Source: a virus
Lineage: Duplodnaviria > Caudoviricetes
Virus record (IMG/VR): IMGVR_UViG_2884152688_000003
Coordinates: 32,001 to 96,000 of that record
Direction: 5' to 3' (one strand)
Length of the DNA stretch: 64,000 bases
How positions within the stretch are numbered: the stretch's first letter is position 1; each line of letters opens with the position of its first letter. The notes under the pieces were generated by a model that did no database searches, was not told where the DNA came from, and saw nothing but the letters and a program-made list of their open reading frames with translations. A program made the translations under genes and the position numbers. Shown here piece by piece: positions 1 to 64,000 of the stretch.

Positions 1-126
1 TGACACTTTTACATTGTCAATTGTCCAGCCTTCTTCGATTAGATCCACGATTGAATTATAATCCTTGTCTATATTATAAAATTTATCTTTTATTTTAATT
101 AAAAACATCTTAACCACTCCTTATTA

Positions 127-483
127 TTATTTTTTACCTGATCCACCTAAAATTATACTTACTAAAAATACTATCATTGCTACAAAACCGGTAAAGAGTC
201 CCCTGCCTACATCTGAAGCAACTTCTACAGCTTTTTCTTTGTATGCATTTTCTTGTACTTCTTCTTGTGGTGGATATTGTCCCCATGCAATTAATAATTG
301 TCTTTCACTCATTTCTAAAAAAGTCAAATTATCATTAGCTATATAATACATCTCTTCATCTGTGTGTCCATAATCTAGAGAGTCTTGTATTATTTTTAAT
401 TGATCCGCATTAAAATTGCCCTTGATATTGTGTTGTTTTAACCATTCTTTTGCTACCTTTGGTTTAAAATCAAAATTATACAT
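127..483 (-). CDS. Hypothetical protein with C-terminal transmembrane helix
   Basis: 118-aa ORF with RBS (AAGGATGG) and hydrophobic C-terminus LFTGFVAMIVFLVSIIL. Confidence 0.7.
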   Translation of the reverse strand: MYNFDFKPKVAKEWLKQHNIKGNFNADQLKIIQDSLDYGHTDEEMYYIANDNLTFLEMSERQLLIAWGQYPPQEEVQENAYKEKAVEVASDVGRGLFTGFVAMIVFLVSIILGGSGKK

Positions 484-499
484 ATTTTTACCATCCTTT

Positions 500-1057
500 T
501 TAATAAATGTAACGTATATTGTACAAGTCAGTTACTGTATTATCATTGTTTGATATTCTCAAATAATTAAATTCAGTACATTCTATTGGTGTTGTCTCAA
601 CAAATTGTTGATATAATTCTTTTGGAGCATCTATATATATTTCCCTATCATTTTTGAATGAGTCATATATTTGAAAGTGCATATCACAATATACAATATC
701 AACAGTTATATTATATTTTTTTATACGATCTTTTAAGATACTAGGTATTATTACTTTTTTTATCTGATGTGGTCTTACCTCATCAATGATATACTCATCA
801 TATTTACCTTTGTTATAATCTAAGTCACTTAAATTATTTAAGGTTGCATCTGTCACATCAATCTCTAATAATACAATTCCGTATTGCGTAAATGTATTAA
901 GTTCGGTTTTTGGATTAAACAAGTATACAACTTCTTTAGAATTTTTTGCCCGCTTATTATAATCCCAACTATCATTACCACATCTAGATATAGGCAAAAT
1001 ACCATCTTTTAGTATGCTATTCAAATCTTTTATATCAACATTTTTATACAATTTCAT
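500..1057 (-). CDS. Hypothetical protein, possibly ADP-ribosyltransferase-like fold
   Basis: MKLYKNVDIKDLNSILKDGILP...VYLF...EYI pattern recalls ART-like folds. GGAGG RBS favours the ATG at 1057. Confidence 0.45.
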   Translation of the reverse strand: MKLYKNVDIKDLNSILKDGILPISRCGNDSWDYNKRAKNSKEVVYLFNPKTELNTFTQYGIVLLEIDVTDATLNNLSDLDYNKGKYDEYIIDEVRPHQIKKVIIPSILKDRIKKYNITVDIVYCDMHFQIYDSFKNDREIYIDAPKELYQQFVETTPIECTEFNYLRISNNDNTVTDLYNIRYIY

Positions 1058-1075
1058 TTTCAAAACCTCCATATA

Positions 1076-1384
1076 TTATATTAAATCTTTGTATTTTTCG
1101 TTTAAATCATCAATTAAATTTAATATATCAGTCATATCAAAACCGTTGTAGCTTATTTCTTTCTTTTCTATATACTCTTTTTTCATTTCTTCAGGATAAA
1201 AATCTAGTTCCCTTTCAAAGTCTTCTATCTTTTCGTATGCATTAGCTAAATCATTCCACCAATTAAATGTATTTTCATTTTCCCAATAATAACCGTTTTC
1301 GTCTTCTTTTGCTTCTGTATATATTTCCTCATGTACTTCTACTAGCTCCAAGTTTTCTATATCTGATAAATAATATTTTTTCAT
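1076..1384 (-). CDS. Acidic hypothetical protein
   Basis: 102-aa ORF, AAGGAG RBS, very Glu/Asp rich. Confidence 0.7.
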   Translation of the reverse strand: MKKYYLSDIENLELVEVHEEIYTEAKEDENGYYWENENTFNWWNDLANAYEKIEDFERELDFYPEEMKKEYIEKKEISYNGFDMTDILNLIDDLNEKYKDLI

Positions 1385-1470
1385 TTTTTTACACTCCTTT
1401 TTAAAATTAATTGTTAAGATTATACTTTATATTATACTATATATTTAATGATTGTTGTTTTAAAATTTAA

Positions 1471-1809
1471 CTATAATTCTTCAATTATACAATTATATTC
1501 TGTGTGAAAATCATGGTAAAAGCAATCTGATAAACTTGAAAATAAATTACTTAATTGACTGTTTAAAATTTCTATTTTTTCTATAAAATAAAGTTCATCA
1601 TCATGCAGCCTATTGATTTTAAATTCACTATATTTTAACTTATCTATAATATCTTCAGCGGTATTTATTAATTCTTTGTAAAACAAAATTTTGTCTATGT
1701 TTGGATATCTTGTATTTTCTTTCAATGCAGTTTCTAAAGTTTTTTTAATTTCTATTTCTGTATTTTCTACAAGTGTATTTAATTCTTTTAATATATTTTC
1801 TTTATTCAT
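1471..1809 (-). CDS. Hypothetical protein
   Basis: 112-aa ORF with AAGGAG RBS in the early-gene run. Confidence 0.7.
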   Translation of the reverse strand: MNKENILKELNTLVENTEIEIKKTLETALKENTRYPNIDKILFYKELINTAEDIIDKLKYSEFKINRLHDDELYFIEKIEILNSQLSNLFSSLSDCFYHDFHTEYNCIIEEL

Positions 1810-1813
1810 TTTT

Positions 1814-2161
1814 CTACTCCTTATATACTGTATAAATATCCGTATTCTGTAAATTGTCCACCTTGTTCCATATTGCTAAAAACTTATTAAAATCATATTC
1901 GCTTAATTTTTCTACCTCCTCTACAAGTTCGTCCAATGTATATATATTTTCATATTCGCTAAATCCCTCAAATATTTCAGGATGATTACAATCATAATCA
2001 GATATGAAAATTTCTTCACTATCTTCACCAATTCCAATATTATTAAATACTTCTTGTATTTCTTCTGTTGTCGCTGGTAACGTCAACCACTCACCAACTA
2101 ATTTACCATTATTGTATTCGTGCAAGTTTGTTATATATATTTTAAAATTTAAGTTTTTCAT
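1814..2161 (-). CDS. ardA: Antirestriction protein ArdA (short form)
   Basis: IYITNLHEYNNGKLVGEWLTLP...EEIFISDYD...EYENIYTL is the ArdA N-terminal signature. The protein is acidic and shorter than typical ArdA. Confidence 0.8.
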   Translation of the reverse strand: MKNLNFKIYITNLHEYNNGKLVGEWLTLPATTEEIQEVFNNIGIGEDSEEIFISDYDCNHPEIFEGFSEYENIYTLDELVEEVEKLSEYDFNKFLAIWNKVDNLQNTDIYTVYKE

Positions 2162-2189
2162 TGTTTATTTCCTCCTCTTATTTGATTTG

Positions 2190-2426
2190 TTAAATATTCC
2201 CAACCTTCATTATTTCACTAAAATAATATTTCTGCTTATATCTAACAACATATGAGTCGCCCTTACCGTCATAATGGACTTTGCTAGTATATTTGTTGGT
2301 GATTTTACCTCCAGAATAAAAAGCTGTTGTTACCTTTTCGCCTACATTCCCATCCTCATCATCTAAAACAACAAGGGCGTCAAAGGCTGTTAAATTATAA
2401 AATCCCACTATCTTATTTTTTTTCAT
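2190..2426 (-). CDS. Hypothetical protein
   Basis: 78-aa ORF with GGAGG RBS. Confidence 0.7.
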   Translation of the reverse strand: MKKNKIVGFYNLTAFDALVVLDDEDGNVGEKVTTAFYSGGKITNKYTSKVHYDGKGDSYVVRYKQKYYFSEIMKVGNI

Positions 2427-2439
2427 TTTTTTGTACCTC

Positions 2440-2706
2440 CTAATATCTATACAGCGTATTGTTTTCTATAAATTCAACGCCCATTTTTTTTAAATCATTT
2501 ATAATAAAAGATCTTTCTTCCGCGCTATGCTCATTTAAGTCTTTAAGTTCGGTTGTTTCATAATACATGCCTGTATCAGTTGGATGTATTACTTTTATTT
2601 CTTCCAATATGTTTTTAGCTATATTATTAATATTTTTCTTGTATCTTCTAAAGTCATGGATATTATTAATACCAACAACGCTTTTTGCATAATCCTGTAT
2701 TTTCAT
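2440..2706 (-). CDS. Hypothetical protein
   Basis: 88-aa ORF with GAGGAGG RBS. Confidence 0.7.
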   Translation of the reverse strand: MKIQDYAKSVVGINNIHDFRRYKKNINNIAKNILEEIKVIHPTDTGMYYETTELKDLNEHSAEERSFIINDLKKMGVEFIENNTLYRY

Positions 2707-2870
2707 TTTTTTGTTCCTCCTCTTATTTTATATCTGTAAATTAAATATATAGTTATTAATGATATTATAATTATGCTAAATATATTAATCGCTATATTAT
2801 CGCTTATTACTGTTATTAACGCCAATATTGTAGATATTGTTGTTAATGTTGCTGTTGTTTTATTATTCAT
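2703..2870 (-). CDS. Small membrane peptide (55 aa, not in ORF track)
   Basis: Hand translation MNNKTTATLTTISTILALITVISDNIAINIFSIIIISLITIYLIYRYKIRGGTKK. Its TGA overlaps the next ATG (ATGA coupling). Confidence 0.55.
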   Translation of the reverse strand: MNNKTTATLTTISTILALITVISDNIAINIFSIIIISLITIYLIYRYKIRGGTKK

Positions 2871-2911
2871 TTTATATTGTAAATATGCGTTATTTGTGGT
2901 ATAATGGTTAC

Positions 2912-3081
2912 ATAATGTAAATATCTAGAGAGGTTTTGCAACCTCTCATCACTTAATTTAATAAGTGTAGTATCAATTTGATAATTACCGTTATCAAAGT
3001 ATTGATACTTATCAAGAGATTTATTAGTTTAACACGCTTGTACTCTTGACGTTTAGGATACCTTTTAGGTGTCCTTTTTTT
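2912..3081 (+). ncRNA. Putative antisense (antitoxin) RNA
   Basis: Promoter TTGTAA(2877)-17bp-TATAAT(2900) with extended TG, and terminator AGGATACC-tttta-GGTGTCCT-T6 (3055-3081), antisense to the 52-aa peptide gene. Confidence 0.55.
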
Positions 3082-3111
3082 ATGCAACTTTTTATTATTT
3101 ACACGTCGCAT
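2953..3111 (-). CDS. Small basic/hydrophobic peptide, putative type I toxin (52 aa, not in ORF track)
   Basis: MRRVNNKKLHKKRTPKRYPKRQEYKRVKLINLLISINTLITVIIKLILHLLN, RBS AAGGGGG, upstream promoter at 3175-3203. Confidence 0.6.
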   Translation of the reverse strand: MRRVNNKKLHKKRTPKRYPKRQEYKRVKLINLLISINTLITVIIKLILHLLN

Positions 3112-3174
3112 ATTTTCCCCCTTTCTCAATCAATTTTATATATTTTATTTCTTTGATTGCTATTTGTTAATTCA

Positions 3175-3203
3175 AGTATATCATTATTATTATGTTAAGT
3201 CAA
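3175..3203 (-). promoter_or_regulatory. Sigma-A-type promoter for the leftward early operon
   Basis: TTGACT-17bp-TATACT with extended TG on the minus strand. Confidence 0.65.
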
Positions 3204-4498
3204 GCAACTTTTTGATATATTTTTTAATTCTTTTTTTAATCCTATTTAAATATGCAACAATCGTATTTAATGTATATGTTGTAATATCAAGGATTGATGT
3301 ATTTAATTAAGTTGCTTGTTTGATTTGTTAATTACATCTTACCGCTATATTTAAACAATGTCAACAGTTATTTTAAAATAATTTTAAATATATTTTTTGC
3401 TGGTTATCGCATATAATGTAAGTAATATATGTGGTGATTGATATCTGGCTGAGTCATTGCAATACATACACAAGTTAATTAGTACTTGATAAAATTAATA
3501 GTTGTGTGGTACTATTGAAGTAGTTGGTAACTAGCTGAGTGTAACCCTTGTGTGTTAAACAAGAGGAAGAAGAGAAGGATAAAAAAAGAACGATTGAAAG
3601 AAAAAGAAAAGAAGAGAGTTGAAAAGTTAGAAAATTCTAAAAATAAAGAAAAATATAAATTTAAAGAAAATTAAAAAATGAACGATTAAACAGAATGTTG
3701 AAATATTGTTCGTGTTCTGATAATTTTATAAAAGTCAATACTTGACAAATTAAGTTAAATGTGATTTGAGTTGTTGGACTGTGGATAGGTTAAAAGTGTT
3801 AAGCATTTTCAATTTTTATATAAACTTGTATATACAAGTTGGAACAAAAAACATCATTTTATAAATTAAACTTCTAAAAAGATTTTATAAAATAAATTGT
3901 GTCGTTACGATAAAAAATTCTGAAATTTATATCATTTTTATATCGTTTTATAACTTTTTCGCAACTTCACAAAAAGGAAACGCCTATACGCTAGTGTTTT
4001 CAATGCATATAGGTTTTATTTAAACAATGATATATTATATATTTGATAATGTGGGGGGATATTTTCTACAGTTATCAGAATATTCTGAAAATTATACATA
4101 ACGTACCTCACGACTTACAACAAGAATTTTTTATAAATGTACGGATATTACCCACAAAATTGAGGTGTAAAAAATAGAGAGTACTTTTGAAGGTGATAGC
4201 CATATATTTTTTTGTAGGCATTATCCACAAATATTGAGCCTTAAATTTCAATTATTTTGAAGAAATCGTAAAAAACACCAATTATCCTATTAAAATTGTA
4301 GGTAACACCCACAAGTGAAGACGTATATAATTAAAAGAGGGAGGAAGAATTTCTATTTAACTAGTTAAAGATCTTTCCGAGACCAATGTTGTATATACAA
4401 GTAAAAAAATATTACAGGATAGAAAGTAAATAGATAATTTTGTAGATACCTTAGAATCGAAAATAAAACGTTTGCCTAGATAAGATTATTTGCACATA

Positions 4499-4527
4499 TT
4501 GACATAACAGAGTAATTATGGTATAAT
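4499..4527 (+). promoter_or_regulatory. Consensus sigma-A promoter
   Basis: TTGACA-17bp-TATAAT with extended TG. Confidence 0.8.
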
Positions 4528-4609
4528 ATGTATATATCGAAGTTTTTACTTTAATATATGTATCGTGAGAAATCATAATATATAAAATAATTTAATTTAG
4601 GGGGATAAA

Positions 4610-5713
4610 ATAATAGAAACAAAAGATTTAAAGAAAACAATAAAGGATAAGTTAAAAGAATTAATCAGTAAACTTGATTACAATATAAAGAGTTATAATG
4701 AGAGATTAACTTTAATAGAAGAAATACTGGGGATACAAATGAATAATGGAATAGAGTTTCCAGATGAGTTTTGGATAGATTTATTTGAACAAACAATAGA
4801 TCCCATAACCAAAACAGATAATTCAAGTATTAAACTATGCCTAGACCAAAAGGATAAGATTTACTCAAATACAAATGTAGCAATATTCTTAGAAAAGATA
4901 GCAAGTTATTTGATAAATTGTCCTGAGGTAAAGGAAGAAGAGACTTTAACTTATAAAATATATCACAGTAAGGAAATGTTTGATAAAAGTATTAAAGATG
5001 AAAAAGAAGTAAGAAAGTTATCAATGACTACAGAGGATAAATTAACTATGTCTATATTTAAGAAAGAAAGAAACTTTAAGAAAGCTAAAGATGTAGTAAT
5101 TAAACCAAGAGATATAAGACTCTGTAACCAATTAAGAGATTATGATTACTCATTAAATAAACTTAAAGATTTAAATAGAAACTCTAAGGTAATAAGAATA
5201 ATGAGTGAAATTAAGAAAGATATGCTATTAGTATATGATTCATTCTTTAGGCCTATTAGGTTTAAAAGTCCATTAAGAGATGAAGGTGAACCAGATTGGT
5301 CTAAGTTAGATATGATGGATAAAGGTACTATGAAAGAATTAATAAAGTTAAAAAGAACAGATGAAATACACAAAGATATTAACTGTATATTATTAGATGT
5401 TGAATTATTAATAAATAGAACAAACTTAAAAGATAAACATAGAGAAATATTAACATTATATAGAGAAGGTTATAGCAATAAAGAGATTGCAGATAAGCTT
5501 GATACATCAAAACAGAATATAGGTAAATATATAGATAGATGTGTAGAGAACCTTACAGACCAATACCATAGTGAATATGAAGATTGGTACTATCTTAATA
5601 TATCTAAAGGTAAATATCATAGATGTAAAGTATGTGGTGAAGTTAAGTTGGATACTAAATTTTATAAACATACTACAAGGAAGAGAAAGAATACTTGTAA
5701 AGAGTGTATCTAG
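4610..5713 (+). CDS. Phage sigma-factor-like / HTH transcription regulator with C-terminal Zn finger
   Basis: Region-4-like HTH (EGYSNKEIADKLDTSKQNIGKYI) and CxxC...CxxC. The frame is open from ATA 4610 behind an AGGGGG RBS, 43 codons upstream of ATG 4739. Confidence 0.7.
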   Translation: MIETKDLKKTIKDKLKELISKLDYNIKSYNERLTLIEEILGIQMNNGIEFPDEFWIDLFEQTIDPITKTDNSSIKLCLDQKDKIYSNTNVAIFLEKIASYLINCPEVKEEETLTYKIYHSKEMFDKSIKDEKEVRKLSMTTEDKLTMSIFKKERNFKKAKDVVIKPRDIRLCNQLRDYDYSLNKLKDLNRNSKVIRIMSEIKKDMLLVYDSFFRPIRFKSPLRDEGEPDWSKLDMMDKGTMKELIKLKRTDEIHKDINCILLDVELLINRTNLKDKHREILTLYREGYSNKEIADKLDTSKQNIGKYIDRCVENLTDQYHSEYEDWYYLNISKGKYHRCKVCGEVKLDTKFYKHTTRKRKNTCKECI

Positions 5714-5763
5714 TATTATCTTTTATCTATCTTAATCTATTTATCTTTAATGATTTTGACCTT

Positions 5764-5796
5764 GTATTAAAAGTATTAAAAGTATTAAAAGTATTA
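5764..5796. repeat. AT-rich 9-bp tandem repeat (GTATTAAAA x ~3.7), probable origin unwinding element
   Basis: Directly visible, adjacent to the iterons. Confidence 0.75.
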
Positions 5797-5840
5797 GGAG
5801 AGCTAAAAGCAAGTAGTTCCAAAGGTTAGAGGGGTGTAAG

Positions 5841-5924
5841 GGCGACTTTTTGTCACATTTTGGCGACTTTTTGTCACATTTTGGCGACTTCTTATCACAT
5901 TTTGGCGACTTTTTGTCACATTTT
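5841..5924. repeat. Four 21-bp iterons (GGCGACTTTTTGTCACATTTT)
   Basis: Tandem copies at 5841, 5862, 5883 (2 mismatches) and 5904, immediately upstream of the Rep gene. Confidence 0.9.
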
Positions 5925-5961
5925 AGATGTTATTTTACGAAAGGAGTGGTACGTATAAATA

Positions 5962-6600
5962 TTGTTAGTGAAATGTAAAAAAATATTAAATGAACAAAAT
6001 ATATCTATGTTTACTAAAGTGGAAATGAATGTATTTTTTTCATTAATTTATGTGGTTACGGAGAATCCTGAAGTTAATGAAATAGAATTAAAAGCAATTA
6101 AAAAACTATCTAGAGATAGTAAAAATGGTTATAACGATTTAAAAAAACAAATATCTTCAATAAATTCAAAGTTACAGAAAATGACATTCGTAGGGGAAGA
6201 TGGAAAAAAAACTCCGTTTCTATTATTTGAGACTTTACATGTATCCGACAAAGTTTTAGAAGTAAAAATATCCAAGCAGTTTGAGTATTTATTTATTGAT
6301 TTGTTCAATGAAAAAAAATCTATAGCCATATTTGATCTTGAAGAACTTACTATGATAGAAAGTAAATACAGCAAAACTTTATATAGAAAATTAAGTTGTT
6401 TTAAGAGAAGTAAGTGGTTCAAGAAAGAGTTTGATGAATTGGTGACAGAATTAGGATTTAACTCTAAATACAAAAAAAAAGATATAAAGGTAAAATTAAA
6501 AGATGCCATCAAAAAGTTAGATGTATATTTTAGAGATATTTCTATTAGTTATGAGAAAAAAACAATAAGTGGGGAAAATTGTGTAATTAAATGGAAATAA
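5962..6600 (+). CDS. Plasmid-type replication initiator (Rep_3/RepB family)
   Basis: FDLEELTMIESKYSKTLYRKL motif typical of Rep_3 winged-helix initiators, with iterons upstream. Confidence 0.8.
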   Translation: MLVKCKKILNEQNISMFTKVEMNVFFSLIYVVTENPEVNEIELKAIKKLSRDSKNGYNDLKKQISSINSKLQKMTFVGEDGKKTPFLLFETLHVSDKVLEVKISKQFEYLFIDLFNEKKSIAIFDLEELTMIESKYSKTLYRKLSCFKRSKWFKKEFDELVTELGFNSKYKKKDIKVKLKDAIKKLDVYFRDISISYEKKTISGENCVIKWK

Positions 6601-6690
6601 CTGAATATTTTATACAATTGGGAAAAAAGAGGTTTACTTTTCCGGTAGTTAGCATATATATATATAGAGGGGGTAATTAAGTAAATTAAA

Positions 6691-7074
6691 ATGGAAGAAA
6701 ATAAGAGATTATCAAACACAATGTTGACTCTTTACTTAACAGAATTGTTACAAAGAGAATACAATTTAAAATTCAGCGAAAGACAAATGAAAAAAATTCT
6801 GGATGGAATGGAATATGGGATAAAAACTTTAATAGAAGATGGCTATAGTTTTAAGTTATTAGATACCAATTATGAACCATATGTCAAGAAACCAGTTATC
6901 TATAAAGAAATAAGAAGTGGTGAAATTAAAAAGAGTGATGCTCGATTTGACGTTAGAACTTATATGTCTAGAAGTTATAGAAAAGAATTGGGAAAGAAAA
7001 CAAAGCACAAAACCAATGAAGAACCTAGGGTCATAGGCTTATATGAATCTGAAGTTCCGAAAAATTTGAAATAA
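6691..7074 (+). CDS. HU/IHF-like DNA-binding protein (divergent)
   Basis: Helical N-terminus followed by a beta-arm-like segment (KKPVIYKEIRSGEIKK). Position matches HU-like genes of SPbeta-type phages. Confidence 0.45.
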   Translation: MEENKRLSNTMLTLYLTELLQREYNLKFSERQMKKILDGMEYGIKTLIEDGYSFKLLDTNYEPYVKKPVIYKEIRSGEIKKSDARFDVRTYMSRSYRKELGKKTKHKTNEEPRVIGLYESEVPKNLK

Positions 7075-7097
7075 ATAAATATATTTATAAAAAGATA

Positions 7098-7126
7098 TTG
7101 ACATAACAATTAGCTTATGTTATAAT
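7098..7126 (+). promoter_or_regulatory. Consensus sigma-A promoter upstream of the IS and RNA cluster
   Basis: TTGACA-17bp-TATAAT with extended TG. Confidence 0.8.
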
Positions 7127-7318
7127 ATGATTATGTCAAAGAAAGACTTAGCAAACTAGCTAAAAATATAAAGGTGTATTCGCACAGGATTTACTTTTTT
7201 TATTTTTTAACTAATTTGGCAGAAGTCGCCTATCCTCTATAGGTGGATGATGAATGCCTTGTTTTTTTTATTCAAAAAATGTTATAATCAGTCTATATTA
7301 GAAAAGAGTTGATATAAC

Positions 7319-7723
7319 ATGGAATTAGATACAAATAATCATTCAGTATTTCTTCTATATTATCACCTTGTGTTGGTAACTAAATATCGTAGACAGGTGA
7401 TTGATGATGAAATATCTGATTACGCAAAAGCTACTTTTGAAAGAATTTCAGAATCTTATAACATTACTTTAGTTGAGTGGAATCACGATAAAGACCATAT
7501 TCATATTATGTTCAAAGCTCAACCTAAAACAGAAATGACAAAATTCATAAACGCCTACAAGAGTGCTAGTTCACGTTTGATAAAACGGAACTTTCCAAGA
7601 GTTAAACAGTTTCTTTGGAAAGAGATGTTCTGGTCTAAAAGTTTTTGTCTTTTGACAACTGGTGGAGTTCCAATTGATGTGATTAAGAAATACATTCAAA
7701 GTCAAGGAAGTAATCATAAATAG
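7319..7723 (+). CDS. tnpA: IS200-type Y1 HUH transposase
   Basis: YHLVLVTKYRR, HUH motif DHIH, catalytic Tyr in KKYIQSQ. Confidence 0.95.
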   Translation: MELDTNNHSVFLLYYHLVLVTKYRRQVIDDEISDYAKATFERISESYNITLVEWNHDKDHIHIMFKAQPKTEMTKFINAYKSASSRLIKRNFPRVKQFLWKEMFWSKSFCLLTTGGVPIDVIKKYIQSQGSNHK

Positions 7724-7739
7724 AAAGTAGGTGAACCTC

Positions 7740-8882
7740 ATGAAACAATTAAAAGCATATAAATTCAGAATATCTCCAACAGAAGAACAAGAAATATTCT
7801 TCGCTAAGTCTTTTGGTTGTGTTCGTAAGGTCTACAATCTAATGCTTGATGACCGAATGAAATCTTATGAAGAGACTAAGGATGATACATCTAAAAAAAT
7901 GAAATTTCCAACACCTGCAAAATATAAGAAAGAATTTCCTTTCTTGAAAGAAGTAGATAGCCTTGCTTTAGCAAATGCTCAACTAAATCTAGATAAGGCT
8001 TATAGGAACTTCTTTCGAGATAAATCAATTGGATTTCCTCGTTTCAAAAGCAAAAAAAATCCTGTTCAAAGCTACACAACAAATAATCAAAATGGAACAA
8101 TAACATTGGTTGACGGTAAGTTTATTAAGTTGCCTAAATTAAAGTCATTAGTTAGAATTAAACTGCATAGGCAAATTAAAGGAATTATCAAATCAGCAAC
8201 AATATCACGTCTTGCAAGTGGCAAATACTTTGTGTCTATTCTATGCGAAGAAGATATACAAGAATTGCCAAAGACTAACTCTACTATTGGCATCGACTTA
8301 GGAATATCTCACTTTGCTATACTATCTGACGGTCAAAAGATAGATAACCATAAATTTACTTCTAAGATGGAACAAAAACTTAAACGTGAACAACGCAAAC
8401 TATCCAAACGTTGCCTTATGGCTAAAAAGAAAGGCATTAAACTTTCTGATGCTAAAAACTACCAGAAACAAAAAAATAAAGTAGCTAAGCTACACGAAAA
8501 AGTAATGAACCAACGTGAAGATTTTCTGAACAAGTTAAGTACATCTATTGTCAAAAACCACGATACTATTTGTATAGAAGACTTAAATATCAAAGGAATG
8601 TTACGTAACCATAAATTAGCAAAATCTATATCTGATGTATCATGGTCTAGATTTGTAACTAAATTAGAATACAAAGCCAACTGGTACGGAAGAAAAGTTA
8701 TAAAAGTAGATAAATGGTATCCGTCTAGTCAAATTTGTTCTAACTGTGGACACAATGATGGCAAGAAAGAGTTAACCATAAGAGAATGGACTTGCTCTAA
8801 TTGCAACACGAATCATGATAGAGATATAAATGCAAGTATAAATATAAAAACCGAAGGAATTAGGTTACTAGAAATATCGTAG
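7740..8882 (+). CDS. tnpB: RNA-guided endonuclease TnpB
   Basis: AYKFRI N-terminus, RuvC D/E/D (GIDLG, IEDL, DRDINA) and CxxC...CxxC zinc finger. Confidence 0.95.
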
Positions 8883-9070
8883 ATAACATAAAAATCAAAG
8901 ATTTTCGTGTCTAACATATGTGAGAACCATAGGAACTATGGGGATAGCTTGGTAAATAAGAGAAACCTCTGTAAGTAAAGAAATACGCTTACAAGTATGT
9001 TCTGTTCCCAAGAAGCTCCCACTTCTAGCGTTAGCTAAGAGGAGAGTAGTTCACGATGTGGCAAAAAGCT
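8883..9070 (+). ncRNA. Putative TnpB omega-RNA (right-end scaffold plus flanking guide)
   Basis: Structured right end between the tnpB stop and TCAC. By established TnpB biology the guide is the flank starting at 9055. The 5' limit is uncertain. Confidence 0.6.
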
Positions 9071-9112
9071 TAAATGCTTTCAAAGGGAGGGGCGTGCTCC
9101 TTCCCCAGATTT

Positions 9113-9188
9113 GGATTAGTAGCTCAGTTGGTAGAGCATTCGGCTGTTAACCGAAGGGTCACAGGTTCGAGTCCTGTCTTTTCCGCCA
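9113..9188 (+). tRNA. tRNA-Asn (GTT)
   Basis: 76-nt cloverleaf: TAGCTCAGTTGGTAGAGC D arm, TTCGG-CTGTTAA-CCGAA anticodon arm, GGTTCGAGTCC T arm, encoded CCA. Two U-U mismatches in the acceptor stem. Confidence 0.92.
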
Positions 9189-9196
9189 ACAAGTTG

Positions 9197-9323
9197 AATT
9201 TTCCACCAAGTGAATTTAAATGTATCTATGATATTTAGACGCCCTCCTTTCATCATACGTTTTTATTCTTAGTCTATTACAAAGGGTATCGTAGATATGT
9301 TTAAGTTCACTTATGGTGAATTT
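9197..9323 (+). ncRNA. Long hairpin RNA with anti-Shine-Dalgarno loop
   Basis: CACCAAGTGAATTTAAATGTATCTATGATATT pairs with GGTATCGTAGATATGTTTAAGTTCACTTATGGTG using several G-U pairs. The loop contains CCCTCCTTTC. Confidence 0.5.
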
Positions 9324-9379
9324 ATAATTAAATTTATTTTGCATATTATTTAACTGTTTGTTATAGGATGCATAAATGA

Positions 9380-9436
9380 AGATGGTAATGTTTAATTAAT
9401 TATTAAACAAGTAGGTTCAATTCCTACACTTCATCT
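9380..9436 (+). pseudogene. tRNA-like remnant
   Basis: Canonical T arm GTAGG-TTCAATT-CCTAC, 7-bp stem TGTTTAA/TTAAACA with 7-nt loop, AGATG/CATCT closing helix, no proper D arm. Confidence 0.4.
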
Positions 9437-9482
9437 GTTCCAGCTTGGAACAAAGTTGTAAAAAAATACACAAAATTTTATG

Positions 9483-10060
9483 AGATTTTCTAGTGTCATT
9501 AAGGTACACAATTAAACCTTGCAATCTTCACGTTGTCAAGGAAATTACGACCCACTACGTCTGGGTACTAATGAATGTAGAGTCGTAAGACTCATCTAAG
9601 CCTTGCAGGTTTGACGACTGTCAAGGATATCATAATCCATTCTAGCCTCTTTATAGTGATGGATAAATGCTCATTAAGAATGGACTTTTGAGAGATGCGG
9701 TTAAGCTTCCTTGTTAATGTGACAAAAGCTAAAATTTACCGTACGAACACCACTACAACTTTGGTATTCATCACATTAAGGTTGTAGTTAAAAGACTGGC
9801 TAAATGTCTATAAAGAATAGCTGACACCTTGGGACTGATGGTATTCCAATTAAGCGTAATCTAAGTACGCCAGTGAGGTGGCTAGTAAATCTAGTTCTTC
9901 CCAAAAAAACAACGTGTTCGGGTATACTAGTTGTGAAACACCGAGGCACACTAACAGCAAAACCTTAGCAAGTACGCTCCCCAACATCAGGGTTCAGCCA
10001 AAAGCTAGGGTCACGAGACTAACTTTAGTCCTTACGTGGGGCTAAAGAAATATAAAAATC
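9483..10060 (+). ncRNA. Large structured ncRNA, ROOL-like
   Basis: ~580 nt with no long ORF, GC-richer than its flanks, many helices and GNRA loops, next to a tRNA in a Firmicutes phage, terminator after it. Motifs resemble ROOL as I recall it; not confirmed by a covariance model. Confidence 0.7.
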
Positions 10061-10061
10061 C

Positions 10062-10091
10062 TAGACATGATTTTAAACTGTCTATTTTTTT
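10062..10091 (+). terminator. Intrinsic terminator
   Basis: TAGACA...TGTCTA followed by T7. Confidence 0.6.
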
Positions 10092-10112
10092 GTGGAGAAA
10101 ATGGGAGAAATT

Positions 10113-11279
10113 ATGGAGAAGAAAGAAAAAATTGACTTAATGTTGGGTAGACTCAACAGAGAAAATGATTATCCCTGGGAAGAGATATCTAAAATGGTTG
10201 GGTTGAATTTTTCAGGGGATCATGTTAGAAAAATGAGTTATGGCATGAAAATGCTAGACGACTATAACAAAGAAAATAGTTCAGAAAGATATAGTGGTCA
10301 AGATTTAAAAGAGATAAAAGAGAAAATCTTAGAATTAAAAAGAACTAGACAACAACTATCCGATGAAAGAACCTTTACCAATAAAAAGATAAGAGGTCTT
10401 GCAAGAATAGAGGACTTTATAAATTTACTAAGAGATGAATTAGAGCTTCTTGCGTATGAAAAACCAATGATAGTTAAATCTGAAGATTTAAACTCATTAG
10501 GGTTCAGTTGTCAAGATAATGTAGGGATACTATTATTGTCAGATATTCATTATGGCATAGAGAGTGACAATATAGCAAATAAGTACAACACTGAAATCGC
10601 AATAGAAAGAATGAATTCTTTAATAAATGATACTATAAAATATTCAAATCTACATGGTATTGACGAGATATATGTTTTTGAACTAGGGGATAGCATTTCA
10701 GGACATATACATAACAATTTAAGATTAGAGAATAGAATAGATGTAGCTCAACAAATAATAGGTATATCAGAATTGTTATCAAGTGCTATGTTTGAACTAT
10801 CTAAGAGTATCAAGAAAGTCAACTTCTGTATGGTTGAAGGAAATCATGATAGAATTTTGCCTAAGAAGGATGATAATTTAAATAAAGACAGTTTTGCAGT
10901 GTTGGTGCAAGAACTTATCAAACAAAGAACTAAAAATATAGAAAACTTCAATTTTATTGACAGTATTGGGAAAACGTTTTCTAAAGTTGAGATAAAAAAC
11001 AAAACGTGTTTTGCAGTTCATGGAGACAAAGATAGTTCAAAATCAGTCGAGGGGTTACAAGCAATATCTGGTATCAAGCCAGATTATGTATTTATGGGGC
11101 ATTTTCATAATGCTAATGAATACACAATTAATCAATCGGAAATAATAGTAAATGGTGCGTTTAGTGGCGTTGATGAATATGCTTACAATATAAGAAAAAA
11201 TTCACCACCTATTCAAAAGTTCATTATTATGAATGAGAATGGAAGATTATGTACGTATAATTTCAATTTAAGCAATTAG
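10113..11279 (+). CDS. Calcineurin-like metallophosphoesterase with N-terminal coiled coil
   Basis: Motifs LSDIHYG, LGD, GNHD, HGD, GHFH. Confidence 0.85.
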   Translation: MEKKEKIDLMLGRLNRENDYPWEEISKMVGLNFSGDHVRKMSYGMKMLDDYNKENSSERYSGQDLKEIKEKILELKRTRQQLSDERTFTNKKIRGLARIEDFINLLRDELELLAYEKPMIVKSEDLNSLGFSCQDNVGILLLSDIHYGIESDNIANKYNTEIAIERMNSLINDTIKYSNLHGIDEIYVFELGDSISGHIHNNLRLENRIDVAQQIIGISELLSSAMFELSKSIKKVNFCMVEGNHDRILPKKDDNLNKDSFAVLVQELIKQRTKNIENFNFIDSIGKTFSKVEIKNKTCFAVHGDKDSSKSVEGLQAISGIKPDYVFMGHFHNANEYTINQSEIIVNGAFSGVDEYAYNIRKNSPPIQKFIIMNENGRLCTYNFNLSN

Positions 11280-11422
11280 GGATTCGTCCCTTTTTGAAAA
11301 AAGGGCATTATATTTTATAGTGTCTTTTTTTCAGTTACTTAGGTAACTGGCATAATTTCCTCCATTCTCCTTATGATGTTGGGTGGTTAACGCCACCCGG
11401 TGTCATATTTTAGAAAGGAAAA

Positions 11423-12298
11423 ATGGAGATGGAAGTAAATAAGAAAATAAAAAACTTAGGAACGGTTATAAAGTGCCACTCTTGTGGTAGTGGAAAAATT
11501 GTTTCTGAATACTACAAAACAAACAATAAATTCAATGCAGATGAAGGCTATCTTCCTATATGTAAAAAATGTTTATCAACTATGTTTTCAAAATTGATAA
11601 AGTTATATGAAAAAGATATTAGGAAGGCCTTTATGCATTTATGCATGATGATGGACTTTGAAATTAATCAAGATGCATTTGATAAAAATATAGATAAAGA
11701 AAATCCAGAAATTAGTATATTAGCGTACTTTGATCATATAACAAGAACAGCAGGAAGAAGAAAAATAACCTCTATGAATGAGGAAAGTATACATAGTATT
11801 ATTGAACTTTCTAAGGGTCTAAAATTAGAAAATAATGATTATGAAATGATTATAGAAAGCTTTGAAGTCACCCCTGAAATGTATAAATTATGGGGAAAAT
11901 CATACACTAAAGAAGAAATATATTTCTTAGAAGAGCAATTTGAAGAAATAAAAGAAACTCACTCTGGAAAAACGCCAATGGAATTTAACTGGTATAGAGA
12001 TTATGCAGTCATGGAATTAAATAAAAGAAAAGCTCAAGACGCTGGAGAGCATAAGGAATACATGGCATATAATAAAGCACAATCAAGTTTGATGAAAGAG
12101 GCGGGATTAAATCCTTCTAAGAATGATATGGCAGAGAGCGATTCAGCTTTAGCAGGAATGATGGCAAAGGCACTAGAAAATGAGGCTCCTATAGGTGAGG
12201 TATCGGAAGATTTTAATGATGTAGATAAAATAGAAGAATATATGAATACTCTTTATTGTCCACCTCTAGCAAGATCCATAGGTGGTGTTTTAAAATAA
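11423..12298 (+). CDS. Probable terminase small subunit (Zn-finger N-terminus)
   Basis: CHSC...CKKC motifs, immediately upstream of the large terminase as in SPbeta-like phages. Confidence 0.6.
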   Translation: MEMEVNKKIKNLGTVIKCHSCGSGKIVSEYYKTNNKFNADEGYLPICKKCLSTMFSKLIKLYEKDIRKAFMHLCMMMDFEINQDAFDKNIDKENPEISILAYFDHITRTAGRRKITSMNEESIHSIIELSKGLKLENNDYEMIIESFEVTPEMYKLWGKSYTKEEIYFLEEQFEEIKETHSGKTPMEFNWYRDYAVMELNKRKAQDAGEHKEYMAYNKAQSSLMKEAGLNPSKNDMAESDSALAGMMAKALENEAPIGEVSEDFNDVDKIEEYMNTLYCPPLARSIGGVLK

Positions 12299-14034
12299 CG
12301 GAATTCAAATTATTTACTAAAACAAAAAAAAGAGAAAATGTGCCAAAGAATCCTATAGAGGCATATAAGAAGTCCATGAAAGAATGGATTCAGTTTTGGA
12401 GAGCTAACCCACATAGGTTTGCACAAGACTATTTACAGTTGAGGTTAAAACCATTTCAACAAGTAATGTTATATATGTTTAATAAGAATAAAACTAATAT
12501 TTTAATAGCAACTAGAGGTATTGGGAAGTCATTTATGACAGCAGTTTACGCCTGTTGCATGGCTATACTTTATCCAAACTCAAAAATAGTAGTAGTTTGC
12601 AAGACTACATACCAATCAAAACTATTTATCAGTCAGAAGATAGAAAATGAGTTATATCAAATGTCTGTAATGCTAAGAAGAGAAATAAAAGAAATAAGAT
12701 CTGAAAGTGAACAAAAAGTTGTTCATTTTAAAAACGGGTCTACTATAACAGCAGTCAACGCAGCCGAAAACAGGAGAGGTCTAAGAGCCACAATTTTAAT
12801 AGTGGATGAGGCAGTAAAAATTGAACAAAGTATATTGGAATCTGTTTGTCTTCCATTTTTAAATGGGGCTGTAAGACAAAGAGGGTATAAGAAAAAGCCT
12901 GAGTATGCTAGTTATGTAGAAAAAGAGAATCAGACTATATATCTAACATCAGCATGGTTTAAGAATCATTATTTTTACAAAGAATATTACCTTAGAAGTA
13001 TAAAAGAGATGCTTAATAAAGAAAGTTCCTTTGTGTTATGCTTTGACGAAAAAATGCCTCTAATGGAAAACTTAACAACAGAATCCGAAATAGCAGATTT
13101 AAAGAAAAAACTTAATCCAATGCGATATGACATGGAAATGAGATCTATATTCTGGGGCGAAGATATAGATGCATTTTTTAAGGTTGATTTATTTAATAAA
13201 TGTAGGACTGGAGTAGATGTATATTATCCACCAAGCAATCTTGATTATGTAAGCGATGCTAGAAGTAAATATGAGATAGCCAAAAAAGATGGTGAGGCTA
13301 GAGTGCTGTCAGCCGATATAGCGGTAGCGGCAGGAAGAAAAAATGATAACTCTATATATTCTTTAATGAGAGTATTACCGATATCAGGAAGTGGATTTAG
13401 AACGCATTTAGCACATATGGAGTCACATAATGGATTAAAGCCTGAAAAACAAGCACTTCAAATTAAGAGGCTTTTTTATGATTTTAAATGTGACAGAGCT
13501 GTAATAGATGCTCATGGTGTAGGAATTTCTGTTTACAACGAACTAAAGAAAGAAACCTACGATCCCGAGAGAAATGAAAGATACCCTGAATGGGGTGCTT
13601 ACAATGAAGATAGTATGGTTCCTGGAACAGTGGTTAATGATGTCCACTATGTTTTATATGCTATGAAAGCCAGTGCAGATTCAAACCATGAAATGGCTAT
13701 GCATCTAAATGGTGATATCATGAGTGAAAAAATTGTTTTTCCTATGAGTGAGACAGAGGCGGAAGAAATATTGCAAGAGAGATATGGATATTCTTCTTTA
13801 ATCGGTTCAATGCAAGCAAAATTATTAGAACCATTCATTCAAACAACATTATTAATGGGGGAAATGGTAAACCTAAAAGGCGAATGGCCTAATGGAAAAA
13901 TAAAATTAAAAGAAAAGGCTGGAGCAAGAAAAGATAGATACTCAAGTTTGGCTTATGGTAATTTCATATGCCATCAGATAATAGAAGAAAGAACAAAGAA
14001 AGTTACGAAGAGCAAATTTATGTTCTTCACATAA
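12295..14034 (+). CDS. terL: Terminase large subunit
   Basis: Walker A (ATRGIGKS), Walker B (ILIVDEA), nuclease motifs (SADIA, KDRYSS). Start placed at ATA 12295 behind AGGTGG. Confidence 0.92.
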   Translation: MTEFKLFTKTKKRENVPKNPIEAYKKSMKEWIQFWRANPHRFAQDYLQLRLKPFQQVMLYMFNKNKTNILIATRGIGKSFMTAVYACCMAILYPNSKIVVVCKTTYQSKLFISQKIENELYQMSVMLRREIKEIRSESEQKVVHFKNGSTITAVNAAENRRGLRATILIVDEAVKIEQSILESVCLPFLNGAVRQRGYKKKPEYASYVEKENQTIYLTSAWFKNHYFYKEYYLRSIKEMLNKESSFVLCFDEKMPLMENLTTESEIADLKKKLNPMRYDMEMRSIFWGEDIDAFFKVDLFNKCRTGVDVYYPPSNLDYVSDARSKYEIAKKDGEARVLSADIAVAAGRKNDNSIYSLMRVLPISGSGFRTHLAHMESHNGLKPEKQALQIKRLFYDFKCDRAVIDAHGVGISVYNELKKETYDPERNERYPEWGAYNEDSMVPGTVVNDVHYVLYAMKASADSNHEMAMHLNGDIMSEKIVFPMSETEAEEILQERYGYSSLIGSMQAKLLEPFIQTTLLMGEMVNLKGEWPNGKIKLKEKAGARKDRYSSLAYGNFICHQIIEERTKKVTKSKFMFFT

Positions 14035-14052
14035 AATATATAGAGAAAAGAG

Positions 14053-15525
14053 GTGAGAGTAATAGAAAATGAAAAAGTAAACACAGTTGAGACCATCACA
14101 AAGGAAGAGCGTGAAAAAAGAGAACAAAGCACAAAAATGTTCGCATCTAGAGCGGGACGTGACTCAAGGGGAATATCTTCTATAGAAGAAGTCTATAAGA
14201 AAATTTATTCAAATTCCACGATAACACCTGATATGTTGCAAAACTATTTAAGAAATCCTATAGCTAACACCTCTGGATTGCAAGATGTTTCTCAGAAAAT
14301 GTTACTATCCAATGGTATTCTAAAAGAGTTTATAAATTATAAAGCTACGATTCTCACTCAAGATCATTATATTTATGCATCCGACTCTTTTCGATATAAG
14401 GATAAAGATTCAATTTTAAAAGATGAATTAAAAGTGGCTCTTCATCTAGAAAAATTCCATGTAAAAACACTTATTAGATGGATAACCGAGAGACTTTTAA
14501 TAAATGGTGAAGTATATATTTATAAAAGAGAACTAAAAGATGGAATATTAATGCAAGAAATTCCACAAAAGTTCTGCAAGATTGTACAACTCGATGAGTT
14601 TGGTGTATTTAGGTATGGCATTGACTTGGGGAAAATAGATGATAAAGATATAGAATTTTATCCGGATGAAATTCAAAAAGCTAAAAAGTTGAAAAACAAA
14701 ACCAATAAAAAGAAATTTAAAGGTAACTATTATATTGTAGGTGAAAACGGAATAGCTTTTCAAATGAACCAATGGGATTCCAAAGGTTTACCATATTATA
14801 TGCATTTGTTCCCAGCTTTGATGAATTTATCGGAATCTGAAAATATAGATAATCTTAGTAATGAGTTGGATAACTACAAACTTTTACATCAGAAAATAGA
14901 CACTGATAAAGATGGAAACATACTAGTTGAATCAGACACAGCGGAAATGTATCATGAGGCATTAAAGCAGAAAGCACCAGATGGGGTAGGGGCGATAACA
15001 ACTCCATACACCATTAAACCAATAACGCTTGGTGATGGCAAATTAAAAAATTATGAACACACAAATAAGATTAAAGAAAGTATATATGACAACGCTGGTA
15101 TCGCCAACGATTTATTTAATGGAAATTCAAAAACGAATGAAGCTACAATACTTAGTGCTATTATAGATACCTTAATTCCACTAAAGATCCAATCACTGGT
15201 AGAAACCTATTTAAACTATGAACTGAAATTAAAGTTTAAAAGGGGTGGATGGAAAGTACAATTTGTCTCAACAACTCATTATAATAGGTCAAAGATGATG
15301 CAAGAAGAAAGAGAAAATTCGGCAGTATATACTTCTAAAAAAAGATATTTAGCTATACAAGGACACACACCTTTACAAGCTTTAAATATATTATATTCTG
15401 AAAACTTAATGGGATTAGAAGAATGGATGAAACCAATGCAGACAGCCCATACATTAAGTGGTAAGGGTAGACCAACTAATTCGGAAAACCCAAATTCTGA
15501 CAGCGTTGGTGAACAAGGAGATTAG
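14053..15525 (+). CDS. Portal protein
   Basis: ~490 aa directly after terL. Start may be ATA 14062. Confidence 0.75.
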   Translation: MRVIENEKVNTVETITKEEREKREQSTKMFASRAGRDSRGISSIEEVYKKIYSNSTITPDMLQNYLRNPIANTSGLQDVSQKMLLSNGILKEFINYKATILTQDHYIYASDSFRYKDKDSILKDELKVALHLEKFHVKTLIRWITERLLINGEVYIYKRELKDGILMQEIPQKFCKIVQLDEFGVFRYGIDLGKIDDKDIEFYPDEIQKAKKLKNKTNKKKFKGNYYIVGENGIAFQMNQWDSKGLPYYMHLFPALMNLSESENIDNLSNELDNYKLLHQKIDTDKDGNILVESDTAEMYHEALKQKAPDGVGAITTPYTIKPITLGDGKLKNYEHTNKIKESIYDNAGIANDLFNGNSKTNEATILSAIIDTLIPLKIQSLVETYLNYELKLKFKRGGWKVQFVSTTHYNRSKMMQEERENSAVYTSKKRYLAIQGHTPLQALNILYSENLMGLEEWMKPMQTAHTLSGKGRPTNSENPNSDSVGEQGD

Positions 15526-15536
15526 GGGTGATAAAA

Positions 15537-15749
15537 ATGAGTAAAGAAAATATCCCAGACCTTAGAGATTATTATTTGTACATTATTTCAGAAGTTAAAA
15601 TTTTGGAACAAATGGGTTATAAATTGATATGTGAATACCCTCAATCAAATGGGAAAACATATTATGCATTTCACAACAATGGTAGTCATAGCAAGGTGTT
15701 GGATGAAATGAAAGAGAAGTTTTATTACACAAATGAGCTATTCTTATAG
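15537..15749 (+). CDS. Hypothetical protein
   Basis: Short ORF with GGGGTG RBS, followed by a terminator-like hairpin. Confidence 0.65.
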   Translation: MSKENIPDLRDYYLYIISEVKILEQMGYKLICEYPQSNGKTYYAFHNNGSHSKVLDEMKEKFYYTNELFL

Positions 15750-15812
15750 GCTAACGCCTATTTTTTTTATATTCAAAAACAAAGACAAAATACAAAAGTA
15801 GGAGGTGATACC

Positions 15813-17072
15813 TTGAAGAATAAAAAATTATTTATGCAATGTGACCTTTCCGAGGGGAAGAGTGAAGTAGTAAATGGAAATCTTGTCCCGGTTAAGATTG
15901 CACTAATGCATGATAATGTCAATAAGCATGATTTAAATATAGACCTTGAAGTTATAAAATCAGCTTCAGAATCTATTAAAAATAAACCAATTCTAGCTTA
16001 TATAAGACAGAAGGAAGACGGATCGTATGATTTCGCCGGACATGAATTTAAGCTTCAAGAAGATTATTACAGTGGGGAAATTAAAAGAGAATTTTTTGAA
16101 CACCCTATTGGGTTAATACCAGAGTCAACGGAAATTGACTATGTTGAACATGATGGAAAAACATATATGACTTGCACAGGTTATATATATGAAGGGTATT
16201 CTAATCAAGCGTTAGATATCATTAAAGAAACTGGATCAAAATGTGTGAGTGTTGAAATTGAACATTCAGCGGAAAAACCAAATTCTGAATACTCAGGGGT
16301 TTCAGATATAGAAGCATTTACTTTTTTAGGAGTGACTATACTTTCTGATGAAATTGAACCTGGTATGGATGATAACTGTAGAATATCTTTTTCAAAAGAT
16401 TCAAGCAAATTTGAAAGCTTTATAGCAAATGCAAATAAAGAACTTAGCGAGTTTGAATTGAAAAAGAAAAAAGAGGATGAACATTCCGAAGATGAGGGTG
16501 AGAATGACGATTCTAAAAACGACCCAGATACAACAAATGAACCTGAAGATGAAAATGAGTCTAAGGGTGAAGATGCTGAGCCGGAAGAAGATTTTGCTTG
16601 TAAAAAGAAGAAGAAAAAGACTTATACAAAAGAAGATGTTATGGCTTTAAATGAAGCCTTGTTTACTTGCTATTCTACAGAGATGGATACAAGTATCGAG
16701 ACAATCGAAGATTTAAAGGAAAAAATATTAAATTCTTTCTCTTCTTTGATTAATGAAAACAAAGAACTTTCTGAATACAAAAAGGAAAATGAAAATAAGA
16801 AAAATGCAGAAGCTGTAGGAAACTTGGTTTCAGAATTCCCACTTTCAGAAGACGAAACATCAAGCTTGAAAGAAAAGGCCTTAAATGGTGAGTTAAGTTT
16901 AGAGGACTTAGAGAAAGAACTATATGTTCTTGTAGGAAAGAAAAACTTAAAGAAAAACAGTGAAAAAGAATTTAGTGCAAATGGGATAATGATGCACGAT
17001 TTCAATGAGCCAGAAGAAGAAAATGAAGTCGCACAATATGGGCCTTCATTAAGAAAATATTTAGGATTTTAG
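15813..17072 (+). CDS. Prohead protease/scaffold protein
   Basis: Protease-like N-terminus (HEF, VSVEI, FLGVTIL) followed by an acidic linker and coiled coil. Lies between portal and capsid genes. Confidence 0.7.
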   Translation: MKNKKLFMQCDLSEGKSEVVNGNLVPVKIALMHDNVNKHDLNIDLEVIKSASESIKNKPILAYIRQKEDGSYDFAGHEFKLQEDYYSGEIKREFFEHPIGLIPESTEIDYVEHDGKTYMTCTGYIYEGYSNQALDIIKETGSKCVSVEIEHSAEKPNSEYSGVSDIEAFTFLGVTILSDEIEPGMDDNCRISFSKDSSKFESFIANANKELSEFELKKKKEDEHSEDEGENDDSKNDPDTTNEPEDENESKGEDAEPEEDFACKKKKKKTYTKEDVMALNEALFTCYSTEMDTSIETIEDLKEKILNSFSSLINENKELSEYKKENENKKNAEAVGNLVSEFPLSEDETSSLKEKALNGELSLEDLEKELYVLVGKKNLKKNSEKEFSANGIMMHDFNEPEEENEVAQYGPSLRKYLGF

Positions 17073-17086
17073 GAGGATTTAAAAAT

Positions 17087-17566
17087 ATGGCATTAATAAA
17101 TGTAAATAGAGACACAAATGATAGACCTATTTCGGTCGAATTAAAGGATATAGCGAATAAAGAATGTGTGAATGGACAGTTTATATCAATATCACACCCA
17201 ACTGATGAGGCAAATCAAGAATTATTTGAAGGTGTAAAGCTGGATGCGTCTTTACCAGTAGGTATAATTGATGAACCTTTTCATCCATATGAAAAGTCTG
17301 AACAATATAATGATATGGCTTTTCCTGTTGGGGCAAGAGTTAGAGTGCGTTATATCGAACCAGGTTTAGAAATGACAGTTTCTAAAGCAGACTCAATAAA
17401 AGGGCAAATCGCATTAGGGGATTTTGTAACAATAGTACCAGGGGATCACAAACTTACAAAAGTTGCAGCTCCAAAAGAAGGCGAAACAGCAGGTGTTGCT
17501 GTGGGAAGAATAACGAGAGTCTATAAATTTAATAGACAAGATTCAGTAAAAATAGAATTTTTATAA
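17087..17566 (+). CDS. Probable head decoration protein
   Basis: 159-aa beta-rich ORF just before the capsid gene. Confidence 0.55.
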   Translation: MALINVNRDTNDRPISVELKDIANKECVNGQFISISHPTDEANQELFEGVKLDASLPVGIIDEPFHPYEKSEQYNDMAFPVGARVRVRYIEPGLEMTVSKADSIKGQIALGDFVTIVPGDHKLTKVAAPKEGETAGVAVGRITRVYKFNRQDSVKIEFL

Positions 17567-17588
17567 AATAGAGGAGAGTGGTATATAA

Positions 17589-18569
17589 ATGAGTAATGAA
17601 ATTACAGCTTTAGCGTTAGAAATATATGAAGGGAAGAAGACATATTTTACAAATGCTAAAAAAGAAAAAGTTGATGCGAATGAAACATTAAGAGGAATGA
17701 TAATGGAACAATGTGGTGGAAAGTGGAACCACAGAAGTTTTGATTTAGTTAAGCATACATTTTTTGATTTAATAGAAGAGATAGTAACGGTAAGAGGTTC
17801 TGAACTAACTAGAGATCTTTTTTCAAATATAATGACGTTCAAAGATGTTTCTCCAGGACAAAAACCTCAGTTTAGAGTTACTAATCCAGATCTATTTGAG
17901 GTTTCAGTCGTAGCAAATGGAACTATGAACTTCAATAGACAGAGACTATTCGATAGTGTAGTTAATACTACAGCTTTTGACCTAGGGGTAGCAATATATG
18001 ACGATTGGGATTCTTTCATGTTAGGGTTAATAGATTTTAATGAAGCTGTAGACAAAGTAATTAAATCGTTTAATCATAAGATTGCTGAGTTGATAGGGAA
18101 AACGTTTACAGAAGCTTATAACACTTTAAAGAACGGACAGTTCCATGAGGTAGGTCAGTTAGATGAGACAAAACTATTAGAACTTGTTGAAAAGGTTGGT
18201 AACGGTGCTGTAATTTATGGTTCTAAGTTAGCTCTATCAAAAATACCAGGGATACAAGGTTTTGTGACTGATGCAACTGATATCAGAAATGGTGGATACT
18301 TGAGAATGTTCAAGGGTGTAAAGTGTGTTGAACTTGAAAATAGTTATAACAAGGAAAAGGAAAAGTTCGTAATCCCAGATAACATACTATACATAATACC
18401 AGAAGGTGAACATGTGTTATATGGTGGTTTTGAAGGAGACGCATTTGTTTATGATAGAACAAATATAACGGAAAGAATGGATAAGCAGCTAGAATTCTTC
18501 TATACTAGAAGATTCCATCTAGGAGTAGCAGTGGCGAATAGATTTGGTGGTTACGAGATAACAGCTTAA
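17589..18569 (+). CDS. Major capsid protein
   Basis: 326 aa, synteny, downstream terminator hairpin at ~18576-18604. Confidence 0.75.
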   Translation: MSNEITALALEIYEGKKTYFTNAKKEKVDANETLRGMIMEQCGGKWNHRSFDLVKHTFFDLIEEIVTVRGSELTRDLFSNIMTFKDVSPGQKPQFRVTNPDLFEVSVVANGTMNFNRQRLFDSVVNTTAFDLGVAIYDDWDSFMLGLIDFNEAVDKVIKSFNHKIAELIGKTFTEAYNTLKNGQFHEVGQLDETKLLELVEKVGNGAVIYGSKLALSKIPGIQGFVTDATDIRNGGYLRMFKGVKCVELENSYNKEKEKFVIPDNILYIIPEGEHVLYGGFEGDAFVYDRTNITERMDKQLEFFYTRRFHLGVAVANRFGGYEITA

Positions 18570-18623
18570 ACATAGAGGGCACAGATATCTGTGTCCTTTT
18601 TTTTAAACACAAATGGAGGTAAT

Positions 18624-19181
18624 ATGGGAAAGATAATCAGAAAAAACAAAGGTAATAATAATTTAAACGAAATGCAGATCAAACTAAAGTCAACACTAAG
18701 AGAGAGTCAAGATGAAATAAGTGTGGACTTAGTAAATCTAGGTGTAGGGGGAGTTTATTTTAAATGTCCTCTTACGAAAGAAGTATTTATGTGGAATGAA
18801 GGTGGAGATGTAAGAAATGTTCCTTTGAGGATAATATTTTCTATACAGAGTAATGCTAAGTCATTATTAGAAGATCTTCACTTAGGGATAATTGAAGCTT
18901 ACGGTATAGGTTTTGAACTTGAAGATCTTATCTGTGCAATAGGATTAAAAGAATCTTATGAACCATTTAATTTTGACGTAGGAAGTATAGATGACATAAT
19001 AATTGATTCTAATCAAGACGACTTTAGGAAGTTATGCGAAAAGTGTAGCAAAAAAATACTAGAAAGAATTGCAAAGAGATATTTATTTTTAAGAGAAGAA
19101 AATTTAATCAATGAGAGGTCAAAGGAGTTAGACTTAGAGCATTTTTTAGATGAGAGAAATATATTTATTGAGACTATATAA
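18624..19181 (+). CDS. Conserved morphogenesis-region protein
   Basis: GGAGG RBS before ATG 18624, directly after the capsid gene. Confidence 0.6.
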   Translation: MGKIIRKNKGNNNLNEMQIKLKSTLRESQDEISVDLVNLGVGGVYFKCPLTKEVFMWNEGGDVRNVPLRIIFSIQSNAKSLLEDLHLGIIEAYGIGFELEDLICAIGLKESYEPFNFDVGSIDDIIIDSNQDDFRKLCEKCSKKILERIAKRYLFLREENLINERSKELDLEHFLDERNIFIETI

Positions 19182-19191
19182 GAGGTATTAG

Positions 19192-19803
19192 ATGACGAAA
19201 ACTGAAGATATTTACGAAATTTTTCTTTCTCAAATTGATGATGAATTATTTGCGATGTTAAGCCCAAATACTATGAGAAAACAATTGCATAATTACCTTG
19301 TTGGTGCGACAGCCAAGTTCAAAAAATGCAAAAAAGATCTTACTATTTTAGATTACAAGAATAAAAAAATAACTATTGACACAGATTTTCTTGACTTTGA
19401 TAAAGACGAAGTTAAAGAGTCTTTTATAAATGTTTTTGGTGAAGAAACAGGAATAGAATATAAAAAAGGAATAGATTGGGTAATGGAAGGTGAAAACAGA
19501 ATCATCTTTGAAATACCCCCACAAGAACCTGTATCAGTAGTGTTTTACAATGATGGATATTTTGAAGATACTTTAAGCAATGAAGAAGTCTTTATATTAG
19601 TAAAAGGGATGATAATCTATTGGTTGCAGCCAAAGGTTAATCGTGAAGAAAATCTAAAGAACATGGTGACAGATGGTGATTATAAAAAGCTATCTGGAGC
19701 TAATATGTTAGATAAAATGATTAAATTATATAAGACTACTTTAAGAGAATTTGAACTTGCTGTTATAAATTATACTTATAATGATTTTAAAGGATTCAAC
19801 TAA
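19192..19803 (+). CDS. Probable head-tail adaptor
   Basis: MTKTEDIYEIFLSQIDD N-terminus and synteny. Confidence 0.55.
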   Translation: MTKTEDIYEIFLSQIDDELFAMLSPNTMRKQLHNYLVGATAKFKKCKKDLTILDYKNKKITIDTDFLDFDKDEVKESFINVFGEETGIEYKKGIDWVMEGENRIIFEIPPQEPVSVVFYNDGYFEDTLSNEEVFILVKGMIIYWLQPKVNREENLKNMVTDGDYKKLSGANMLDKMIKLYKTTLREFELAVINYTYNDFKGFN

Positions 19804-19805
19804 TA

Positions 19806-20806
19806 TGTCAGATTTTTTAAATGAATATAGATCAAGAGTCGCAAACAAGGCAAAAAACGCAAAAGAAGTTGAAAAAAAAAGGGCTGAACAAGCATTTAAA
19901 TCTTATCTCGATAACACTCCTACTTCTCAAAAAGTACAAATAACAGATGTTGATGAACCATTTATCTCAAAGAAAACTAAGAAGGTTTTAGCCGCAATCA
20001 CAGATGTGACAAATAATGATAAATCTGTTCTTGATGAAAAAAATTTATTTGTAGAGCGAAATGTGAATATGGATGTCGGATGTTATGTTAAATTTGATAA
20101 TCAAACATGGTTAATTATCTTCGAGGAACATCAGCCACTTGGTGTTAAAAAACAATATATAATGAAAAAATGCAATAACTATATTACTTTGAAATATAGA
20201 GGCAATTTAGTTCAGATACCAGTGTCTATAGAAAACTTAACAATGTATTCAGATGGTATAGCTGATGATGTATATATGTCTTATATGGATTCAAAAAAGC
20301 AGATAGGATATGGAAATAACTATATAACAAGAACAATAGGTGAGGGTTTCAGAATCCTATTAACCCATGAAACAGCTTATAAAGTAACCCACATAAATGA
20401 TTTTGAATACAAGGGACTTATAAAATCTTTAGTTCTACAAACACAAATCTTGGTTGGTGATGAAACAGACATCTTCTTAGCTAATAATATTGGTTATTTT
20501 AATAATCTTTCCCCGGAAAAAAGAGTAGAAGAACCCAAAGACATAAAAGGGGAAATACTTGGTGAAAATAAATTGCTTTTAGGTGAAGAATCAGAATTTA
20601 TCTTTGAAACAAAAAACAAAGAACATGAATTTGAATGGATATTAGAAGAAGATTATATTTTTAATATAATAGAAAATAATGGAAACAAGGTTACTGTGGT
20701 GGCGACTACCAACCCAAAATATATAGGTAAAAAAGCAGTCCTAAAAATAAAAGAAAAAAAGACTGAAGAAATAATAGACAAAATAGAACTGATTTTGAGG
20801 GGGTAG
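19806..20806 (+). CDS. Probable head-closure/neck protein with C-terminal Ig-like domain
   Basis: Synteny and a beta-rich C-terminus. The start is approximate (ORF track gives 19781). Confidence 0.5.
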
Positions 20807-20810
20807 TAAA

Positions 20811-21335
20811 ATGGCACAAATAGGATATATGAATAGAATGGTAACTGAGGTTTACAATGTTTTAATTCAAGATGATTTAATTTCTAAATTCATGCATTAT
20901 TATAAAGAAAAAGATATAGACATTCCATCTCAACCAAAGGTAAAGAATCCAGTGGGTGCTTTAAAAAAACAGTTTTTTAAAAATAGAAGAATAGAAACTT
21001 TGCAAAGGGATGCGAATGTAAATATAACTATAAATATATCTAGAAAGACAAACTGGCAAGATGGCACATCTAAATGGCATGGAAAGAATTCTTTTGAAAA
21101 TATTCTTGAAATAGGGGTTTCTTGCCACAATGACTGTGACAGAACTTTAAATGGCTCAAGAACATATGCATTAATTGATTTGATAGTTAAAAAGCTATCG
21201 GGAAACTCTATAGATTCTTTAGGTGAAGTTAGGTTCATAGAAACAATAGGAATTAGAGACTTAAATCAAGAATACTCTGGATACCTTACATACTTCAGTG
21301 TATATGGGATGAAAGACGAGGGATTTGATGATTGA
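20811..21335 (+). CDS. Probable tail terminator protein
   Basis: Synteny and size. Confidence 0.45.
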   Translation: MAQIGYMNRMVTEVYNVLIQDDLISKFMHYYKEKDIDIPSQPKVKNPVGALKKQFFKNRRIETLQRDANVNITINISRKTNWQDGTSKWHGKNSFENILEIGVSCHNDCDRTLNGSRTYALIDLIVKKLSGNSIDSLGEVRFIETIGIRDLNQEYSGYLTYFSVYGMKDEGFDD

Positions 21336-22209
21336 GAGTAAATTAATGACTGGACAAGATATAGACTTGTCTCAATATGGATTAGGAGTCATAAAACAGC
21401 CAAGCTTAAAAGAACTATTAGAATTGCCAATCAAAGAATCTGATATAACATCTACTTTCATAATGATTGAAACTTTCTACGAAAAAATGACTGGGTTATC
21501 ACCGAGTGCAGACTTATATAAATTAGATTGTTTGAGTATGGTAAATGAAGCTGTGGCTCAAATGGATTCAGAGGAATACAAAAGAGAAGTCCAAACAAGG
21601 TATAATGATGTATTTTTTAAAAGAGAAATAAGGTACACTTTTTTAGAAAAATTATTCTTGCTACTAAGTTGTTTTTTTGATTGCAATATAAAGGACATAG
21701 ATATCAAAGAAGATCCTTTTGAGGACAGAAAAGATTTCAAGGGAATAGTTATCCTAATAAATAAAGGGGACTCTGAAGATGATAAAATTCTTATAGATAA
21801 AGAAAATTTCAACATACTTTTAAAGGTTATTTTTAAAATATTAGATATAGATATCAAGTCTATACTAAGTAGAACAGAAGAAGATGATGAGTGGGTAGAA
21901 AACAATGGGAGTGCAAAAGAAAGAAAATATATAGAAATATTTAAAAGAAAAGAGCGAGAAAGAAAGAAAAAAGAAGTATTACATATATGTGATTATATCA
22001 ATGTTGTAGTAAATGATTCAGGTAGAGATTATAAAGAAGTAGCCAATTGGACGTATTACCAATTGATTAATACGTTTAAAGCTAGTTTCTTGAAAGATAG
22101 ACATGATATGGATGTTAAGATGTTTACTTCTGGGAATTACAAGATAGATCCAAAGGAAATGTTGGATTGGAAAAAAGAAATTAAGATAAATATAGATGAG
22201 ACAATTTAG
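21325..22209 (+). CDS. Tail-module protein (possible assembly chaperone)
   Basis: Acidic ORF ending in the WTYYQL motif, adjacent to the tail tube gene. Confidence 0.45.
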   Translation: MMIESKLMTGQDIDLSQYGLGVIKQPSLKELLELPIKESDITSTFIMIETFYEKMTGLSPSADLYKLDCLSMVNEAVAQMDSEEYKREVQTRYNDVFFKREIRYTFLEKLFLLLSCFFDCNIKDIDIKEDPFEDRKDFKGIVILINKGDSEDDKILIDKENFNILLKVIFKILDIDIKSILSRTEEDDEWVENNGSAKERKYIEIFKRKERERKKKEVLHICDYINVVVNDSGRDYKEVANWTYYQLINTFKASFLKDRHDMDVKMFTSGNYKIDPKEMLDWKKEIKINIDETI

Positions 22210-22256
22210 TCTTGTCTTTTTTTATATAAAAATAATGAAGGATAGGTGATTAATTA

Positions 22257-23066
22257 ATGGCATTCGCAATAAAAGACGCTGCCGATATGGGAGTATTTAA
22301 TAAAGAGACAGGAGTACCGTTGTTTTATACTGAAGCAGCGAACTCTTTTGAGTTAAAAATTGAATCAGAAGAAGTTTTTGCAAAGGCAAAAGGCGTAGAT
22401 ACAATAGGGTTTAACAGTGGTAAAAAAGTAAGTGGGAAAGCGGAGTTTGAAGTTATCCAGTTTCCACAGCTTTCTATAATTCTTGCAAGTGATGTTGCTG
22501 AAAAGAATAATTATGCAGTAGCAAAAAAACTTAAAGCAAAATTGGGAGCCGATAAGAAGGTAATACTAAAAGGAGAGTCTCCTTTAGAGGGTTCTATGAT
22601 GGCTATGCTACTAAAAGATGATGGTGCCGAACTAGGAGAAAAAGTTGAGGTAACTGTTACAAAAGTAGGTGATGATACAGAAGTTGTGTTCCCAGATACT
22701 GTAAAAGAGGGTCAGTTTGTAATACTTTTTTATCAGAATGTAGCACAAAAAGTGAAGGTAATAAAGGTTACTTCAGAAGGAGATACACCAAACCTTAGAA
22801 TTGAAGCAATAGTTTCAGCTAAAATGCAGAATGGTAAAAAGATGGCTTTAAATCTAGTTATAAATAATGCGAGAGCAAAGAATAATGCAGAACTTACATT
22901 CTCTACAGAGAATCCATCTAAGTTCCCAATGGAATTTGACTGTTTCCCAGATGAATTAGGAGAAATTTTTGAATTGACATTTATTGAAGATGATGGAACA
23001 ACAGATTTAGAAGAAAAGGTGAAAAACCTAGATCCTTCTATAAAACTTGATAATGAAGCTGCTTAG
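22257..23066 (+). CDS. Major tail (tube) protein
   Basis: MAFAIKDAAD... and ELTFSTENPSKFPMEFDC pattern, flanked by terminator-like hairpins. Confidence 0.65.
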   Translation: MAFAIKDAADMGVFNKETGVPLFYTEAANSFELKIESEEVFAKAKGVDTIGFNSGKKVSGKAEFEVIQFPQLSIILASDVAEKNNYAVAKKLKAKLGADKKVILKGESPLEGSMMAMLLKDDGAELGEKVEVTVTKVGDDTEVVFPDTVKEGQFVILFYQNVAQKVKVIKVTSEGDTPNLRIEAIVSAKMQNGKKMALNLVINNARAKNNAELTFSTENPSKFPMEFDCFPDELGEIFELTFIEDDGTTDLEEKVKNLDPSIKLDNEAA

Positions 23067-23076
23067 TATTGATATA

Positions 23077-23105
23077 CCCCACCAATTGGTGGGGTTATTT
23101 TTTTT
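23077..23105 (+). terminator. Intrinsic terminator
   Basis: ACCCCACC-aatt-GGTGGGGT followed by a T tract. Confidence 0.8.
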
Positions 23106-23185
23106 AAGTCAATTTAAAATTTTATTTAAATTCAATAAGATTTATTGGCTTTAAATATTTTTTTAAAAGAAAGGAGACAATAAAA

Positions 23186-23962
23186 TTGGTCTTTCATTCG
23201 GACAGATTTATATTCGATGGAGTCAATTCGGAGAGCATAGGGATAATGTTAGTGACTGTCGGTGAAAATGACGTGCTAATGGACTATGGGATTCCATTTG
23301 AATACAAGTTAAAAGTAGAAAGTAGTTTTGGAGATAATCCTTTTTATACCAAAGAGGAGTCTCCACCAGAACCAATCACTTTAGATTTTTGCTTAACAGA
23401 GAATAGACAAGCAATAAAGTGGAGTGATGAGTTGGAAAAAGAAATAATTAACTGGTTAACACAAGATAAATTTTGTGAATTCATTTCTTATGATAATCCA
23501 GAATTAGTTTACTATTTTAGAGCAACAAAGGTTACAAAGAAAATGACACATCAAAAAAAAGGTATTTTATCAGTAACCTTTCAACCATATTACAAACATC
23601 CAGTGAAAAAGATAAGAAAAGATTTGTTGGTCGAGGGAGAAAGATTTACAAATATAAACAATGAGTGTATTTCAAGAGAATATGTATATCCAATGCTAGA
23701 AATTGAGGCAAACGCAAGTGGAAACGTAGAAATTTTAAATGAATCAATAGAAGATTCTGAACCTCTTGTAGTAAAAGGGCTAGAGGACGGAGAAAAAATA
23801 TTTATCGACAATCAACTGTTTATAGTAATAGATGAAAATGATGAAAATAAGTTCCATAAAGTAAACAGACATTGGTTGAAACTAAAAAAGGGAACAAACA
23901 AAATAAAAATCAACGGAAATGTAAATATAAAAATTAAATGTAATTTAGAGATAAAGATATAA
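23186..23962 (+). CDS. Distal tail (Dit-like) protein
   Basis: FIFDGVNSESIGI N-terminus and WLKLKKGTNKIKING C-terminus are characteristic of Dit proteins. Confidence 0.75.
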   Translation: MVFHSDRFIFDGVNSESIGIMLVTVGENDVLMDYGIPFEYKLKVESSFGDNPFYTKEESPPEPITLDFCLTENRQAIKWSDELEKEIINWLTQDKFCEFISYDNPELVYYFRATKVTKKMTHQKKGILSVTFQPYYKHPVKKIRKDLLVEGERFTNINNECISREYVYPMLEIEANASGNVEILNESIEDSEPLVVKGLEDGEKIFIDNQLFIVIDENDENKFHKVNRHWLKLKKGTNKIKINGNVNIKIKCNLEIKI

Positions 23963-23972
23963 GGAGAAAATT

Positions 23973-24425
23973 ATGAGAACAATAAAATTAAGTGAACTGC
24001 CTAAGAAGGAAAAATATAGAGATATAATTTCGGTTACTATGGATGACGGTGAAATAGATTATATATACGTTTTGAATCCAACAGGCGAAATAGAAAAAGA
24101 ACTTTTAGAGGTATGCTCTGAGGTTATATTTGAAAAATGTGAACTTGACGATTCTGAATTGATGAAATTATTCATAGAAAAACTTACAAATATAGAAGTT
24201 GAATACGGATTTCAGGAAGTTCCAGAGTCCGATGCTTTAGCAAGAGTATATACTACACTAAAAACTATTTACTTTGAAATGATAGATTTTTGCTACAGAT
24301 TTTATATTTGCGAAGAATCAGCAATGAAGGCAGAAGAAAGTAGAGAAAAATTATTAAAAGAAATCAGTGCGAAAGAAGAAAAAGAAGATAAAGAAATTAT
24401 AAACGCCATAAAAGAAGATAAATAG
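23973..24425 (+). CDS. Probable tail assembly chaperone
   Basis: Acidic 150-aa ORF upstream of the tape measure gene. Confidence 0.4.
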   Translation: MRTIKLSELPKKEKYRDIISVTMDDGEIDYIYVLNPTGEIEKELLEVCSEVIFEKCELDDSELMKLFIEKLTNIEVEYGFQEVPESDALARVYTTLKTIYFEMIDFCYRFYICEESAMKAEESREKLLKEISAKEEKEDKEIINAIKEDK

Positions 24426-24440
24426 TTATGAGGTGAAAAT

Positions 24441-24754
24441 ATGGTCTTTGGATCGATTGAAGAGTGTGAAGCTTATATAAAGAGTTGTATGACACAAACA
24501 ACCCCAGTTATGGCACAAAAAACTCAAGAAGAAGGAAAGAACATAATATCCGGACAGGTTGGTGGAATAACAGGAAGTTTGGCAAATTCAGTGTTTATAT
24601 TGGGAACATCAGCAAATTCAATGGAGGTAGGAATAGAGGATAGAGGTGGTGGAAATGATTATTCATGGACATCACAGGTTTATAGAACTCATTTCTTTCC
24701 GATGTACGGATTAGAGAAAGGCCACACATGGAATAGAGGTGCCACAACAATTAT
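24441..24754 (+). CDS. Tail-module protein (tail completion/HK97 gp10-like), exon 1
   Basis: Joins in frame to 26910-26994 after removal of IStron 1, giving 132 aa (...RGATTI-M-ITWESW...). Confidence 0.8.
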
Positions 24755-24814
24755 AGGTTTTTCAAGCGAGAAAACCCACGATTTTAATCGTGTGGATGAA
24801 AGCTTGTCAAATAC

Positions 24815-25210
24815 ACTGTAAGCATATAGAGAAATCTGTATGTAGTGAATACATAAAACTCATGTATTCCAATTAAGAAACTGAATTGCTGGAAATTCGT
24901 AAAGCTAACTTAACTACAACGCAAAGATAATACAAAACTTAAACGTGAATGTGGCGAGAGCAGAAAAAATAAGTTAGATGGCATAAGGTTAAACCCTAAG
25001 TGCTTTAAAATTGAAAATCAGCATCCAAGCCTAGAAATAGGAAGGTTCAACGACTATTCCTCTTGAGGGAAGTACATCACAAGCCATTGGTGATGGAAGT
25101 GGTTTCGCCTTAGCACGTAATGGTGAAGGATAAGATATAGTCTGTGCTTGCACGAAAGTGTAAGAAGTTCATAAGAGAACTGTATAGATAGTAGCGAATC
25201 TATATGAACA
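24815..25210 (+). ncRNA. Group I intron ribozyme core of IStron 1
   Basis: P AATTGCTGGAAA, Q AATCAGCA, R GTTCAACGACTA and S AAGATATAGTCT in the correct order. Confidence 0.92.
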
Positions 25211-25299
25211 AACTTCACACAAAAAAAAGAAAGTATAATAGTTTTAATATTGTGTATAAAACTATTGATTTCGTACACTAAATAGCATATAATAAAATT

Positions 25300-25701
25300 A
25301 TGAATAATGAATACAGAGACTCAAAAACAACTGTTTCGTTAATCAATTATCATTTTGTTTTTTGTCCAAGATATCGAAGGAAAATATTTGAAGATTCCAA
25401 AGTAGATATTAGATTTAAATCAGTCATTCAAGAAATATGTATTGAGAATGATTGGGATATTATTGCAATAGAGACAGATAAAGAGCATTGCCATTTATTC
25501 ATAAATGTACAACCTATATATTCTCCTTCTGAAATAATGAAGATAATAAAAGGTATTACATCACGAAAATTAAGGCAAGAATTTGAACATTTAAGCAAAA
25601 TGCCAAGTGTTTGGACAAGGTCATTTTTTGTTTCAACTGCTGGTGATGTATCTAGTAAAATAATTAAAAGATATGTTGAAAATCAAAGAACAAGATACTG
25701 A
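25300..25701 (+). CDS. tnpA: IS200-type Y1 HUH transposase
   Basis: YHFVFCPRYRR, HUH motif EHCH, catalytic Tyr in KRYVENQ. Confidence 0.95.
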   Translation: MNNEYRDSKTTVSLINYHFVFCPRYRRKIFEDSKVDIRFKSVIQEICIENDWDIIAIETDKEHCHLFINVQPIYSPSEIMKIIKGITSRKLRQEFEHLSKMPSVWTRSFFVSTAGDVSSKIIKRYVENQRTRY

Positions 25702-25725
25702 TTATACGTTAAGGAGGTGACAGAA

Positions 25726-26844
25726 ATGAAAAAGGCACATAAGATACGTATTTACCCAAATACTAAACAACAGATACAATTTCAAAAAACATTTGGATGC
25801 GTAAGATTTTACTGGAATTTTATTTTAAACCAAACTCAAACAAATTATAAAATGAAACAAGAAGATGAAATGTATTTAGAAGACAAGACAACATATGCAA
25901 TTCTTAAAAAACAAGAAGAATATTCATGGTTAAAAGAAGTTGAAGCTCAACCATTAAGCCAAGTGACTATGGATTTAAGAAAAGCATACAAAAATACATT
26001 TAAATCTAAGTTTGGGCTCCCTAAATTCAAGAGTAAAAAATACTCTAAAAAATCTTATAGGACAGCAGCTGGAATGAAGGTGAATGAAAACTACTGTTAT
26101 ATATCTAGAGTTGGGTGGGTAAAAATGGCGGAGAAGTTACGATTTAAAGGAAAATTAATGAATGTAACAATCAGTCAATCTAAATCTGGAAAATACTTTG
26201 CAGCATTCTTAGTAGAAACTGAAAATGTTGAACTAGAACCAGTCGAAAATAAAATTGGCTTAGATTTAGGTCTTTCTCATTTCTGTGTAGCTTCCACAGG
26301 AGAAAAAATAGATAACAAAAAATTCTATCATTCTCTTGAAAAGCGACTAATAATTGAACAAAGAAAACTTTCAAAACGTTTAGAGATAGCCAAAAAACAT
26401 AATCGTAAATTAGATGATTGTAAAAACTATCAAAAACAAAAAAAGAAAGTTGCTTTAATACATGAAAAGATATTCAATCAAAGAAATAATTTTTTACATC
26501 AAATTTCTTCAAGAATAACTGATGAAAACCAAGTCATTTGTATAGAAGATTTAAACGTAAAAAACATGATTAAAGATCATAAATTAGCGAAATCAATAGC
26601 CGATGTATCGTGGAGTGAATTCGTAAGACAATTAGAGTACAAGTCTAAATGGAAAGGAAGAAAACTTGTTAAGGTAGATAGATTCTTCCCTAGTTCTCAA
26701 ATTTGTTCTAAATGTGGACACAATGATGGCAAGAAAGAGTTAACCATAAGAGAATGGACTTGTTCTAATTGCAACACGAATCACGATAGAGATATCAATG
26801 CGAGCATAAATATTAAAACCGAAGGACTTTCGGGGTTAGCTTAG
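25726..26844 (+). CDS. tnpB: RNA-guided endonuclease TnpB
   Basis: GLDLG, IEDL and DRDINA catalytic motifs plus zinc finger. AAGGAGG RBS before ATG 25726. Confidence 0.95.
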
Positions 26845-26909
26845 TAAATTTACTATCAATAGATGGTATTACCTAAGAACCCCACGATTTTAATCGTGTG
26901 GAGTGTCAG

Positions 26910-26994
26910 GATTACATGGGAATCATGGGCTTCTGGAAACTTAGATAAGATATTCTTAGAAACAATGAGTGGTCTAGGAGTACCTATAGGATAA
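26910..26994 (+). CDS. Tail-module protein, exon 2
   Basis: G-ATT ACA TGG ... GGA TAA continues the exon 1 frame and stops just before the tape measure RBS. Confidence 0.8.
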
Positions 26995-27009
26995 GGAAGG
27001 AGTGATTTT

Positions 27010-29169
27010 TTGGCTGAGTTTAGAATAAAAAGTACATTAGATCTCAGTACAGATGAAGCAAAGAGCAAAATGAAAGCTCTTGAAAATGAAAAGATTAAAG
27101 CTAAATTAGAACTAGATGCCGAAAGTAGTAAGAAAGCCCTTAACAGTTTAGATAAAGCGTCAAAGCAATCTCAACAGAATAGGGTCAAAGATGCAAAGAA
27201 GGCAGAAAATGAATTAGCTGGGATAGATAGAAAAAAGCTAAATGAATATAAAAGATTAGGGCAGGAAAAAGCTTCTTTAAGTAATAAGTTTGCTAAAGCT
27301 GAAAGCGATAATGCTAGAAAGAATTTAGATAAAAATATTAGAGATAGACAACGACAGATGTCTGGACTATACAAACAAATGTCTAGTGAACAGCAAAAAA
27401 TAGCAAAACAGATGGACACTCAAATGTTCGGTGCTAAATCAGGCAATGGCTTACTGAAGGCATTTGGACGAATAGATAAAGATGCTTTAAAGATAAAAAA
27501 TACTATCAGAAGTCTAGATGGGGATATAACTAAAACCTTAGGGAATAAGCTATCTAAACAAATGGATGGATTTTATAAAGGATTAGATAAAAAACCTGTC
27601 AATAACGCTACGTATGAAAACGCTAGAAGGACGATGAATAGTTATCAACAAAGTGCTAAAGCTTTGAAAGAAATTTCCTCTCTAGAAAAATCATATGGAA
27701 GTAGACAAACGGCTGTAAACAATAGACTGGGTGGTTTAAGTAATCTAGTAACGCAAAAAGCTGGGGCTGAACTAAATAAAAATTTAAGCCAATCTTTTTC
27801 ACAAATTAGAGGAAAAGATATAACTTCAACAGCTAGTAAAATGAAAGTTTTTGGAACTGAATTAAACAGGACAGCTACAGCAAGTAAACAATTACAAGGA
27901 TTAGATAAGACAATAAATAGATTGTCTGGATTAGAAAGTGGTTTAAAACCTAAAACTATTAATGGTCTTAGACAAGGGATAGTCGATTTATCTAAATCAC
28001 CTTCATTAGGAACAGCAAGTTTTGATTCCGAATTAAAAAAAGTAAATACGCAAATGACAGTAGCGAGCCGATATCAAGGCCGAATGGCAAAACTTAAAGA
28101 TGATTTTAAGATGTCCATGTTCGGAACCTCAATGGGATATTTGGCTGGCTCTTTTTTACGTTCTCAAGTAACTGGAGCAATCCAAACTTTTAAAGATTTA
28201 GATGCTTCAATGACAGATATAAAGAAGGTAGCAAATCCTAGAGATGTAGCGACAGAATCTCAAACAAAAGCTATTAGAAAACAAGCTATCCAAATAGCGA
28301 AAGATGTTGGGATGGCTTCATCTGATGTCCAATCATCAATAGCTACAGCATTACAATCTGGTATGGGCGGTATGAAAGAGTCTATGGCAGTTGCAAGAAA
28401 ATCTATGATATTAGCTAACGTTGGTGATATGGATAAAGTTGAGGCAACAAAAGCTGTCAATACCATAGTTAAATCTTTCAACTTAGACCCTTTAGGGAAA
28501 CAAAGAGTTAACGTAAAGGGAATGTCAAAAGAAACAACACAATTAGCTAATGCAATGGACTTGCTTAACTATGCAGGTAATAATTATGCTATATCTTCAG
28601 CAGGTGTAGCCGAGGCATTACAGCGTGGTGGTGGAGTTATGAAAGCATATGGAATGAACTTAGCCGATTCTGTTGCAATGATTACAGCCACAAATGAACC
28701 AATACAGAATCCAGAAAAAGTTGGTAATGGTTTAAAATCTATTGCTATTAATATGGCTGGTATTACAACCAGTGCCAAAGATGGGACACTCCATGCGAAT
28801 AAAACAGCTAAGGCACTTCAAGAAATTGCTGGCGTTGATATATATAAAGATAAGGCAAAAGGATCTCTTAAATCCCAAGTTGAACTTTTAGATGAAGTTC
28901 AGAAAAAATGGGGTGGATTAAACGATGCTCAAAGAGCCGGTCTATCTGAGTCTATAGCAGGTAAACATAGAGCGGATATATTCCAAGCTTTAATGGGGAA
29001 TTACGAAACATTTAAGAAACTTCGTAATGAGTTTAGCCAAGGAGACCACTTTGGTTCAGCTGAAGCCGAAAACGAAAAATATGTAAACTCATTAGCTGGT
29101 AAGACAAACAAGCTAAAAGAGACCATGACTTCCATAGGAACTGGTCTTATAAATGGGAAGGCTGTTTAT
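27010..29169 (+). CDS. Tape measure protein, exon 1
   Basis: TP901-type core (DLDASMTDIKKV, NYAGNNYAIS, VGNGLKSI), ending at ...GKAVY immediately before IStron 2. Confidence 0.92.
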
Positions 29170-29239
29170 TAGGAACGTAGTGATATAAACGAGAATCCTC
29201 GTGATTTTAATCATGAGATGAATCGTAAAATAGATACGT

Positions 29240-29630
29240 AAATAGTAAGCATATAGAGAAATCTGTATGTAGAGGTGAGAGAAATTCATCCAATACTACT
29301 TGAATTGCTGGAAACCCCTAAAGCTAGTAAAACTACAACATAGAGATGAAATATACTCAAGTGTGAATGTTGCGAAAGCAGAAAAAAATTACTAGATAAC
29401 ATAAGGTTAAATCCTAAGTGTTCTACAATAATGGGCAATCAGCAGGTAAGCTCCGAATAGGAGAAACTTCAACGACTATTCCTCTTGAGGGAAGTACACA
29501 CAAGCGTGTGGAAGTGGGTAGACCTTAACACGTAATGGTGAAGGATAAGATATAGTCTGTGCTTGCACGAAAGTGTAAGAAGTTCATAAGAGAACTGTAT
29601 AGATAGTAGCGAATCTATATGAACGAGACC
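29240..29630 (+). ncRNA. Group I intron ribozyme core of IStron 2
   Basis: P AATTGCTGGAAA, Q AATCAGCAG, R TTCAACGACTA, S AAGATATAGTCT. Confidence 0.92.
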
Positions 29631-29742
29631 TCAAAAATGATAAAGTACAAGGTTCAAGGCATTAGTCCAGAAAACTTTTACAAAAATATGGGCTTATTCA
29701 GTAAAATGCGGTACAATTGCCTTATAGAAAAGAGGTGAGAAA

Positions 29743-30993
29743 ATGTATTTAACTGTAAAGCAACAAGTAAAACAATTATCTAAGGAAGACTATAAAAATA
29801 TAAGAGAACTATCTCATGTAGCTAAAAACTTAGCAAATGAAGCTATATATAATATTCGTCAGTATTATTTTCAAGAAGGAGAATATTTGAACTACGAAAA
29901 AAATTATGTATTACTAAAAGATAGTGAAAACTATAAAAAACTAAATTCTAATATGGCACAACAAATATTAAAAGAAGTAGATGGTTCTTTTAAGTCCTTT
30001 TTCAGTCTTATTAAATTAGCTAAGAAAGGAAAGTATTCATTTAGAAATATTAAATTGCCAAAATATCTTCCAAAAGATGGATTTACGACACTTATTATAG
30101 GATTTGTTAGATTAAAGGGAAATCTTTTAACTATACCATATTCTAATCAATTTAAAAAAGAACATTCAACTGTTACTATAAAAATCCCACAAATTCTTTT
30201 AGATAAAAAGATAAAGGAGATAAGAATTATACCTAAAGCTAAAGCTAGGTTCTTTGAGATTCAATATACTTATGAAGTTGAGAAAGAACAAAGAAATTTA
30301 GACAAAAACAAAGCACTAGCAATAGATTTAGGAATTAATAATTTAGCTACTTGTGTGGTATCAACAGGTGAATCCTTCATAGTTGATGGGAGAAGGTTAA
30401 AATCTATAAATCAAGGATATAATAAGCAAAATGCAATATTACAAAGCATTAAAGATAATCAAAAATATGGGAAAAGACCTACAAATAGACAATATAGAAT
30501 TGCTGAAAAAAGAAATAATAAAGTCAATGATTATATGTCTAAAACAGCAAGGATAATAATTAATTATTGCCTTAAAAATAATATTGGAAAAATAGTTTGT
30601 GGGTATAATGAAACATTTCAAAGAAACAGTAAACTTGGCAGAATAAACAATCAAAACTTTACAAATATACCATTTGGTAAACTAAGAGAAAAGTTGGAGT
30701 ATCTATGTGAATTATATGGTATAGAGTTTAAAAAACAAGAAGAAAGTTATACTTCTAAAGCAAGTTTCTTTGATAATGATGAAATCCCAACATATAACAA
30801 TGATAATCCAAAAGAATATGTATTCTCTGGCAAAAGAGTAAAAAGAGGATTGTATAAAACAAAAAAAGGATTAATCTTAAATGCAGATGTAAATGGAGCG
30901 TTAAACATATTAAAGAAAAGTAACGTTGTACCCTTAGAAGGGTTATACACTAGAGGCGAACTGGACACGCCAATACGTATCAAAGTAGTTTAA
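29743..30993 (+). CDS. tnpB: RNA-guided endonuclease TnpB, IS1341-like type without Cys zinc finger
   Basis: AIDLGINN, QEESYTSK and NADVNGA motifs. VCGYN replaces the usual IEDL. Confidence 0.92.
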   Translation: MYLTVKQQVKQLSKEDYKNIRELSHVAKNLANEAIYNIRQYYFQEGEYLNYEKNYVLLKDSENYKKLNSNMAQQILKEVDGSFKSFFSLIKLAKKGKYSFRNIKLPKYLPKDGFTTLIIGFVRLKGNLLTIPYSNQFKKEHSTVTIKIPQILLDKKIKEIRIIPKAKARFFEIQYTYEVEKEQRNLDKNKALAIDLGINNLATCVVSTGESFIVDGRRLKSINQGYNKQNAILQSIKDNQKYGKRPTNRQYRIAEKRNNKVNDYMSKTARIIINYCLKNNIGKIVCGYNETFQRNSKLGRINNQNFTNIPFGKLREKLEYLCELYGIEFKKQEESYTSKASFFDNDEIPTYNNDNPKEYVFSGKRVKRGLYKTKKGLILNADVNGALNILKKSNVVPLEGLYTRGELDTPIRIKVV

Positions 30994-31064
30994 GCTATGG
31001 AGAACGTAAATAGGTTTAATTAATAAACCTTAGAACCCTGTGATTTTAATCATAGGAGGTTCAG

Positions 31065-34000
31065 GGTGGGTTAGATGCTCTTAATGCTTTTGCTGGAGGT
31101 TTAGATAAATTAGTAGGTTTTGCAGAAAAATATAATCTTCAACTACCTGTTATGGCATCAGGGCTAGGGATGTTAAAAAGTTCATTTAATGGGTTTAAGA
31201 CACCTATAAAAACGTGGGAAGAATTACTTGGGAACGATACTCCTAAGAAACATTCTAAAGCTACAAACAAACCGAAAATAACAGCAGATTCTTTCTCTAA
31301 ACCTAGAGATATAAAAGAACAAACAAATGCAGTAAATACATTGACTAAAGCTAATGATAAAAATACTCAATCTATAAGATCTAATGTCAAGGCAAGTGAA
31401 AGAACACCAGAACAAGCAAAAGCTGTTAGAAAAGAATTAGCATCTCAATTTAAGACTGTTGATTCATTAGGTAAAGCAAAAGAGAAAGATTTAGATATAA
31501 CTAAAAAAGGGATTTCAGCTAATATTAAGGCAGCCGAAAGTGCTAAACAACACAGAAAAGGGATATCTGGACAAGTCCAAGAACTTAAGTCTTTAAATAA
31601 AGTTAGTTCACAATCGTCCAAAATAGGTATAGGAGATAAAATCAGTGGAGTAACAAAAGGAATAGGTGGGGTAGCTAAAAATCTATTATCTGGTGTTGGA
31701 GGAATGTTAGCAACAGGTGCTTTATATGGTGGAGCTACTTTAGCTATATCTAAAGGATTAGAATATGGGTATAAAGGATACCAAAAGTTAACTAATGGTG
31801 TGAACATGTCTAGGCAAGCCCACATAGATAGAAGAAATGCCTTAGTAGGTGAGAACAAAGCTATTTCTTCAAATATAAACTTTTTACAAAACAATAAAAA
31901 AGAATATGATTCTTTAAGAAATAAACAAAAGCAGTTATCAAACACGCCATATGAGAATATGTCAGAATCGCAAAAGGCTGATATGGACAAATTAAAGGCA
32001 TATAATGAAAAAATTGCCGATATGTTCCCTAATATGGTTAAAGGTTATGATAAAGATGGAAACCCAATTGTGTCCATGAGTGCTAACGCAGATGGTCTGA
32101 TTAAAAGACTAAAAGTGGCACAAGAGTCAAAAGAAAGATTAATAAAACAAGAAAATCAAAGCATAGCAGACAAGAACTTAACTGAAATGACTAGGGGCGA
32201 GTCTATAGGTGATAGCATAATCGGTCGCATAAACAATAAAAACAAAAGCGTTTCAGATTATTACAAAAATCTAGCAAAACAAAGCATGAAAGATTATGCT
32301 TTTACAGATATGTCTAAGTTTTTACCAAAAAACAAAACACACAGCGATGCTTTGTTAGGTGATGATTCTTGGAAAAAAAGACAGGCAAAATGGAAAGAGG
32401 GCTACAATAGTTACAAAAAAGAAGTAGACAAAACCTATGGGGAACTAGCTAATGACATAGCTAAATATGACAAAGCTAACGCCCATAATGCATCAGTAGG
32501 GCAACAAAGCTTACTCGATTCTGGGAGATTTAAAAACTTAAAAAATTCTGCAAAAGAAGCAATCTCCGAAATGGGCTCTATGCTTACATGGGGTAAAATA
32601 AGCACGACAGATGGTGTAAGCTTTTTAAATAAATTAGGAGAAAATGCCGACCCGTCAAAAATACAAAATTGGACAAAACAATTAAATAAATTAAACGAAG
32701 CGTATAAGATGGATAAAGATAGGCAAACTTATCAGGCTGGCATAAAGAGCTTGGCTGATGAAATGGCTAAATCTACAAACGGAAGAGCAAAAGACTATAT
32801 CAAAATGCTTGAAGATGTTGATAGGGGATACGCTAATTTAGAAGAAAAAAGAACCGCAGATTATATGAAGAAGAAAGGTACTAAGTTTAGTGACTTAATG
32901 GAAGGTGGATCTAAAGGATCTTATGCTGACAAAGTTCAACAAGAAATAAGGGACATAATGTCAGCTGAACAACTTCTTATGAATGCAAGAACAACCGCCC
33001 AAAAGAAAAATGCTTTAAGTGAAATTGCTTCATATGATGGTTTAGGTTCTGGCGTTCAAAATTGGGCAAAAGCACTAAGTAATCAAAATGGTATTTCAGA
33101 TGCTAGTATGTCCGCTTTCTCTAAGGTGCTAGGAGCGATAGAGAATTATGACCCTAAAAATAAAAATGCCGCAAAAGACCTAAGTAATATAAAGAAAGCA
33201 CTTAATACTGGTGATATAAAAAATGGAATGAGTATCGCTGACGTACTCTCTCTCACTAAGGACGAATTAGAAGCGATAAGGAATATTGACCCTAATGGAA
33301 ATGCCGGTAATATATTTGAAAAAATGTTAACGGGTGGAGAACAGCTTAAAAATAGCTTGAAAAATGTTCAAGATTTTTATTCTAAAGGTGATAATAAGAT
33401 TGAACTAGAGGCTGAGGTTGCATTAAAGATAGCGGATGCTAACTTAAATACAAAGGAACTTGAAGGTCTAGAAAAAGCTGTCCAAAAAATAGAAGATAGT
33501 AAAAAGAATATGTTTCGAGGTGAAGGAGCAAAATATTTTTCAGGAACAAATGGGGATGTGAATAAGGCATATGAGAATATGTCTAAGACTGATGAGGGTG
33601 TTAAGTTTGCTATCCGCTCTGGTGCAAGTGAAGAAGTTAATAAGTATCGTGAGGGGGTTTCACGTTTAAGCGATAGCTATAACCAACTTAATAGTGAAAT
33701 GAAAAAAAGCATAGATTCTTTAAGTGGAAAGGAATTTAGTTCATATTTAGATACTTTTTCTAAACTTGACGATAAAATGAAATCGTTTGTAAAGAATAAT
33801 AATATAGTTTCAGAAAGTGGTATCAAGGCTGCAAGTGGTCTTTATGATATTGGTAAAAGTACCGGTCTTTCAGATATTCAATCTGAAACAATGGTAAAAG
33901 TAGTGATAAGTACAGTGGGGGAAGAAGGGGCGTCTAGAGTTAAATCATATTTAGACAGTTTGCCAGCTGAAAAAAGAGTAAATGTAACAGCACAGCTAAG

Positions 34001-37000
34001 TGGTGAAAATGGTGAAGGATTCGCACAAGGGTATGACGCTTTAATGCAACATTTCAATGGTGACACTAAACTTGTCCAAAAAGTAGCTTTTGAATTAGAA
34101 AATCAAGGACAAGGGGATCTTATTTCACAACTGAGACCGGACAATTTAAAGGAAACTTTAAAGGTAAAAGCTGAGATAGATATAGATAATATGGATGGTT
34201 TTTCGGGAAAAGAACTTCCTCCAAAAAAACAAAGAGTAGAGATTGAAGAAAGCGAAACAAGTGGTTCAAAAGAATTACCACCAAAGAAACAGAAGGTTAC
34301 ACCCGAAATTGCAACAGACGCTTTAAATGGTGGATTTGCAGGACTAAACGCTCACTTGCCACCTATTAAACAAAAGGTAGAAATTGAACAACCAGCACCA
34401 CCAGCTCCAATTGAGGCTGCACCATACATATTCCAAAAACCAGTAATTCCTCAACCAGACCCACCTCAAGTCGGGCCTATAGCGGCACCACAAGTTGAAA
34501 CGCCAGTTACACCTGAACCAACTCTGCCGGCAATGCCAGCTTTACCGGCGCCACAAATGCAGGCACCTACAATGCCAGTACCAATTATGCCAGTCTTACC
34601 TGTGTTCCCCGCTCCGATAGTAGGAACACCAATCATTCCAAAACCTACATTACCTAGTATGGGGACAATACCTGCACCAAAAATAGGTATGCCAACTGTG
34701 CCTAAACCATCTTTACCAAAGATGGATACTATAGCTGCACCAAAGGTTAATACACCTAAGGTTCCAGCACCAACAATGCCTAAAGTCGAACCAATAAAAA
34801 TAAGTATTCCTTCGGTAAAAGTCCCAGATGTAAAAGGGCAATTAGCTAAGATACCTAAAAGCACAACGGCTACAGTTAGGGTAATAGACAATGCATCGGG
34901 GCCGGCAAGAGCAGCTGCGGGTGCTGTTAGATCATTCCCTACTGGAACAAGAGTAGCGACATTAATTACAAAATATGTAACTCAAGGTTCACCAGGTGGT
35001 GGTGGAGGGAAAGGTGGAGGAAAGTCTCTTGATATTAAAAGAGATGAAATAGACTCTAAATTAGAAAAACTTAAAAAGTTAAAGAACTCTAATTATTTCA
35101 ATCTTAAAGATCTTTCCATCTTTAGAAAAAAGAATACTCAACTTAATCCTCTAGCAACAGCACCAGTAATGGGAGCAGTAGCAACAAGTGATGGTTCTAT
35201 GTCTACACCAATTGGTGGTTATATAGGTGGAACAGCTTCACCTATGGATGAAGACATCGTGTCTTTAGTTAATGAATTCAAGAATAGAACTCTCAAAGGA
35301 TTTGACTATAAAGGAATTACAGCTTTAGATAGACTGAGTTATTCCTTAAAGGAAATACAATTTGGATTAAAAGAAGATATTAATCTTCTTCATGAAATGG
35401 AAAGAGCAGTTAATAGAGTAAATAATTCTATTAAAAGAATAGACTTAAATATGCAAAGAGCTCGTGGCTCTGAAAAAGTGTCTATGCTTTTCCTTCAGAA
35501 CGACCAAATAAGAGAATCAATAAGACGTTCTCAAGCACATCGAGCGGCATTAGTAGTAGAAAGAGATGCATATAGAAATATGTTGAGGACTGAAGGGTTC
35601 AAATTTACACCAGACGGAACTCTGACAGCAAACTATTACGCTCAAATGGCTAAATATAAAGAGCGTGATTTAGCTATCGAAAAAGAATTAGAGAAGTTAA
35701 AAGATGGCAAAGGCGCTGATAGCAAGAGAAAGAAACTTGAAGAAGAAAAGAAAGAAATTGAAAGAAAAAGAAAAACACTTGATGAATACGAGAAAACAGT
35801 AGATAAAATTGTTGATGTGGATTATGGAATTAAAGAACATGAAGTGAAGATAGATAATAATGTTGATGAGGTTGAAAAATTAAGGATTTCTGCATGGAAA
35901 GAAAATTATGAGGCCGCAACAAAAATTATGGATTCTGCTATAAAAGCAATAAATAATTCACTAGATATATATTCTATTAAGTTTAAATATGCTTTTGGTA
36001 TGGATAGATTAAATATCTTAGACGCACAAACATCCAAATATAGAGAGATGAATACAGTTATCGAAAGTAATATTAATACCTTAAATAACTTAAAATCAAA
36101 TCTACAAGGACGTTTAGAAAAACATGGGTTTACTTTTAATGGAGATAACATCTCAAATTATCAGACACACATGGCACAGCTTAAAGATACTTCCACTCTA
36201 TATGAAGATATTAAAAGTTTAGCATCTCAATATTTCGACATTGTTGAAAGCAAAATTCCAGATTATAATAAGAAAATGGAAGAAATGAACCAAAAGGTTA
36301 AAGACAATGCGAAACAAAAGCTTGAAGACACTAAAACGATAGAAGATAAAATTACTAGCATGTTAAAGAAACAGGCTGATGAAAGAATAAAAGCTATCGA
36401 GAAGGAAAGTAAAGCTAGAGAAGATGCTATAAAGAAAAAGAAAGATGAATATAATGAGGCTAGAAAAGAAGCTGATTATCAAGATGATTACCAAAAGAAA
36501 TTAAAGGAAATTGAAAAACTTGAGAAAAAGCGTGATATATATACAAAAGATACTAGCCAAAAAGGGCAAAAAGAACTTCAAAAAATAAATGAAGAACTAG
36601 AAAAGAAAGTAGAAGAACTTCAGAAAAGCGTTGAAAAACACGTGGATGATAAAGTAAATAAGATATATGATGATGAGTCTAAAAGATTAGCTGATGAATT
36701 GAAAGAACTTAAAGAAAAAAGAGATGAGGAATATACTGACGCTGAATTATTGAAAAAAGCTCAAGAGGCTATACAATCGGGGCAATTTACTGATTGGGAT
36801 GGTAATGTGAAAGATCTTCAAACAGCGTTGATAGATTATATGAATGAGTTTGAAGGCGGATTATCAGCAACAGGAGCTTTAATTCAAGCAGAACTAATCG
36901 CCAAATTAAAGGTGGCTAATGATACAATAGCAAGTTTTAAGGAAAATCTCGACATACTTGGAGTAGGTGATTATAATTTAGGTGGTTACATACAGCATTC

Positions 37001-37175
37001 TAAATATAATGAGTTAGAAGATAGAAGAAAAGAATCTACCAACAACATTACCTATAACAAGTCTTTAGTAGAAATCCAAGGCAATGTAGATACTGGAACA
37101 TATGAGAAGATACTTGCTGAAGTTCAAAAATATATAAAACAGCACGAAAGAGATTTAAGAAGCAATATAAGATAA
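31065..37175 (+). CDS. Tape measure protein, exon 2
   Basis: GGT GGG TTA GAT... is open and in frame with ATG 31152. The spliced product is 720+29+2007 = 2756 aa. Confidence 0.9.
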   Translation, partial: GGLDALNAFAGGLDKLVGFAEKYNLQLPVMASGLGMLKSSFNGFKTPIKTWEELLGNDTPKKHSKATNKPKITADSFSKPRDIKEQTNAVNTLTKANDKNTQSIRSNVKASERTPEQAKAVRKELASQFKTVDSLGKAKEKDLDITKKGISANIKAAESAKQHRKGISGQVQELKSLNKVSSQSSKIGIGDKISGVTKGIGGVAKNLLSGVGGMLATGALYGGATLAISKGLEYGYKGYQKLTNGVNMSRQAHIDRRNALVGENKAISSNINFLQNNKKEYDSLRNKQKQLSNTPYENMSESQKADMDKLKAYNEKIADMFPNMVKGYDKDGNPIVSMSANADGLIKRLKVAQESKERLIKQENQSIADKNLTEMTRGESIGDSIIGRINNKNKSVSDYYKNLAKQSMKDYAFTDMSKFLPKNKTHSDALLGDDSWKKRQAKWKEGYNSYKKEVDKTYGELANDIAKYDKANAHNASVGQQSLLDSGRFKNLKNSAKEAISEMGSMLTWGKISTTDGVSFLNKLGENADPSKIQNWTKQLNKLNEAYKMDKDRQTYQAGIKSLADEMAKSTNGRAKDYIKMLEDVDRGYANLEEKRTADYMKKKGTKFSDLMEGGSKGSYADKVQQEIRDIMSAEQLLMNARTTAQKKNALSEIASYDGLGSGVQNWAKALSNQNGISDASMSAFSKVLGAIENYDPKNKNAAKDLSNIKKALNTGDIKNGMSIADVLSLTKDELEAIRNIDPNGNAGNIFEKMLTGGEQLKNSLKNVQDFYSKGDNKIELEAEVALKIADANLNTKELEGLEKAVQKIEDSKKNMFRGEGAKYFSGTNGDVNKAYENMSKTDEGVKFAIRSGASEEVNKYREGVSRLSDSYNQLNSEMKKSIDSLSGKEFSSYLDTFSKLDDKMKSFVKNNNIVSESGIKAASGLYDIGKSTGLSDIQSETMVKVVISTVGEEGASRVKSYLDSLPAEKRVNVTAQLSGENGEGFAQGYDALMQHFNGDTKLVQKVAFELENQGQGDLISQLRPDNLKETLKVKAEIDIDNMDGFSGKELPPKKQRVEIEESETSGSKELPPKKQKVTPEIATDALNGGFAGLNAHLPPIKQKVEIEQPAPPAPIEAAPYIFQKPVIPQPDPPQVGPIAAPQVETPVTPEPTLPAMPALPAPQMQAPTMPVPIMPVLPVFPAPIVGTPIIPKPTLPSMGTIPAPKIGMPTVPKPSLPKMDTIAAPKVNTPKVPAPTMPKVEPIKISIPSVKVPDVKGQLAKIPKSTTATVRVIDNASGPARAAAGAVRSFPTGTRVATLITKYVTQGSPGGGGGKGGGKSLDIKRDEIDSKLEKLKKLKNSNYFNLKDLSIFRKKNTQLNPLATAPVMGAVATSDGSMSTPIGGYIGGTASPMDEDIVSLVNEFKNRTLKGFDYKGITALDRLSYSLKEIQFGLKEDINLLHEMERAVNRVNNSIKRIDLNMQRARGSEKVSMLFLQNDQIRESIRRSQAHRAALVVERDAYRNMLRTEGFKFTPDGTLTANYYAQMAKYKERDLAIEKELEKLKDGKGADSKRKKLEEEKKEIERKRKTLDEYEKTVDKIVDVDYGIKEHEVKIDNNVDEVEKLRISAWKENYEAATKIMDSAIKAINNSLDIYSIKFKYAFGMDRLNILDAQTSKYREMNTVIESNINTLNNLKSNLQGRLEKHGFTFNGDNISNYQTHMAQLKDTSTLYEDIKSLASQYFDIVESKIPDYNKKMEEMNQKVKDNAKQKLEDTKTIEDKITSMLKKQADERIKAIEKESKAREDAIKKKKDEYNEARKEADYQDDYQKKLKEIEKLEKKRDIYTKDTSQKGQKELQKINEELEKKVEELQKSVEKHVDDKVNKIYDDESKRLADELKELKEKRDEEYTDAELLKKAQEAIQSGQFTDWDGNVKDLQTALIDYMNEFEGGLSATGALIQAELIAKLKVANDTIASFKENLDILGVGDYNLGGYIQHSKYNELEDRRKESTNNITYNKSLVEIQGNVDTGTYEKILAEVQKYIKQHERDLRSNIR

Positions 37176-37241
37176 CTCAATAGTAAAAAATAGAGCGAGG
37201 GTTAATGCCTTCGCTTTTTCTATTGGAAAGGAGGAACGATT

Positions 37242-38963
37242 ATAAAAAGAAATATCTACCTAGACTCAGCAAAAAATAAATATACCGTTCATTTATCAAC
37301 CATAAGCGGAAGATATTTAGGGCAAATTCCTTCAAATGCAATTACTGAGATATCTAGAAATGTGGGTGAACATTCTGTAATACAATTAAAGATACCTAAG
37401 TATTATTTAGATATTTTTAGTCAAACAGAGAAAATATATCCTCTTTTTAAAGAAATAAAAAATGAAAGAAGAATAATCTTGAATGAAAATGAAGTCTTTC
37501 TGATAAAATCGATTGAGACGCAAAATGAACAAGTCTTAGAATTAGAAGCAAAAACAAGTGAAATAAGACTTGCTGAAATAGATGTAGAATTAGAAGATTG
37601 TGGGCTATCTTTTTTTCAAGAAGATGAAGAAAGTGAAATATTAAGTTTAGATAAATACCTATATCAAGAATCTGGTTGGAAATTAGGCGAAGTCACAGAC
37701 TTGGTTAAATATGAACCAGGCACCGAAACCGAAAGAGTTAGATGGATAGAGAATGTAGAAAAGAAATGGTATGACTTTATCACAAAAGACTTATGTGAAA
37801 GTTTCGATTGCATGGTTTCTTTTGATTCGTGGAACAAGACAATTGACTTTTTTAAGGAAGAAGAATTGGTAGATGAAATAGGTTTATATCTTTCAAAAGA
37901 CAATTACATAAAATCATTGGAAAGAGAATATGATTCAGACAAAATTGTTACACGTTTAAAAGTTGTAGGAAATGATGAAATGGATATAATAGGTTCTGTT
38001 TGTACAGGTGAACCATACATAGAAGATTATACATATTTCCTTGAAAATGATGAGATGACGGAAGAATTAATAGAAGCTTTAAAAAAATACTATGAGATTG
38101 TAATTGAAAGAGAAAAGATATGGAAAAGATATGTTGATGAAAGAGTGAAAAAACTTGAAGAAAAAAGAATACTTGGTTCAGAACATATTGATCTAGAGGC
38201 TCAAATCACAGCATTAGAAGATATATTAGAAGAGTATGAAAGACCACCTGGTGAAGATAAAGTAAGGGCGGCTGAAATAATATCTAAGATAACAAAACTT
38301 AGAGATAGAAAATCTCTTGTAATAAGTTCCATAGAGTTCTTAGAGGAAGAACTAAAAGCTCTAGAAGGGTCTATAAATAATATAATAACTCTCTGCAAGA
38401 AACCAACAGCGACTGACAATGAAGGAAACCTTATTTTTACAAAAGAACTTTTAGAAGAATTAATGAACTATAACTACACAGAAATCTATAAAAATGATTC
38501 CTTTTTAACTGAAAATGTAGGTGAATTAATTGAATTAGCAAAGCGTAAGTTGAGAGAAAAAAGCTATCCAACGAGAAAGTGGGATATAGATGTTGTTAAT
38601 TTTTTAGAAAGATTGAATCCTTTAAATAGATTAAATTGGAATGGACAGATGTCTTTAGGTGATTTAGTCATTCTGTATGATAGGGAAAATGATACTGAAG
38701 AGTTTATATATTTTACTGGATATTCTCATAAAGTTAGGTCAAACGAGTTATCTATAAAATTATCTAATAAAAAAACAGTAAAAGAAGATGGTATAACTAT
38801 AGCTGATTACTTAACTCAGGCTAAAAACGCAATGAGGGCAATAGATGCTAAAAAATATTTATTTATTCAACAAAAATATAATAGGTTAAATCTTCCAAAG
38901 GAATATATACCTAAGTATAAAGAAAAAGAAAGAGATAGACCAGAGGGAATAATAATTGACTAA
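37242..38963 (+). CDS. Tail spike / Tal-like (prophage endopeptidase tail family) protein
   Basis: IVTRLKVVG...YIEDYTYF motif, follows the tape measure gene. Frame open from ATT/ATA 37239-37244 behind AAGGAGG. Confidence 0.75.
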   Translation: MKRNIYLDSAKNKYTVHLSTISGRYLGQIPSNAITEISRNVGEHSVIQLKIPKYYLDIFSQTEKIYPLFKEIKNERRIILNENEVFLIKSIETQNEQVLELEAKTSEIRLAEIDVELEDCGLSFFQEDEESEILSLDKYLYQESGWKLGEVTDLVKYEPGTETERVRWIENVEKKWYDFITKDLCESFDCMVSFDSWNKTIDFFKEEELVDEIGLYLSKDNYIKSLEREYDSDKIVTRLKVVGNDEMDIIGSVCTGEPYIEDYTYFLENDEMTEELIEALKKYYEIVIEREKIWKRYVDERVKKLEEKRILGSEHIDLEAQITALEDILEEYERPPGEDKVRAAEIISKITKLRDRKSLVISSIEFLEEELKALEGSINNIITLCKKPTATDNEGNLIFTKELLEELMNYNYTEIYKNDSFLTENVGELIELAKRKLREKSYPTRKWDIDVVNFLERLNPLNRLNWNGQMSLGDLVILYDRENDTEEFIYFTGYSHKVRSNELSIKLSNKKTVKEDGITIADYLTQAKNAMRAIDAKKYLFIQQKYNRLNLPKEYIPKYKEKERDRPEGIIID

Positions 38964-38977
38964 AGGAGGTGTTTTGA

Positions 38978-40723
38978 ATGATATCAGATAACTCACCTTC
39001 CTTAGGTTGGATAAGAGTTACAGGAACAGTTGTTACTTATAGAAACAAAATTTATTACGTTCCAGATGATTTTACTGAAAAAAAGTATATTTACTGGGAT
39101 GCTGAACAACCGGGAAGATTTATTTTTTCAAATACGATTTTGAATGAAAGCACAACTAGATTCCTTGTTTTAATTAACAAAGATGGACAACACACGATTA
39201 CACATTCAAAGAATGAGTATTTTAATATATCTTTTGGCGCTAGCAAATTAGCTACAGTGGAAAAGAAAATTTATGGAATGTATGAAGAATTTCAAGAAGA
39301 GAATGGAAAAAATACAACAAAATTTTCAAACATAACCCAAACGTTAGATAAAATCAATCAAACTGTTGGGTCTATAACTACACAAACTACTAGTATAGAA
39401 GAAAGCATTTCACAAATTAATCAGACAGCGAATGATATTATTTTAGAAGTTAAAAATACAAAGAAAACTTTTTCTAATAACATATTAAAGGATAACATTA
39501 ATCAAGGTTTTATGGATCTTATGTCTGGAATAGGTGTTTTCCAAATGGCAATGGAAAGAATTATGGCTGATGAGAAGAAAGATTTTGGTGGAGGGACTGA
39601 AGAACAAGATGAAATAGATGCCCATATATCGAAATTGACAGAATTAAAAGAAGAACTTTTTACATTTCTTAGGGAAGTCGCAAAAAGTGAGGACTTGTCT
39701 GATGATATATTAAAAAAATTAGAGAAAATAGAAAATCCAATTATACCAGAAATCAATATAGCAGAAAAAAATCTAAAAGATATTATAGAAGGTGCTGGGC
39801 AAGATAGAAACTATAGTCCTTCAGATAGAAAAAGTATATATGAATTTTTCGCAAAATATATCTCTGTTTTAAATCAACATAAGAATTATTTAGATGAAGT
39901 TTTAATCCTTGGAACTGGTGGAAAGATATCAGAAATTATAGGAAAAATGTTTTTAGACAGTTCTAAAGGTGGTTTTAGTTTTTCCGAAAAAATTAATGGT
40001 ATAGTAGATAAACAATCTGAATTCAAGGTTTCGTTAGATGGGATAGAGACAAAGCTAAGCGATAAGGTTAGTAGTACTGAAATTTCTATATTAAGAGGTG
40101 AAATAAGATCTAAAGTAAGTGACTCAGATTTTCAGACTGAAATAAAACAGCTAGGGGATAAAATCACTTCAAAAGTAAGTTCTAGTGAAGTCACGTCTAT
40201 AATTGAACAAAACCCAAAATCTATAAAGTTAGCATTTAACAAAATTGATTCAGCGTCTGCTGTATTTGATGATAAAGGTTTAACTATTAATAAGGGATTT
40301 GTAGCTGTAGACTGTTTAACCGTTCCAAATAATCATGAACCTATTATAAATCTGTTTACGGATCAATATGCTGGAGATGGTTTTGATCCAAAAATAGATG
40401 CTAGAAAAACTGGAAATGGGAAAGCGATAAGACTTCAATATTCATCTTATCATTATATATACGTAGGTAATAATACTTTTGATGTTTATTTAAATGGTGG
40501 TGATAGAGGTAAGTTTAGTGTTAAAGAACTATCCACTCAAGACAGTTGGGACGGAACTACTTATGCAGCAAGAGTTAATAATGAACATTTAGCTACAAGA
40601 AAGTATGTAAATAATTACATTGGTGGAACGCTTAGGCGAAATAGTGATTGTATTTATATAGAAGTTGATGGAAAAAGGGTTCGATTTTACCCAAACAAGA
40701 CATGGGATATAGATGGGTTTTAA
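38978..40723 (+). CDS. Minor tail / tail tip protein
   Basis: Coiled-coil SKVS repeats and a beta-rich C-terminus, in the tail module. Confidence 0.65.
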   Translation: MISDNSPSLGWIRVTGTVVTYRNKIYYVPDDFTEKKYIYWDAEQPGRFIFSNTILNESTTRFLVLINKDGQHTITHSKNEYFNISFGASKLATVEKKIYGMYEEFQEENGKNTTKFSNITQTLDKINQTVGSITTQTTSIEESISQINQTANDIILEVKNTKKTFSNNILKDNINQGFMDLMSGIGVFQMAMERIMADEKKDFGGGTEEQDEIDAHISKLTELKEELFTFLREVAKSEDLSDDILKKLEKIENPIIPEINIAEKNLKDIIEGAGQDRNYSPSDRKSIYEFFAKYISVLNQHKNYLDEVLILGTGGKISEIIGKMFLDSSKGGFSFSEKINGIVDKQSEFKVSLDGIETKLSDKVSSTEISILRGEIRSKVSDSDFQTEIKQLGDKITSKVSSSEVTSIIEQNPKSIKLAFNKIDSASAVFDDKGLTINKGFVAVDCLTVPNNHEPIINLFTDQYAGDGFDPKIDARKTGNGKAIRLQYSSYHYIYVGNNTFDVYLNGGDRGKFSVKELSTQDSWDGTTYAARVNNEHLATRKYVNNYIGGTLRRNSDCIYIEVDGKRVRFYPNKTWDIDGF

Positions 40724-40898
40724 GGAGGATAATTTGGAATTTAATAAAGATATGTATATAGAAGTTTTGCAAAGTCAAGTAAATTCATTTCTTGATGAAA
40801 AGTTAAAACTTATAACTATGTATGAAGCAGAAAAAAGAAAAAGATTGGAATTAGAAGAGATAATAGAAAACAACAAAAAAATTGAACAGGAGGCTTAA
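40713..40898 (+). CDS. Small coiled-coil tail-associated protein
   Basis: 61-aa ORF coupled to both neighbours. Confidence 0.55.
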   Translation: MGFKEDNLEFNKDMYIEVLQSQVNSFLDEKLKLITMYEAEKRKRLELEEIIENNKKIEQEA

Positions 40899-43580
40899 AT
40901 GACAGAAAGTATTAATAAAGACTACCCCCTAATAATTGACTTGCTTAAAAGTGATGATAGAGGATTAAACAAGGGGATTATGTTTAATGAATCTGATAAA
41001 AATACAGCTTTCGTAAATGCACAAATAGTTAGGGATGAAGTTCCTGTTAACTTGGTCGGTGCAATTATATACCTAAATGTAGACAAGCCAAATAGAACAA
41101 AATTACAGGTAGAAGTAGAGATAGAGAATCCAGAGGAGGGGAAGGTTAAACTTCCCTTTTCAGAAAATACTTTGAATTTTGCTGGACTTGCGTCATTTCA
41201 ACTTCAGATTGAAGTAGGAGATAAGACATCAATAACACCAAAATATTATTTCACAATAGAAACTGGGAATATAACTGATGAAGATATTATGGATAGTAAC
41301 GAATACCCTATACTTACGAAAGAAAGAGAACGAGTAGAGCAAGCTTTAAATAACTCAAAAATTGCTATGGAACGTGCTGACAACTTATTATTAACTCAAA
41401 TTGAAGCTAATAATAAAATGAATAACGCAGAATTAATTAGAAAAGAAAACGAGTTAAAAAGAAGGAATGCTGAAACTCAAAGAGGTGTTGAGTTTGAGGA
41501 TATGAAAATAACTATTTCTCAAGAATTGGCATCCATAGAGAAGATAGTCGAACAAGCTACTGAGTTAAAAAAAGTAGCACTAAGAAACGAATTAAATAAA
41601 GACTTTGAAGAAAAATTTAATGAAACACAGATTTTATTTGACGGAATAACTAATAAAAAGGTGCTTGAACTCAAAGAATATTCCGATTCTCAAATTGAAC
41701 CAGTTAAAAATGAAATTAGAGAAAAACTAAAGACAATACCACCAGTAGAAGAATTAAAAGGTAGAGATGGAACTTCTATAACATTAAAAGGAAAAGTAGA
41801 CAATATAGATGAACTTCCGACTTTAGAGAAATCTTCTTTGGGGGACATATATGTTGTTGGTGAAACCTTATATATGAACAATATAACCGAGTGGGTTGAT
41901 ATAGGAGGATTTAGAGCGGGGCCTCAAGGTCTAAGAGGTGAACCGGGCAAAGATGGTGTCAATGGTAAAGATGGGGTAGATGGCAAAGACGGAATTGATG
42001 GTAAAGATGGATATTCTATTTATGTAAAAGGAACTTTAACAAGTGAGGAAAATCTTCCTTCTATTGACGATAGTAGAAACGGTGATATGTATGTTATAAA
42101 TGGAGAATTATATTTATTTACCGGTGAAAATAGTTGGTCTAATTTAGGTAAATTTGTTGGGCCTCAAGGTCTAAGAGGTGAACCGGGCAAAGATGGTGTC
42201 AATGGTAAAGATGGGGTAGATGGCAAAGACGGATTGACTCAAGATTTAACCCCAATTACAACAAGAATGGACGAAATAGAACAAAAGGTAGAAGAAAATA
42301 AAATAGAAATAGAAATCGTAGACAACTTAACTACTGGGGGTTCTAATAAAGTTCTTTCAGCAGAACAAGGTAAAGTTTTGTTCGCGCAAGTCTCCGATAT
42401 AGAAGAAAGGACAGGGGTTGTAAATAACTTAGAAGATGGTGGAATAGACAAACCACTATCCGCTGAAATGGGTAAACAACTTTTTCAATCTGTCAGTGAT
42501 GGTAAGACAAAGATAGCTAGTGCAATCACTGACAAAGGGATAAGCACTAGCCCTACAGATACTTTTGATGTAATGAGTGGAAATATAAAAGATATAAAAA
42601 CTGGGTATGGCGTGGGGGATGTATTAGAGTTGGATTCTGTAGATTTTGAATATAAATTGGACTATTCACCAGAATTTTTACATAAAATACAATTCAGTGG
42701 GAATAGTGTTTCAAGTCTATCACTTGATGTAAAGGATAGCGTGTTATACCTTTATTCAAACCCTCACATTACATATTATAATTTGACTGAAAATGGATTG
42801 ATTCAAAAGTCTGCTGATGTAACAAAAAATGAACATACCCGTATTATTCCATGTCCATCTAATAAAACCATTTATGCTACAACAATAGGGGGAAAACCTT
42901 TGGTTACTTCATATGACTATTCTTTTAATAAAAAATATACTTATGAAGGCGAACTTCTATATAACTCTTGGATTAGAGGTATGGCTATTTCTGATGAAGA
43001 TAAAATTGATATATATGTAACAAACTATACTCCTGATTCTGGCAAACTTATTTCCTTGTCAGAATATTTAATTAAAAATTGGGAATTAGATTTAAATGGA
43101 GCAAGAGACGTAACAGTTCTCAATAAAGACACTATAATATTTTCAAATTCATCTGTGATAAAGTCTGTAAATAGTAAAGGTGTATTGAAAAAGAGTCTGG
43201 AGACTTTAGGTGCTATTCAATTATTTTCTGATAAAGATAATGGTTATATAAATGGATATAATGACAAAAAGATATTTCAGTTAAACACCAACTTAGAAAT
43301 TATTTGGGAAAAAACATTAGAAAATGAAATCCTTAGTTCTTATTATAATTCTGAAGAAAAAGTATATATTATCTTATCTAAAGCAAAAGGGGGGTATTTA
43401 TCAGTAATAGATGGATTTAATGAATATGGTGAAAATGTTTTTAATGTAGAAAGTCAGGCATTTTATGATGAAAATCAAAAAATATTTTCTATAGAAAATA
43501 TCATTCTACATACAGGGTCAAACAAAGGTATAGTTTATACGATTAAGAACCCAAAAATTAATAGAATAAAAATAAAATAA
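40899..43580 (+). CDS. BppU-domain tail fibre / receptor-binding protein with collagen-like repeats
   Basis: BppU-like N-terminus (FNESDKNTA), coiled coil, GxY repeats, LSAEQGK repeats, beta-propeller-like C-terminus. Confidence 0.8.
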   Translation: MTESINKDYPLIIDLLKSDDRGLNKGIMFNESDKNTAFVNAQIVRDEVPVNLVGAIIYLNVDKPNRTKLQVEVEIENPEEGKVKLPFSENTLNFAGLASFQLQIEVGDKTSITPKYYFTIETGNITDEDIMDSNEYPILTKERERVEQALNNSKIAMERADNLLLTQIEANNKMNNAELIRKENELKRRNAETQRGVEFEDMKITISQELASIEKIVEQATELKKVALRNELNKDFEEKFNETQILFDGITNKKVLELKEYSDSQIEPVKNEIREKLKTIPPVEELKGRDGTSITLKGKVDNIDELPTLEKSSLGDIYVVGETLYMNNITEWVDIGGFRAGPQGLRGEPGKDGVNGKDGVDGKDGIDGKDGYSIYVKGTLTSEENLPSIDDSRNGDMYVINGELYLFTGENSWSNLGKFVGPQGLRGEPGKDGVNGKDGVDGKDGLTQDLTPITTRMDEIEQKVEENKIEIEIVDNLTTGGSNKVLSAEQGKVLFAQVSDIEERTGVVNNLEDGGIDKPLSAEMGKQLFQSVSDGKTKIASAITDKGISTSPTDTFDVMSGNIKDIKTGYGVGDVLELDSVDFEYKLDYSPEFLHKIQFSGNSVSSLSLDVKDSVLYLYSNPHITYYNLTENGLIQKSADVTKNEHTRIIPCPSNKTIYATTIGGKPLVTSYDYSFNKKYTYEGELLYNSWIRGMAISDEDKIDIYVTNYTPDSGKLISLSEYLIKNWELDLNGARDVTVLNKDTIIFSNSSVIKSVNSKGVLKKSLETLGAIQLFSDKDNGYINGYNDKKIFQLNTNLEIIWEKTLENEILSSYYNSEEKVYIILSKAKGGYLSVIDGFNEYGENVFNVESQAFYDENQKIFSIENIILHTGSNKGIVYTIKNPKINRIKIK
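41919..42233 (+). repeat. Exact 75-bp direct repeat encoding collagen-like segment (41919-41993 and 42159-42233)
   Basis: GGGCCTCAAGGTCTAAGAGG...GGCAAAGACGGA occurs twice, 240 bp apart. Confidence 0.9.
42473..42580 (+). repeat. 108-bp exact direct repeat, copy 1
   Basis: Identical to 45783-45890, encodes KQLFQSVSDGKTKIASAITDKG... Confidence 0.9.
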
Positions 43581-43594
43581 AGGAGTGAAGTGCA

Positions 43595-43915
43595 TTGTAT
43601 TTAATATTTGACAAAAAAGAATTAGAAGAAAAGAAAATTTTAGAGGTGAGCCTGATATATTACATAGAACCACCAAAAGAATTTACTTACATTGAAATTA
43701 AAGAGGAAGATTTTCCAAAAGATAAAGATGGTTACAGCAAGAAGGTTTTTTATAATAAAGAAAACAATGAAGTTTATGCAGAGTATGAAGAAGTTATAAA
43801 TGAAGAAAATCCATTAAAAAAAGAAATAGAACAACTTAAAACAGCGAATGTCAACTTAGCTGAGTCAATAGCACAGATTTATGAGACAGTCTTAGACATT
43901 CCAAAAGAAATATAA
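43595..43915 (+). CDS. Tail fibre assembly/chaperone-like protein
   Basis: Follows the fibre gene and precedes the XkdX-like gene. Confidence 0.5.
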   Translation: MYLIFDKKELEEKKILEVSLIYYIEPPKEFTYIEIKEEDFPKDKDGYSKKVFYNKENNEVYAEYEEVINEENPLKKEIEQLKTANVNLAESIAQIYETVLDIPKEI

Positions 43916-43992
43916 TGATTAAGAACTTTTTTAATAAAATAAGGTTCTTTTTTTTATGCTTAAATTTAACTTTGAAAGGAGGTGAAGAAGAT

Positions 43993-44121
43993 ATGGTATA
44001 TGTATATGTAACATTAATCGTTGCTGGTAGACGTACATTTAAACAAGTTCCTACCACTGTAAAGGAAGAAGTTAAAAATGAACTAATAGCTATGGAACTT
44101 AGCAAGTTAGTAGAAGAGTAG
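43993..44121 (+). CDS. CD1375/XkdX-like small protein
   Basis: MVYVYVTLIVAGRRTFKQVP...VKNEL behind AAGGAGG. Confidence 0.7.
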   Translation: MVYVYVTLIVAGRRTFKQVPTTVKEEVKNELIAMELSKLVEE

Positions 44122-44182
44122 GGTTTAATGCCAGCCTTTTGGCTGGCTAATACCTAATTTAATAGTGAAAGAAGTGAATAAT

Positions 44183-44947
44183 ATGATAGATTTTTTGCAT
44201 TTATTTAAATTTGATTTAAGAAAAGAAGCTGATGAATGTTTCACTATGATAGTGGATGGGGAGGTTGTCACAAATATTCCTACTTTACATGCTGGTGAAA
44301 CATCTAGAGGAATAAGAATATCCGTAGTAAACTTCAAATATGATGAAAAGATGTCTTGCTATGCTTATTTCAAGTCTAAACAAGATAATGAGTTAATAAG
44401 AGTTAAACCTTTTTCTAGGACAAAGAATTTATTTGATATATATTACCCAAGACTTCCAGTAGGGGAATATGAGTGTGAGATAATTCTTTGTTATGATGGA
44501 AAGACAATTTCATCTGGAATTTTTACTGGGGTATGTGAAGAAACTTTAGCTAATGAATTTGCAACAGATGTAGAGATATCTACTACAGTTCAAGACATAA
44601 TAAATACTTATGATACGTATTCTGAATTATATAAGAAAAGGCTTATAGAAGTTGGAACCCTTAGTGAAAAATCAACGAGTATCATTAATAACTTAAATGA
44701 TAAAGAAAAACAACTTGAAGAACTAATAGAAAATATCCCTAGCGTAGAAACAGACAAGGGTTTTATTTTTGTGCAAAAAAAAACGACACCTATTTGGGAA
44801 GTTACACATAATCTAGGGAAATATCCAAGTGTAGTAATAACAGATAATGGTGGAAACACAGTATATGGAGACATTTCATATATTAGTGAAAACAAATTAA
44901 TCATAAGTTTCTCTATTGGATTTAGTGGGAAAGCTTATTTGAATTAA
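44183..44947 (+). CDS. Baseplate/fibre-associated protein
   Basis: BppU-like N-terminus and WEVTHNLGKYPSV C-terminal domain. Confidence 0.55.
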   Translation: MIDFLHLFKFDLRKEADECFTMIVDGEVVTNIPTLHAGETSRGIRISVVNFKYDEKMSCYAYFKSKQDNELIRVKPFSRTKNLFDIYYPRLPVGEYECEIILCYDGKTISSGIFTGVCEETLANEFATDVEISTTVQDIINTYDTYSELYKKRLIEVGTLSEKSTSIINNLNDKEKQLEELIENIPSVETDKGFIFVQKKTTPIWEVTHNLGKYPSVVITDNGGNTVYGDISYISENKLIISFSIGFSGKAYLN

Positions 44948-44965
44948 ATAGGAGGTAATGAATAT

Positions 44966-45646
44966 ATGAAATTTCTTAATAATATAGATCTTGGGAAAAA
45001 TCAAATAGAAAATGTAGTTTTACATTCATTGATTAAAGAACCAGATTCCCCTGAAATAGGGCAATTGTATTTCAATATGAACGAAAAGCGAGCTTATATT
45101 TATATCGGGAATAGGTGGTTGGCTTTGGACGCCAAAGACGCAAGTCCAACAGCTGTTTCTATAGTGAATACTATCAATGAAGGGTCTGCATTGATTAATA
45201 TTGGAAAAGTAGAAGGGCTAGAGAGCAAATTAGCGCCACTAGAGACGAAAGAAGGTTCTCAAAATAAAGCAAATACAGCTCTAAATCAAGCAAAAGAATT
45301 TACGCGAACTGAAATTGCAAAAGTGATAGGTGGGGCAAGTGAGCAGTACGACACTTTGAAAGAAATAGAAGATTTGTTGAAAAATAACTCCGATATAACA
45401 GAAATAATCAATATATTGAATTCAAAGACAACTAAATATGTAGAAGTCATAGGGGATGGAATTGCGACAGAGTTTGATGTAAGACATATGTTGAATTCTC
45501 AAGATGTAATCGTTCAGTTAAGAGAAAACATATCACCTTTCGAGACTGTTTACACAGATATAGAAATTATAGATGAAAACTCAGTGAGAGTTAAGTTTGC
45601 GAAAGCACCTAATACCAATGAATACAAAGTGATTACTATAGGGTAG
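44966..45646 (+). CDS. Tail fibre-associated protein
   Basis: GASEQYDTLKEI fibre motif and VRHMLNSQDV C-terminal domain. Confidence 0.6.
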   Translation: MKFLNNIDLGKNQIENVVLHSLIKEPDSPEIGQLYFNMNEKRAYIYIGNRWLALDAKDASPTAVSIVNTINEGSALINIGKVEGLESKLAPLETKEGSQNKANTALNQAKEFTRTEIAKVIGGASEQYDTLKEIEDLLKNNSDITEIINILNSKTTKYVEVIGDGIATEFDVRHMLNSQDVIVQLRENISPFETVYTDIEIIDENSVRVKFAKAPNTNEYKVITIG

Positions 45647-45654
45647 GTGATGAA

Positions 45655-46851
45655 ATGAAAATTTTATCTGAAATAAAAAATGAAGATTTAGATAAAAAAA
45701 TTAATGGTAAAATCGATAAAAAAGATGTTATACAAGATATTTCAATCGGTGGAATAGATAAAGTTATATCCGCTGAAGCTGCTAAACAACTTTTTCAATC
45801 TGTCAGTGATGGTAAGACAAAGATAGCTAGTGCAATCACTGACAAAGGGATAAGCACTAGCCCTACAGATACTTTTGATGTAATGAGTGGGAATATAAAG
45901 GATATAAAAACTGGCTATGGTGTTGGGGATATTGTTTTACCAAAAAATATAAAAGAAATACAAGAATATACACCAAATAATACTATATGGAAAACAGGTC
46001 GAATTGATTGGGGTTTGAGCATAGTCGTTGATAAAGAAACGGATGTTTACCTTGGCGGGACACAAGGTATAATTTACAAACTTGACAAATATGGGAAAAA
46101 AATGTGGGAATATAAAGGACACACCGATTGGATATATTCATTGGTTATAGACAACCAAGCTAATATCTACAGTGGATCTAAAGATACAACAGTTCACAAA
46201 GTAGACAAAAATGGAAATTGTATATGGAAATATATAGAGGGAATATCATATATCGAAGATTTAACTGTAGATGGAGATAATAATATTTATATCGCTGACC
46301 ATGGTAGGGTGTTACATAAAATCAATAAGGATGGAAAAAAGATATGGCAATATAAAGGCTATAATATAAGATTGTCTGCTGTAACGGTAGACTTAGAATT
46401 TAATGTATATTGCGGAGGAGCCTCTTATGGAGTTCACAAACTTGATAAAAATGGAAACAAGATATGGGCATATGTTCCTGATTCAACAAATGTTGTAACA
46501 CTGATTGTTGACGAAGAATCCAATATATATATTGGATATGAAAGTGGGAATGTTCATAAAATAGATAAAGAAGGGAACAAAATATGGGAATATGCCGAAC
46601 ATCGTAAAAAAATATCCTCATTAGCTATAGATAGTCGATCTAATATCTATAGTGGATCTGAAGACACAACGGTTCATAAAATAGATAAGAGTGGGAAAAA
46701 AATTTGGAGATACACTGATTATAACAGTAAAGTACTTAGCATTTGTGTGGATTCAAATAATGAAATTTACTGTTGTGGAAATGGTTATACCGTTCATAAG
46801 TTTTCTAATGGGGAAAGTTATGAAACTACAGGGTATAAAATTCTAAATTAA
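45655..46851 (+). CDS. Second receptor-binding protein with WD40/PQQ-like beta-propeller
   Basis: About seven 40-aa repeats of type IYSGSxDxxVHKxDKxGxKIW after a stem shared with the 40899 gene. Confidence 0.75.
   Translation: MKILSEIKNEDLDKKINGKIDKKDVIQDISIGGIDKVISAEAAKQLFQSVSDGKTKIASAITDKGISTSPTDTFDVMSGNIKDIKTGYGVGDIVLPKNIKEIQEYTPNNTIWKTGRIDWGLSIVVDKETDVYLGGTQGIIYKLDKYGKKMWEYKGHTDWIYSLVIDNQANIYSGSKDTTVHKVDKNGNCIWKYIEGISYIEDLTVDGDNNIYIADHGRVLHKINKDGKKIWQYKGYNIRLSAVTVDLEFNVYCGGASYGVHKLDKNGNKIWAYVPDSTNVVTLIVDEESNIYIGYESGNVHKIDKEGNKIWEYAEHRKKISSLAIDSRSNIYSGSEDTTVHKIDKSGKKIWRYTDYNSKVLSICVDSNNEIYCCGNGYTVHKFSNGESYETTGYKILN
45783..45890 (+). repeat. 108-bp exact direct repeat, copy 2
   Basis: Identical to 42473-42580. 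Confidence 0.9.
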
Positions 46852-46870
46852 CATAAAAGAAGGTGATTAT

Positions 46871-47167
46871 TTGAGTGAACAAGAGGTTTACTTCATAATA
46901 TTAAAGATAGTTACAGTAGCAATTCCAATAATAATAGGAATCGTAACAATAACAGAAAAACTCACAAAACCAATAAATCAATTAGATAAAACTATTTCTA
47001 ATCTTAATGCAACGATATCAAGCCTTCAAGAGAGTAATAAGGTTCAAGATAAAAGGTTGGATAGACATGGGCGTGAAATAGACGAAACAAAACATAAGAT
47101 TATAGAACATAATACTAGAATTGGGAATGTAGAGAAAGATATAGAAGAATTGAAAGGTGGTAGATAA
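46871..47167 (+). CDS. Holin-associated membrane protein (XhlA-like)
   Basis: N-terminal TM helix plus coiled coil, in the lysis cassette. Confidence 0.55.
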   Translation: MSEQEVYFIILKIVTVAIPIIIGIVTITEKLTKPINQLDKTISNLNATISSLQESNKVQDKRLDRHGREIDETKHKIIEHNTRIGNVEKDIEELKGGR

Positions 47168-47168
47168 T

Positions 47169-47453
47169 ATGATAAATTTTACTGATTATATAAATGTAAC
47201 AACATTGGTGTTTTGTTTAGCATTGGGATATGCTTTAAAAAATTGGGTGACTAAATATAACAACAACTTTGTACCTATTGGATTAGCTCTAATAGGTGCT
47301 GTAGCATGCTGTTTTACAGTAGGTGAAATCAATATTGAGGTAATTACAGCTGGAATGATAAGTGGTTTAATAAGTACAGGGCTACATCAAACTTTTACAA
47401 GATTCATTGAAGGGATATCAGAAGTTGCGGAAAACAAAAGAGGTGATATTTAA
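47169..47453 (+). CDS. Holin
   Basis: Three hydrophobic segments and the GLISTGLHQ motif, adjacent to the endolysin. Confidence 0.85.
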   Translation: MINFTDYINVTTLVFCLALGYALKNWVTKYNNNFVPIGLALIGAVACCFTVGEINIEVITAGMISGLISTGLHQTFTRFIEGISEVAENKRGDI

Positions 47454-48475
47454 TGAAGATAGCCTTAACAGTAGGACATAGTATACTTAAAGGTGGACAA
47501 AGAACTTCAGCTAGTGGATATATAAATGAATATAGATACAACAAAGCTTTAGCCCCTTATGTAAAAGAAGAGCTTGAACTCTTAGGTCATAAATGCGATT
47601 TATTCATATGTCCTGAGTATACTTTTACAAATGCATCTCAAGAAAGAACCTATAAGCTGCCTAAAATTAATAATGGTGGATATGATAGATGTTGTGAACT
47701 TCACCTTAATGCTTTTAATGGTACGGCTAAAGGTGAAGAAGTCTATTACTACAGTGGTGATAGCACTGGTGGATCAATTGCAACAATAATGTCAAAGAAT
47801 ATAGCAAGCCTTGGTTTCGATAACAGGGGTGCTAAGGGAACAAGAAACTTATATATGATAACTCAGACAAAGCCTACAGCTATTTTAGTTGAGGCTTTTT
47901 TTTGTGACAACAAAAAGGACAGTGATCTAGCTAACAGTGTTGGTTATAGAAAAATGGCGAAAGCAATAGCATATGGATTAGTCCAAAAAACTTATGATGG
48001 AAAGAGTGGGGGGGGTGGGGTAGTCAATCCTGAACCACCAAAAGAAAACAATACTTCACCTCAAACATCTAATGCAGGATATTATGTAAAAACATCTACA
48101 AAAGGTGATGTTTTAAATGTAAGAGATTCAGTAGGTAATAATGGTAAAATAATGTCCACTCTACAAGATGGTTCTATTATATATGTGGAATCTATACATA
48201 AAAATACAAGTGGAACTTGGTATAAAATAAGAAATAGAGGATATGTTCATAGTAATTATTGTGTAGGCATATCTAAACCAATGATTGTATTATACCAATC
48301 TGGGGCAAATGATTACAATAAAAAGATTGCTGATATTATAGGTGAAAGACATAATAAACCTGTATATGTAGAAGATAAAACCAAAACTAGTAAGGATTAT
48401 GAAATCATGTATGTAGGTGGTGGAAAAGACAGATACCATACAGCCGCAATTGCAGCCGACAAGTATCTTAATTAA
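47453..48475 (+). CDS. Endolysin (Amidase_3 + SH3b)
   Basis: VGHS, NEY, ELHLNA and LVE zinc-amidase motifs, LNVR SH3b domain. Confidence 0.92.
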   Translation: MKIALTVGHSILKGGQRTSASGYINEYRYNKALAPYVKEELELLGHKCDLFICPEYTFTNASQERTYKLPKINNGGYDRCCELHLNAFNGTAKGEEVYYYSGDSTGGSIATIMSKNIASLGFDNRGAKGTRNLYMITQTKPTAILVEAFFCDNKKDSDLANSVGYRKMAKAIAYGLVQKTYDGKSGGGGVVNPEPPKENNTSPQTSNAGYYVKTSTKGDVLNVRDSVGNNGKIMSTLQDGSIIYVESIHKNTSGTWYKIRNRGYVHSNYCVGISKPMIVLYQSGANDYNKKIADIIGERHNKPVYVEDKTKTSKDYEIMYVGGGKDRYHTAAIAADKYLN

Positions 48476-48525
48476 TAAGTATAGGGTGGGTTATCCCACC
48501 CTTATTAAGTAAAGGAGTAATAAAA

Positions 48526-49434
48526 GTGAAGAATGATATACTCTTTAAAAAAGGATTTAATAAGCAAGATTATTTATTCCCAACAAGTGGAAGAATAAAA
48601 AGTTCAAAGAATAGAATAAATATTTATTTCATACAAGATGGTAATGTTAGAGGGAGATATAAGGAGTGTTTGAATAATAATAGGTTAGTAGCACATTATG
48701 TGGTAGACGATACTTATTGCTTAAGATTGCTGATGGAAGATTGTTCTACTTATCATAGTTGGGCTAAGACAAATGATGTCACTATAGAGGTTTTAAACTC
48801 TAAATATGGTGATAAGACTCAAATAGAAAGAAATTTAGGTTCACTATTAAGAACCCTGTATGATAAATTCGGATTCCATCAAGGTAAGGTAACATATCAT
48901 GGTAGATTGGGAAATGTTAATTTCAACAATGTAAAAATAATAGCAAATGCAAAACCATATGATATAACTACAAATTTAATAACACATAGCAACAACTTAA
49001 AACCATTAGCAGAAATATTGAAAATATGTAAGTTTAAAAAAGTAAAACATATTGAAAGAGATGGTGAAAAGTTAAATCATGACCAGGTTACAGATATGTG
49101 TTTCTATTGGGATGCATATTATGTCAATCATATAGGATCTAATGACAAACAGTCAACTTTAGGATACATTAGACGTTTCATAAATAGTAAGGCGTATTCA
49201 TTAAGCAGATTAAATAAAGTTAAGTATGTTTGTTATTTCAATGATGCGGATGAACCAATAGCTAGATTATTAGCCTTTTTAGCTGGTGCAAGTTGTTTTA
49301 AGGACAATGGAAGTACTATGGAAGGGTCAAAGATAAGACAATTAAAAGCTAAAGGGTGGTTAATCTACATAAGTGGCATTGGTTCCAATCAGGAAGACAC
49401 TGCAAGGCAATATATTCAGAAATATTTGGTGTAA
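48526..49434 (+). CDS. Degenerate Amidase_2-like protein with cell-wall-binding-like repeats
   Basis: AHYVVDD and IEV motifs are present but the first Zn-binding His motif is absent. Two GSN...T repeats resemble the endolysin C-terminus. Confidence 0.45.
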   Translation: MKNDILFKKGFNKQDYLFPTSGRIKSSKNRINIYFIQDGNVRGRYKECLNNNRLVAHYVVDDTYCLRLLMEDCSTYHSWAKTNDVTIEVLNSKYGDKTQIERNLGSLLRTLYDKFGFHQGKVTYHGRLGNVNFNNVKIIANAKPYDITTNLITHSNNLKPLAEILKICKFKKVKHIERDGEKLNHDQVTDMCFYWDAYYVNHIGSNDKQSTLGYIRRFINSKAYSLSRLNKVKYVCYFNDADEPIARLLAFLAGASCFKDNGSTMEGSKIRQLKAKGWLIYISGIGSNQEDTARQYIQKYLV

Positions 49435-49542
49435 AATAATAGTCAATAAAAGGCTGATTTTAATACGATTTTAGGGTATAAAACAGCTAAAATTTGCGTA
49501 TAATGTTGCATTTCAGAAACAAATAGTGTTATAATAAGTATA

Positions 49543-49616
49543 AATAATTGTTAATGCTATATAAATCCAAAATGTTTATGGATACAAAAAAGGAGAGCTG
49601 GCGGGCTCTCCTTTTT
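49543..49616 (+). ncRNA. Fst/par-like antitoxin RNA 1
   Basis: TTGCAT...TGtTATAAT promoter. Carries AATAATTGTTAATGCTATA and TAAATCCAAAATGTT, repeated over the toxin start. Ends at a bidirectional terminator. Confidence 0.75.
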
Positions 49617-49619
49617 GCA

Positions 49620-49721
49620 TTATCTGTCCTTTTTTTCAATATATCTCTTAAAAAGAAATACTAAAATCTCTTTTATCGTGGGACATATAATAATTGTTAT
49701 TGCTATAATCACTAAATCCAA
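49620..49721 (-). CDS. Fst-like type I toxin 1 (33 aa, not in ORF track)
   Basis: MDLVIIAITIIICPTIKEILVFLFKRYIEKKDR, AAGGAGG RBS, TTG start. Confidence 0.75.
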   Translation of the reverse strand: MDLVIIAITIIICPTIKEILVFLFKRYIEKKDR

Positions 49722-49987
49722 AATGTTCACCTCCTTTCGGAGTGGACTAGTTATATTATACTACATATAGTTATATATTTTTATATTTATTACAAATAAT
49801 TTCACAATACAATATGTAGTTGTTTAATAATGCAAAAACACTATATATAGAAACATCATAGTTATATTATAATTTAGATTCAAAAATAAAACAAGTTCTA
49901 TTTTATAAATAAAATACTTGACTAGATTAATAGATTAAAAATATTAAAATCAAACTACAATAATCTATATATGTGTGCTATAATTAT

Positions 49988-50060
49988 GTTAATTAGCATA
50001 CGAAATCCTTATTTTTTTTAGGGATCAATGGGAGGAGATTGGTACCTCCTTCTTTTTTTT
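49988..50060 (+). ncRNA. Orphan small RNA
   Basis: TGcTATAAT extended -10, two short hairpins and a GGAGG/CCTCC terminator with T8. No toxin ORF seen opposite. Confidence 0.45.
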
Positions 50061-50115
50061 GCAAAATAAATTTTAAAAATTTGCATAATTAGAGTAAATA
50101 GTGGTATAATTAGAT

Positions 50116-50196
50116 TACAAATAGGTTGTTAAAAAAGAACTGCGTTCATAGTTCTAACAAAGAAAAAGAGGAGAGCGGCTACTCTCCTCTTTTTTT
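50116..50196 (+). ncRNA. Fst/par-like antitoxin RNA 2
   Basis: TTGCAT-17bp-TATAAT promoter. TAGGTTGTTAAAAA and TTCATAGTTCTAAC echo the toxin start region. Bidirectional terminator at ~50163-50196. Confidence 0.75.
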
Positions 50197-50197
50197 G

Positions 50198-50290
50198 TTA
50201 CTTGTACTTATCATCTAGTACTTTTTTGGCTAATATAAGTACTATACCAACAATAATTGGATATATTAGGTTATTAAAAACTGGTTCCAT
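50198..50290 (-). CDS. Fst-family type I toxin 2 (30 aa, not in ORF track)
   Basis: MEPVFNNLIYPIIVGIVLILAKKVLDDKYK with the PIIVG motif and charged tail, AAGGAGG RBS. Confidence 0.85.
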   Translation of the reverse strand: MEPVFNNLIYPIIVGIVLILAKKVLDDKYK

Positions 50291-50430
50291 TGTCTAACCT
50301 CCTTTCGGAGAAATTGCCTTTTAGTGAGAAGGCTTCTTTAATTATATCATAAATAAAATTGTTTCAATTTACTAAATAAAATTATACTAGACACTATTAA
50401 GTGTCTTTTTTTTTATATAAAATTAGAAAG

Positions 50431-51465
50431 ATGGTGATAAACATCAGTAAGAAAGTATACAATAATTTCCAGACACCAGAAAAATGGGATAATGTTAATA
50501 AACACAATAAGGAATTAATAAAAGATTATGAATTAGAACTCAAGGCTAGAGCTTTATCGGAAAAAACGATAGAACAATATAAAAATGATTTAAAGATATT
50601 TGCATGCTATACACATGATGAACTTGAAAATAAGCCATTTTACAAGGTCACAAAGAAAGAAATTAGAAACTTTGTTATAGATTTACAAGAAAAAAACGTA
50701 TCACCGGCAAGAATCAATAGATTGCTTTCAGCGATACGAACAATGTTAGATTATGCTACAGAAGATGATGATTATGAAGATCAGTATGCAACTAATGTAG
50801 CAAGTAAAATAAAGGGATTAAAGAAAGATTCAGTAAGAGAAATAGTATTCTTAACTAGAAAAGAAGTAGACACTTTATATGACATATTAGTCTCTAAAAA
50901 AAGATATCAAGAGGCATTACTTTTAGCATTACTTATAGATACAGCCGCAAGAAAAAATGAAATATTCCAAATCAAAAAGAGTAGCATAACAAAAAAGGGG
51001 AAACTAACAAATAAAGTTACTGGAAAAGGTAATAAAAGATTTAGCTTGTCTTATAATATGCTTACTAAAAAAACATTCCCTCTATATTTAGAGCAAAGAG
51101 GTGAGGATGATAAAGATTTTCTATGGTATAAGAAAGATACTGTAAATGGTATTGTTGAATTAACACCACACAGATTCTATTCATGGATAAAGAGTTGGAA
51201 TAAGTTGCTTGAAAAAGAGACCGGTATACATAAAAATTTCAATATACATAGTTTTAGACATACAGCTCTTGAGTTATTAAGCACTGGAGAACATTATATA
51301 TGTGAGTTAATGGGAGTAAAGAAGTTTGAATTAAGCGACTTACAGATCTTAGCAAATCACAATGATATATCTATAACCAATTCTTATTTAAAAGATAAGA
51401 CTGAAGACGAACTTGTCAATAAATTCCACGTGGAGGATGATGAGGATGGTGATGATGAGTGGTAG
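50431..51465 (+). CDS. Tyrosine recombinase (XerC/D-like)
   Basis: SAM-like N-terminus and catalytic R (TAARKNE), HSFRH, H (ANH) and Y (NSY). Confidence 0.9.
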   Translation: MVINISKKVYNNFQTPEKWDNVNKHNKELIKDYELELKARALSEKTIEQYKNDLKIFACYTHDELENKPFYKVTKKEIRNFVIDLQEKNVSPARINRLLSAIRTMLDYATEDDDYEDQYATNVASKIKGLKKDSVREIVFLTRKEVDTLYDILVSKKRYQEALLLALLIDTAARKNEIFQIKKSSITKKGKLTNKVTGKGNKRFSLSYNMLTKKTFPLYLEQRGEDDKDFLWYKKDTVNGIVELTPHRFYSWIKSWNKLLEKETGIHKNFNIHSFRHTALELLSTGEHYICELMGVKKFELSDLQILANHNDISITNSYLKDKTEDELVNKFHVEDDEDGDDEW

Positions 51466-52400
51466 AGAAAAGAAAATACAACGACTTGAAACATGGTGAG
51501 TTTTTTTTACCAGAAGAATTGGATAATATTGATTTTCCAGATATACCACCTCATATAAAATTACTAAACCCTCAAGTTATGTGGGAAAAGGGTATCACTG
51601 GTGAAGGGGTTAAAGTTGCCATAATTGACTCTGGATGTGATATAAATAACCCTCTATTGAAAGGGAAGATATCTCATATATGCAACTTAACTAGAGATGA
51701 TGATGGTGACAGGGCTAATGTTACAGACTATTCGGGGCATGGAACCCATGTTGCATCAATAATAGCATCAGACAATTATAACGACTTAGTTGTAGGAATA
51801 GCACCAAATGTAAAGCTTATGATATATAAAGTAATAGAAAAAGATGGACAAGCTAGATATGAAAACATAGCTAGAGCCATATATGCGGCAATACAATCTG
51901 GTGCTGACATTCTTAATATCAGTTTAGGGGGGAGTCAAGAGGCACCCCAAATTCACGAGGCTATTAAAAGTGCAATTAAGATGAATGTTTGTGTTGTAGT
52001 TGCGGCAGGAAATGGGGGCAATGGTGAAAGTGATTTATCAGGCTTATGGTTTCCGTCTTGTTATCCAGAATCAATCCAGGTAGGGTCTATAGGTTCTAAT
52101 AAAAAGGCTTCCAAATTTACAACAACAAATCACTTTACTGACTGTGTTGCAGTGGGGGAGAAGGTGCTTGGTTTATCTCAAGAGGGTGGATTTGAAGTAC
52201 TTAATGGTACATCTCAGGCTGCACCCATAGTATCAGCTTCTCTTGCCTTGCTAAAAGAGTGGGCTAAGAAAGAGTTCAAAAGAGACCCTAGTGAATCAGA
52301 GCTATATTCTCTACTCATCAAAAACACTAAGACTATCAAGGGTGTGTCTAGAAACGCTCAAGGAAAAGGATACGTAGTATTTAATAAAAATACACTATAA
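51459..52400 (+). CDS. Subtilisin-like serine protease (S8, intracellular Isp-like)
   Basis: AIIDSG, GHGTHVAS, AAGN and GTSQAAP motifs, no signal peptide. Confidence 0.92.
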   Translation: MVEKRKYNDLKHGEFFLPEELDNIDFPDIPPHIKLLNPQVMWEKGITGEGVKVAIIDSGCDINNPLLKGKISHICNLTRDDDGDRANVTDYSGHGTHVASIIASDNYNDLVVGIAPNVKLMIYKVIEKDGQARYENIARAIYAAIQSGADILNISLGGSQEAPQIHEAIKSAIKMNVCVVVAAGNGGNGESDLSGLWFPSCYPESIQVGSIGSNKKASKFTTTNHFTDCVAVGEKVLGLSQEGGFEVLNGTSQAAPIVSASLALLKEWAKKEFKRDPSESELYSLLIKNTKTIKGVSRNAQGKGYVVFNKNTL

Positions 52401-52431
52401 AAGCCATGCGTTAGCATGGCTTCCTTTTTTT
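52400..52431. terminator. Bidirectional terminator between convergent genome arms
   Basis: AAGCCATGC-gtta-GCATGGCTT with A and T tracts. Confidence 0.8.
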
Positions 52432-52433
52432 GT

Positions 52434-53579
52434 TTACATATTTATTTTCTTATTTACAGCGCTCACACTTGCTTTATTGACATCTTTAAATAAATGTACA
52501 TAAATGTCTTTTGTTGTCCTAATGTTTTTGTGATTTAAGAGTTTGCTTATTTCCTTGATAGATAAACCATCTTCATTAAGCATTGTGGCATATGAGTGCC
52601 TTAATCCATGGAAAGTCACACCTTCTATTCCATTTTCATTCATAATTTTTTTAAATTTTATACTTAAAGAAGATGGATTTGTTAGCTCGAACTTTCTATT
52701 TAAGAACAGTAGGTTTTCTATATTTTTTGCACCTGGTGTGGACATTTTTTTATCCCAAATTAACTTATACTCCATTAAATTTTCCTTTAAAGCATCAGGT
52801 ATAGCAAGATATAATGGTTCTTTATTTTTAGTATATGGTTGAAGAGTAGGTTTTTTATTCTCATCCCTAACTATTATTTGATTTATTGTAATAATATTTT
52901 CATCTAGGTCTATATTGTCCCAACTTAATCCTAATATTTCTGATTCTCTAAGACCTAGTGACGCACCTAATAACATTTGGAGACCTATATCAGTGCCCTT
53001 TGTCTTTTTTAATATCTCATTTAAAACGTCATAGTCTAAAACATTATCTTTTGCTTTTTTAGGATTTCTTCCCCATATTTTTAGACCTACAGTTATATCT
53101 CTATCTATAAAATTATTTTGTAAAGCATAATGAACACCTTTTCTTATTACAGCAACTATTATATTTACAGTAGATTTTGACAATGTTTCAGCTTTCTTGT
53201 CTATAAAATCTTGCAAGTCCTTCGTTGTCATTCTAGAAACTATATAATCAGAGATACCATTTTTCTCGTCATTTATATGACTGTTATATGCCCCCATATA
53301 TGCATTGTAAGTGTTTCCAGATTTATATTCTCCACGTTCTCTTTCTTTTTTAAAAGCTTCTTCTATGCATTCACCAAATCTTTTCTTATGGTTTATCTCA
53401 CCGATTGTCTTTATCTCACCAGTATTAATTTTTCTTTGTATCTCTTCTCTGTTTATTTCTGCAGCTTCTCTTGTTTCAAAAACTTTAATTCTCTTGTATT
53501 TTATTTTATCTGTTAATTTGTCTCTATAACTAATCGCTGTTTCTAATTTTCCTTTATTTTTTCTAATAACTGCCCTCAT
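52434..53579 (-). CDS. int: Phage integrase (tyrosine recombinase)
   Basis: Arm-binding N-terminus, GLRESEILGL, FHGLRHSYAT, LNH...IYVH. Confidence 0.92.
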   Translation of the reverse strand: MRAVIRKNKGKLETAISYRDKLTDKIKYKRIKVFETREAAEINREEIQRKINTGEIKTIGEINHKKRFGECIEEAFKKERERGEYKSGNTYNAYMGAYNSHINDEKNGISDYIVSRMTTKDLQDFIDKKAETLSKSTVNIIVAVIRKGVHYALQNNFIDRDITVGLKIWGRNPKKAKDNVLDYDVLNEILKKTKGTDIGLQMLLGASLGLRESEILGLSWDNIDLDENIITINQIIVRDENKKPTLQPYTKNKEPLYLAIPDALKENLMEYKLIWDKKMSTPGAKNIENLLFLNRKFELTNPSSLSIKFKKIMNENGIEGVTFHGLRHSYATMLNEDGLSIKEISKLLNHKNIRTTKDIYVHLFKDVNKASVSAVNKKINM

Positions 53580-53675
53580 GATATACCTCCTTGTTTATTA
53601 TTATGATTATATTATATCATTAAGTTTAACTAATATCAACAGTTATTTAAGATTAAATAAAAAATAGCCTTATGG

Positions 53676-53918
53676 CTACTTTTTATCTCCATTAAAGAAT
53701 TTAAAATCCATAGAGTTACCATTTACTACCATGTCAAAAGCCTCTCTAAGGCATTGCATATAGTATATTTTATCCTCATCTGTGGCTTCCAAATCCTTTA
53801 TTACTTCCTTTACAAATGATGTGTGAGTCATATATTGCTTGATTATCTCATCTAACTCTCTTTCATCACAATATATTTCTTGACTGCCATCTACTTTATT
53901 ATTTGTTATTGTTAACAT
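53676..53918 (-). CDS. Hypothetical protein
   Basis: 80-aa ORF overlapping the RuvC stop. Confidence 0.65.
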   Translation of the reverse strand: MLTITNNKVDGSQEIYCDERELDEIIKQYMTHTSFVKEVIKDLEATDEDKIYYMQCLREAFDMVVNGNSMDFKFFNGDKK

Positions 53919-54403
53919 TCCGCCTCTCTTCCTACTGCGATTGCTATGCCTATAGCATCATATATATCGCTTGTTTTTTTCTTGCCAGTCTTGTCGCTAT
54001 ATTCACCAATGTCAATGCAATTTTCTTGAATATATTTAGCAACCTCATCTTTTTTTGCTCTACCACTTCCTGTAATTATCTTTTTAACTGTGGTTGGTGC
54101 TAGGTATACAGTTTTAATAGAACATTCTTTATAGACCATTCTACAAACAGCACCTAAAAGTTTCCTCAATACCATAATAGTAGCTGTTCTGCTGGATATG
54201 AACTGATTTTCTATTCCCACAAGTTCAATTTTGTTTTCATATTTCTTAATTATATTTTTAATTTCATCTACTATATAGTTGATCCTTTCATCTTCGCTTT
54301 CAAACTTATCTTTTTTTGTTTCTATTTTACCACTTAAAATAACGTTTTCTTTATTATCTACAACACTATATCCTGTTGATGTCATAGATAAATCTAATCC
54401 CAA
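53912..54403 (-). CDS. ruvC: RuvC-like Holliday junction resolvase
   Basis: GLDLSMTSTG, IENQF, GSGRAKKDEV, DIYDAIGIA. Confidence 0.9.
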   Translation of the reverse strand: MGLDLSMTSTGYSVVDNKENVILSGKIETKKDKFESEDERINYIVDEIKNIIKKYENKIELVGIENQFISSRTATIMVLRKLLGAVCRMVYKECSIKTVYLAPTTVKKIITGSGRAKKDEVAKYIQENCIDIGEYSDKTGKKKTSDIYDAIGIAIAVGREAEC

Positions 54404-54423
54404 TATTAACAGTTTACCACCCC

Positions 54424-54606
54424 TTAATATAATTCATAATGTTTTATATGTGTTCTCATAGCTTTTTCTAATTCTTCACCAATTATAGAAGATAGAATCA
54501 CACTTTCATTGCTATCCAACCCTTCATATTGCTTGGCAAAGAATATCTTTATTTCTTTTCTTATTTCATTTTGTCTACTTAAAAAATATTCTTTTTTATT
54601 TTCCAT
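54424..54606 (-). CDS. Hypothetical protein
   Basis: 60-aa ORF with AGGTGA RBS. Confidence 0.6.
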   Translation of the reverse strand: MENKKEYFLSRQNEIRKEIKIFFAKQYEGLDSNESVILSSIIGEELEKAMRTHIKHYELY

Positions 54607-54615
54607 GTTATCACC

Positions 54616-54825
54616 TTAATTCAGTGGTTCTTTTTCAGCCATAATCATTTTTTGGTATATTTTTTTACCATCTTCAAAAAGGTTATCAAAAGCCTCATCA
54701 GCTTGTTTACCCCTACCATACTGTGTTCTCATGTTTGCAATTAAAACTAAAAACTCTGCGGTTAAGGTTGTTATATCACCTTTTATAGTTCCTTTATTAT
54801 TTTTACTTAAATCTATATGTATCAT
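54616..54825 (-). CDS. Hypothetical protein
   Basis: 69-aa ORF with GGGAG RBS. Confidence 0.6.
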   Translation of the reverse strand: MIHIDLSKNNKGTIKGDITTLTAEFLVLIANMRTQYGRGKQADEAFDNLFEDGKKIYQKMIMAEKEPLN

Positions 54826-55107
54826 TTATATGCTCTCCCATTTCAATATTTTATTACAACTTACTTCATATTCATCACTTTTTGATAAAATTGTTATTCT
54901 ATTTGATCTCGCAATTAGGTTTTCTTCATATTCATTGACTATTTCGCTTATTAGTGATTTTATATCCTCTTGATAATAAACCTTTTTATTTTCAATTTTA
55001 AAAAATCTAAGTTGAACCACATATGTTATTATTATCAGCTTTGTACCATTTTCACGAGAATCCAATAAGAAGTTCAATAATTGTCTTCTTTTACTCATAC
55101 TATTCAT
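54826..55107 (-). CDS. Hypothetical protein
   Basis: 93-aa ORF tightly packed in the operon. Confidence 0.6.
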   Translation of the reverse strand: MNSMSKRRQLLNFLLDSRENGTKLIIITYVVQLRFFKIENKKVYYQEDIKSLISEIVNEYEENLIARSNRITILSKSDEYEVSCNKILKWESI

Positions 55108-55108
55108 A

Positions 55109-55645
55109 TTATATATTCTCCAATCGCACTATTTTGGTTGGTTCTTCATCTTCCCATTTTATTGAAGGAAATTTACACTTAAGCCCTTCTAATTTTTTTG
55201 CATCTATAGACTTCCAATATCCCCATTCTTTAAGTTTTATTGGCACTTCTTTTTCACCATATACCCTTCCGTTTTCGTCTTTAGAAATCCAGTTACATTC
55301 TTCATCAATATACTTCATTGCTTTTAACTCTTCATCACTACACTTTTGAACTGTCTTGGTAGCCACGTGGTCTACGTCGTCTTCATCAATACATTGTTCA
55401 TATTGATTGTATACTCTGTCTACTGTATGATATACAATCGTTATTTCGTCATCGTAATAATCAAGAAACTGTATATCTTCAATCTCATATATAAATTTAC
55501 CTTCCACAATCTTGTCACCAATTTTATACATTGGCCTTGGGTTTAATCCAAATTCTTTTCTAATTATATCTATAATTACTTCAGGATTTTTCACTTCAAG
55601 TGTAAATTTAATTCTTTTGTTTAATTCCATTTGTATTTTCTCCAT
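55109..55645 (-). CDS. Hypothetical phage protein
   Basis: 178-aa ORF ending FPSIKWEDEEP. Confidence 0.65.
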   Translation of the reverse strand: MEKIQMELNKRIKFTLEVKNPEVIIDIIRKEFGLNPRPMYKIGDKIVEGKFIYEIEDIQFLDYYDDEITIVYHTVDRVYNQYEQCIDEDDVDHVATKTVQKCSDEELKAMKYIDEECNWISKDENGRVYGEKEVPIKLKEWGYWKSIDAKKLEGLKCKFPSIKWEDEEPTKIVRLENI

Positions 55646-55694
55646 TTTATCTCTATTTTTTTAATTTTCACATAATAAAAGGACGATTTTATTG

Positions 55695-56012
55695 CTACAC
55701 TCTATATATTGTGACATTCTGTTCCCCTTTATCTATCTCTAATTCAACCAATGAACCTGTGATTTCTGACCTCTCAATACCTTTAGAAATAGTATATGTG
55801 GCTTTAGTCTCATTTAATAATATTAATTTATCTATAATGTACTGCTTAGAATACTTATATCCCATTTTTTCCATTTCTTGATTTAATAGATCTACATATA
55901 TCGTTGTAGATCTAACTTTATTATCATGCGTTTTAGTTAACAATACATATAAATCTATTTCTGACTTTCTCAACTCTGATAATATTATTTCTTTAATTAA
56001 TTCTTTTTTCAT
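55695..56012 (-). CDS. Hypothetical protein
   Basis: 105-aa ORF with AAGGAG RBS. Confidence 0.65.
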   Translation of the reverse strand: MKKELIKEIILSELRKSEIDLYVLLTKTHDNKVRSTTIYVDLLNQEMEKMGYKYSKQYIIDKLILLNETKATYTISKGIERSEITGSLVELEIDKGEQNVTIYRV

Positions 56013-56024
56013 TTTTAATTCTCC

Positions 56025-56201
56025 TTAAATTTTATTTATTAATTTTCTTATTCCTTCTATTATGCATAGAAACACCTCTATAATTAGCATTGCTATAAAT
56101 ATCATCGTTCCTATACATAATAATGGTACTGCTACTACTATCCATAATGGCATGAGTAATATGACAGCTAAGATGTCATAACCATTAGACATTTGTTTCA
56201 T
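56025..56201 (-). CDS. Small membrane protein
   Basis: Long hydrophobic stretch, overlapping the ligase end. Confidence 0.55.
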   Translation of the reverse strand: MKQMSNGYDILAVILLMPLWIVVAVPLLCIGTMIFIAMLIIEVFLCIIEGIRKLINKI

Positions 56202-57510
56202 TTTTATCATCCCTTATTCTATGGTTGTAGCTTGCAAATCCTAAGGCATAGCCTAGTCCCGACTCATTCTGTGTTATTTTTTGGTATTTAACTTCTATAA
56301 TTTTATTTAAATAATATTCTTTATTATTCCAAATATCATATCTTTCATCTTCTGTAAATCCAGAACCCACATTACATCTATTAGGAATGCCGTCATATCT
56401 AAACTCAACTACTAACGAACCTAGTACCCCTTTATTCTTTCCATTACCTTCTATAAAGTCAACTATCCTAACATCAGCAATTAAATCCTTCTTTAGTTTC
56501 AATATAGCATCTGTTCTCATTCCTTTATAAGGGGCATCAGCAAGGTTTATCATTATTCCTTCTTTCCCCATGTCATCACATTCCTCAAGCATTTCCATTA
56601 GCTGAAAGTGACTGACTTTCCCAACCCTATAGAAGTCCATATCCTCTGTTGTGAAGACTATATTGCTATCAAGTGTACTTAATGTGTTTATTAAGTCATT
56701 ATGTCTATCTATATATGGAGCATCTGAATAACCTTCAAAGAAGTCTTCTACATCCACTTTATCAAAAGCTATAAATGAAATATCTTTTTTATCAGATAAT
56801 TTTAAATTTATAACAGAACAAGTTTTTTGAAATCTTTCTTCTTCAGTATCAAAAACTCCCATATGAAGCAGTTCACCGTCATAAACAGCACTAGGAACTT
56901 TGTCTGATTTAAATATTTCTTTTAATTCATCCAACCCAAATATTTCTTTTCCTTGTCTTGAGAACATTGATACATTGCCATCTTTATCTTTAATTATGGC
57001 ACATCTCACACCATCTATTTTTTCAGAAACAACGTATTCCTTATCATAATCAAAGAATCCCTTCTCAACCCTTTCCATGTACCCTTTAGCTCTCATAAAC
57101 TCTAGTATGGTGATAGACTCAGGGATTACTTTATTTAAGGTTTTTGCAGTAAGGCCTATCTTCAAAGTCTTAGTTATTAACCCTATTATAGTTTCTCTAT
57201 ACTGTTCTGGGTATAAATATAGAAATGACTTTACTATAGCTAAATCTTCTTTTCTTCCTGTATTATTTTTCTTTAAATACTCCAATAAGTCCATTAGACA
57301 CATATTTGGATGTTCATCATATTTAATTCTTTTTCCTATTTTTTTCCTATCTATTCCAGTAGTTATTGCTGGATCTAGAAGAAACTTAACAACTTCTATG
57401 GTTGGTGATTCTTTATCCGATAACTCTTTAATGTATGCTTGTTTATCATTAACACTTTTTATATCTTTTAATTTTGTTAGTTCTTCAAATATTAATGTAT
57501 CTTTATGCAT
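56185..57510 (-). CDS. ATP-dependent DNA ligase
   Basis: EKIDGVR (motif I), YDGEL, AFD, EGIMI, LKLK, VGSGF. Confidence 0.93.
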   Translation of the reverse strand: MHKDTLIFEELTKLKDIKSVNDKQAYIKELSDKESPTIEVVKFLLDPAITTGIDRKKIGKRIKYDEHPNMCLMDLLEYLKKNNTGRKEDLAIVKSFLYLYPEQYRETIIGLITKTLKIGLTAKTLNKVIPESITILEFMRAKGYMERVEKGFFDYDKEYVVSEKIDGVRCAIIKDKDGNVSMFSRQGKEIFGLDELKEIFKSDKVPSAVYDGELLHMGVFDTEEERFQKTCSVINLKLSDKKDISFIAFDKVDVEDFFEGYSDAPYIDRHNDLINTLSTLDSNIVFTTEDMDFYRVGKVSHFQLMEMLEECDDMGKEGIMINLADAPYKGMRTDAILKLKKDLIADVRIVDFIEGNGKNKGVLGSLVVEFRYDGIPNRCNVGSGFTEDERYDIWNNKEYYLNKIIEVKYQKITQNESGLGYALGFASYNHRIRDDKNETNV

Positions 57511-57992
57511 TATTTATCTCCTTTGTATGCGTATGTATAAGCTATTTCATTTTCCATATCTCTAGCTATTGTTAATAAACATTCTTCGTTCTCTTCTATT
57601 TTTATATTATAGTAATCTTCCATTATCCCATAATATTTTTTATTTATAACAACTTCTGCTATATCATATAATGGAGAATTAAAACACTCTTCAGTCTCTT
57701 GATTTATTTGGTTTAGAACACAATTGAATACATTCCTATTGAAAAGTTCACCACCATAGAACATCTTTTCTACACCCACAGAGTATAATTCTTTCGATAG
57801 TTCTCTTAGTAGTTTTGTTACCTTTAATATGTAATCTATATCTAAGTCATGTTCTTTCTTCTTAATATAGTTCAAGTCGCCCTTTTCTATGCTAATCTCA
57901 CAAAAAGAACCTTCTAAAAGTTCATCTATTAATTGTTTTGCCTCAAGTGCCTTTCCTTCAAAATCATAATTACAAAGTGCTAAATTCTGCAT
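57510..57992 (-). CDS. Hypothetical protein
   Basis: 160-aa ORF with AAGGAG RBS. Confidence 0.65.
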   Translation of the reverse strand: MQNLALCNYDFEGKALEAKQLIDELLEGSFCEISIEKGDLNYIKKKEHDLDIDYILKVTKLLRELSKELYSVGVEKMFYGGELFNRNVFNCVLNQINQETEECFNSPLYDIAEVVINKKYYGIMEDYYNIKIEENEECLLTIARDMENEIAYTYAYKGDK

Positions 57993-58010
57993 TTTAATTC
58001 TCCTTATATT

Positions 58011-58706
58011 TTAATTTAATTCATTTATTCTATACATTGTATCTTTTGCTATTCTGTTGACTTTTGCAGCCCAGTTACCGCCTACACAATATTTTGAACC
58101 TATTTTAGAAACTGATATTCTGTCCTTTTTTGTGTTACCTGTATATATGTATCCTTTACTCAAAAAATCTTGCATATATAATAATGATTGTTTTTTATCA
58201 GAAAATCCCAAATATCCATATGTTTTTCTTGTTTTTCCATTCTTGTCCGTTGTGAGATATGCTCCTTTGATTCCTCCCACATTATTTTTAACCCTATATA
58301 GATAGCTTGATCCGTTCCAGCTTTCTAATCTTATTACCGATATTAGGAATAATGCGTTTATAGGTTTTTCACTATGTTCTATTTGATATAGGGTTGGTGC
58401 AAGTTCTTTCATTCTAGCTGGGAGAAGCTGTTTAATCTCATCTTGAGACAAACAAGATATTACTCTAACATCATTCTGACTGTAACCACCCACTCTTTTC
58501 TTCTTAGCTGTCTTAGTCTCTTCTAATTTTGTATATGTTTCAAGCTCTAACTCTGGTTCTTCCATCTCTATTAGTTGTTCTTCAATTGCCATGGAATCAT
58601 ATTCCTCAATATTATTTTCGATATCATTAGCAAAAATCGGATTGATCGTTCCTACTAGTAGTATTGTGGTCGCTAGGCTTAGCGCCATTCTCTTCTTAAA
58701 ACTCAA
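58011..58706 (-). CDS. Secreted glucosaminidase/lysozyme-like protein
   Basis: Signal peptide, INALFLISVIRLES, NNVGGIK, KYC...WA motifs. Confidence 0.7.
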   Translation of the reverse strand: MSFKKRMALSLATTILLVGTINPIFANDIENNIEEYDSMAIEEQLIEMEEPELELETYTKLEETKTAKKKRVGGYSQNDVRVISCLSQDEIKQLLPARMKELAPTLYQIEHSEKPINALFLISVIRLESWNGSSYLYRVKNNVGGIKGAYLTTDKNGKTRKTYGYLGFSDKKQSLLYMQDFLSKGYIYTGNTKKDRISVSKIGSKYCVGGNWAAKVNRIAKDTMYRINELN

Positions 58707-58766
58707 ATTAATTCTCCATTCTCTTTTTATTTTTTTAACTTTTAAATTATGTTATGTCACTGCTAT

Positions 58767-59951
58767 TTAAACTGCTATTTTTTCACATTTATAGACAATG
58801 TTTAACATAGACTCTGGAATCTCTTTTATAATTTCTTCTAGCACATTTACAACTATGCTGTTACCAGCTTGCTTGTACAGTTGTGAATTACTATTTACTT
58901 TTTCTGCTTTTTTAAAATCTTCTACATCAAACCCCATTAATTTCCAGTATTCACATGGGGTTAACTTTCTAATATGTGTTTTACTATCTACAACCCCTAT
59001 TGATGGTTGGGTAGTTAATGTTTGAGACTTTTGTTCACCTACTCTTCCACGTCTAGTCTTGCTGTCTGGATAAGCTAAATTCACACTATCACCTACGTTT
59101 GCAACTTGGTATCCCTTCTTTGTAGCATTTTTTATGTACAAAGGCCCACTAGATACACTTTTTGTTAATTGGTTTTTTGTGACTAAAGTGGGACATATAT
59201 TGTTTTTTCTTACTCTTAACCCCTCATCATATCTAAAGTCTGCTACACATTTTGGGCCTTTATAATCTCTTGCACATAGAGTCCCTACTACTTCTGTCGA
59301 CATTCTAGCCCTATTGGAACTATATGTAGAATAAAGTATTTTATCAACTTGTTCTTGAGTTAAATAAAATTTTTCATCAACTTCTTCATCTAGTAAATCA
59401 TACAATGTTAATTCCAATGGTTTCTTTTTAGGGAATTGATATTTTTCTTCACCTAAAAAACTTATCACAAAAATTCGTTCTCTACTTTGAGGTATTCCAT
59501 AATCTGTTGCTGACAGAACTTCATAGTTACTTGTGTATCCTAAATTTTCTAAGGATTCTATGTAGTTATCAAAGTTATGTTTATGTCTTTTAGAAATAAC
59601 ATTTTTTACGTTTTCCCAAACAACAACTTTAGGTCTTATTTTCTCTATAATCCTCACACTTTCATGCATAAGGCTTGAACGTGTCCCACTTCCTTTGTCA
59701 CCACCTTTGTTGCTACCAGCTATGCTATAATCCTGGCATGGACTTCCATGTATTATAACGTCCACATTATCAAAATTCTTGTCCCATTGTGTTATGTCTT
59801 GTGGTTCAAATGAAGTTCCATTTAATGCATTGTATGATGCTACAGCATATTTATCTATTTCTACATAATCCAAGACTTCATGCTCTATCTCAAGTCTATT
59901 TAATGCTTTTGTAAATGCACCAATTCCACCAAATAATTCTATAATTCTCAA
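58767..59951 (-). CDS. DNA cytosine-5 methyltransferase (orphan)
   Basis: ELFGGIG, GSPCQD, WENV, QSRER, QAGNS motifs. No restriction enzyme adjacent. Confidence 0.95.
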   Translation of the reverse strand: MRIIELFGGIGAFTKALNRLEIEHEVLDYVEIDKYAVASYNALNGTSFEPQDITQWDKNFDNVDVIIHGSPCQDYSIAGSNKGGDKGSGTRSSLMHESVRIIEKIRPKVVVWENVKNVISKRHKHNFDNYIESLENLGYTSNYEVLSATDYGIPQSRERIFVISFLGEEKYQFPKKKPLELTLYDLLDEEVDEKFYLTQEQVDKILYSTYSSNRARMSTEVVGTLCARDYKGPKCVADFRYDEGLRVRKNNICPTLVTKNQLTKSVSSGPLYIKNATKKGYQVANVGDSVNLAYPDSKTRRGRVGEQKSQTLTTQPSIGVVDSKTHIRKLTPCEYWKLMGFDVEDFKKAEKVNSNSQLYKQAGNSIVVNVLEEIIKEIPESMLNIVYKCEKIAV

Positions 59952-60063
59952 ATTTTCCTCCTTATAATTGACTTAACATAAAATTTATGCTAACATAAAA
60001 GGGCATAGAAATCCCTTTGTTTATGCTTTCGCACAACATATTTTGTTTTTCTACTACCCTTTC

Positions 60064-60092
60064 ATGATACTATAATTTAATTGTTATGTCAA
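60064..60092 (-). promoter_or_regulatory. Promoter upstream of the methyltransferase
   Basis: TTGACA-17bp-TATCAT on the minus strand. Confidence 0.6.
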
Positions 60093-60347
60093 TACTTTTT
60101 CTTCTTTTTTATCTTTAAATCTTTTTAAATACCATATCGCCTTATCTAGATCTTGATATCCACCCTTATCATTACATCTCCATATATACTTAATTGCATT
60201 AGATAAAGATACCGATTCTTTGGATGTGAAGTCACTACAGATATATTCCATAGCGTCTATACACTCTATATCACCTCTATTATATCTGGCAGGGTGATTT
60301 ATTTCTTCTTTTATTATGTTTTTTTGTTTTTTATTATCTTTTTTTAT
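60084..60347 (-). CDS. DUF3310-family protein (not in ORF track)
   Basis: INHPARYNRGDIECID...NAIKYIWR...KGGYQDLDKAIWYL. No ATG/GTG/TTG in frame; ATA 60347 follows GGAGTG. Confidence 0.75.
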   Translation of the reverse strand: MKKDNKKQKNIIKEEINHPARYNRGDIECIDAMEYICSDFTSKESVSLSNAIKYIWRCNDKGGYQDLDKAIWYLKRFKDKKEEKVLT

Positions 60348-60383
60348 GTCAAAATCACTCCATTCTGTATTAAAATCGTGGTT

Positions 60384-61043
60384 TTATTGTTTGTGTCTCC
60401 ACCTACATATATTGTTAATTTTCATAAGCTTTAAAGGTTCTTTTTCTAAATCTAAATTTTTAAAATAATGGGCTATATGTGAACAAGAAAATGCATCTGT
60501 ATAATGTATATACCTTTTCCCCCTTGCACTTGTAGACAATAAATTTCCTGAATCACCTACATATAAATAATTATATGAATCCGCCATTTTATCCACCCAA
60601 CTCAATTGTTCCAAATTGCATCTTTTTAATGTTTCATTCTCTTCTTCGTACTTAATGTTATAGAAAAACTTACTGTAAAGTTCCTCTGAATTTGTTATAT
60701 TATAACCTTGAAATACTCCAATATCATTATAAATCAATGATTCTATTTCTCCTATACCTTCTTCAAAATACACTTTGTCACCTACTTTGAATTTCGGTAT
60801 CTCTAGAGGGATTATATTCCTCATAATACCTAATATGGACTTCTTGTATTTCACCCAAGCTCCATAAATATGTTCGTTCTCATAAAAACACTCTAAATCC
60901 CCATCTTTTATCTTAAAATATCTACTACAATTTTCATTACTAAGATAGGCCTCAAATATTTGTTCTTCCTCTAAATTGTAGTATTCCATCGCAAATTCTA
61001 TTAATTTTAACTCTAACTTATCTTTTTTATTATTTTTATCCAT
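60384..61043 (-). CDS. Hypothetical protein
   Basis: 219-aa ORF with GGAGTG RBS. Confidence 0.65.
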   Translation of the reverse strand: MDKNNKKDKLELKLIEFAMEYYNLEEEQIFEAYLSNENCSRYFKIKDGDLECFYENEHIYGAWVKYKKSILGIMRNIIPLEIPKFKVGDKVYFEEGIGEIESLIYNDIGVFQGYNITNSEELYSKFFYNIKYEEENETLKRCNLEQLSWVDKMADSYNYLYVGDSGNLLSTSARGKRYIHYTDAFSCSHIAHYFKNLDLEKEPLKLMKINNICRWRHKQ

Positions 61044-61272
61044 TATTTTTCACTCCACGATTTTGTTCTTTACTTTTAACCATTTCATATCTAAGATTCA
61101 ATATATTAAAGTATGGCATCATTGCATCATGCTGTAATGTAAGTAATAACTTGTCGGTATCATCTAATTCACTATCTTCTTCTAACAATATCTCGGTTAT
61201 TTTTACCATTCTTTCGTCTAATTCTTTTAATTCTCTTCTCATCCTACTTATATAATTCATTTTTTTCTCCAT
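61036..61272 (-). CDS. Small coiled-coil phage protein
   Basis: RMRRELKELDER...LQHDAM..YFNILNLR pattern. Confidence 0.65.
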   Translation of the reverse strand: MEKKMNYISRMRRELKELDERMVKITEILLEEDSELDDTDKLLLTLQHDAMMPYFNILNLRYEMVKSKEQNRGVKNNG

Positions 61273-61756
61273 ATAAAATTATTTTATTTTCTTTTAAACT
61301 TTTTTGAACATCAATTACCCTTTGATTTGTAGAACCAGCATATTTATAATTCAAATCTGCTTTTTCTTGTTCAAACTTTCCGTCTACCAATACGTCTATA
61401 TACTTTAACAAATCAGGTGTCCTCATTAATTCCTCATATCTGTATCCAGTATATACCCATATCGTTTTGTTAGGATTAGTTTCTTTGAAGAACTTAATTA
61501 TCTCTGAAACTTCTTTTCTATTTCCTAGGTGAAATGGATCTCCCCCACTTAATGTTAAGCCAGATATATAAGATTTCTTCACCTTATACATAAGTTCAAC
61601 CATTGCATTAGCATCAAACTCTATTCCACTATTTGTATCCCAAGTTTCCTTGTTATGGCAAGATGGACAACCATGAGAACATCCAGCTACCCATAATACA
61701 GTTCTTAATCCTTCTCCGTTTAGCATGTCATCCGTTGTTATGTTATGATAATTCAA
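61244..61756 (-). CDS. nrdG: Anaerobic ribonucleotide reductase activating enzyme
   Basis: NGEGLR, CxxxCxxC radical SAM motif, SGGDP, GSTNQR. Confidence 0.95.
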   Translation of the reverse strand: MNYHNITTDDMLNGEGLRTVLWVAGCSHGCPSCHNKETWDTNSGIEFDANAMVELMYKVKKSYISGLTLSGGDPFHLGNRKEVSEIIKFFKETNPNKTIWVYTGYRYEELMRTPDLLKYIDVLVDGKFEQEKADLNYKYAGSTNQRVIDVQKSLKENKIILYGEKNELYK

Positions 61757-61767
61757 TTTATCACCTC

Positions 61768-63945
61768 TTACATGCTTATTCTGTCTTTTATTTCTGCCAT
61801 TTTACCAGCATTTAATCTTGTGTCACCTTTTACTCTACTATAAGATAGATAACCATTCATCCTATCTATCTTTGTTAGATTTCTGCTTCCACACTTTGGA
61901 CAAGTATCCATGTTTAGTTCTTCATGCCCACATTCTTCGCAATAAGAAAGAGAGAGATTTATCCCTTCATAAAAACCTAAGTCCATTGCTCTTCTAACTA
62001 GGTCTTTAATTGCTTTTTTATTATATGATATTGGGTATTTACAGTATTGTATTTTTCCACCATTACACAAATCCCAAAATCTTTTCTCATAATCCTGTTT
62101 TTCTATAGGGCTTATATTCTCAGATACATGGCAGTGAAATGAATTTGAAACGTATTCCTTATCGGAAACATTCTCTACTATTCCATATTTCTTTCTAAAT
62201 TGTTGAACTTGTTTCATAGTTAATGATTCGGCAGGAGTACCGTATAGGGCGTACAATAAGCCATCTTCTTCTTTGAATTTTTGGGCCTTTCTATTAATAT
62301 AACTCATGACTTCCAATGCAAAATTACCATCTTCAACTAAGGATTTCTGATTATAAAGTTGTTGCAACTCATTTAACGCTGTTATTCCGAAACTCAAAGT
62401 GAAAGATTTTATTACAGATTTAATTTTTTCCTCTGGGTCTAAGTTTCCACCATAGAATCCTCCTTCACAAAAACCTAAAGGGTTTGTTTTAGCTTTCATT
62501 TCACCTAAATAGTTAAAAGTTCTAATATGTATTCCTCTTATTAGTTCTAAATAATAATCTAAAACATCATAAAAGTTTTTATTCTCTTGCTTTGATTTAG
62601 CTAAAATCATAGGTAAATTTAAAGATATTGCCCCTAAATTTGCTCTACCTATAAAAATAGGTTCATCTTCATTATTTAAAGGTTCTATTCCACCTTCTTG
62701 ATACCAAGGAGAAAGAAAGGCTCTACATCCCATTGGGCTAACTGCTTTTCCGTATTTTTTATACATATCTGATACATAGCCTTCGCCAGTTAAACTTAAA
62801 AAGTCTGGATACATAGCAACTGAGGAACAGTCTATAGCCAAGTCGAATATATCTTCTGATTCCTTGCCCTCACCATGTAATTCTTCATCATATAAAAATA
62901 TTAATTTGGGGAATAAAACTGGTTTTTTATAACCCTTTTTCCCCTGCCCTTCTTTTCTTACCTTTAAACATGCCTCCGATATCATTTTTCCAAAAGTATC
63001 GTCTTGTAATCCAAATGTAATCGAAGTAAAGGGGTAGTCTCCCCTGCTACTACCAACAGTGTTTAACTTGTATTCTAAGCCTTGGAATCCTTGTTCTAAA
63101 TCTCTTTGCACTTTTCTCATAGTATATCTGTCTCTTTTTTTCTTATATCTTTCACTTTGCAAAAGAGAATCTATTTCCATATTTAACGATTCACAAGTAG
63201 CCTTATTAACTTCATCATATTCTTTTGAATACTTATTATAAGACTTTATAACATACTTATGTAGTACTTTGTCTATTTCTGGGACTGTGAGCCCACCGTA
63301 TTGTTGACTAGACGCACTTGTTATTATATCCCCCAATACGTCAAATGCTGTATCTATAGTTTTTGGTTCATTATACCAAATGTTACCCATTTCAAATCCA
63401 TCAGATAATATTTTTTCTACATCTAATAAACAACAATTTAAACAGTCTCTTCGAGCATTCATATCATGGATATAGATATATCCATCCTTTATAGCTTCTA
63501 ATTCTGGTATGGATAAGAAGAATCTTTTATATAATTCTTTATTTAATTCACCATAAATCAAGCTTCTCTTTGTTGATACAAGCGTTGAATCTGCATTGCT
63601 ATTTTCTTTGTCGCCTATATACATTATCTTCTGTGCTTCCTTGTAGACATCATCAAGCATTGCTACAAAATCAGTCTTATAATTACGATAATCCTTGTAA
63701 GACTTTGCAACATCTGGATTCACGTCATCTAAGGCCTTTTCTACAATTCTATGCATATCTAAGACAGAAACTATTTCTTTATTTTTTTCATCAATATATT
63801 TTTTTACAGCCTCATAAATATTAATTAAATCTTCATCTTTTAAATCTACCAAAACTCTGTTCGCTGATTTTCTGACCGCATTATATACTTTGTCTATATC
63901 GAAGTCTTCTAATATTCCATTCTTTTTTTCTACTTCTATTGTCAA
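61768..63945 (-). CDS. nrdD: Anaerobic (class III) ribonucleoside-triphosphate reductase
   Basis: ATP cone, NCCL, MGCR, TPAES, CxxC...CxxC and RMNGYL glycyl-radical motif. Confidence 0.96.
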   Translation of the reverse strand: MTIEVEKKNGILEDFDIDKVYNAVRKSANRVLVDLKDEDLINIYEAVKKYIDEKNKEIVSVLDMHRIVEKALDDVNPDVAKSYKDYRNYKTDFVAMLDDVYKEAQKIMYIGDKENSNADSTLVSTKRSLIYGELNKELYKRFFLSIPELEAIKDGYIYIHDMNARRDCLNCCLLDVEKILSDGFEMGNIWYNEPKTIDTAFDVLGDIITSASSQQYGGLTVPEIDKVLHKYVIKSYNKYSKEYDEVNKATCESLNMEIDSLLQSERYKKKRDRYTMRKVQRDLEQGFQGLEYKLNTVGSSRGDYPFTSITFGLQDDTFGKMISEACLKVRKEGQGKKGYKKPVLFPKLIFLYDEELHGEGKESEDIFDLAIDCSSVAMYPDFLSLTGEGYVSDMYKKYGKAVSPMGCRAFLSPWYQEGGIEPLNNEDEPIFIGRANLGAISLNLPMILAKSKQENKNFYDVLDYYLELIRGIHIRTFNYLGEMKAKTNPLGFCEGGFYGGNLDPEEKIKSVIKSFTLSFGITALNELQQLYNQKSLVEDGNFALEVMSYINRKAQKFKEEDGLLYALYGTPAESLTMKQVQQFRKKYGIVENVSDKEYVSNSFHCHVSENISPIEKQDYEKRFWDLCNGGKIQYCKYPISYNKKAIKDLVRRAMDLGFYEGINLSLSYCEECGHEELNMDTCPKCGSRNLTKIDRMNGYLSYSRVKGDTRLNAGKMAEIKDRISM

Positions 63946-64000
63946 TTAACCACCTATTCTTTCTATTAATGTGGGATACTCATTAGACCACTTCACTGAA

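Follow-up and report, generated by a model that had tools for sequence, protein, structure and literature searches.

CdISt1 of Clostridioides difficile is reportedly the IStron described in Braun et al. 2000. It is listed as a group A IStron in Tourasse et al. 2014 (PMC4227781), and that paper gives the group a recognizable signature: insertion 3' of TTGAT, ATTAT or TTTAT, a TCAG 3' terminus, a 5' exon whose final U takes part in P1 as a U.G pair with base pairs on either side, and an ORF region enclosed by a short, compositionally balanced stem of 6-10 bp. According to the same paper, a GAACAA-type motif (GAACGA/GAACAA) marks the start of the IS module in all described IStrons, the 3' flanks are variable, and IStrons have also been described in Fusobacteria, Enterococcus, Negativicutes and two C. 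botulinum phages, which is beyond the clostridial and Bacillus genomes named in the original prediction. An IStron of C. botulinum was studied by Zedaveinyte 2023.

The window analysed here (the whole stretch of 64,000 nucleotides) belongs to a phiCD211-like phage and contains a pair of IStrons, one in the tape measure gene and the other in the tail gene next to it. IStron 1 spans 24755-26909 on the + strand (2155 nt), and its ends are at the same time the predicted splice sites of the intron. Judged from its sequence, it is a complete group A (IS200/IS605-type) IStron with a group I ribozyme, presumably of the IA2 type, as its 5' part. We put the probability of this reading at roughly 0.87, a figure that covers jointly the identity as an IStron, the movement at the DNA level, the splicing at the RNA level and the guide-RNA alternative. 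The assignment to group A is based on a group I core, IS200/IS605 genes that follow P9.2, insertion after ATTAT, termination in TCAG and hairpins that match between the two ends. The interpretation of the insert as an IStron in the original prediction is thus supported, and every group A feature that can be read from sequence was recovered. IStron 1 belongs to an already described kind (Braun 2000; Tourasse 2014; Zedaveinyte 2023), and earlier copies in phage tail genes may stand in Table S1 of PMC4227781. For IStrons and the tape measure gene, the literature search led to a survey of B. cereus introns, and for phiCD211 and introns to a paper that mentions group II ClosTron introns only.

CdISt1 resembles IStron 1 in the IA2-type 5' intron, the position of the IS200/IS605 genes after P9.2, the T-rich pentanucleotide target, the TCAG end, the end hairpins and the U.G pair in P1, and the intron cores of genomes of genus g3, which have TTGAT targets like CdISt1, are 78-79% identical to that of IStron 1 over 392 nt. 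The two differ in that CdISt1 combines TTGAT with GUCAG, whereas IStron 1 combines ATTAT with GUAAG. Furthermore, IStron 1 has a full-length tnpA, which according to a 2023 preprint (PMC10690162) is found in none of the eight copies of strain 630, and it resides in another genus and within a phage tail gene. The nearest relative that we found is an unannotated IStron (locus L005) in OR847180 ('Listeria phage LM 4-11-1', UNVERIFIED_ORG). It is 77% identical over the whole element, shows the same order of intron, tnpA and tnpB, shares xTTAT, GUAAG and TCAG and ends at the same bases, but it interrupts an unrelated gene that is no phage gene and has a surface protein of the LPXTG type encoded in its 3' exon.

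CbISt3 and CbISt4 (C. botulinum phages c-st and D-1873; group B in Tourasse 2014) are likewise IStrons on large phages with a homologous intron core (69.6% over ~325 nt; locus L007, RF00028 at 61.9 bits), but they belong to the IS607 family (serine TnpA) and have GG-ending targets and CGG as their 3' end, with G in place of U at the 5' splice site. The introns of Twort and Staphylococcus phage K-like phages (IA2, RF00028) share the ribozyme core (blastn 70-79% over ~170-210 nt, in many Staphylococcus phages), and the P7.1/P7.2 and extended P9 of IStron 1 are as described for IA2; unlike IStron 1, they carry homing endonuclease genes or nothing, no transposon, and have P1 loops without a transposase hairpin. 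IS608 and ISDra2, finally, share TnpA, TnpB, the subterminal hairpins, the target 5' of the left end and the lack of target duplication, but have no ribozyme, so that a gene in which they land is not restored in the RNA.

The insertion and the gene it interrupts

The features of the locus are the following (all on the + strand):

24441..24754: exon 1, 314 nt, with 104 codons and the first two nt of the junction codon (...ACA ATT AT), ending in the ATTAT target
24755..26909: IStron 1, whole element; the 77% identical element in OR847180 matches 24751-26910 and no further
24751..24821: P1, in which CU plus GUAA (24816-24821) pairs with exon UUAU and the first two intron nt (24751-24756), predicted in the MFE of an ORF-less construct
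24775..24795: left-end subterminal hairpin, 20 nt inside the left end, part of the direct repeat and present in the fold
24818..25164: group I core P2-P9 (RF00028; covariation over 26 homologs)
24877-24883 with 25100-25106: P3, with 4/4 outer pairs changed on both sides
25052-25056 (GACUA) with 25138-25142 (UAGUC): P7, invariant in 26/26
25147-25164: P9, supported by covariation
25165..25211: P9.1 and P9.2 hairpins (covariation-supported helices 17-18), then GAACAA
25206-25211: GAACAA motif, following P9.1/P9.2; the IS module begins after it
25212..25220: long-range stem around the ORF region, 5' arm (ACUUCACAC), 9 bp with 26896-26904 in the fold
25300..25701: tnpA, Y1 HUH transposase of 133 aa (Pfam Y1_Tnp, 1e-37, 1-121/121)
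25717..26844: tnpB, predicted RNA-guided nuclease, ORF from GTG 25717 (Pfam HTH_OrfB_IS605, OrfB_IS605, Cas12f1-like_TNB)
26881..26901: right-end subterminal hairpin, part of the direct repeat, overlapping with its 3' half the downstream arm of the long-range stem
26896..26909: long-range stem, 3' arm (26896-26904), followed by GUCAG with terminal G 26909; predicted 3' splice site and right-end cleavage site
26910..26994: exon 2, 85 nt from G ATT ACA, which completes the junction Met codon with one nt and adds 27 codons and the stop
29170..31064: IStron 2, sibling element (1895 nt) that interrupts the tape measure gene after TTTAT and ends in TCAG (RF00028)
29743-30993: tnpB ORF of IStron 2, the only IS gene there

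Joining the two exons yields 399 nt, i.e. 132 codons and a stop, as originally claimed, and the stop (ending at 26994) lies indeed 15 nt before the 720-aa tape measure ORF that starts at 27010. The exon-intron boundaries proposed at the time also hold: the 5' exon ends in U (base 24754 is T), the insert ends in G (base 26909), and the flanking ATTAT on the left and the TCAG that closes the right end place the target and the right end of an IS605 element at exactly these bases. Together with GAACAA, both sequences agree with the group A signature in PMC4227781. The 3' flank GATTAC is no copy of the target and hence there is no target duplication. No terminator-like site was found on the + strand inside the element.

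That the join is more than chance follows from the fact that both exons match the phage family phrog_11057 in order and that the intron reaches the curated cut-off of Rfam. Exon 1 (104 aa) matches positions 1-105 of 140 (E 2.4e-22) and is 55% identical to the uninterrupted homolog P0002, and exon 2 (27 aa) matches positions 116-139 (E 0.0024), a match that is weak taken alone. The C-terminal motif ..LGVPIG encoded by exon 2 agrees with the C-termini of the homologs. A failure of uninterrupted homologs to align over the junction had been named as the observation that would speak against a split gene; instead, those homologs (127-147 aa) align gaplessly, with the junction Met present in 4/4 of the first homolog alignment and nearly invariant among 12 homologs. 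In a related, syntenic viral contig the gene is intact and is followed by the tape measure gene. Neither this contig nor the four uninterrupted homologs inspected has an intron at the site, and a search for the empty site with the 25 nt that close exon 1 gave no exact match in viral_contigs or metagenome_contigs. Among 14 sampled genomes of the genus only this one carries the intron (0/13 others). The expectation that standard annotation would call a truncated gene is borne out, as the protein database holds the 126-aa read-through ORF (P0001) only; the tape measure gene is on record as two ORFs.

The designation 'tail-module' gene appears reasonable, given that the gene immediately precedes the tape measure gene, a position that is conserved, and given the predicted fold of a homolog, which best matches one chain of a siphophage neck/tail-completion structure. 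The model of P0002 has a pLDDT of 77.7, with values above 90 for the C-terminal helix (residues 111-139), and aligns with 9mu2_P over 105/109 residues (VIA-align Z 8.5, rmsd 3.0; next match Z 6.1). This chain belongs to a siphophage neck/tail-completion assembly of solved structure. In BFVD, the model matches entries annotated as HK97 gp10 family or as putative tail component (E 5.5e-3 to 0.3). Foldseek against the PDB gave nothing at E<=0.001. The family has no match in Pfam, and its profile searched against PDB sequences gave a chance match only. Judging by the modelled homolog, the 132-aa tail-module product is probably of the neck or tail-completion type.

The intron and its fit to the target

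The intron matches RF00028 over the full model (1-253/253) with 63.3 bits (cut-off 50) and an E-value of 8.2e-16. The match was seen only in a 501-nt scan and in the genome search; RF00028 was absent from the Rfam scan of the whole 64-kb window at the gathering threshold and from a 2.5-kb scan at E<=10, blanks that we attribute to filter losses. An alignment of 26 homologs yielded a consensus fold of 83 pairs, in which 98.4% of the cells are paired, as compared to 82.6% in shuffles and 28-40% with slid partners. Changes on both sides were observed for 50 consensus pairs, a number reached by 0/500 shuffles, and IStron 1 keeps 81 of the 83 pairs. Besides P3 and P7, the alignment recovered P4-P6, P7.1, P7.2, P9, P9.1 and P9.2; P8, which lies in a variable region, was not recovered from it by RNAalifold. 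The arms of the long-range stem differ in sequence yet pair in IStron 2 (GACCUC/GAGGUU) and in the element of OR847180.

P1 is short, with only four pairs to the exon and two to four within the intron, and in IStron 1 exon position -5 (A) lies opposite G. In the MFE prediction, a U.G wobble (24754:24818) marks the 5' splice site, with three pairs on its exon side and two on its intron side. The long P1 loop contains an extension stem (CAAGC/GCUUG) and the left-end hairpin of the transposon; in the OR847180 element the sequence of the extension stem is changed and its pairing kept. The link between guide and target is directly visible when elements are compared: those with xTTAT as transposon target have the guide GUAAG in place of the GUCAG that goes with TTGAT. 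This co-variation holds in 11/11 elements (GUAAG with xTTAT in 4/4 and GUCAG with TTGAT in 7/7), the 5' boundaries of the comparison elements having been placed by analogy with the literature. Intron bases 1-2 likewise co-vary with their P1 partners. Inspection by eye of both IStrons gave no convincing complementarity for a P10 pairing with the 3' exon (exon 2 in IStron 1).

The transposon module and two proposed fates of the transcript

From 5' to 3' the element comprises the group I ribozyme, tnpA and tnpB, and the statement that both genes look intact stands: Y1_Tnp is covered at 121/121 positions, tnpB has three Pfam matches, and both products align end-to-end with solved homologs. Residues 5-131 of TnpA align with IS608 TnpA (2a6m, E 4.9e-31), whereby H-C-H lies opposite H-I-H and Y-x-E-N-Q is common to both; the H-x-H and Tyr motifs we take to be the catalytic residues. 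The likely start of tnpB is ATG 25726, with AAGGAGG upstream at 25711-25717. Residues 5-371 of its product align with ISDra2 TnpB (8h1j, E 1.1e-70), and it carries G-x-D-L-G, I-E-D-L-N, H-D-R-D-x-N-A and two C-x-x-C pairs, the RuvC motifs among these presumably having a catalytic role. A third, intron-less IS element was also seen in the window (tnpA at 7319), and a scan of the region upstream of its tnpA (6550-7350) revealed no intron.

The two ends of IStron 1 share a direct repeat of 25 nt (24772-24796 and 26878-26902, 24/25 identical) that forms the same subterminal hairpin at both. By analogy with IS608 and ISDra2, the left-end hairpin would be the recognition element of TnpA; the right-end hairpin is expected to serve as a TnpA site in DNA and as the last stem of the TnpB guide-RNA scaffold in RNA. 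For the scaffold region (26600-26960) there was no Rfam family, and a single-sequence fold was no better than shuffles (z -1.56). The motif GGGG(U/A)UAGCUU(A/G)GUAAAU is common to the 3' region of IStron 1 and the intron-less IS element (8940-8960). The right-end hairpin and the long-range stem of the intron overlap by six bases, and since both use the same six bases, splicing and the guide-RNA fate appear mutually exclusive. The published conflict between intron and guide RNA should by analogy apply to IStron 1.

Splicing, transposition and TnpB homing are proposed on the model of the family. At the DNA level, the Y1 TnpA would recognise the near-identical hairpins, cut after ATTAT and after TCAG, and move the element as single-stranded DNA, as in IS608 and ISDra2. 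The late transcript of the phage would read through IStron 1, and in it the fold deduced from comparison would act as a ribozyme: the guide GUAA and the CU 5' of it would pair with exon UUAU and the first two intron bases to form P1, with the U.G wobble at the splice site, and the 9-bp long-range stem would loop out tnpA and tnpB and put the terminal G beside the core. Two transesterifications would then ligate exon 1 to exon 2 and restore the 132-aa tail-module protein. Alternatively, the 3' region may fold as the TnpB guide-RNA scaffold, for which exon 2, with its first bases, would also supply the guide part. TnpB could then cut empty sites consisting of ATTAT plus exon 2, so that the element would be copied back after excision, as can be deduced from Zedaveinyte 2023.

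The sibling element, other explanations and possible consequences

IStron 2 scores 69.5 bits with RF00028 at 29245-29579. Its removal yields a tape measure ORF of 2756 aa, in which the junction is gapless against the tape measure homologue of phage LIBA2945. The two introns share an identical stretch of 96 nt and are 50-77% identical elsewhere, while the two TnpB proteins are 24% identical. The host ORFs that flank both elements are free of stops and the structural module is otherwise without obvious decay.

These observations bear on the possibility that IStron 1 is an IStron by descent only, in which splicing has been lost or is too poor, leaving the 132-aa and tape measure genes knocked out and the phage a defective remnant. 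The non-standard or gapped consensus pairs (two in IStron 1 and six in IStron 2) could be taken as signs of such a loss, the presence of the intron in one of 14 sampled genomes fits a recent arrival, and intact exons could also mean a very recent insertion and not selection for splicing. Nevertheless, we regard a dead insertion as unlikely, considering that IStron 1 has kept 81/83 pairs, the invariant P7, the target-matched P1 guide, the long-range stem and the terminal G, that the exons around both elements are open and conserved, including the 2756-aa tape measure frame, and that the remaining structural module is not obviously decayed.

An ordinary group I intron of a tail gene might also have been hit later, in its P9 region, by an independent IS200/IS605 element, so that intron and transposon would have separate boundaries. 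The intron family does exist without IS genes (locus L012, which shares the core, lacks the left-end hairpin and has a short P1 loop) and the IS modules of the two IStrons differ, as their TnpB proteins show. Yet the left-end hairpin is part of the P1 loop, where it follows the 5' splice site at a distance of 20 nt, and a second copy stands at the 3' splice site, which implies that the transposon contains the whole ribozyme. As, in addition, the homologous element in the unrelated LPXTG-protein gene has the same two boundaries, and the inspected uninterrupted homologs and the syntenic contig lack an intron at the site, such nesting is very unlikely. That the in-frame join is fortuitous and 26910-26994 lies outside the gene seems hardly credible: exon 2 has just 27 codons and its own family match is weak, but this match falls at the correct end of the profile hit by exon 1, ..LGVPIG recurs in the homologs and the corresponding C-terminal helix is modelled with confidence.

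As a complete group A IStron, the element combines an intact ribozyme, tnpA, tnpB and both ends, whereas the best-studied IS605-type copies reportedly lack a full-length tnpA (PMC10690162). It could therefore be a natural, self-contained model in which one sequence serves transposition, splicing and RNA-guided cleavage. IStrons are probably under-reported in phage genomes, because the default filters of Rfam missed both introns in the 64-kb scan and the interrupted genes are recorded as truncated or split. One further reading, which we consider rather unlikely, is that the IStrons regulate: every transcript would either be spliced or yield guide RNA, the spliced share of the transcripts would set the amount of tail protein, RNA fate and TnpB level would form a throttle or timer of tail assembly, and the large phage would carry complete IStrons between genera. 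If so, the two elements in neighbouring genes of one late operon (putative tail-completion and tape measure) would not be mere passengers, and the identical 96-nt stretch would reflect ongoing exchange between the copies. Since two sibling IStrons sit in neighbouring tail genes, the production of virions should depend on splicing, and such a dependence would provide an easy phenotypic read-out.

A tail gene split by IStron 1

The siphophage tail module lies at window positions 22.2-37.2 kb on the + strand, and the phages whose proteins come nearest to the window's structural proteins are the large, phiCD211-like phages of Clostridioides. The genes of the module occur in the following order:

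+ strand, virion protein, 269 aa (phrog_2729)
+ strand, DUF6558 tail protein, 258 aa
+ strand, ORF, 150 aa
start 24441, + strand, ORF, 126 aa
+ strand, tnpA, then tnpB, then a short ORF
start 27010, + strand, tape measure N-terminus, 720 aa
+ strand, second tnpB, then tape measure C-terminus, 2007 aa

The DNA around the module (window 1-9200 and 47000-64000) looks like that of a large phage or phage-plasmid. These flanking regions encode ArdA, the N-terminal domain of a Rep3-type initiator, an amidase endolysin, a subtilase and RuvC, as well as two tyrosine recombinases, an ATP-dependent DNA ligase, a C5 methylase and NrdD/NrdG; a tRNA is located at 9113-9185.

The original prediction held that IStron 1 (24755-26909) hides a split tail-module gene. 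Joining 24441-24754 to 26910-26994 indeed gives 399 nt, or 132 codons plus a stop, with 15 nt between this stop and the tape measure start, as had been proposed. Uninterrupted homologs, which were to decide the matter, aligned without a gap across the junction and kept the junction methionine. The split gene was confirmed. In phrog_11057, exon 1 (104 aa) matches positions 1-105 of 140 (E 2.4e-22) and exon 2 (27 aa) positions 116-139 (E 0.0024); the 10-position gap between the two is a stretch of variable length, the short form of which occurs in the window and in several homologs. With P0002, an uninterrupted homolog, as query, a search of 1.84 billion representatives recovered 12 proteins at E<=0.001. 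One was the window's own truncated 126-aa call, covering only query residues 1-100, and one a partial match to a 1111-aa protein (P0011). The ten others measured 127-143 aa, nine of them covering residues 1-138 or 1-139 and P0012 residues 1-115. The split codon AT|G encodes a methionine that is identical, with no gap at the junction, in all four of the joined window protein, P0002, P0003 and phiCD211 gp16, and in an alignment of 12 homologs, from which the truncated call and P0011 were left out, the Ile-Met pair at this position was at least 90% conserved. Moreover, the gene order is shared by L039, an IMG/VR contig in which genes for 269, 259, 141 and 139 aa precede the tape measure; its homolog is uninterrupted, and the homologous site reads ATCAT|G and lacks the TTAT target.

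Without splicing, read-through would yield a product of 126 aa, the last 22 residues of which are intron-encoded, and such a product would lack the C-terminal helix that is confidently modelled in the homolog. The read-through stop TAA (24819-24821) falls within the ribozyme guide GUAA, part of the CU-GUAA segment at window 24816-24821, so that ribosomes entering the intron would cover P1.

A Pfam search returned no family for the split gene. In the AlphaFold model of P0002 (pLDDT 77.7) the fold came closest to the SaPI1 neck/tail-completion/tape-measure structure, chain P (Z 8.5, rmsd 3.0, 105 of 109 residues), followed by a match with Z 6.1; it also resembled, with weak E-values, viral models that bear the names HK97 gp10 family or putative tail component. 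Given these fold matches and a location immediately 5' of the tape measure gene, the product is likely a neck or tail-completion protein.

The ribozyme and its splice sites

The Rfam group I intron model (RF00028) matched over its whole length at 24818-25164 in a 501-nt scan (63.3 bits, cut-off 50; E 8.2e-16), and the whole 2.1-Mb genome contained two matches, IStron 1 and its sibling IStron 2 (69.5 bits). At default settings, the speed filters of Rfam lost both introns in a 64-kb scan at the gathering threshold and in a 2.5-kb scan at E<=10; once around 500 nt were searched, both surpassed the curated cut-off. Default filtering is a practical cause of overlooked introns in AT-rich phage DNA. 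In blastn the core matched phage introns that are annotated or known from experiments, among them those of D-1873 ('Group I catalytic intron'), c-st and the Twort- and K-like Staphylococcus phages. Of 301 genomes sampled across the order, 41 (the present one included) had intron homologs; the 13 other genomes sampled from this genus had none.

Covariation was assessed on 26 of 36 loci, leaving out one duplicate, seven partial matches, the hairpin-only L003 and the protein locus L004. RNAalifold recovered P3, P4, P5 with its extension, P6, P7.1, P7.2, P9, P9.1 and P9.2; P7 (GACUA/UAGUC), invariant in all 26, was added as a pseudoknot. Over 83 pairs in 18 helices, 98.4% were paired, versus 82.6% in shuffled alignments and 28-40% with partners slid by 1-3 columns, and both-sided changes occurred at 50 pairs, a number reached in none of 500 shuffles; as the fold was derived from the same, related sequences these controls somewhat overstate significance, yet the margin is large. 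IStron 1 keeps 81 of the 83 pairs and IStron 2 keeps 77, three of its six misses being alignment gaps.

In the MFE structure computed without the ORFs, P1 forms between CU-GUAA, immediately 5' of P2, and the exon UUAU plus the first two intron bases, placing U24754 opposite G24818 at the 5' splice site. Among 11 related elements, the boundaries of the comparison elements being placed by the published rule, the guide is GUAAG in all four with an xTTAT target (IStron 1, IStron 2, L005, L015) and GUCAG in all seven with a TTGAT target (L006, L008-L013), a compensatory switch from G:C to U:A at exon position -3. Intron bases 1-2 co-vary with their partners as well (AG:CU, UA:UA, GA:UU), and so does the stem extending the P1 loop (CAAGC/GCUUG in IStron 1, GCGGGC/GCCCGC in L005, UAGCUAC/GUAGCUA in genus g3), which encloses the transposon left-end hairpin. 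At the other end, ACUUCACAC (25212-25220), straight after the GAACAA motif, pairs with GUGUGGAGU (26896-26904) in a 9-bp closing stem, which is kept with other sequences in IStron 2 and L005; 3' of it remain GUCAG, with the terminal G at 26909. Inspection by eye gave no convincing pairing for P10.

In the locus L012 (genome G174, contig C1; genus g3) the same P1, a TTGAT target and a GUCAG guide occur with a short loop that has no transposase hairpin, which marks it as a free-standing intron. It shows that the ribozyme family occurs with and without IS ends inside one genus.

The transposon and its proposed working

That tnpA and tnpB are intact, as originally predicted, was borne out: TnpA residues 5-131 align with IS608 TnpA and keep H-x-H and Y-x-E-N-Q, and TnpB residues 5-371 align with ISDra2 TnpB (E 1.1e-70), with all three RuvC motifs and the two C-x-x-C pairs retained. 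A 25-nt segment with an imperfect hairpin occurs at 24772-24796 and 26878-26902 (24 of 25 identical); within the element, one copy is 20 nt from the left end and the other 8 nt from the right. The survey of Tourasse et al. 2014 describes group A (IS200/IS605-type) IStrons by an ATTAT target, a TCAG terminus, a GAACAA motif, a pair-flanked U.G and a 6-10-bp closing stem (PMC4227781), and IStron 1 matches each of these exactly. Its nearest relative, L005 in OR847180, is 77% identical over the whole element and sits in an unrelated LPXTG surface-protein gene; its similarity to the window ends at 24751 and 26910. Target, terminus, end hairpins and a relative sharing both ends all agree with the further claim that transposon and splice boundaries coincide. 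The record in which L005 lies (at 2380-4515) is labelled Listeria phage, UNVERIFIED_ORG, and is probably bacterial rather than phage DNA, since the downstream exon of the host gene encodes an LPXTG-anchored surface protein.

IStrons, phage-borne ones included, are already well described, and IStron 1 adds a further member. A literature search, outside of which fell the insertion-site table of the 2014 survey, found no report of IStrons in phiCD211-like phages or in phage tape measure genes.

At the sequence level, the analysis established how the element is built, that its fold is conserved, that guide and target match, that the enzymes are intact and that joining restores the reading frame. 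By analogy with the family (PMC4227781, PMC10690162, PMC13521648), TnpA would move IStron 1 as single-stranded DNA into xTTAT sites and the ribozyme would excise it from the late transcript. The TnpB guide RNA would consist of the 3' end of the element and the first bases of exon 2, and by cutting emptied sites the complex would bring the copy back. Six bases belong both to the right-end hairpin (26881-26901) and to the closing stem's 3' arm (26896-26904), and splicing and guide-RNA fates should therefore compete, as reported for the IS607-type element.

IStron 2 and other elements

IStron 2 (29170-31064; TTTAT target, TCAG end) splits the tape measure gene. Joining 27010-29169 to 31065-37175 gives a 2756-aa frame that is gapless across the junction against the tape measure homologue of phage LIBA2945; the annotation of this CDS reads 'hypothetical protein', and its identity to the tape measure query is 59%. 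The cargo is a 416-aa tnpB only, lacking C-x-x-C motifs and unrelated to that of IStron 1 (24% identity); having no tnpA, the element is probably non-autonomous. A 96-nt run covering P7 3', P9, P9.1 and P9.2 is perfectly identical in both introns (25114-25209 and 29529-29624), while outside it the two IStrons are 47-77% identical and their IS modules unrelated, which suggests recent recombination or gene conversion between them.

A third IS200/IS605 element (7319-8882, ends near 7100-7300 and 8883-9060) encodes a TnpA of 134 aa and a TnpB of 383 aa; a scan upstream of it gave no group I intron. Overall identity between this TnpB and that of IStron 1 is 52%, but over the final 42 aligned residues around 38 are identical and the underlying DNA nearly so; the region where the guide-RNA scaffold begins may have been exchanged. 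Finally, L006 (CP067352, Clostridioides phage ES-S-0173-01, around 2950-4850) is an unannotated IStron with a TTGAT target and a 369-aa tnpB, interrupting a 262-aa ORF of a related large phage, and its first three intron bases form the stop codon of the host ORF.

Follow-up and report, generated by a model that had tools for sequence, protein, structure and literature searches.

Two putative group A IStrons in adjacent tail genes of a large phage join one type of ribozyme to TnpB proteins of two clades

Results

Two interrupted genes in a phage tail module

The phage genome is ~106 kb in size and its contig looks circular. In the window, by which we mean the whole 64,000-nt stretch that was analysed, a gene for a 150-aa protein is followed by a small conserved gene and by the tape measure gene, which are interrupted by IStron 1 and IStron 2, respectively (Table 1). 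Each IStron is present as a single copy in the 2.15-Mb assembly, in which all three TnpB genes and both intron copies are on the phage contig. Both elements lie in sense orientation, as splicing requires. The terminase gene of a related 113-kb phage contains a CdISt1-type IStron.

Table 1. Positions of the two IStrons, their components and the interrupted genes
Feature	Position	Strand	Description
Small conserved gene, exon 1	24441..24754	+	104 codons + AT; PHROG 11057 match, function unknown
Target pentanucleotide ATTAT	24750..24754	+	5' splice site, TnpA target and predicted TAM
IStron 1	24755..26909	+	2155 nt; autonomous type: group I ribozyme, tnpA, tnpB
IStron 1 left-end subterminal hairpin	24775..24795	+	Identical 21 nt present at right end
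IStron 1 ribozyme core, P2 to P9.2	24810..25209	+	P7 strands 25052..25056 and 25138..25142
IStron 1 internal guide sequence GTAAG	24818..24822	+	Pairs with 5'-exon TTAT (P1, U.G at splice site)
tnpA	25300..25701	+	Y1 (HUH) transposase, 133 aa; H-C-H and RYVENQ motifs in translation
tnpB1	25717..26844	+	375 aa, ISDra2-like TnpB, DRDXN type
IStron 1 predicted omega-RNA scaffold	26780..26909	+	Three stem-loops; last is right-end hairpin 26881..26901
Predicted guide 1	26910..26925	+	First 16 nt of small-gene exon 2; position by IS605 TnpB analogy
Small conserved gene, exon 2	26910..26994	+	Restores conserved C-terminus ...GLGVPIG
Tape measure gene, exon 1	27010..29169	+	Exactly 720 codons; PhageMin_Tail domain
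IStron 2	29170..31064	+	1895 nt; non-autonomous: group I ribozyme, tnpB, without tnpA
IStron 2 left-end hairpin	29198..29217	+	
IStron 2 ribozyme core	29237..29624	+	
IStron 2 internal guide GTAAG	29245..29249	+	
tnpB2	29743..30993	+	416 aa, NADXN-type TnpB without zinc finger
IStron 2 predicted omega-RNA scaffold	30915..31064	+	Right-end hairpin 31037..31056
Predicted guide 2	31065..31080	+	First 16 nt of tape measure exon 2
Tape measure gene, exon 2	31065..37175	+	2036 codons, intact open frame

Removal of the elements in silico regenerates both host genes, and the resulting junctions match uninterrupted homologues in related phages. In the small gene, the G at 26910 completes an ATG codon and is followed by 27 codons and a stop at 26992..26994; the small tail-module protein after predicted splicing is 132 aa long. 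Its uninterrupted homologues (P0004, P0005, L048, L049 and L051) have both a C-terminus like that encoded by exon 2 and the junction motif I-M. A TAG stands directly after tape measure exon 1 in the unspliced reading, and exon 2 is in frame with a 2007-aa ORF, giving a joined product of 2756 aa with one terminal stop. The 2670-aa tape measure protein of L051 aligns through the residue 720/721 junction, as do 10 of 14 distant loci. A preliminary description of this DNA had claimed that two neighbouring tail-module genes each need a splicing event; judged from the restored frames and the uninterrupted homologues this holds, and the observation of two IStrons in phage tail genes is confirmed at the level of sequence.

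The ends of IStron 1 share a 25-nt repeat with 96% identity, and its right terminus reads ...GTGTCAG, with TCAG at 26906..26909. The boundaries are confirmed by an independent element-1-type copy in OR847180.1 (76.6% identity over 2169 nt), whose homology spans window positions 24751 to 26910; this copy has the target CTTAT and the internal guide GTAAG. IStron 2 is inserted after TTTAT (29165..29169), at the end of tape measure exon 1, and terminates in ...GGTTCAG (TCAG at 31061..31064). In other genomes, homology of element-2-type copies stops directly after GGAGGTTCAG.

A conserved group I ribozyme at the 5' end

The ribozyme cores of IStrons 1 and 2 share 80% identity, and their identity to a multi-copy element of genome G033 is 78-85% (10 matches listed). 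In a structure alignment of 14 sequences comprising 85 pairs, 98.1% of positions are paired, versus 28-41% when the partners are slid, and compensatory changes on both sides occur in 39 pairs versus 4-14 with slid partners. None of 500 shuffles reached the observed value on four of five covariation measures; the fifth, further pair types, was no better than the shuffles (298/500). All 14 aligned sequences share identical P7 strands. With helices named by general group I convention, their order, P3-P4/5-P6-P7-P7.1-P7.2-P3'-P8-P7'-P9(GAAA), is consistent with subgroup IA2. Internal guide and target also change together: copies at TTGAT have GTCAG, and those at TTAT have GTAAG. Inspection by eye revealed no P10 pairing with the 3' exon for either element. 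An Rfam search yielded no Intron_gpI match, whether at the gathering score or at E values up to 10; CdISt1-type control copies in L004 and L081 likewise went undetected in it, and for this reason the negative result says little. A related ribozyme stretch is present in 228 phage records, one of which is annotated 'Group I catalytic intron'.

A survey covering group A IStrons (Tourasse 2014; PMC4227781) gives as their signature TCAG as the 3' end and insertion after TTGAT, ATTAT or TTTAT. Both elements have IS200/IS605 genes 3' of the ribozyme, ATTAT or TTTAT 5' of the insertion and TCAG at the 3' terminus. We consider it very likely that they are group A IStrons related to CdISt1, each a fusion of a group IA2 intron with an IS200/IS605 transposon.

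TnpB proteins of two clades on one scaffold

The tnpA, tnpB1 and tnpB2 ORFs are all full length and free of stops, and TnpA gives a full-length Pfam Y1_Tnp match (1e-37). TnpB1 contains HTH_OrfB_IS605, OrfB_IS605 and Cas12f1-like_TNB domains (Pfam) and aligns with ISDra2 TnpB over residues 5-371 (E 1e-70). When aligned to structure 8h1j, its D/E/D residues fall in GLDLG, ICIEDL and HDRDIN and its zinc finger in CSKC...CSNC; by this alignment the active site is canonical, that of a typical ISDra2-like TnpB. TnpB2, only 24% identical to TnpB1, has Pfam OrfB_IS605 (1e-29) and TNB (1.7e-10) domains. Its AlphaFold2 model (pLDDT 94.4) matches AsCas12f, ISFba1 TnpB and ISDra2 TnpB in Foldseek (E 1e-13 to 1e-19, TM 0.6-0.7), and the predicted fold is of the TnpB/Cas12f type.

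The preliminary description had stated that catalytic residues are present in both proteins. This applies fully to TnpB1, and for TnpB2 it applies to the RuvC-I and RuvC-III aspartates, which are conserved as D195 and D382 in 62 of 63 family members each. It does not extend to RuvC-II: the canonical glutamate is absent from TnpB2, its place at the end of strand 281-288 being taken by G287, invariant in 63/63, and E290, close by, occurs in only 7/63. A conserved alternative glutamate, E334 (62/63), comes after strand 328-333 in the model. Nor was a Cys4 zinc finger found in TnpB2, and 60/63 family members have at most one Cys in the region. Bacterial TnpBs with a rearranged RuvC-II, having Gly for Glu and a conserved alternative Glu directed towards the active site, appear in PMC10691335, which describes their activity as untested. 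IStron 2 has the same ribozyme and ends as IStron 1 and a TnpB from a different major clade.

The predicted omega-RNA folds are only weakly better than shuffles, with z -1.41 for TnpB1 and z -2.54 for TnpB2. The element-2-type 3' RNA contains 29 pairs, of which 8 are compensatory across 6 sequences.

Guides, TAM and empty alleles

The guide strings put forward in the preliminary description each occur once in the window, directly past the right ends, with 0 matches in 100 shuffles. By analogy, these 16 nt occupy the site expected for an IS605-type omega-RNA guide, and the (A/T)TTAT insertion motif would stand at the TAM place of an empty allele, in agreement with the TAM that had been proposed. 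The claim that only empty alleles would be cut also fits the sequence: occupied sites would be spared because TCAG stands there instead of the TAM. In an assembly-wide search allowing up to one mismatch, neither guide matches anywhere but at its own occupied site, which is preceded by TCAG. The claimed competition between splicing and omega-RNA formation at the 3' end is published for an IS607-type IStron, as described in PMC10690162.

The intron-less relatives that were found show 38-69% protein identity. The small-gene site of L051 and L048 reads ATCAT, with 7/16 guide positions matching; no TTAT is present at the tape measure site in L051, L050 or G002. The sites of these relatives thus have no guide match and mostly no TAM, and no near-identical intron-less phage was found, empty alleles being present only in diverged relatives. 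Among the relatives found there is consequently no natural target.

Discussion

How might two transposon-derived introns persist in adjacent tail genes? We propose that a late transcript would read across both elements, that the internal guide GTAAG of each ribozyme would pair with the exon TTAT, and that splicing would occur exactly at the transposon ends, giving full-length small tail-module protein and tape measure protein. TnpA of IStron 1 may mobilize its own element in the form of single-stranded DNA, by excision and by insertion at xTTAT, and would probably do the same for IStron 2 in trans. Each TnpB would bind an omega-RNA consisting of the last ~130 nt of its own element and ~16 nt of exon 2, and the complex may cut phage genome copies in which TTAT is joined directly to exon 2, that is, the empty site. 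Cut empty copies would then recombine with occupied copies, restoring the element. The elements would be mainly selfish passengers, rendered harmless through splicing, and rival phages or tail yield would be affected, if at all, incidentally. As a whole, we hold this selfish-passenger explanation to be highly probable; it includes the independent acquisition of the two elements, as sense-strand insertions in two adjacent essential late tail genes.

Could the elements instead serve the phage? The TnpB-omega-RNA pairs may act as weapons and homing drives against co-infecting intron-less sisters, with TnpB at the 3' end tuning tail protein. That the phage contig has every TnpB gene of the assembly, three in number, together with both copies of the intron is in keeping with such a role, as is the choice of essential late genes, and the terminase IStron of the related 113-kb phage indicates that this phage lineage meets IStrons repeatedly. 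Moreover, antagonism between splicing and omega-RNA is reported for CboIStron in PMC10690162, and phage competition via an intron endonuclease, there a protein endonuclease, in PMC11620839. We nevertheless regard the adaptive role as rather unlikely. TnpB genes are frequent in phage records (271 with the TnpB1 type, 34 with the TnpB2 type), so their presence is no argument for a weapon; the same anatomy is explained by ordinary restorative homing; and the intron-less relatives found differ at both sites, no near-identical one being among them. Homing, sister-phage exclusion and tuning of tail output are what we infer from published IStron work, and they stay at that level because empty alleles sit only in diverged, guide-mismatched relatives. 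Exclusion is not new as a concept and is already in print: a 2026 review (PMC13565253) lists 'transposon non-restorative homing', directed at phages or plasmids in the same infected cell, as theoretical. A bolder version, in which a large-phage lineage uses IStron TnpB-omega-RNA as programmable homing drives, empty tail or terminase sisters being converted or lost and nuclease load being coupled to tape measure supply because omega-RNA formation and splicing compete at the same 3' end, and in which the nuclease is swapped as a module, as the acceptance of TnpBs from two major clades by one ribozyme and end 'chassis' suggests, seems to us unlikely.

It is also conceivable that the ribozymes splice and little else functions, TnpB2 being inactive, IStron 2 immobile and TnpB1 perhaps silent, so that the elements are kept as harmless relics. 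IStron 2 has no tnpA, TnpB2 lacks the canonical glutamate and the zinc finger, each element is single copy in the assembly, and PMC10690162 describes no full TnpA gene in any of the eight CdiIStrons of strain 630. However, G287 and E334 are family-wide features and no private lesion, the three ORFs are intact, the 8 compensatory pairs in the element-2-type 3' RNA have been kept, and IStron 1 retains both genes with matching hairpins at both ends; we judge the relic reading quite improbable. Hardly credible is the notion of plainly disruptive insertions that do not splice and leave the phage tail-defective. The lack of an Rfam match could be adduced in its favour, but in IStron 1 and IStron 2 alike the internal guide fits its target, P7 is invariant in the alignment, both elements are in the sense orientation and both downstream exons are intact, including the 2036-codon open frame.

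What does this setting offer? Although the IStron type is already known, the natural setting is useful. In IStrons alone, the same few nucleotides have to serve a ribozyme, a transposase and an RNA-guided nuclease. This phage is a compact natural test bed, with an autonomous and a non-autonomous IStron adjoining in essential late genes and two very different TnpBs on one ribozyme and end scaffold. TnpB-driven homing has so far been shown with plasmids and chromosomes; a phage burst, with its many recombining genome copies, is therefore the setting expected to give the strongest and most readily measured effect. IStrons are also present in public phage records that are unannotated, as in the terminase gene of CP067352.1, and gene callers will list IStron-interrupted genes as truncated or split.

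Among known systems, the closest comparison is CdISt1, reportedly described by Braun in 2000 and Hasselmayer in 2004. As in group A IStrons generally, IS200/IS605 genes follow an IA2-type ribozyme that forms the 5' part, there are subterminal hairpins and there is no target duplication; the tnpB DNA of the multi-copy element of G033 is 73% identical to the 3' part of tnpB1. TTGAT with GTCAG there corresponds to xTTAT with GTAAG here. Unlike the comparison elements, the present IStrons are phage-borne and reside in tail genes, IStron 1 keeps a complete tnpA, and IStron 2 has a TnpB from the other major clade, of NADXN type and devoid of a zinc finger. ISDra2, whose TAM is TTGAT, differs in that TnpB1 is embedded in an intron and its predicted TAM is TTAT-like; TnpB1 resembles ISDra2 TnpB-omega-RNA (PDB 8h1j, 8exa) in its D/E/D residues and zinc finger, with the guide expected directly past the right end. 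In CboIStron, an IS607-family element of C. botulinum, the intron, TnpB and omega-RNA share a 3' end as here, one site serves as TAM, transposase target and 5' splice site (the TAM here being predicted) and the element resides on a phage-like extrachromosomal replicon, according to PMC10690162; by the same account it differs in its serine-recombinase TnpA, TGGG TAM and splice-site G, which is U here, and its activities were measured. Phage group I introns with homing endonucleases, such as the Twort-like Staphylococcus phage introns and T4 td, likewise occupy essential phage genes, and related ribozyme sequence is found in the 228 phage records mentioned above. Homing and marker exclusion between co-infecting phages are established for them, as stated in PMC13565253. 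In those introns homing is entrusted to a protein-only endonuclease, whereas the mobility module here combines a transposase with an RNA-guided nuclease.

Two predicted IStrons interrupt neighbouring genes of a phage tail module

The preliminary description reported that two adjacent tail-module genes each depend on a splicing event. This observation is confirmed, and the interpretation built on it is partly supported. The open reading frames of 22000..34000 form a forward-strand tail module with two interruptions (Table), and removal of the two elements restores both frames in a form that matches uninterrupted homologues. Exon 1 of gene 1, the small conserved gene just upstream of the tape measure gene, consists of 104 codons plus AT; an ATG codon is completed by the G at 26910 and is followed by 27 more codons. 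A word-index protein search with exon 1 yielded 3 proteins from 4 candidates, namely the unspliced ORF of the window itself plus two homologues, 139 and 127 aa long, that are not interrupted. Both homologues carry I-M at the junction, and their C-termini (...SLGVPIG or ...HGIPIS) resemble exon 2 and not the extension that read-through gives the unspliced ORF. An uninterrupted homologue also lies immediately upstream of the tape measure gene at four loci (L048, L049, L050 and L051). Exon 1 of the tape measure gene is exactly 720 codons long, exon 2 follows in frame, and the joined product has 2756 aa. A 75.9-kb viral contig (L051) encodes a single 2670-aa tape measure protein that aligns with residues 1-1687 of this product, straight through 720/721. 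Among 14 distant tape measure loci (29-36% identity) the alignment crosses the junction in 10 and ends 1-11 residues before it in the other 4.

Coordinates of features (window numbering)
Feature	Position	Strand	Remarks
IS200/IS605 element	~7100..9110		intron-less; third TnpB gene of C12
its tnpA	7319..7723
its tnpB	7731..8882
tRNA gene	9113..9185
126-aa ORF	24441..24821	+	exon 1 of gene 1 plus read-through; 133-aa and 375-aa ORFs next
Target of element 1	24750..24754		ATTAT
Element 1	24755..26909		tnpA and tnpB1; terminus ...GTGTCAG
133-aa ORF		+	Y1 transposase; Pfam Y1_Tnp 1e-37, full profile
375-aa ORF		+	TnpB1; Pfam HTH_OrfB_IS605, OrfB_IS605, Cas12f1-like_TNB
Predicted guide 1	26910..26925		quoted string occurs once
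720-aa ORF	27010..29172	+	PhageMin_Tail (tape measure) domain
Target of element 2	29165..29169		TTTAT
Element 2	29170..31064		tnpB2; terminus ...GGTTCAG
416-aa ORF		+	TnpB2; OrfB_IS605 1e-29, TNB 1.7e-10; between 720-aa and 2007-aa ORFs
Predicted guide 2	31065..31080		quoted string occurs once
2007-aa ORF	31152..37175	+	follows 416-aa ORF

Two other candidate insertions at the tape measure site were rejected. In two of the distant loci, L032 and L033, an intron was suspected, since the alignments end at the junction and 2 kb downstream a P7-like 10-mer occurs; the whole of L032, which is one of the four that stop short, is a single open frame, and no RNA family match was obtained. Contig breaks raised the suspicion of the same insertion in the same-genus genome G002, where the tape measure gene is uninterrupted across the junction; the TnpB2-like gene of that genome (L055) lies in an ordinary IS whose ends are different. 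The tape measure protein is itself unusually long at 2756 aa. Within its exon 2, the stretch 34000..35250 has an elevated G+C of 45% and a negative GC skew, coinciding with a long proline-rich repetitive protein stretch (...PAPPAPIEAAPY...PKVNTPKVPAPTMPK...).

A hairpin with loop ATTTTAAT lies near both ends of both elements, and element 1 repeats an identical 21 nt at its left and right ends. Group A IStrons are described as inserting after TTGAT, ATTAT or TTTAT and as ending in TCAG (PMC4227781), a signature that elements 1 and 2 match at the sequence level. Independent copies fix the predicted ends. OR847180.1 (L094), a 4865-nt wastewater viral contig, carries, after a CTTAT target, an IStron of the element-1 type that includes tnpA and tnpB and is 76.6% identical to element 1 over 2169 nt, with homology spanning 24751 to 26910. 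Copies of the element-2 type from further genomes of this family have ...GGGAGGTTCAG in common and diverge completely beyond it; in six such copies all similarity ends at TCAG. The wastewater contig, titled 'UNVERIFIED_ORG Listeria phage', consists mostly of its IStron, in which tnpA and tnpB are intact, and its host label looks doubtful.

In unspliced RNA the reading frame of gene 1 stays open for 22 codons of element 1, across the LE hairpin, up to a TAA stop (24819..24821) contained in the internal guide GTAAG, so that P1 could be disturbed by ribosomes that enter this element. In unspliced element 2 a TAG stop comes immediately past the splice site. Predicted promoters and terminators in 23500..31500 were as frequent as in shuffled sequence (36 vs 35.5 and 3 vs 2.8), so that no statement on separate transcription is possible.

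The 5' parts as group I ribozymes

Rfam gave no Intron_gpI match, whether over the whole window at gathering score or over 24000..32000 at E up to 10, where matches were at chance level. Loci carrying CdISt1-type elements, used as controls, likewise gave no group I intron match. The Rfam search is thus not informative for this intron class, and the structure was therefore tested directly. The 5' parts of the two elements are 80% identical to each other and 78-85% identical to a multi-copy element (at least 10 matches) in G033, a genome of 4.1 Mb belonging to the same family. We aligned 14 sequences: elements 1 and 2, three IStron copies from G033 and another genome (G020), and nine more distant relatives. 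RNAalifold returned 80 pairs, 39 with compensatory changes. With the P7 pseudoknot added there are 85 pairs, 98.1% paired as compared with 27.7-41.4% when partners are slid by 1-3 columns, and changes on both sides occur in 39 of the 85 as compared with 4-14 after sliding. On four measures none of the 500 shuffles comes up to the real alignment; for the remaining measure, further pair types, 298 of the 500 do. P7 accounts for five of the pairs, all invariant across the 14 sequences. The helices run P3, P4-P6, P7, two extra hairpins, P3', P8, P7', P9 (GAAA loop) and a further two hairpins, an order that we take to fit subgroup IA2, the helix names being our own assignment. Related sequence turned up in 228 phage records in a distant-mode search, with Staphylococcus and other large phages well represented, and in one record the matching stretch carries the annotation 'Group I catalytic intron'. 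On this comparative evidence the 5' parts of both elements are identified as group I ribozymes. A group I 3' splice site requires a terminal G, and both elements end in G; inspection by eye of the two elements revealed no P10 pairing.

The internal guide varies with the target. In copies whose target is TTGAT, GTCAG stands immediately ahead of P2 (five examined loci of G033, G020 and a Clostridioides phage); in those inserted after xTTAT the guide is GTAAG (elements 1 and 2, locus L076 and OR847180.1); a G-C at position -3 is thereby swapped for U-A and the U.G at the splice site is retained. This covariation supports the predicted P1 and the exact 5' splice sites, and shows, as far as sequence can, that the ribozyme has tracked the target specificity of the transposon.

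Seven loci in several genera of the family (L007, L008, L009, L011, L014, L015 and L022) hold free-standing ribozyme relatives, about 67-71% identical, in AT-rich intergenic sites with neither an LE hairpin nor nearby tnp genes. All seven start with a conserved leader, ...AGAGGTAA...AGCCTCGTATGTAGAG, and for three of them Rfam has no name. These could be group I ribozymes that stand alone or serve a regulatory role.

Two TnpB clades on a common scaffold

The 3' region of each element folds into three consecutive predicted stem-loops, the last being the right-end hairpin (z -1.41 for element 1, -2.54 for element 2), a layout described for IStron omega-RNAs (PMC10690162). Six copies of the element-2-type 3' region give 29 pairs, 8 with compensatory changes, some of which lie inside the ORF end. 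The final ~35 nt are common to CdISt1-type and TnpB2-type elements, and examination of 29 loci showed 5 distinct places at which a TnpB2-type gene is combined with a related ribozyme. These shared ends and combinations indicate that one ribozyme/end scaffold carries TnpBs of two clades, and the 5 distinct places that element 2 belongs to an existing lineage and is not a one-off mosaic.

According to the preliminary description both TnpBs have their catalytic residues present. This is right for TnpB1, which aligns with ISDra2 TnpB (8h1j) over residues 5-371 (E 1e-70), including the RuvC-I Asp (GLDLG), RuvC-II Glu (ICIEDL), RuvC-III Asp (HDRDIN) and both CxxC pairs, but needs qualification for TnpB2. 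The two proteins are 24-27% identical in partial alignments of 245 and 89 residues, and by sequence TnpB2 has no more than a marginal match in the PDB. Its family is very large, with 5417 representatives at a threshold of E 1e-3 and 1139 at a threshold of E 1e-30. In the query plus 62 near-full-length representatives, chosen from 150 listed, D195, D382 (in NADVN) and E334 (in QEESYTS) are each conserved in 62 of 63, but Gly287 occupies the canonical RuvC-II Glu place in all 63; the neighbouring E290 is found in 7 only, and the zinc-finger region has at most one Cys in 60. In an AlphaFold2 model (pLDDT 94.4, pTM 0.88) G287 is predicted to end strand 281-288 and E334 to lie just past strand 328-333, and Foldseek matched the model to AsCas12f, ISFba1 TnpB, ISDra2 TnpB and Fanzor2 at TM 0.6-0.7. 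Altae-Tran et al. described 'derived' NADXN TnpBs with a Glu-to-Gly rearrangement and an alternative Glu, whose activity was then untested (PMC10691335); sequence and model suggest that TnpB2 fits this group, with a predicted rearrangement of the same kind. A TnpB2-like gene, 54-55% identical and a 452-aa open frame, is present in 8 of 8 genomes of genus g20 (L059-L065, L077), at one place per genome at that identity level. Five of these loci, tested by blastn, lack an adjacent ribozyme or matching right end, and the gene could be an immobilised or recruited TnpB.

A probable phage-like replicon

Contig C12, which contains the window, is 106,300 nt long with identical first and last 127 nt; this suggests a circular or terminally redundant molecule free of host flanks, probably a phage-like replicon within the assembly of a bacterial isolate. 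C12 encodes terminase, portal, a Dit-like protein and tail proteins, as well as two tyrosine recombinases (50401..51465 and 52434..53579), DNA ligase, C5 DNA methylase, subtilase and the anaerobic ribonucleotide reductase NrdD. Throughout the 2.15-Mb assembly the ribozyme occurs in elements 1 and 2 only, and the TnpB genes (one TnpB2, two TnpB1-like) are all on C12. The third of these belongs to an intron-less IS200/IS605 element (Table). This element is intergenic, immediately upstream of a tRNA gene; its tnpB is 52% identical to TnpB1, and its right end seems to be ...GTAGTTCAC, as in the ordinary IS around the G002 gene. CP067352.1, a public, unannotated 113-kb Clostridioides phage, has gene content in common with C12 at 26-48% protein identity. 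In its segment 57215-69621 (L081), ~5955..7850 is a CdISt1-type IStron with target TTGAT, internal guide GTCAG, a 369-aa TnpB and the end GGAGGTTCAG. It splits a terminase large subunit homologue (ORFs 5166..5954 and 7872..8858), a gene that is uninterrupted in C12.

What could the nucleases cut?

The proposal was that both TnpBs may attack intron-less relatives. Across the whole assembly, with up to 1 mismatch allowed, neither guide has a match beyond its own occupied site, where it is preceded by TCAG, not TTAT. Searches with the tape measure segment gave 13 loci from 19 stretches in viral contigs, at 29-36% identity, and 1 locus from 57 in genome contigs; the gene-1 alignment search gave 2 from 204 in metagenome contigs and 2 from 45 in viral contigs. 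Among 112 genomes of the family 11, including the source assembly, have a match, the best at 69%, and megablast of 22000..38000 against phages recovered IStron parts only, in 3 records. No intron-less relative recovered from the viral, genome and metagenome contigs, the 112 family genomes or the phage records comes close enough to serve as a guide target. The gene-1 site in L051 and L048 reads ATCAT followed by 7 of 16 matching guide positions; L049 retains ATTAT with downstream sequence unrelated to the guide. The tape measure site reads ...GCAAAG/AGTGGG..., without TTAT, in L051, L050 and G002. The nearest intron-less alleles found thus appear too diverged as targets; to qualify, a target would have to come from a nearly identical sister phage or from a copy of this phage that has lost the element by excision.

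A probable IStron life cycle in a phage

The best-supported and most likely reading is that both elements follow the usual IStron life cycle within a phage. Splicing would render both insertions harmless, the TnpA of element 1 would move both elements, and TnpB with its omega-RNA would cut empty sites, whereupon recombination with the many occupied genome copies would restore the element. The preliminary description further proposed that sister phages may be excluded and tail output tuned; both ideas are biologically sensible, but nothing here supports them. Literature searches on IStrons, TnpB and phage homing or co-infection showed no paper on IStrons placed in tail genes of a phage like this one. 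Among phage records TnpB genes are widespread (271 records for the TnpB1 type, 34 for the TnpB2 type). As to exclusion, a 2026 review treats the concept as a theoretical case (PMC13565253), and a protein-endonuclease analogue of phage competition has been reported (PMC11620839). Phage IStrons themselves have been known since a 2014 survey, which places group B IStrons in the C. botulinum phages c-st and D-1873 (PMC4227781).

Follow-up and report, generated by a model that had tools for sequence, protein, structure and literature searches.

We consider it quite likely that the tape measure gene of a large phiCD211-like siphophage, represented by a 106-kb contig, carries an inserted group A IStron, and that RNA splicing of this element yields a single protein of 2756 aa. 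The gene lies in the 64,000-nucleotide stretch of DNA that we analysed (hereafter the window), where an automatic annotation would split this product into a "minor tail protein", a "transposase" and a "hypothetical protein"; the gene model is corrected here. We refer to the element as IStron 2. The three parts of the interrupted gene, in window positions, are:

27010..29169, + strand: tape measure gene exon 1; 720 codons, TTG start, contains the TP901-type core
29170..31064, + strand: IStron 2; 1895 nt, group I intron plus an IS200/IS605-type element with tnpB only
31065..37175, + strand: tape measure gene exon 2; 2036 codons and the stop codon

The interrupted tape measure gene

PHROG and Pfam matches give a gene order of terminase, portal, structural proteins, two small genes, the tape measure gene, and then minor tail, tail and fibre genes, which places the gene within the tail module, after small chaperone-like genes and before the distal tail/tail-tip genes. 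Several tape-measure PHROGs match it. Exon 1 recovers the TP901-type core of Pfam (PF10145; e-value 3e-23), phrog_13137 (5e-52) and TIGR01760 (3.4e-21), the last of these matches stopping at profile position 298 of 349, with no match to the remainder of the profile in the first 100 residues of exon 2. Exon 2 in turn recovers phrog_10871 (5.8e-227). This profile spans both exons: its positions 1-117 align with residues 582-718 of exon 1, and exon 2 carries the match to position 2053.

At the nucleotide level, GGAAGGAG precedes the TTG start of the 720-aa open reading frame (27010-29172), which ends in GTT TAT at 29169, directly followed by an in-frame TAG (29170-29172) that is also the 5' end of IStron 2. 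The frame of exon 2 is closed upstream by a TAG at 31053-31055 and is open from 31056, with GGT GGG TTA at 31065 lying in the same frame as ATG 31152 and the open reading frame that ends at 37175. The first-pass annotation had placed the exon 1 end, the TAG at the intron start and the beginning of exon 2 at just these positions, and all of them were confirmed. Joining the exons gives 720 + 2036 = 2756 aa. The predicted exact junction, 29169|31065, reading ...AVY|GGLDALNAF... in frame as had also been proposed, is supported by the reading frame, by the collinearity of homologues, by the boundary rules of group A IStrons and by the P1 helix of the ribozyme.

That two exons share a frame has by itself a one-in-three chance; the agreement goes beyond chance because 68 homologues abut at the junction without gap or overlap and nine of nine DNA loci are continuous there. 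In a set of 120 long homologues the tail of exon 1 was matched in 119, and in 68 of these the head of exon 2 begins at the very next residue (zero offset), the others giving either weak matches to the exon 2 head (19; e-values 0.96 to 9) or none (32). The residue following the junction is G in 99 of the 119 and C in none; K precedes it in 97 and Y in 19. The uninterrupted homologues used for collinearity are 2650-2730 aa long. One of them (P0003, 2672 aa) is collinear from end to end, with exon 2 residues 1-2035 corresponding to its residues 714-2671; the N-terminus of exon 1 aligns with homologues from residue 1 and exon 2 stays collinear to their last residue. LIBA2945 has a single open reading frame across the site (...TTY|GFLDGL...), and the nine nearest viral-contig relatives examined are all uninterrupted there at the DNA level. 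We had looked in particular for relatives in which the two frames are separate proteins, the observation that the first-pass annotation held would speak against it. The zero-offset abutment together with the end-to-end collinear homologue instead indicates that in relatives they are one protein. An alternative junction one base downstream (29170|31066, reading Y-C-G-L) is in frame and fits the U...G rule; it was rejected, as it would place at the first residue of exon 2 a C found in none of the 119 homologues and would violate both the TTTAT| and TCAG| boundaries.

These comparisons also bear on whether the 720-aa protein and a 2007-aa protein initiated at ATG 31152 might together form a split tape measure, which we regard as extremely unlikely. 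Many database entries from relatives are indeed annotated as two open reading frames, but their breaks sit elsewhere, at about residues 523 and 653-658, and match the place of an intron annotated in phiCD211, while the 68 homologues are continuous at the present site. Moreover, ATG 31152 is without a Shine-Dalgarno motif upstream, no in-frame start codon was found 5' of it in exon 2, and the 29 codons that precede it (31065-31151) are conserved with homologues.

The IStron and its ribozyme

The following features define IStron 2 and its boundaries:

29165..29169, + strand: target pentanucleotide (TAM) TTTAT; abuts the left end, U29169 being the 5' splice-site base
29198..29218, + strand: left-end subterminal palindrome, core GATTTTAATC; lies within extra P1-domain stems
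29243..29248, + strand: internal guide sequence UAG-UAA; manual pairing with U66-A71 (29166-29171) forms P1
29245..29640, + strand: group I ribozyme core, P2-P9 and peripheral stems
29743..30993, + strand: tnpB, an RNA-guided nuclease family gene; 416 aa
31039..31054, + strand: right-end subterminal palindrome, with the same core as at the left end
31061..31064, + strand: 3' terminus TCAG, G31064 being the terminal G of the intron

Group A IStrons are inserted directly 3' of TTGAT, ATTAT or TTTAT and end in TCAG (PMC4227781), and the TTTAT boundary is also seen upstream of most of the related ribozyme copies. The left-end palindrome lies in a region (29158-29275) with a fold z-score of -4.2, and the right-end palindrome probably falls, by analogy with published IStrons, within the region that would specify the 3' portion of the TnpB guide RNA scaffold.

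The ribozyme was recognized by an Rfam scan of a 2-kb region only, which gave a match to RF00028 at 29245-29579 (69.5 bits against a gathering score of 50; e-value 4.6e-17) complete over model positions 1-253. Scans of the whole window, at gathering scores and at e-values up to 0.01, reported a single tRNA and missed it, and a regional scan of the same kind did not report the ribozyme of the neighboring IStron 1, though the two are 80% identical. A multiple alignment of 11 related ribozyme copies yielded 90 consensus pairs, compensatory changes being present in 53; IStron 2 retains 86 of the 90, three of the four misses being alignment gaps.

In the P1 helix, as paired manually in silico, U29169 and G29245 form the wobble at the 5' splice site; three pairs lie next to it in the exon and two in the intron. 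All 11 aligned copies preserve the guide (..AG|UAAGCAU). The minimum free energy fold of the single sequence adopts another P1 register without the wobble; we chose the wobble register on the basis of the comparison with relatives. A further P1 candidate, pairing exon GUUUAU with AUAAAC at 29185-29190 and placing a U-A pair at the splice site, was dropped after the same comparison. P10, in which the 3' exon pairs with the guide, is weak, with two of the first four positions paired.

The TnpB of IStron 2 belongs to the OrfB_IS605 family (Pfam; e-value 1.2e-29), with a TNB domain (1.7e-10), a match to the NCBIfam guided_TnpB model (191 bits; cut-off 100) and the motifs AIDLG and NADVNGALNI. It is a divergent member: its C-terminal part contains none of the CxxC zinc-finger cysteines, and it is unlike the TnpB of IStron 1 despite the 80% identity of their ribozymes. 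A sequence search of PDB returned weak matches only (e-value 3e-4). No tnpA was found within IStron 2. Taken with the ribozyme, the tnpB gene, the TTTAT target, the TCAG end, the subterminal palindromes and the U-G wobble in P1, the element appears from its sequence to be a group A (CdISt1-like, IS200/IS605-family) IStron, as it carries the published marks of that group.

Predicted splicing, possible excision and the neighboring IStron

IStrons have been reported to splice in vivo (PMC4227781; 10.1101/2023.11.20.567912; PMC13521648), and the features above lead us to predict that IStron 2 is spliced precisely. The late transcript would fold such that U66-U69 of the exon and U70-A71 of the intron pair with the guide at 29243-29248; GTP would attack after U29169, the freed exon would then attack after G31064, and GTTTAT would be joined to GGTGGG to give the mRNA for the 2756-aa tape measure protein. 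By the rule of thumb of roughly 0.15 nm of tail per residue, a protein of this size would correspond to a tail of about 400 nm. Translation of unspliced RNA would stop at the TAG at 29170, producing a 720-aa fragment, and exon 2, having no ribosome-binding site or start codon to itself, would go untranslated. On the model of published IStrons, the element might also encode the TnpB guide RNA at its 3' end, with the first bases of exon 2 as the guide, so that splicing and guide-RNA maturation would compete for each transcript. The tape measure gene is described as required for tail assembly and length (PMC2504315). The infectivity of the phage may depend on this ribozyme, as the first-pass annotation had suggested. 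No RNA run was listed as containing this DNA; the seven sequencing runs that are listed contain 5-6% of the sampled words.

An insertion at the same site was absent from the 40 related genomes searched and from proteins of near length, and among 35 mapped truncated forms the only one ending at residue 720 is the window's own protein. The insertion at this site, so far unique, may therefore be recent, and long-term survival is no argument for splicing. This occupancy in a single genome among the relatives searched, together with the weak P10 and the ease with which IStron splicing is reported to be lost and its dependence on the 3' exon (PMC13521648), would also fit a recent, disruptive insertion that splices poorly or not at all, leaving a tail-defective phage that persists only in prophage or plasmid form until it loses the element. 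We hold this to be unlikely: the 86 retained covarying pairs and a P1 with its U-G wobble point to an intact ribozyme, both exons remain open over 2.2 kb and 6.1 kb with no frameshift, and a second IStron occupies the adjacent tail gene, where its predicted splicing likewise restores a full-length homologue. Two adjacent lethal insertions are less likely than two tolerated ones.

24755..26909, + strand: IStron 1; related ribozyme, tnpA (25300-25701) and tnpB (25717-26844)

IStron 1 ends in TCAG (26906-26909) and its insertion follows an ATTAT in the gene immediately preceding the tape measure gene. A placement after TTTTT was dropped on the test of frame and homology. Its tnpA is intact (Y1_Tnp, e-value 1e-37; IS200 transposase equivalog, 141 bits), and the cores of its left- and right-end hairpins are common to both IStrons, which differ there by a compensatory T-A to C-G change. 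A third IS605 element lies on the phage contig at 7319-8882. Only the Y1 transposase of IStron 1 or that of this third element could move IStron 2 or excise it scarlessly, IStron 1 being the likely source of a transposase acting on it in trans.

Such excision could in principle be the main way in which the gene is restored, at the DNA level and in some genomes, with RNA splicing playing a minor part. The intact tnpA and the common hairpin core are consistent with this, and scarless excision by TnpA has been described (10.1101/2023.11.20.567912); but the same source describes TnpB as cutting empty sites again and so restoring the element, the assembly contains the occupied site only, and the ribozyme, needless under such a model, is nevertheless conserved. 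We therefore judge it very unlikely as the principal route. It does temper the earlier statement that the 2756-aa protein exists only after splicing: the gene model stands, and "only" is slightly too strong because scarless excision by the TnpA of IStron 1 offers a second route.

Relation to known introns and IStrons

Published work already covers group I introns within tape measure genes, phage-borne IStrons and the splicing of IStrons. A literature search for an IStron in a tape measure gene returned no paper joining the two; the paper in which both appear deals with each on its own. IStron 2 brings no new principle; it extends the known set of introns in phage tape measure genes by a group A IStron.

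The closest known elements are CdISt1 and other group A IStrons of Clostridioides difficile, Enterococcus, Fusobacterium and others (Tourasse et al. 2014, PMC4227781; CdiIStrons in 10.1101/2023.11.20.567912), which like IStron 2 have a group I ribozyme at the 5' end and an IS605 module at the 3' end and display a T-rich pentanucleotide target, a TCAG end, palindromes at both ends and a U-G wobble flanked by P1 pairs; copies with tnpB only are also reported in C. difficile. The likeness is one of boundary and structure marks. IStron 2 differs in that it interrupts a phage tape measure gene, on a phiCD211-like contig, and in that its TnpB is divergent and without zinc-finger cysteines. In phages, IStrons are known from the Clostridium botulinum phages c-st and D-1873 (CbISt3 and CbISt4; PMC4227781). 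These are resident in phage genomes, as is IStron 2, but belong to the IS607-type group B, with a target ending in GG, CGG at the 3' end, a TnpA of the serine-recombinase type and a one-base shift of the 5' splice site; IStron 2 shows none of these features.

Among tape measure introns, the group I intron of Clostridium phage phiCD211/phiCDIF1296T (LN681537.2, GenBank annotation) is found in the same gene of the same phage lineage, where it splits the TP901-type core region. It differs from IStron 2 in being about 0.6 kb long and without tnpB, and it occupies another site, in a region that corresponds by homology to the final 200 residues of exon 1, close to the break that recurs at about residue 523. 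Group I introns have also been described at three positions of the tape measure gene in prophages of the Bacillus cereus group (Tourasse and Kolsto 2008, PMC2504315); in contrast to IStron 2, these are plain introns in another host clade.

We also considered, as an unlikely reading, that the two IStrons in adjacent tail genes go beyond tolerated parasites and constitute an RNA-guided system of homing and marker exclusion between co-infecting phiCD211-like phages. With a guide taken from the start of exon 2, TnpB would cut intron-less tape measure alleles (TTTAT followed by the start of exon 2) and drive its own tail module into rivals, with competition between splicing and guide-RNA formation setting the amount of full-length tape measure protein. 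That all the IS605-type genes of the genome are on the phage contig fits a phage-borne lifestyle. A matching TnpB target was found in none of the nine nearest relatives, which have the pentamers CTTAT or CATAT and match 11-12 of the 20 guide bases.

The locus is a compact natural test bed, in which neighboring essential tail genes contain two related IStrons, of which one is autonomous and the other has tnpB only. It suits the study of the balance that a phage late transcript strikes among splicing, guide-RNA formation and transposition.

The two exons and their homologues

The window comes from C12, a contig of 106,300 bases in a 2.1-Mb genome of 29 contigs, where it spans positions 32001-96000; its + strand carries a phage structural module recognized by PHROG, Pfam and NCBIfam matches. 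The closest named phages are the Clostridioides difficile siphophages LIBA2945/LIBA6276 and phiCD211 (~130 kb), a group to which a passage of one review attributes "intriguingly long tails" (PMC9784644).

Features of the window
7319-8882: third IS200/IS605-type pair, 134-aa transposase and 383-aa TnpB
12256, +: large terminase
14053, +: portal
between portal and 23186, +: virion proteins
23186, +: tail protein
23973 and 24441, +: two small genes between tail protein and tape measure gene
24755-26909: IStron 1
24818-25209: second ribozyme copy, in IStron 1, 80% identical to that of IStron 2 over about 390 bases
25300-25701: IS200-type Y1 transposase gene of IStron 1 (1e-37)
25717-26844: classical TnpB of IStron 1
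27010-29169, +: exon 1 of the tape measure gene
29170-31064: IStron 2 (1895 nt)
29743-30993: TnpB of IStron 2, 416 aa
31065-37175, +: exon 2 of the tape measure gene
37362, 38978 and 40899, +: minor tail, tail and fibre genes 3' of the tape measure gene

The 720-aa ORF at 27010-29172 starts at a TTG preceded by GGAAGGAG, and alignment of its product to homologue N-termini begins at residue 1. It contains the TP901-type tape measure core (PF10145, 3e-23; TIGR01760, 3.4e-21, the latter match stopping at profile position 298 of 349) and its last codons are GTT TAT at 29169, followed by TAG. The frame of exon 2 is closed on its upstream side by TAG at 31053 and open from 31056, with 31065 lying in the frame that leads through ATG 31152 to the stop at 37175; within exon 2 there is neither an in-frame start upstream of this ATG nor a Shine-Dalgarno motif before it. 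The ORF coordinates give 720 + 2036 codons, in agreement with the 2756-aa spliced protein of the first-pass annotation. Moreover, a single profile, phrog_10871 (2054 positions), spans both exons: its positions 1-117 correspond to exon 1 residues 582-718, and exon 2 matches it, with E 5.8e-227, as far as position 2053.

A search with residues 420-720 against proteins of 1261-3600 aa returned 352 matches, of which 120 were listed. Many of these 120 are 2650-2730 aa long with 65-69% identity, and BLAST with each exon showed both to be collinear with the listed homologues; for instance, in the 2672-aa homologue P0003 exon 1 residues 1-715 align with 1-708, and exon 2 residues 1-2035 with 714-2671. 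We then probed the 120 with 60-residue segments of the exon 1 tail and exon 2 head. The tail was matched in 119 of them, and in 87 of these the head was matched too, with zero gap between the two in 68; the remaining 19 head matches are weak (E 0.96 to 9) and located elsewhere in the homologue, and 32 homologues have no head match. Across the 119, the junction is preceded mostly by K (97) or Y (19) and followed by G (99), S (13), D (3), N (2), A (1) or L (1). The only other in-frame U...G option, 29170/31066, would read Y-C-G-L, and is excluded because C is never found at this position. In LIBA2945 the sequence ...NSNTTY GFLDGLISV... lies within a single annotated ORF. At the DNA level 25 viral-contig loci were returned, and in all nine of the closest, which we examined (59-64% protein identity, match to the last residue), ...TAT/GG... 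is uninterrupted. Hence, the two ORFs do not behave as separate proteins in relatives, a possibility the first-pass annotation had raised against its own reading.

The ribozyme and boundaries of IStron 2

The full-length group I intron model of Rfam matched 29245-29579 with 69.5 bits (gathering score 50; E 4.6e-17), in a 2-kb scan only. Both whole-window scans (gathering scores; E up to 0.01) missed this match, and the IStron 1 copy, despite its 80% identity, went unreported even in a 2.7-kb scan; a negative whole-window Rfam result is no reliable sign that introns are absent here. An alignment of 11 ribozyme copies yielded an RNAalifold consensus of 90 pairs, 53 of which show compensation: in one or more sequences both partners have changed and still pair. 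Of the 90, the IStron 2 ribozyme retains 86; among its four missing pairs, three correspond to gaps, in a stem that four of the sequences have in a shorter form. No tnpA occurs in IStron 2.

According to passages in Tourasse et al. (2014; PMC4227781), group A IStrons (CdISt1-like, IS200/IS605 type) have the 5' target TTGAT, ATTAT or TTTAT and the 3' end TCAG. IStron 2 is flanked 5' by TTTAT (29165-29169) and its last bases are TCAG (31061-31064), so that the originally proposed junction, 29169/31065, coincides exactly with the limits set by this rule. A hairpin with core GATTTTAATC is present at both its ends, and a compensatory T-A to C-G change distinguishes the hairpin stems of the two IStrons. 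A 24-base exact search recovered 11 further loci with the same ribozyme on viral and genome contigs; in most related loci TTTAT is followed at once by the intron, ~65-75 bases 5' of an invariant ..AG/UAAGCAU. From these loci we derived a P1 with U29166-A29248, U29167-A29247 and A29168-U29246 on the exon side, the wobble U29169-G29245, and U29170-A29244 and A29171-U29243 on the intron side, the same arrangement of a wobble flanked by pairs as described for group A IStrons (in passages of PMC4227781). The single-sequence fold of 29158-29275 is well structured (z = -4.2) and places the left-end hairpin within nested stems, but uses a different register for the outermost helix; therefore, the proposed P1 rests on comparison, not on the energy minimum. 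P10 is weak. The same ribozyme occurs twice, 749 bases apart, on a contig of a Pectinatus MAG (L025 and L026). Each copy directly follows TTTAT, has a very short P1 region and lacks an end hairpin; the two resemble plain introns that are related to the IStron ribozyme.

Intron sites in tape measure genes and the proposed mechanism

Mapping the ends and starts of database proteins within the exon 1 homology (in the window's exon 1 numbering) revealed two places at which breaks recur. One follows residue ~523-525 (...NYAG), where 16 clusters end, with many others beginning at 504-557; the other follows residue ~653-658 (...SESIAGK; 13 clusters). Breaks seen once each lie at 558-588 (four) and 696 (one), and among the proteins mapped an end at residue 720 occurs only in the window's own. 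Both recurrent breaks are likely to be further intron sites. At one of these upstream breaks the annotation of phiCD211 places an Intron_gpI, which has no tnpB, between two tape measure ORFs, and Bacillus cereus-group prophage tape measure genes carry group I introns at three positions (in the relevant part of PMC2504315). Thus, the core of the tape measure gene is a known intron landing place, and the site after residue 720 is a new one. Since the IStron 2 insertion was not found elsewhere among 40 related genomes, near-length proteins and the nine closest viral-contig loci, it may be young.

Based on the group I mechanism and portions of the published IStron work (PMC4227781, 10.1101/2023.11.20.567912, PMC13521648), we propose that the ribozyme would cut 29170-31064 out of the late mRNA and restore the frame, with unspliced RNA giving the 720-aa fragment. 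The 3' end of IStron 2 would also act as the TnpB guide-RNA scaffold, which would make splicing and guide formation mutually exclusive for each transcript. IStron 1 could provide tnpA to IStron 2, also permitting scarless excision from DNA. The earlier statement that the full-length protein exists only after splicing accordingly holds for the DNA as assembled, but is slightly too strong, because the IStron 1 transposase could excise IStron 2. IStrons, their splicing, their presence in phages (e.g. the group B elements of C. botulinum phages c-st and D-1873, in passages of PMC4227781) and group I introns in tape measure genes are already described; a full-text literature search found IStrons and tape measure genes treated only separately.

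IStron 1 and the third IS element

IStron 1 interrupts a small gene (24441-26994) just 5' of the tape measure gene, preceded by ATTAT and ending in TCAG. Its removal would join AT (24753-24754) to G (26910), creating an ATG followed by 27 in-frame codons up to TAA 26992. In phrog_11057 (140 positions), positions 1-105 are matched by the upstream piece and 116-139 by the 27-aa piece (E 0.0024); in phiCD211 the homologue is a single ORF. The TnpB proteins of the two IStrons share one alignable stretch of 89 residues (27% identity, E 3e-4), and the CxxC zinc-finger cysteines of the IStron 1 version (CSKCG...CSNCN) are absent from that of IStron 2. That the ribozymes are so similar yet the TnpB proteins barely alignable suggests module shuffling between ribozyme and IS parts. 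The TnpB of the third IS pair is 52% identical to that of IStron 1, and no ribozyme match lies beside this pair (7319-8882); a tRNA gene (9113-9185; Rfam 67.1 bits) is located just 3' of it. Every tnpA/tnpB match of the 2.1-Mb genome is on this one 106-kb phage-like contig.
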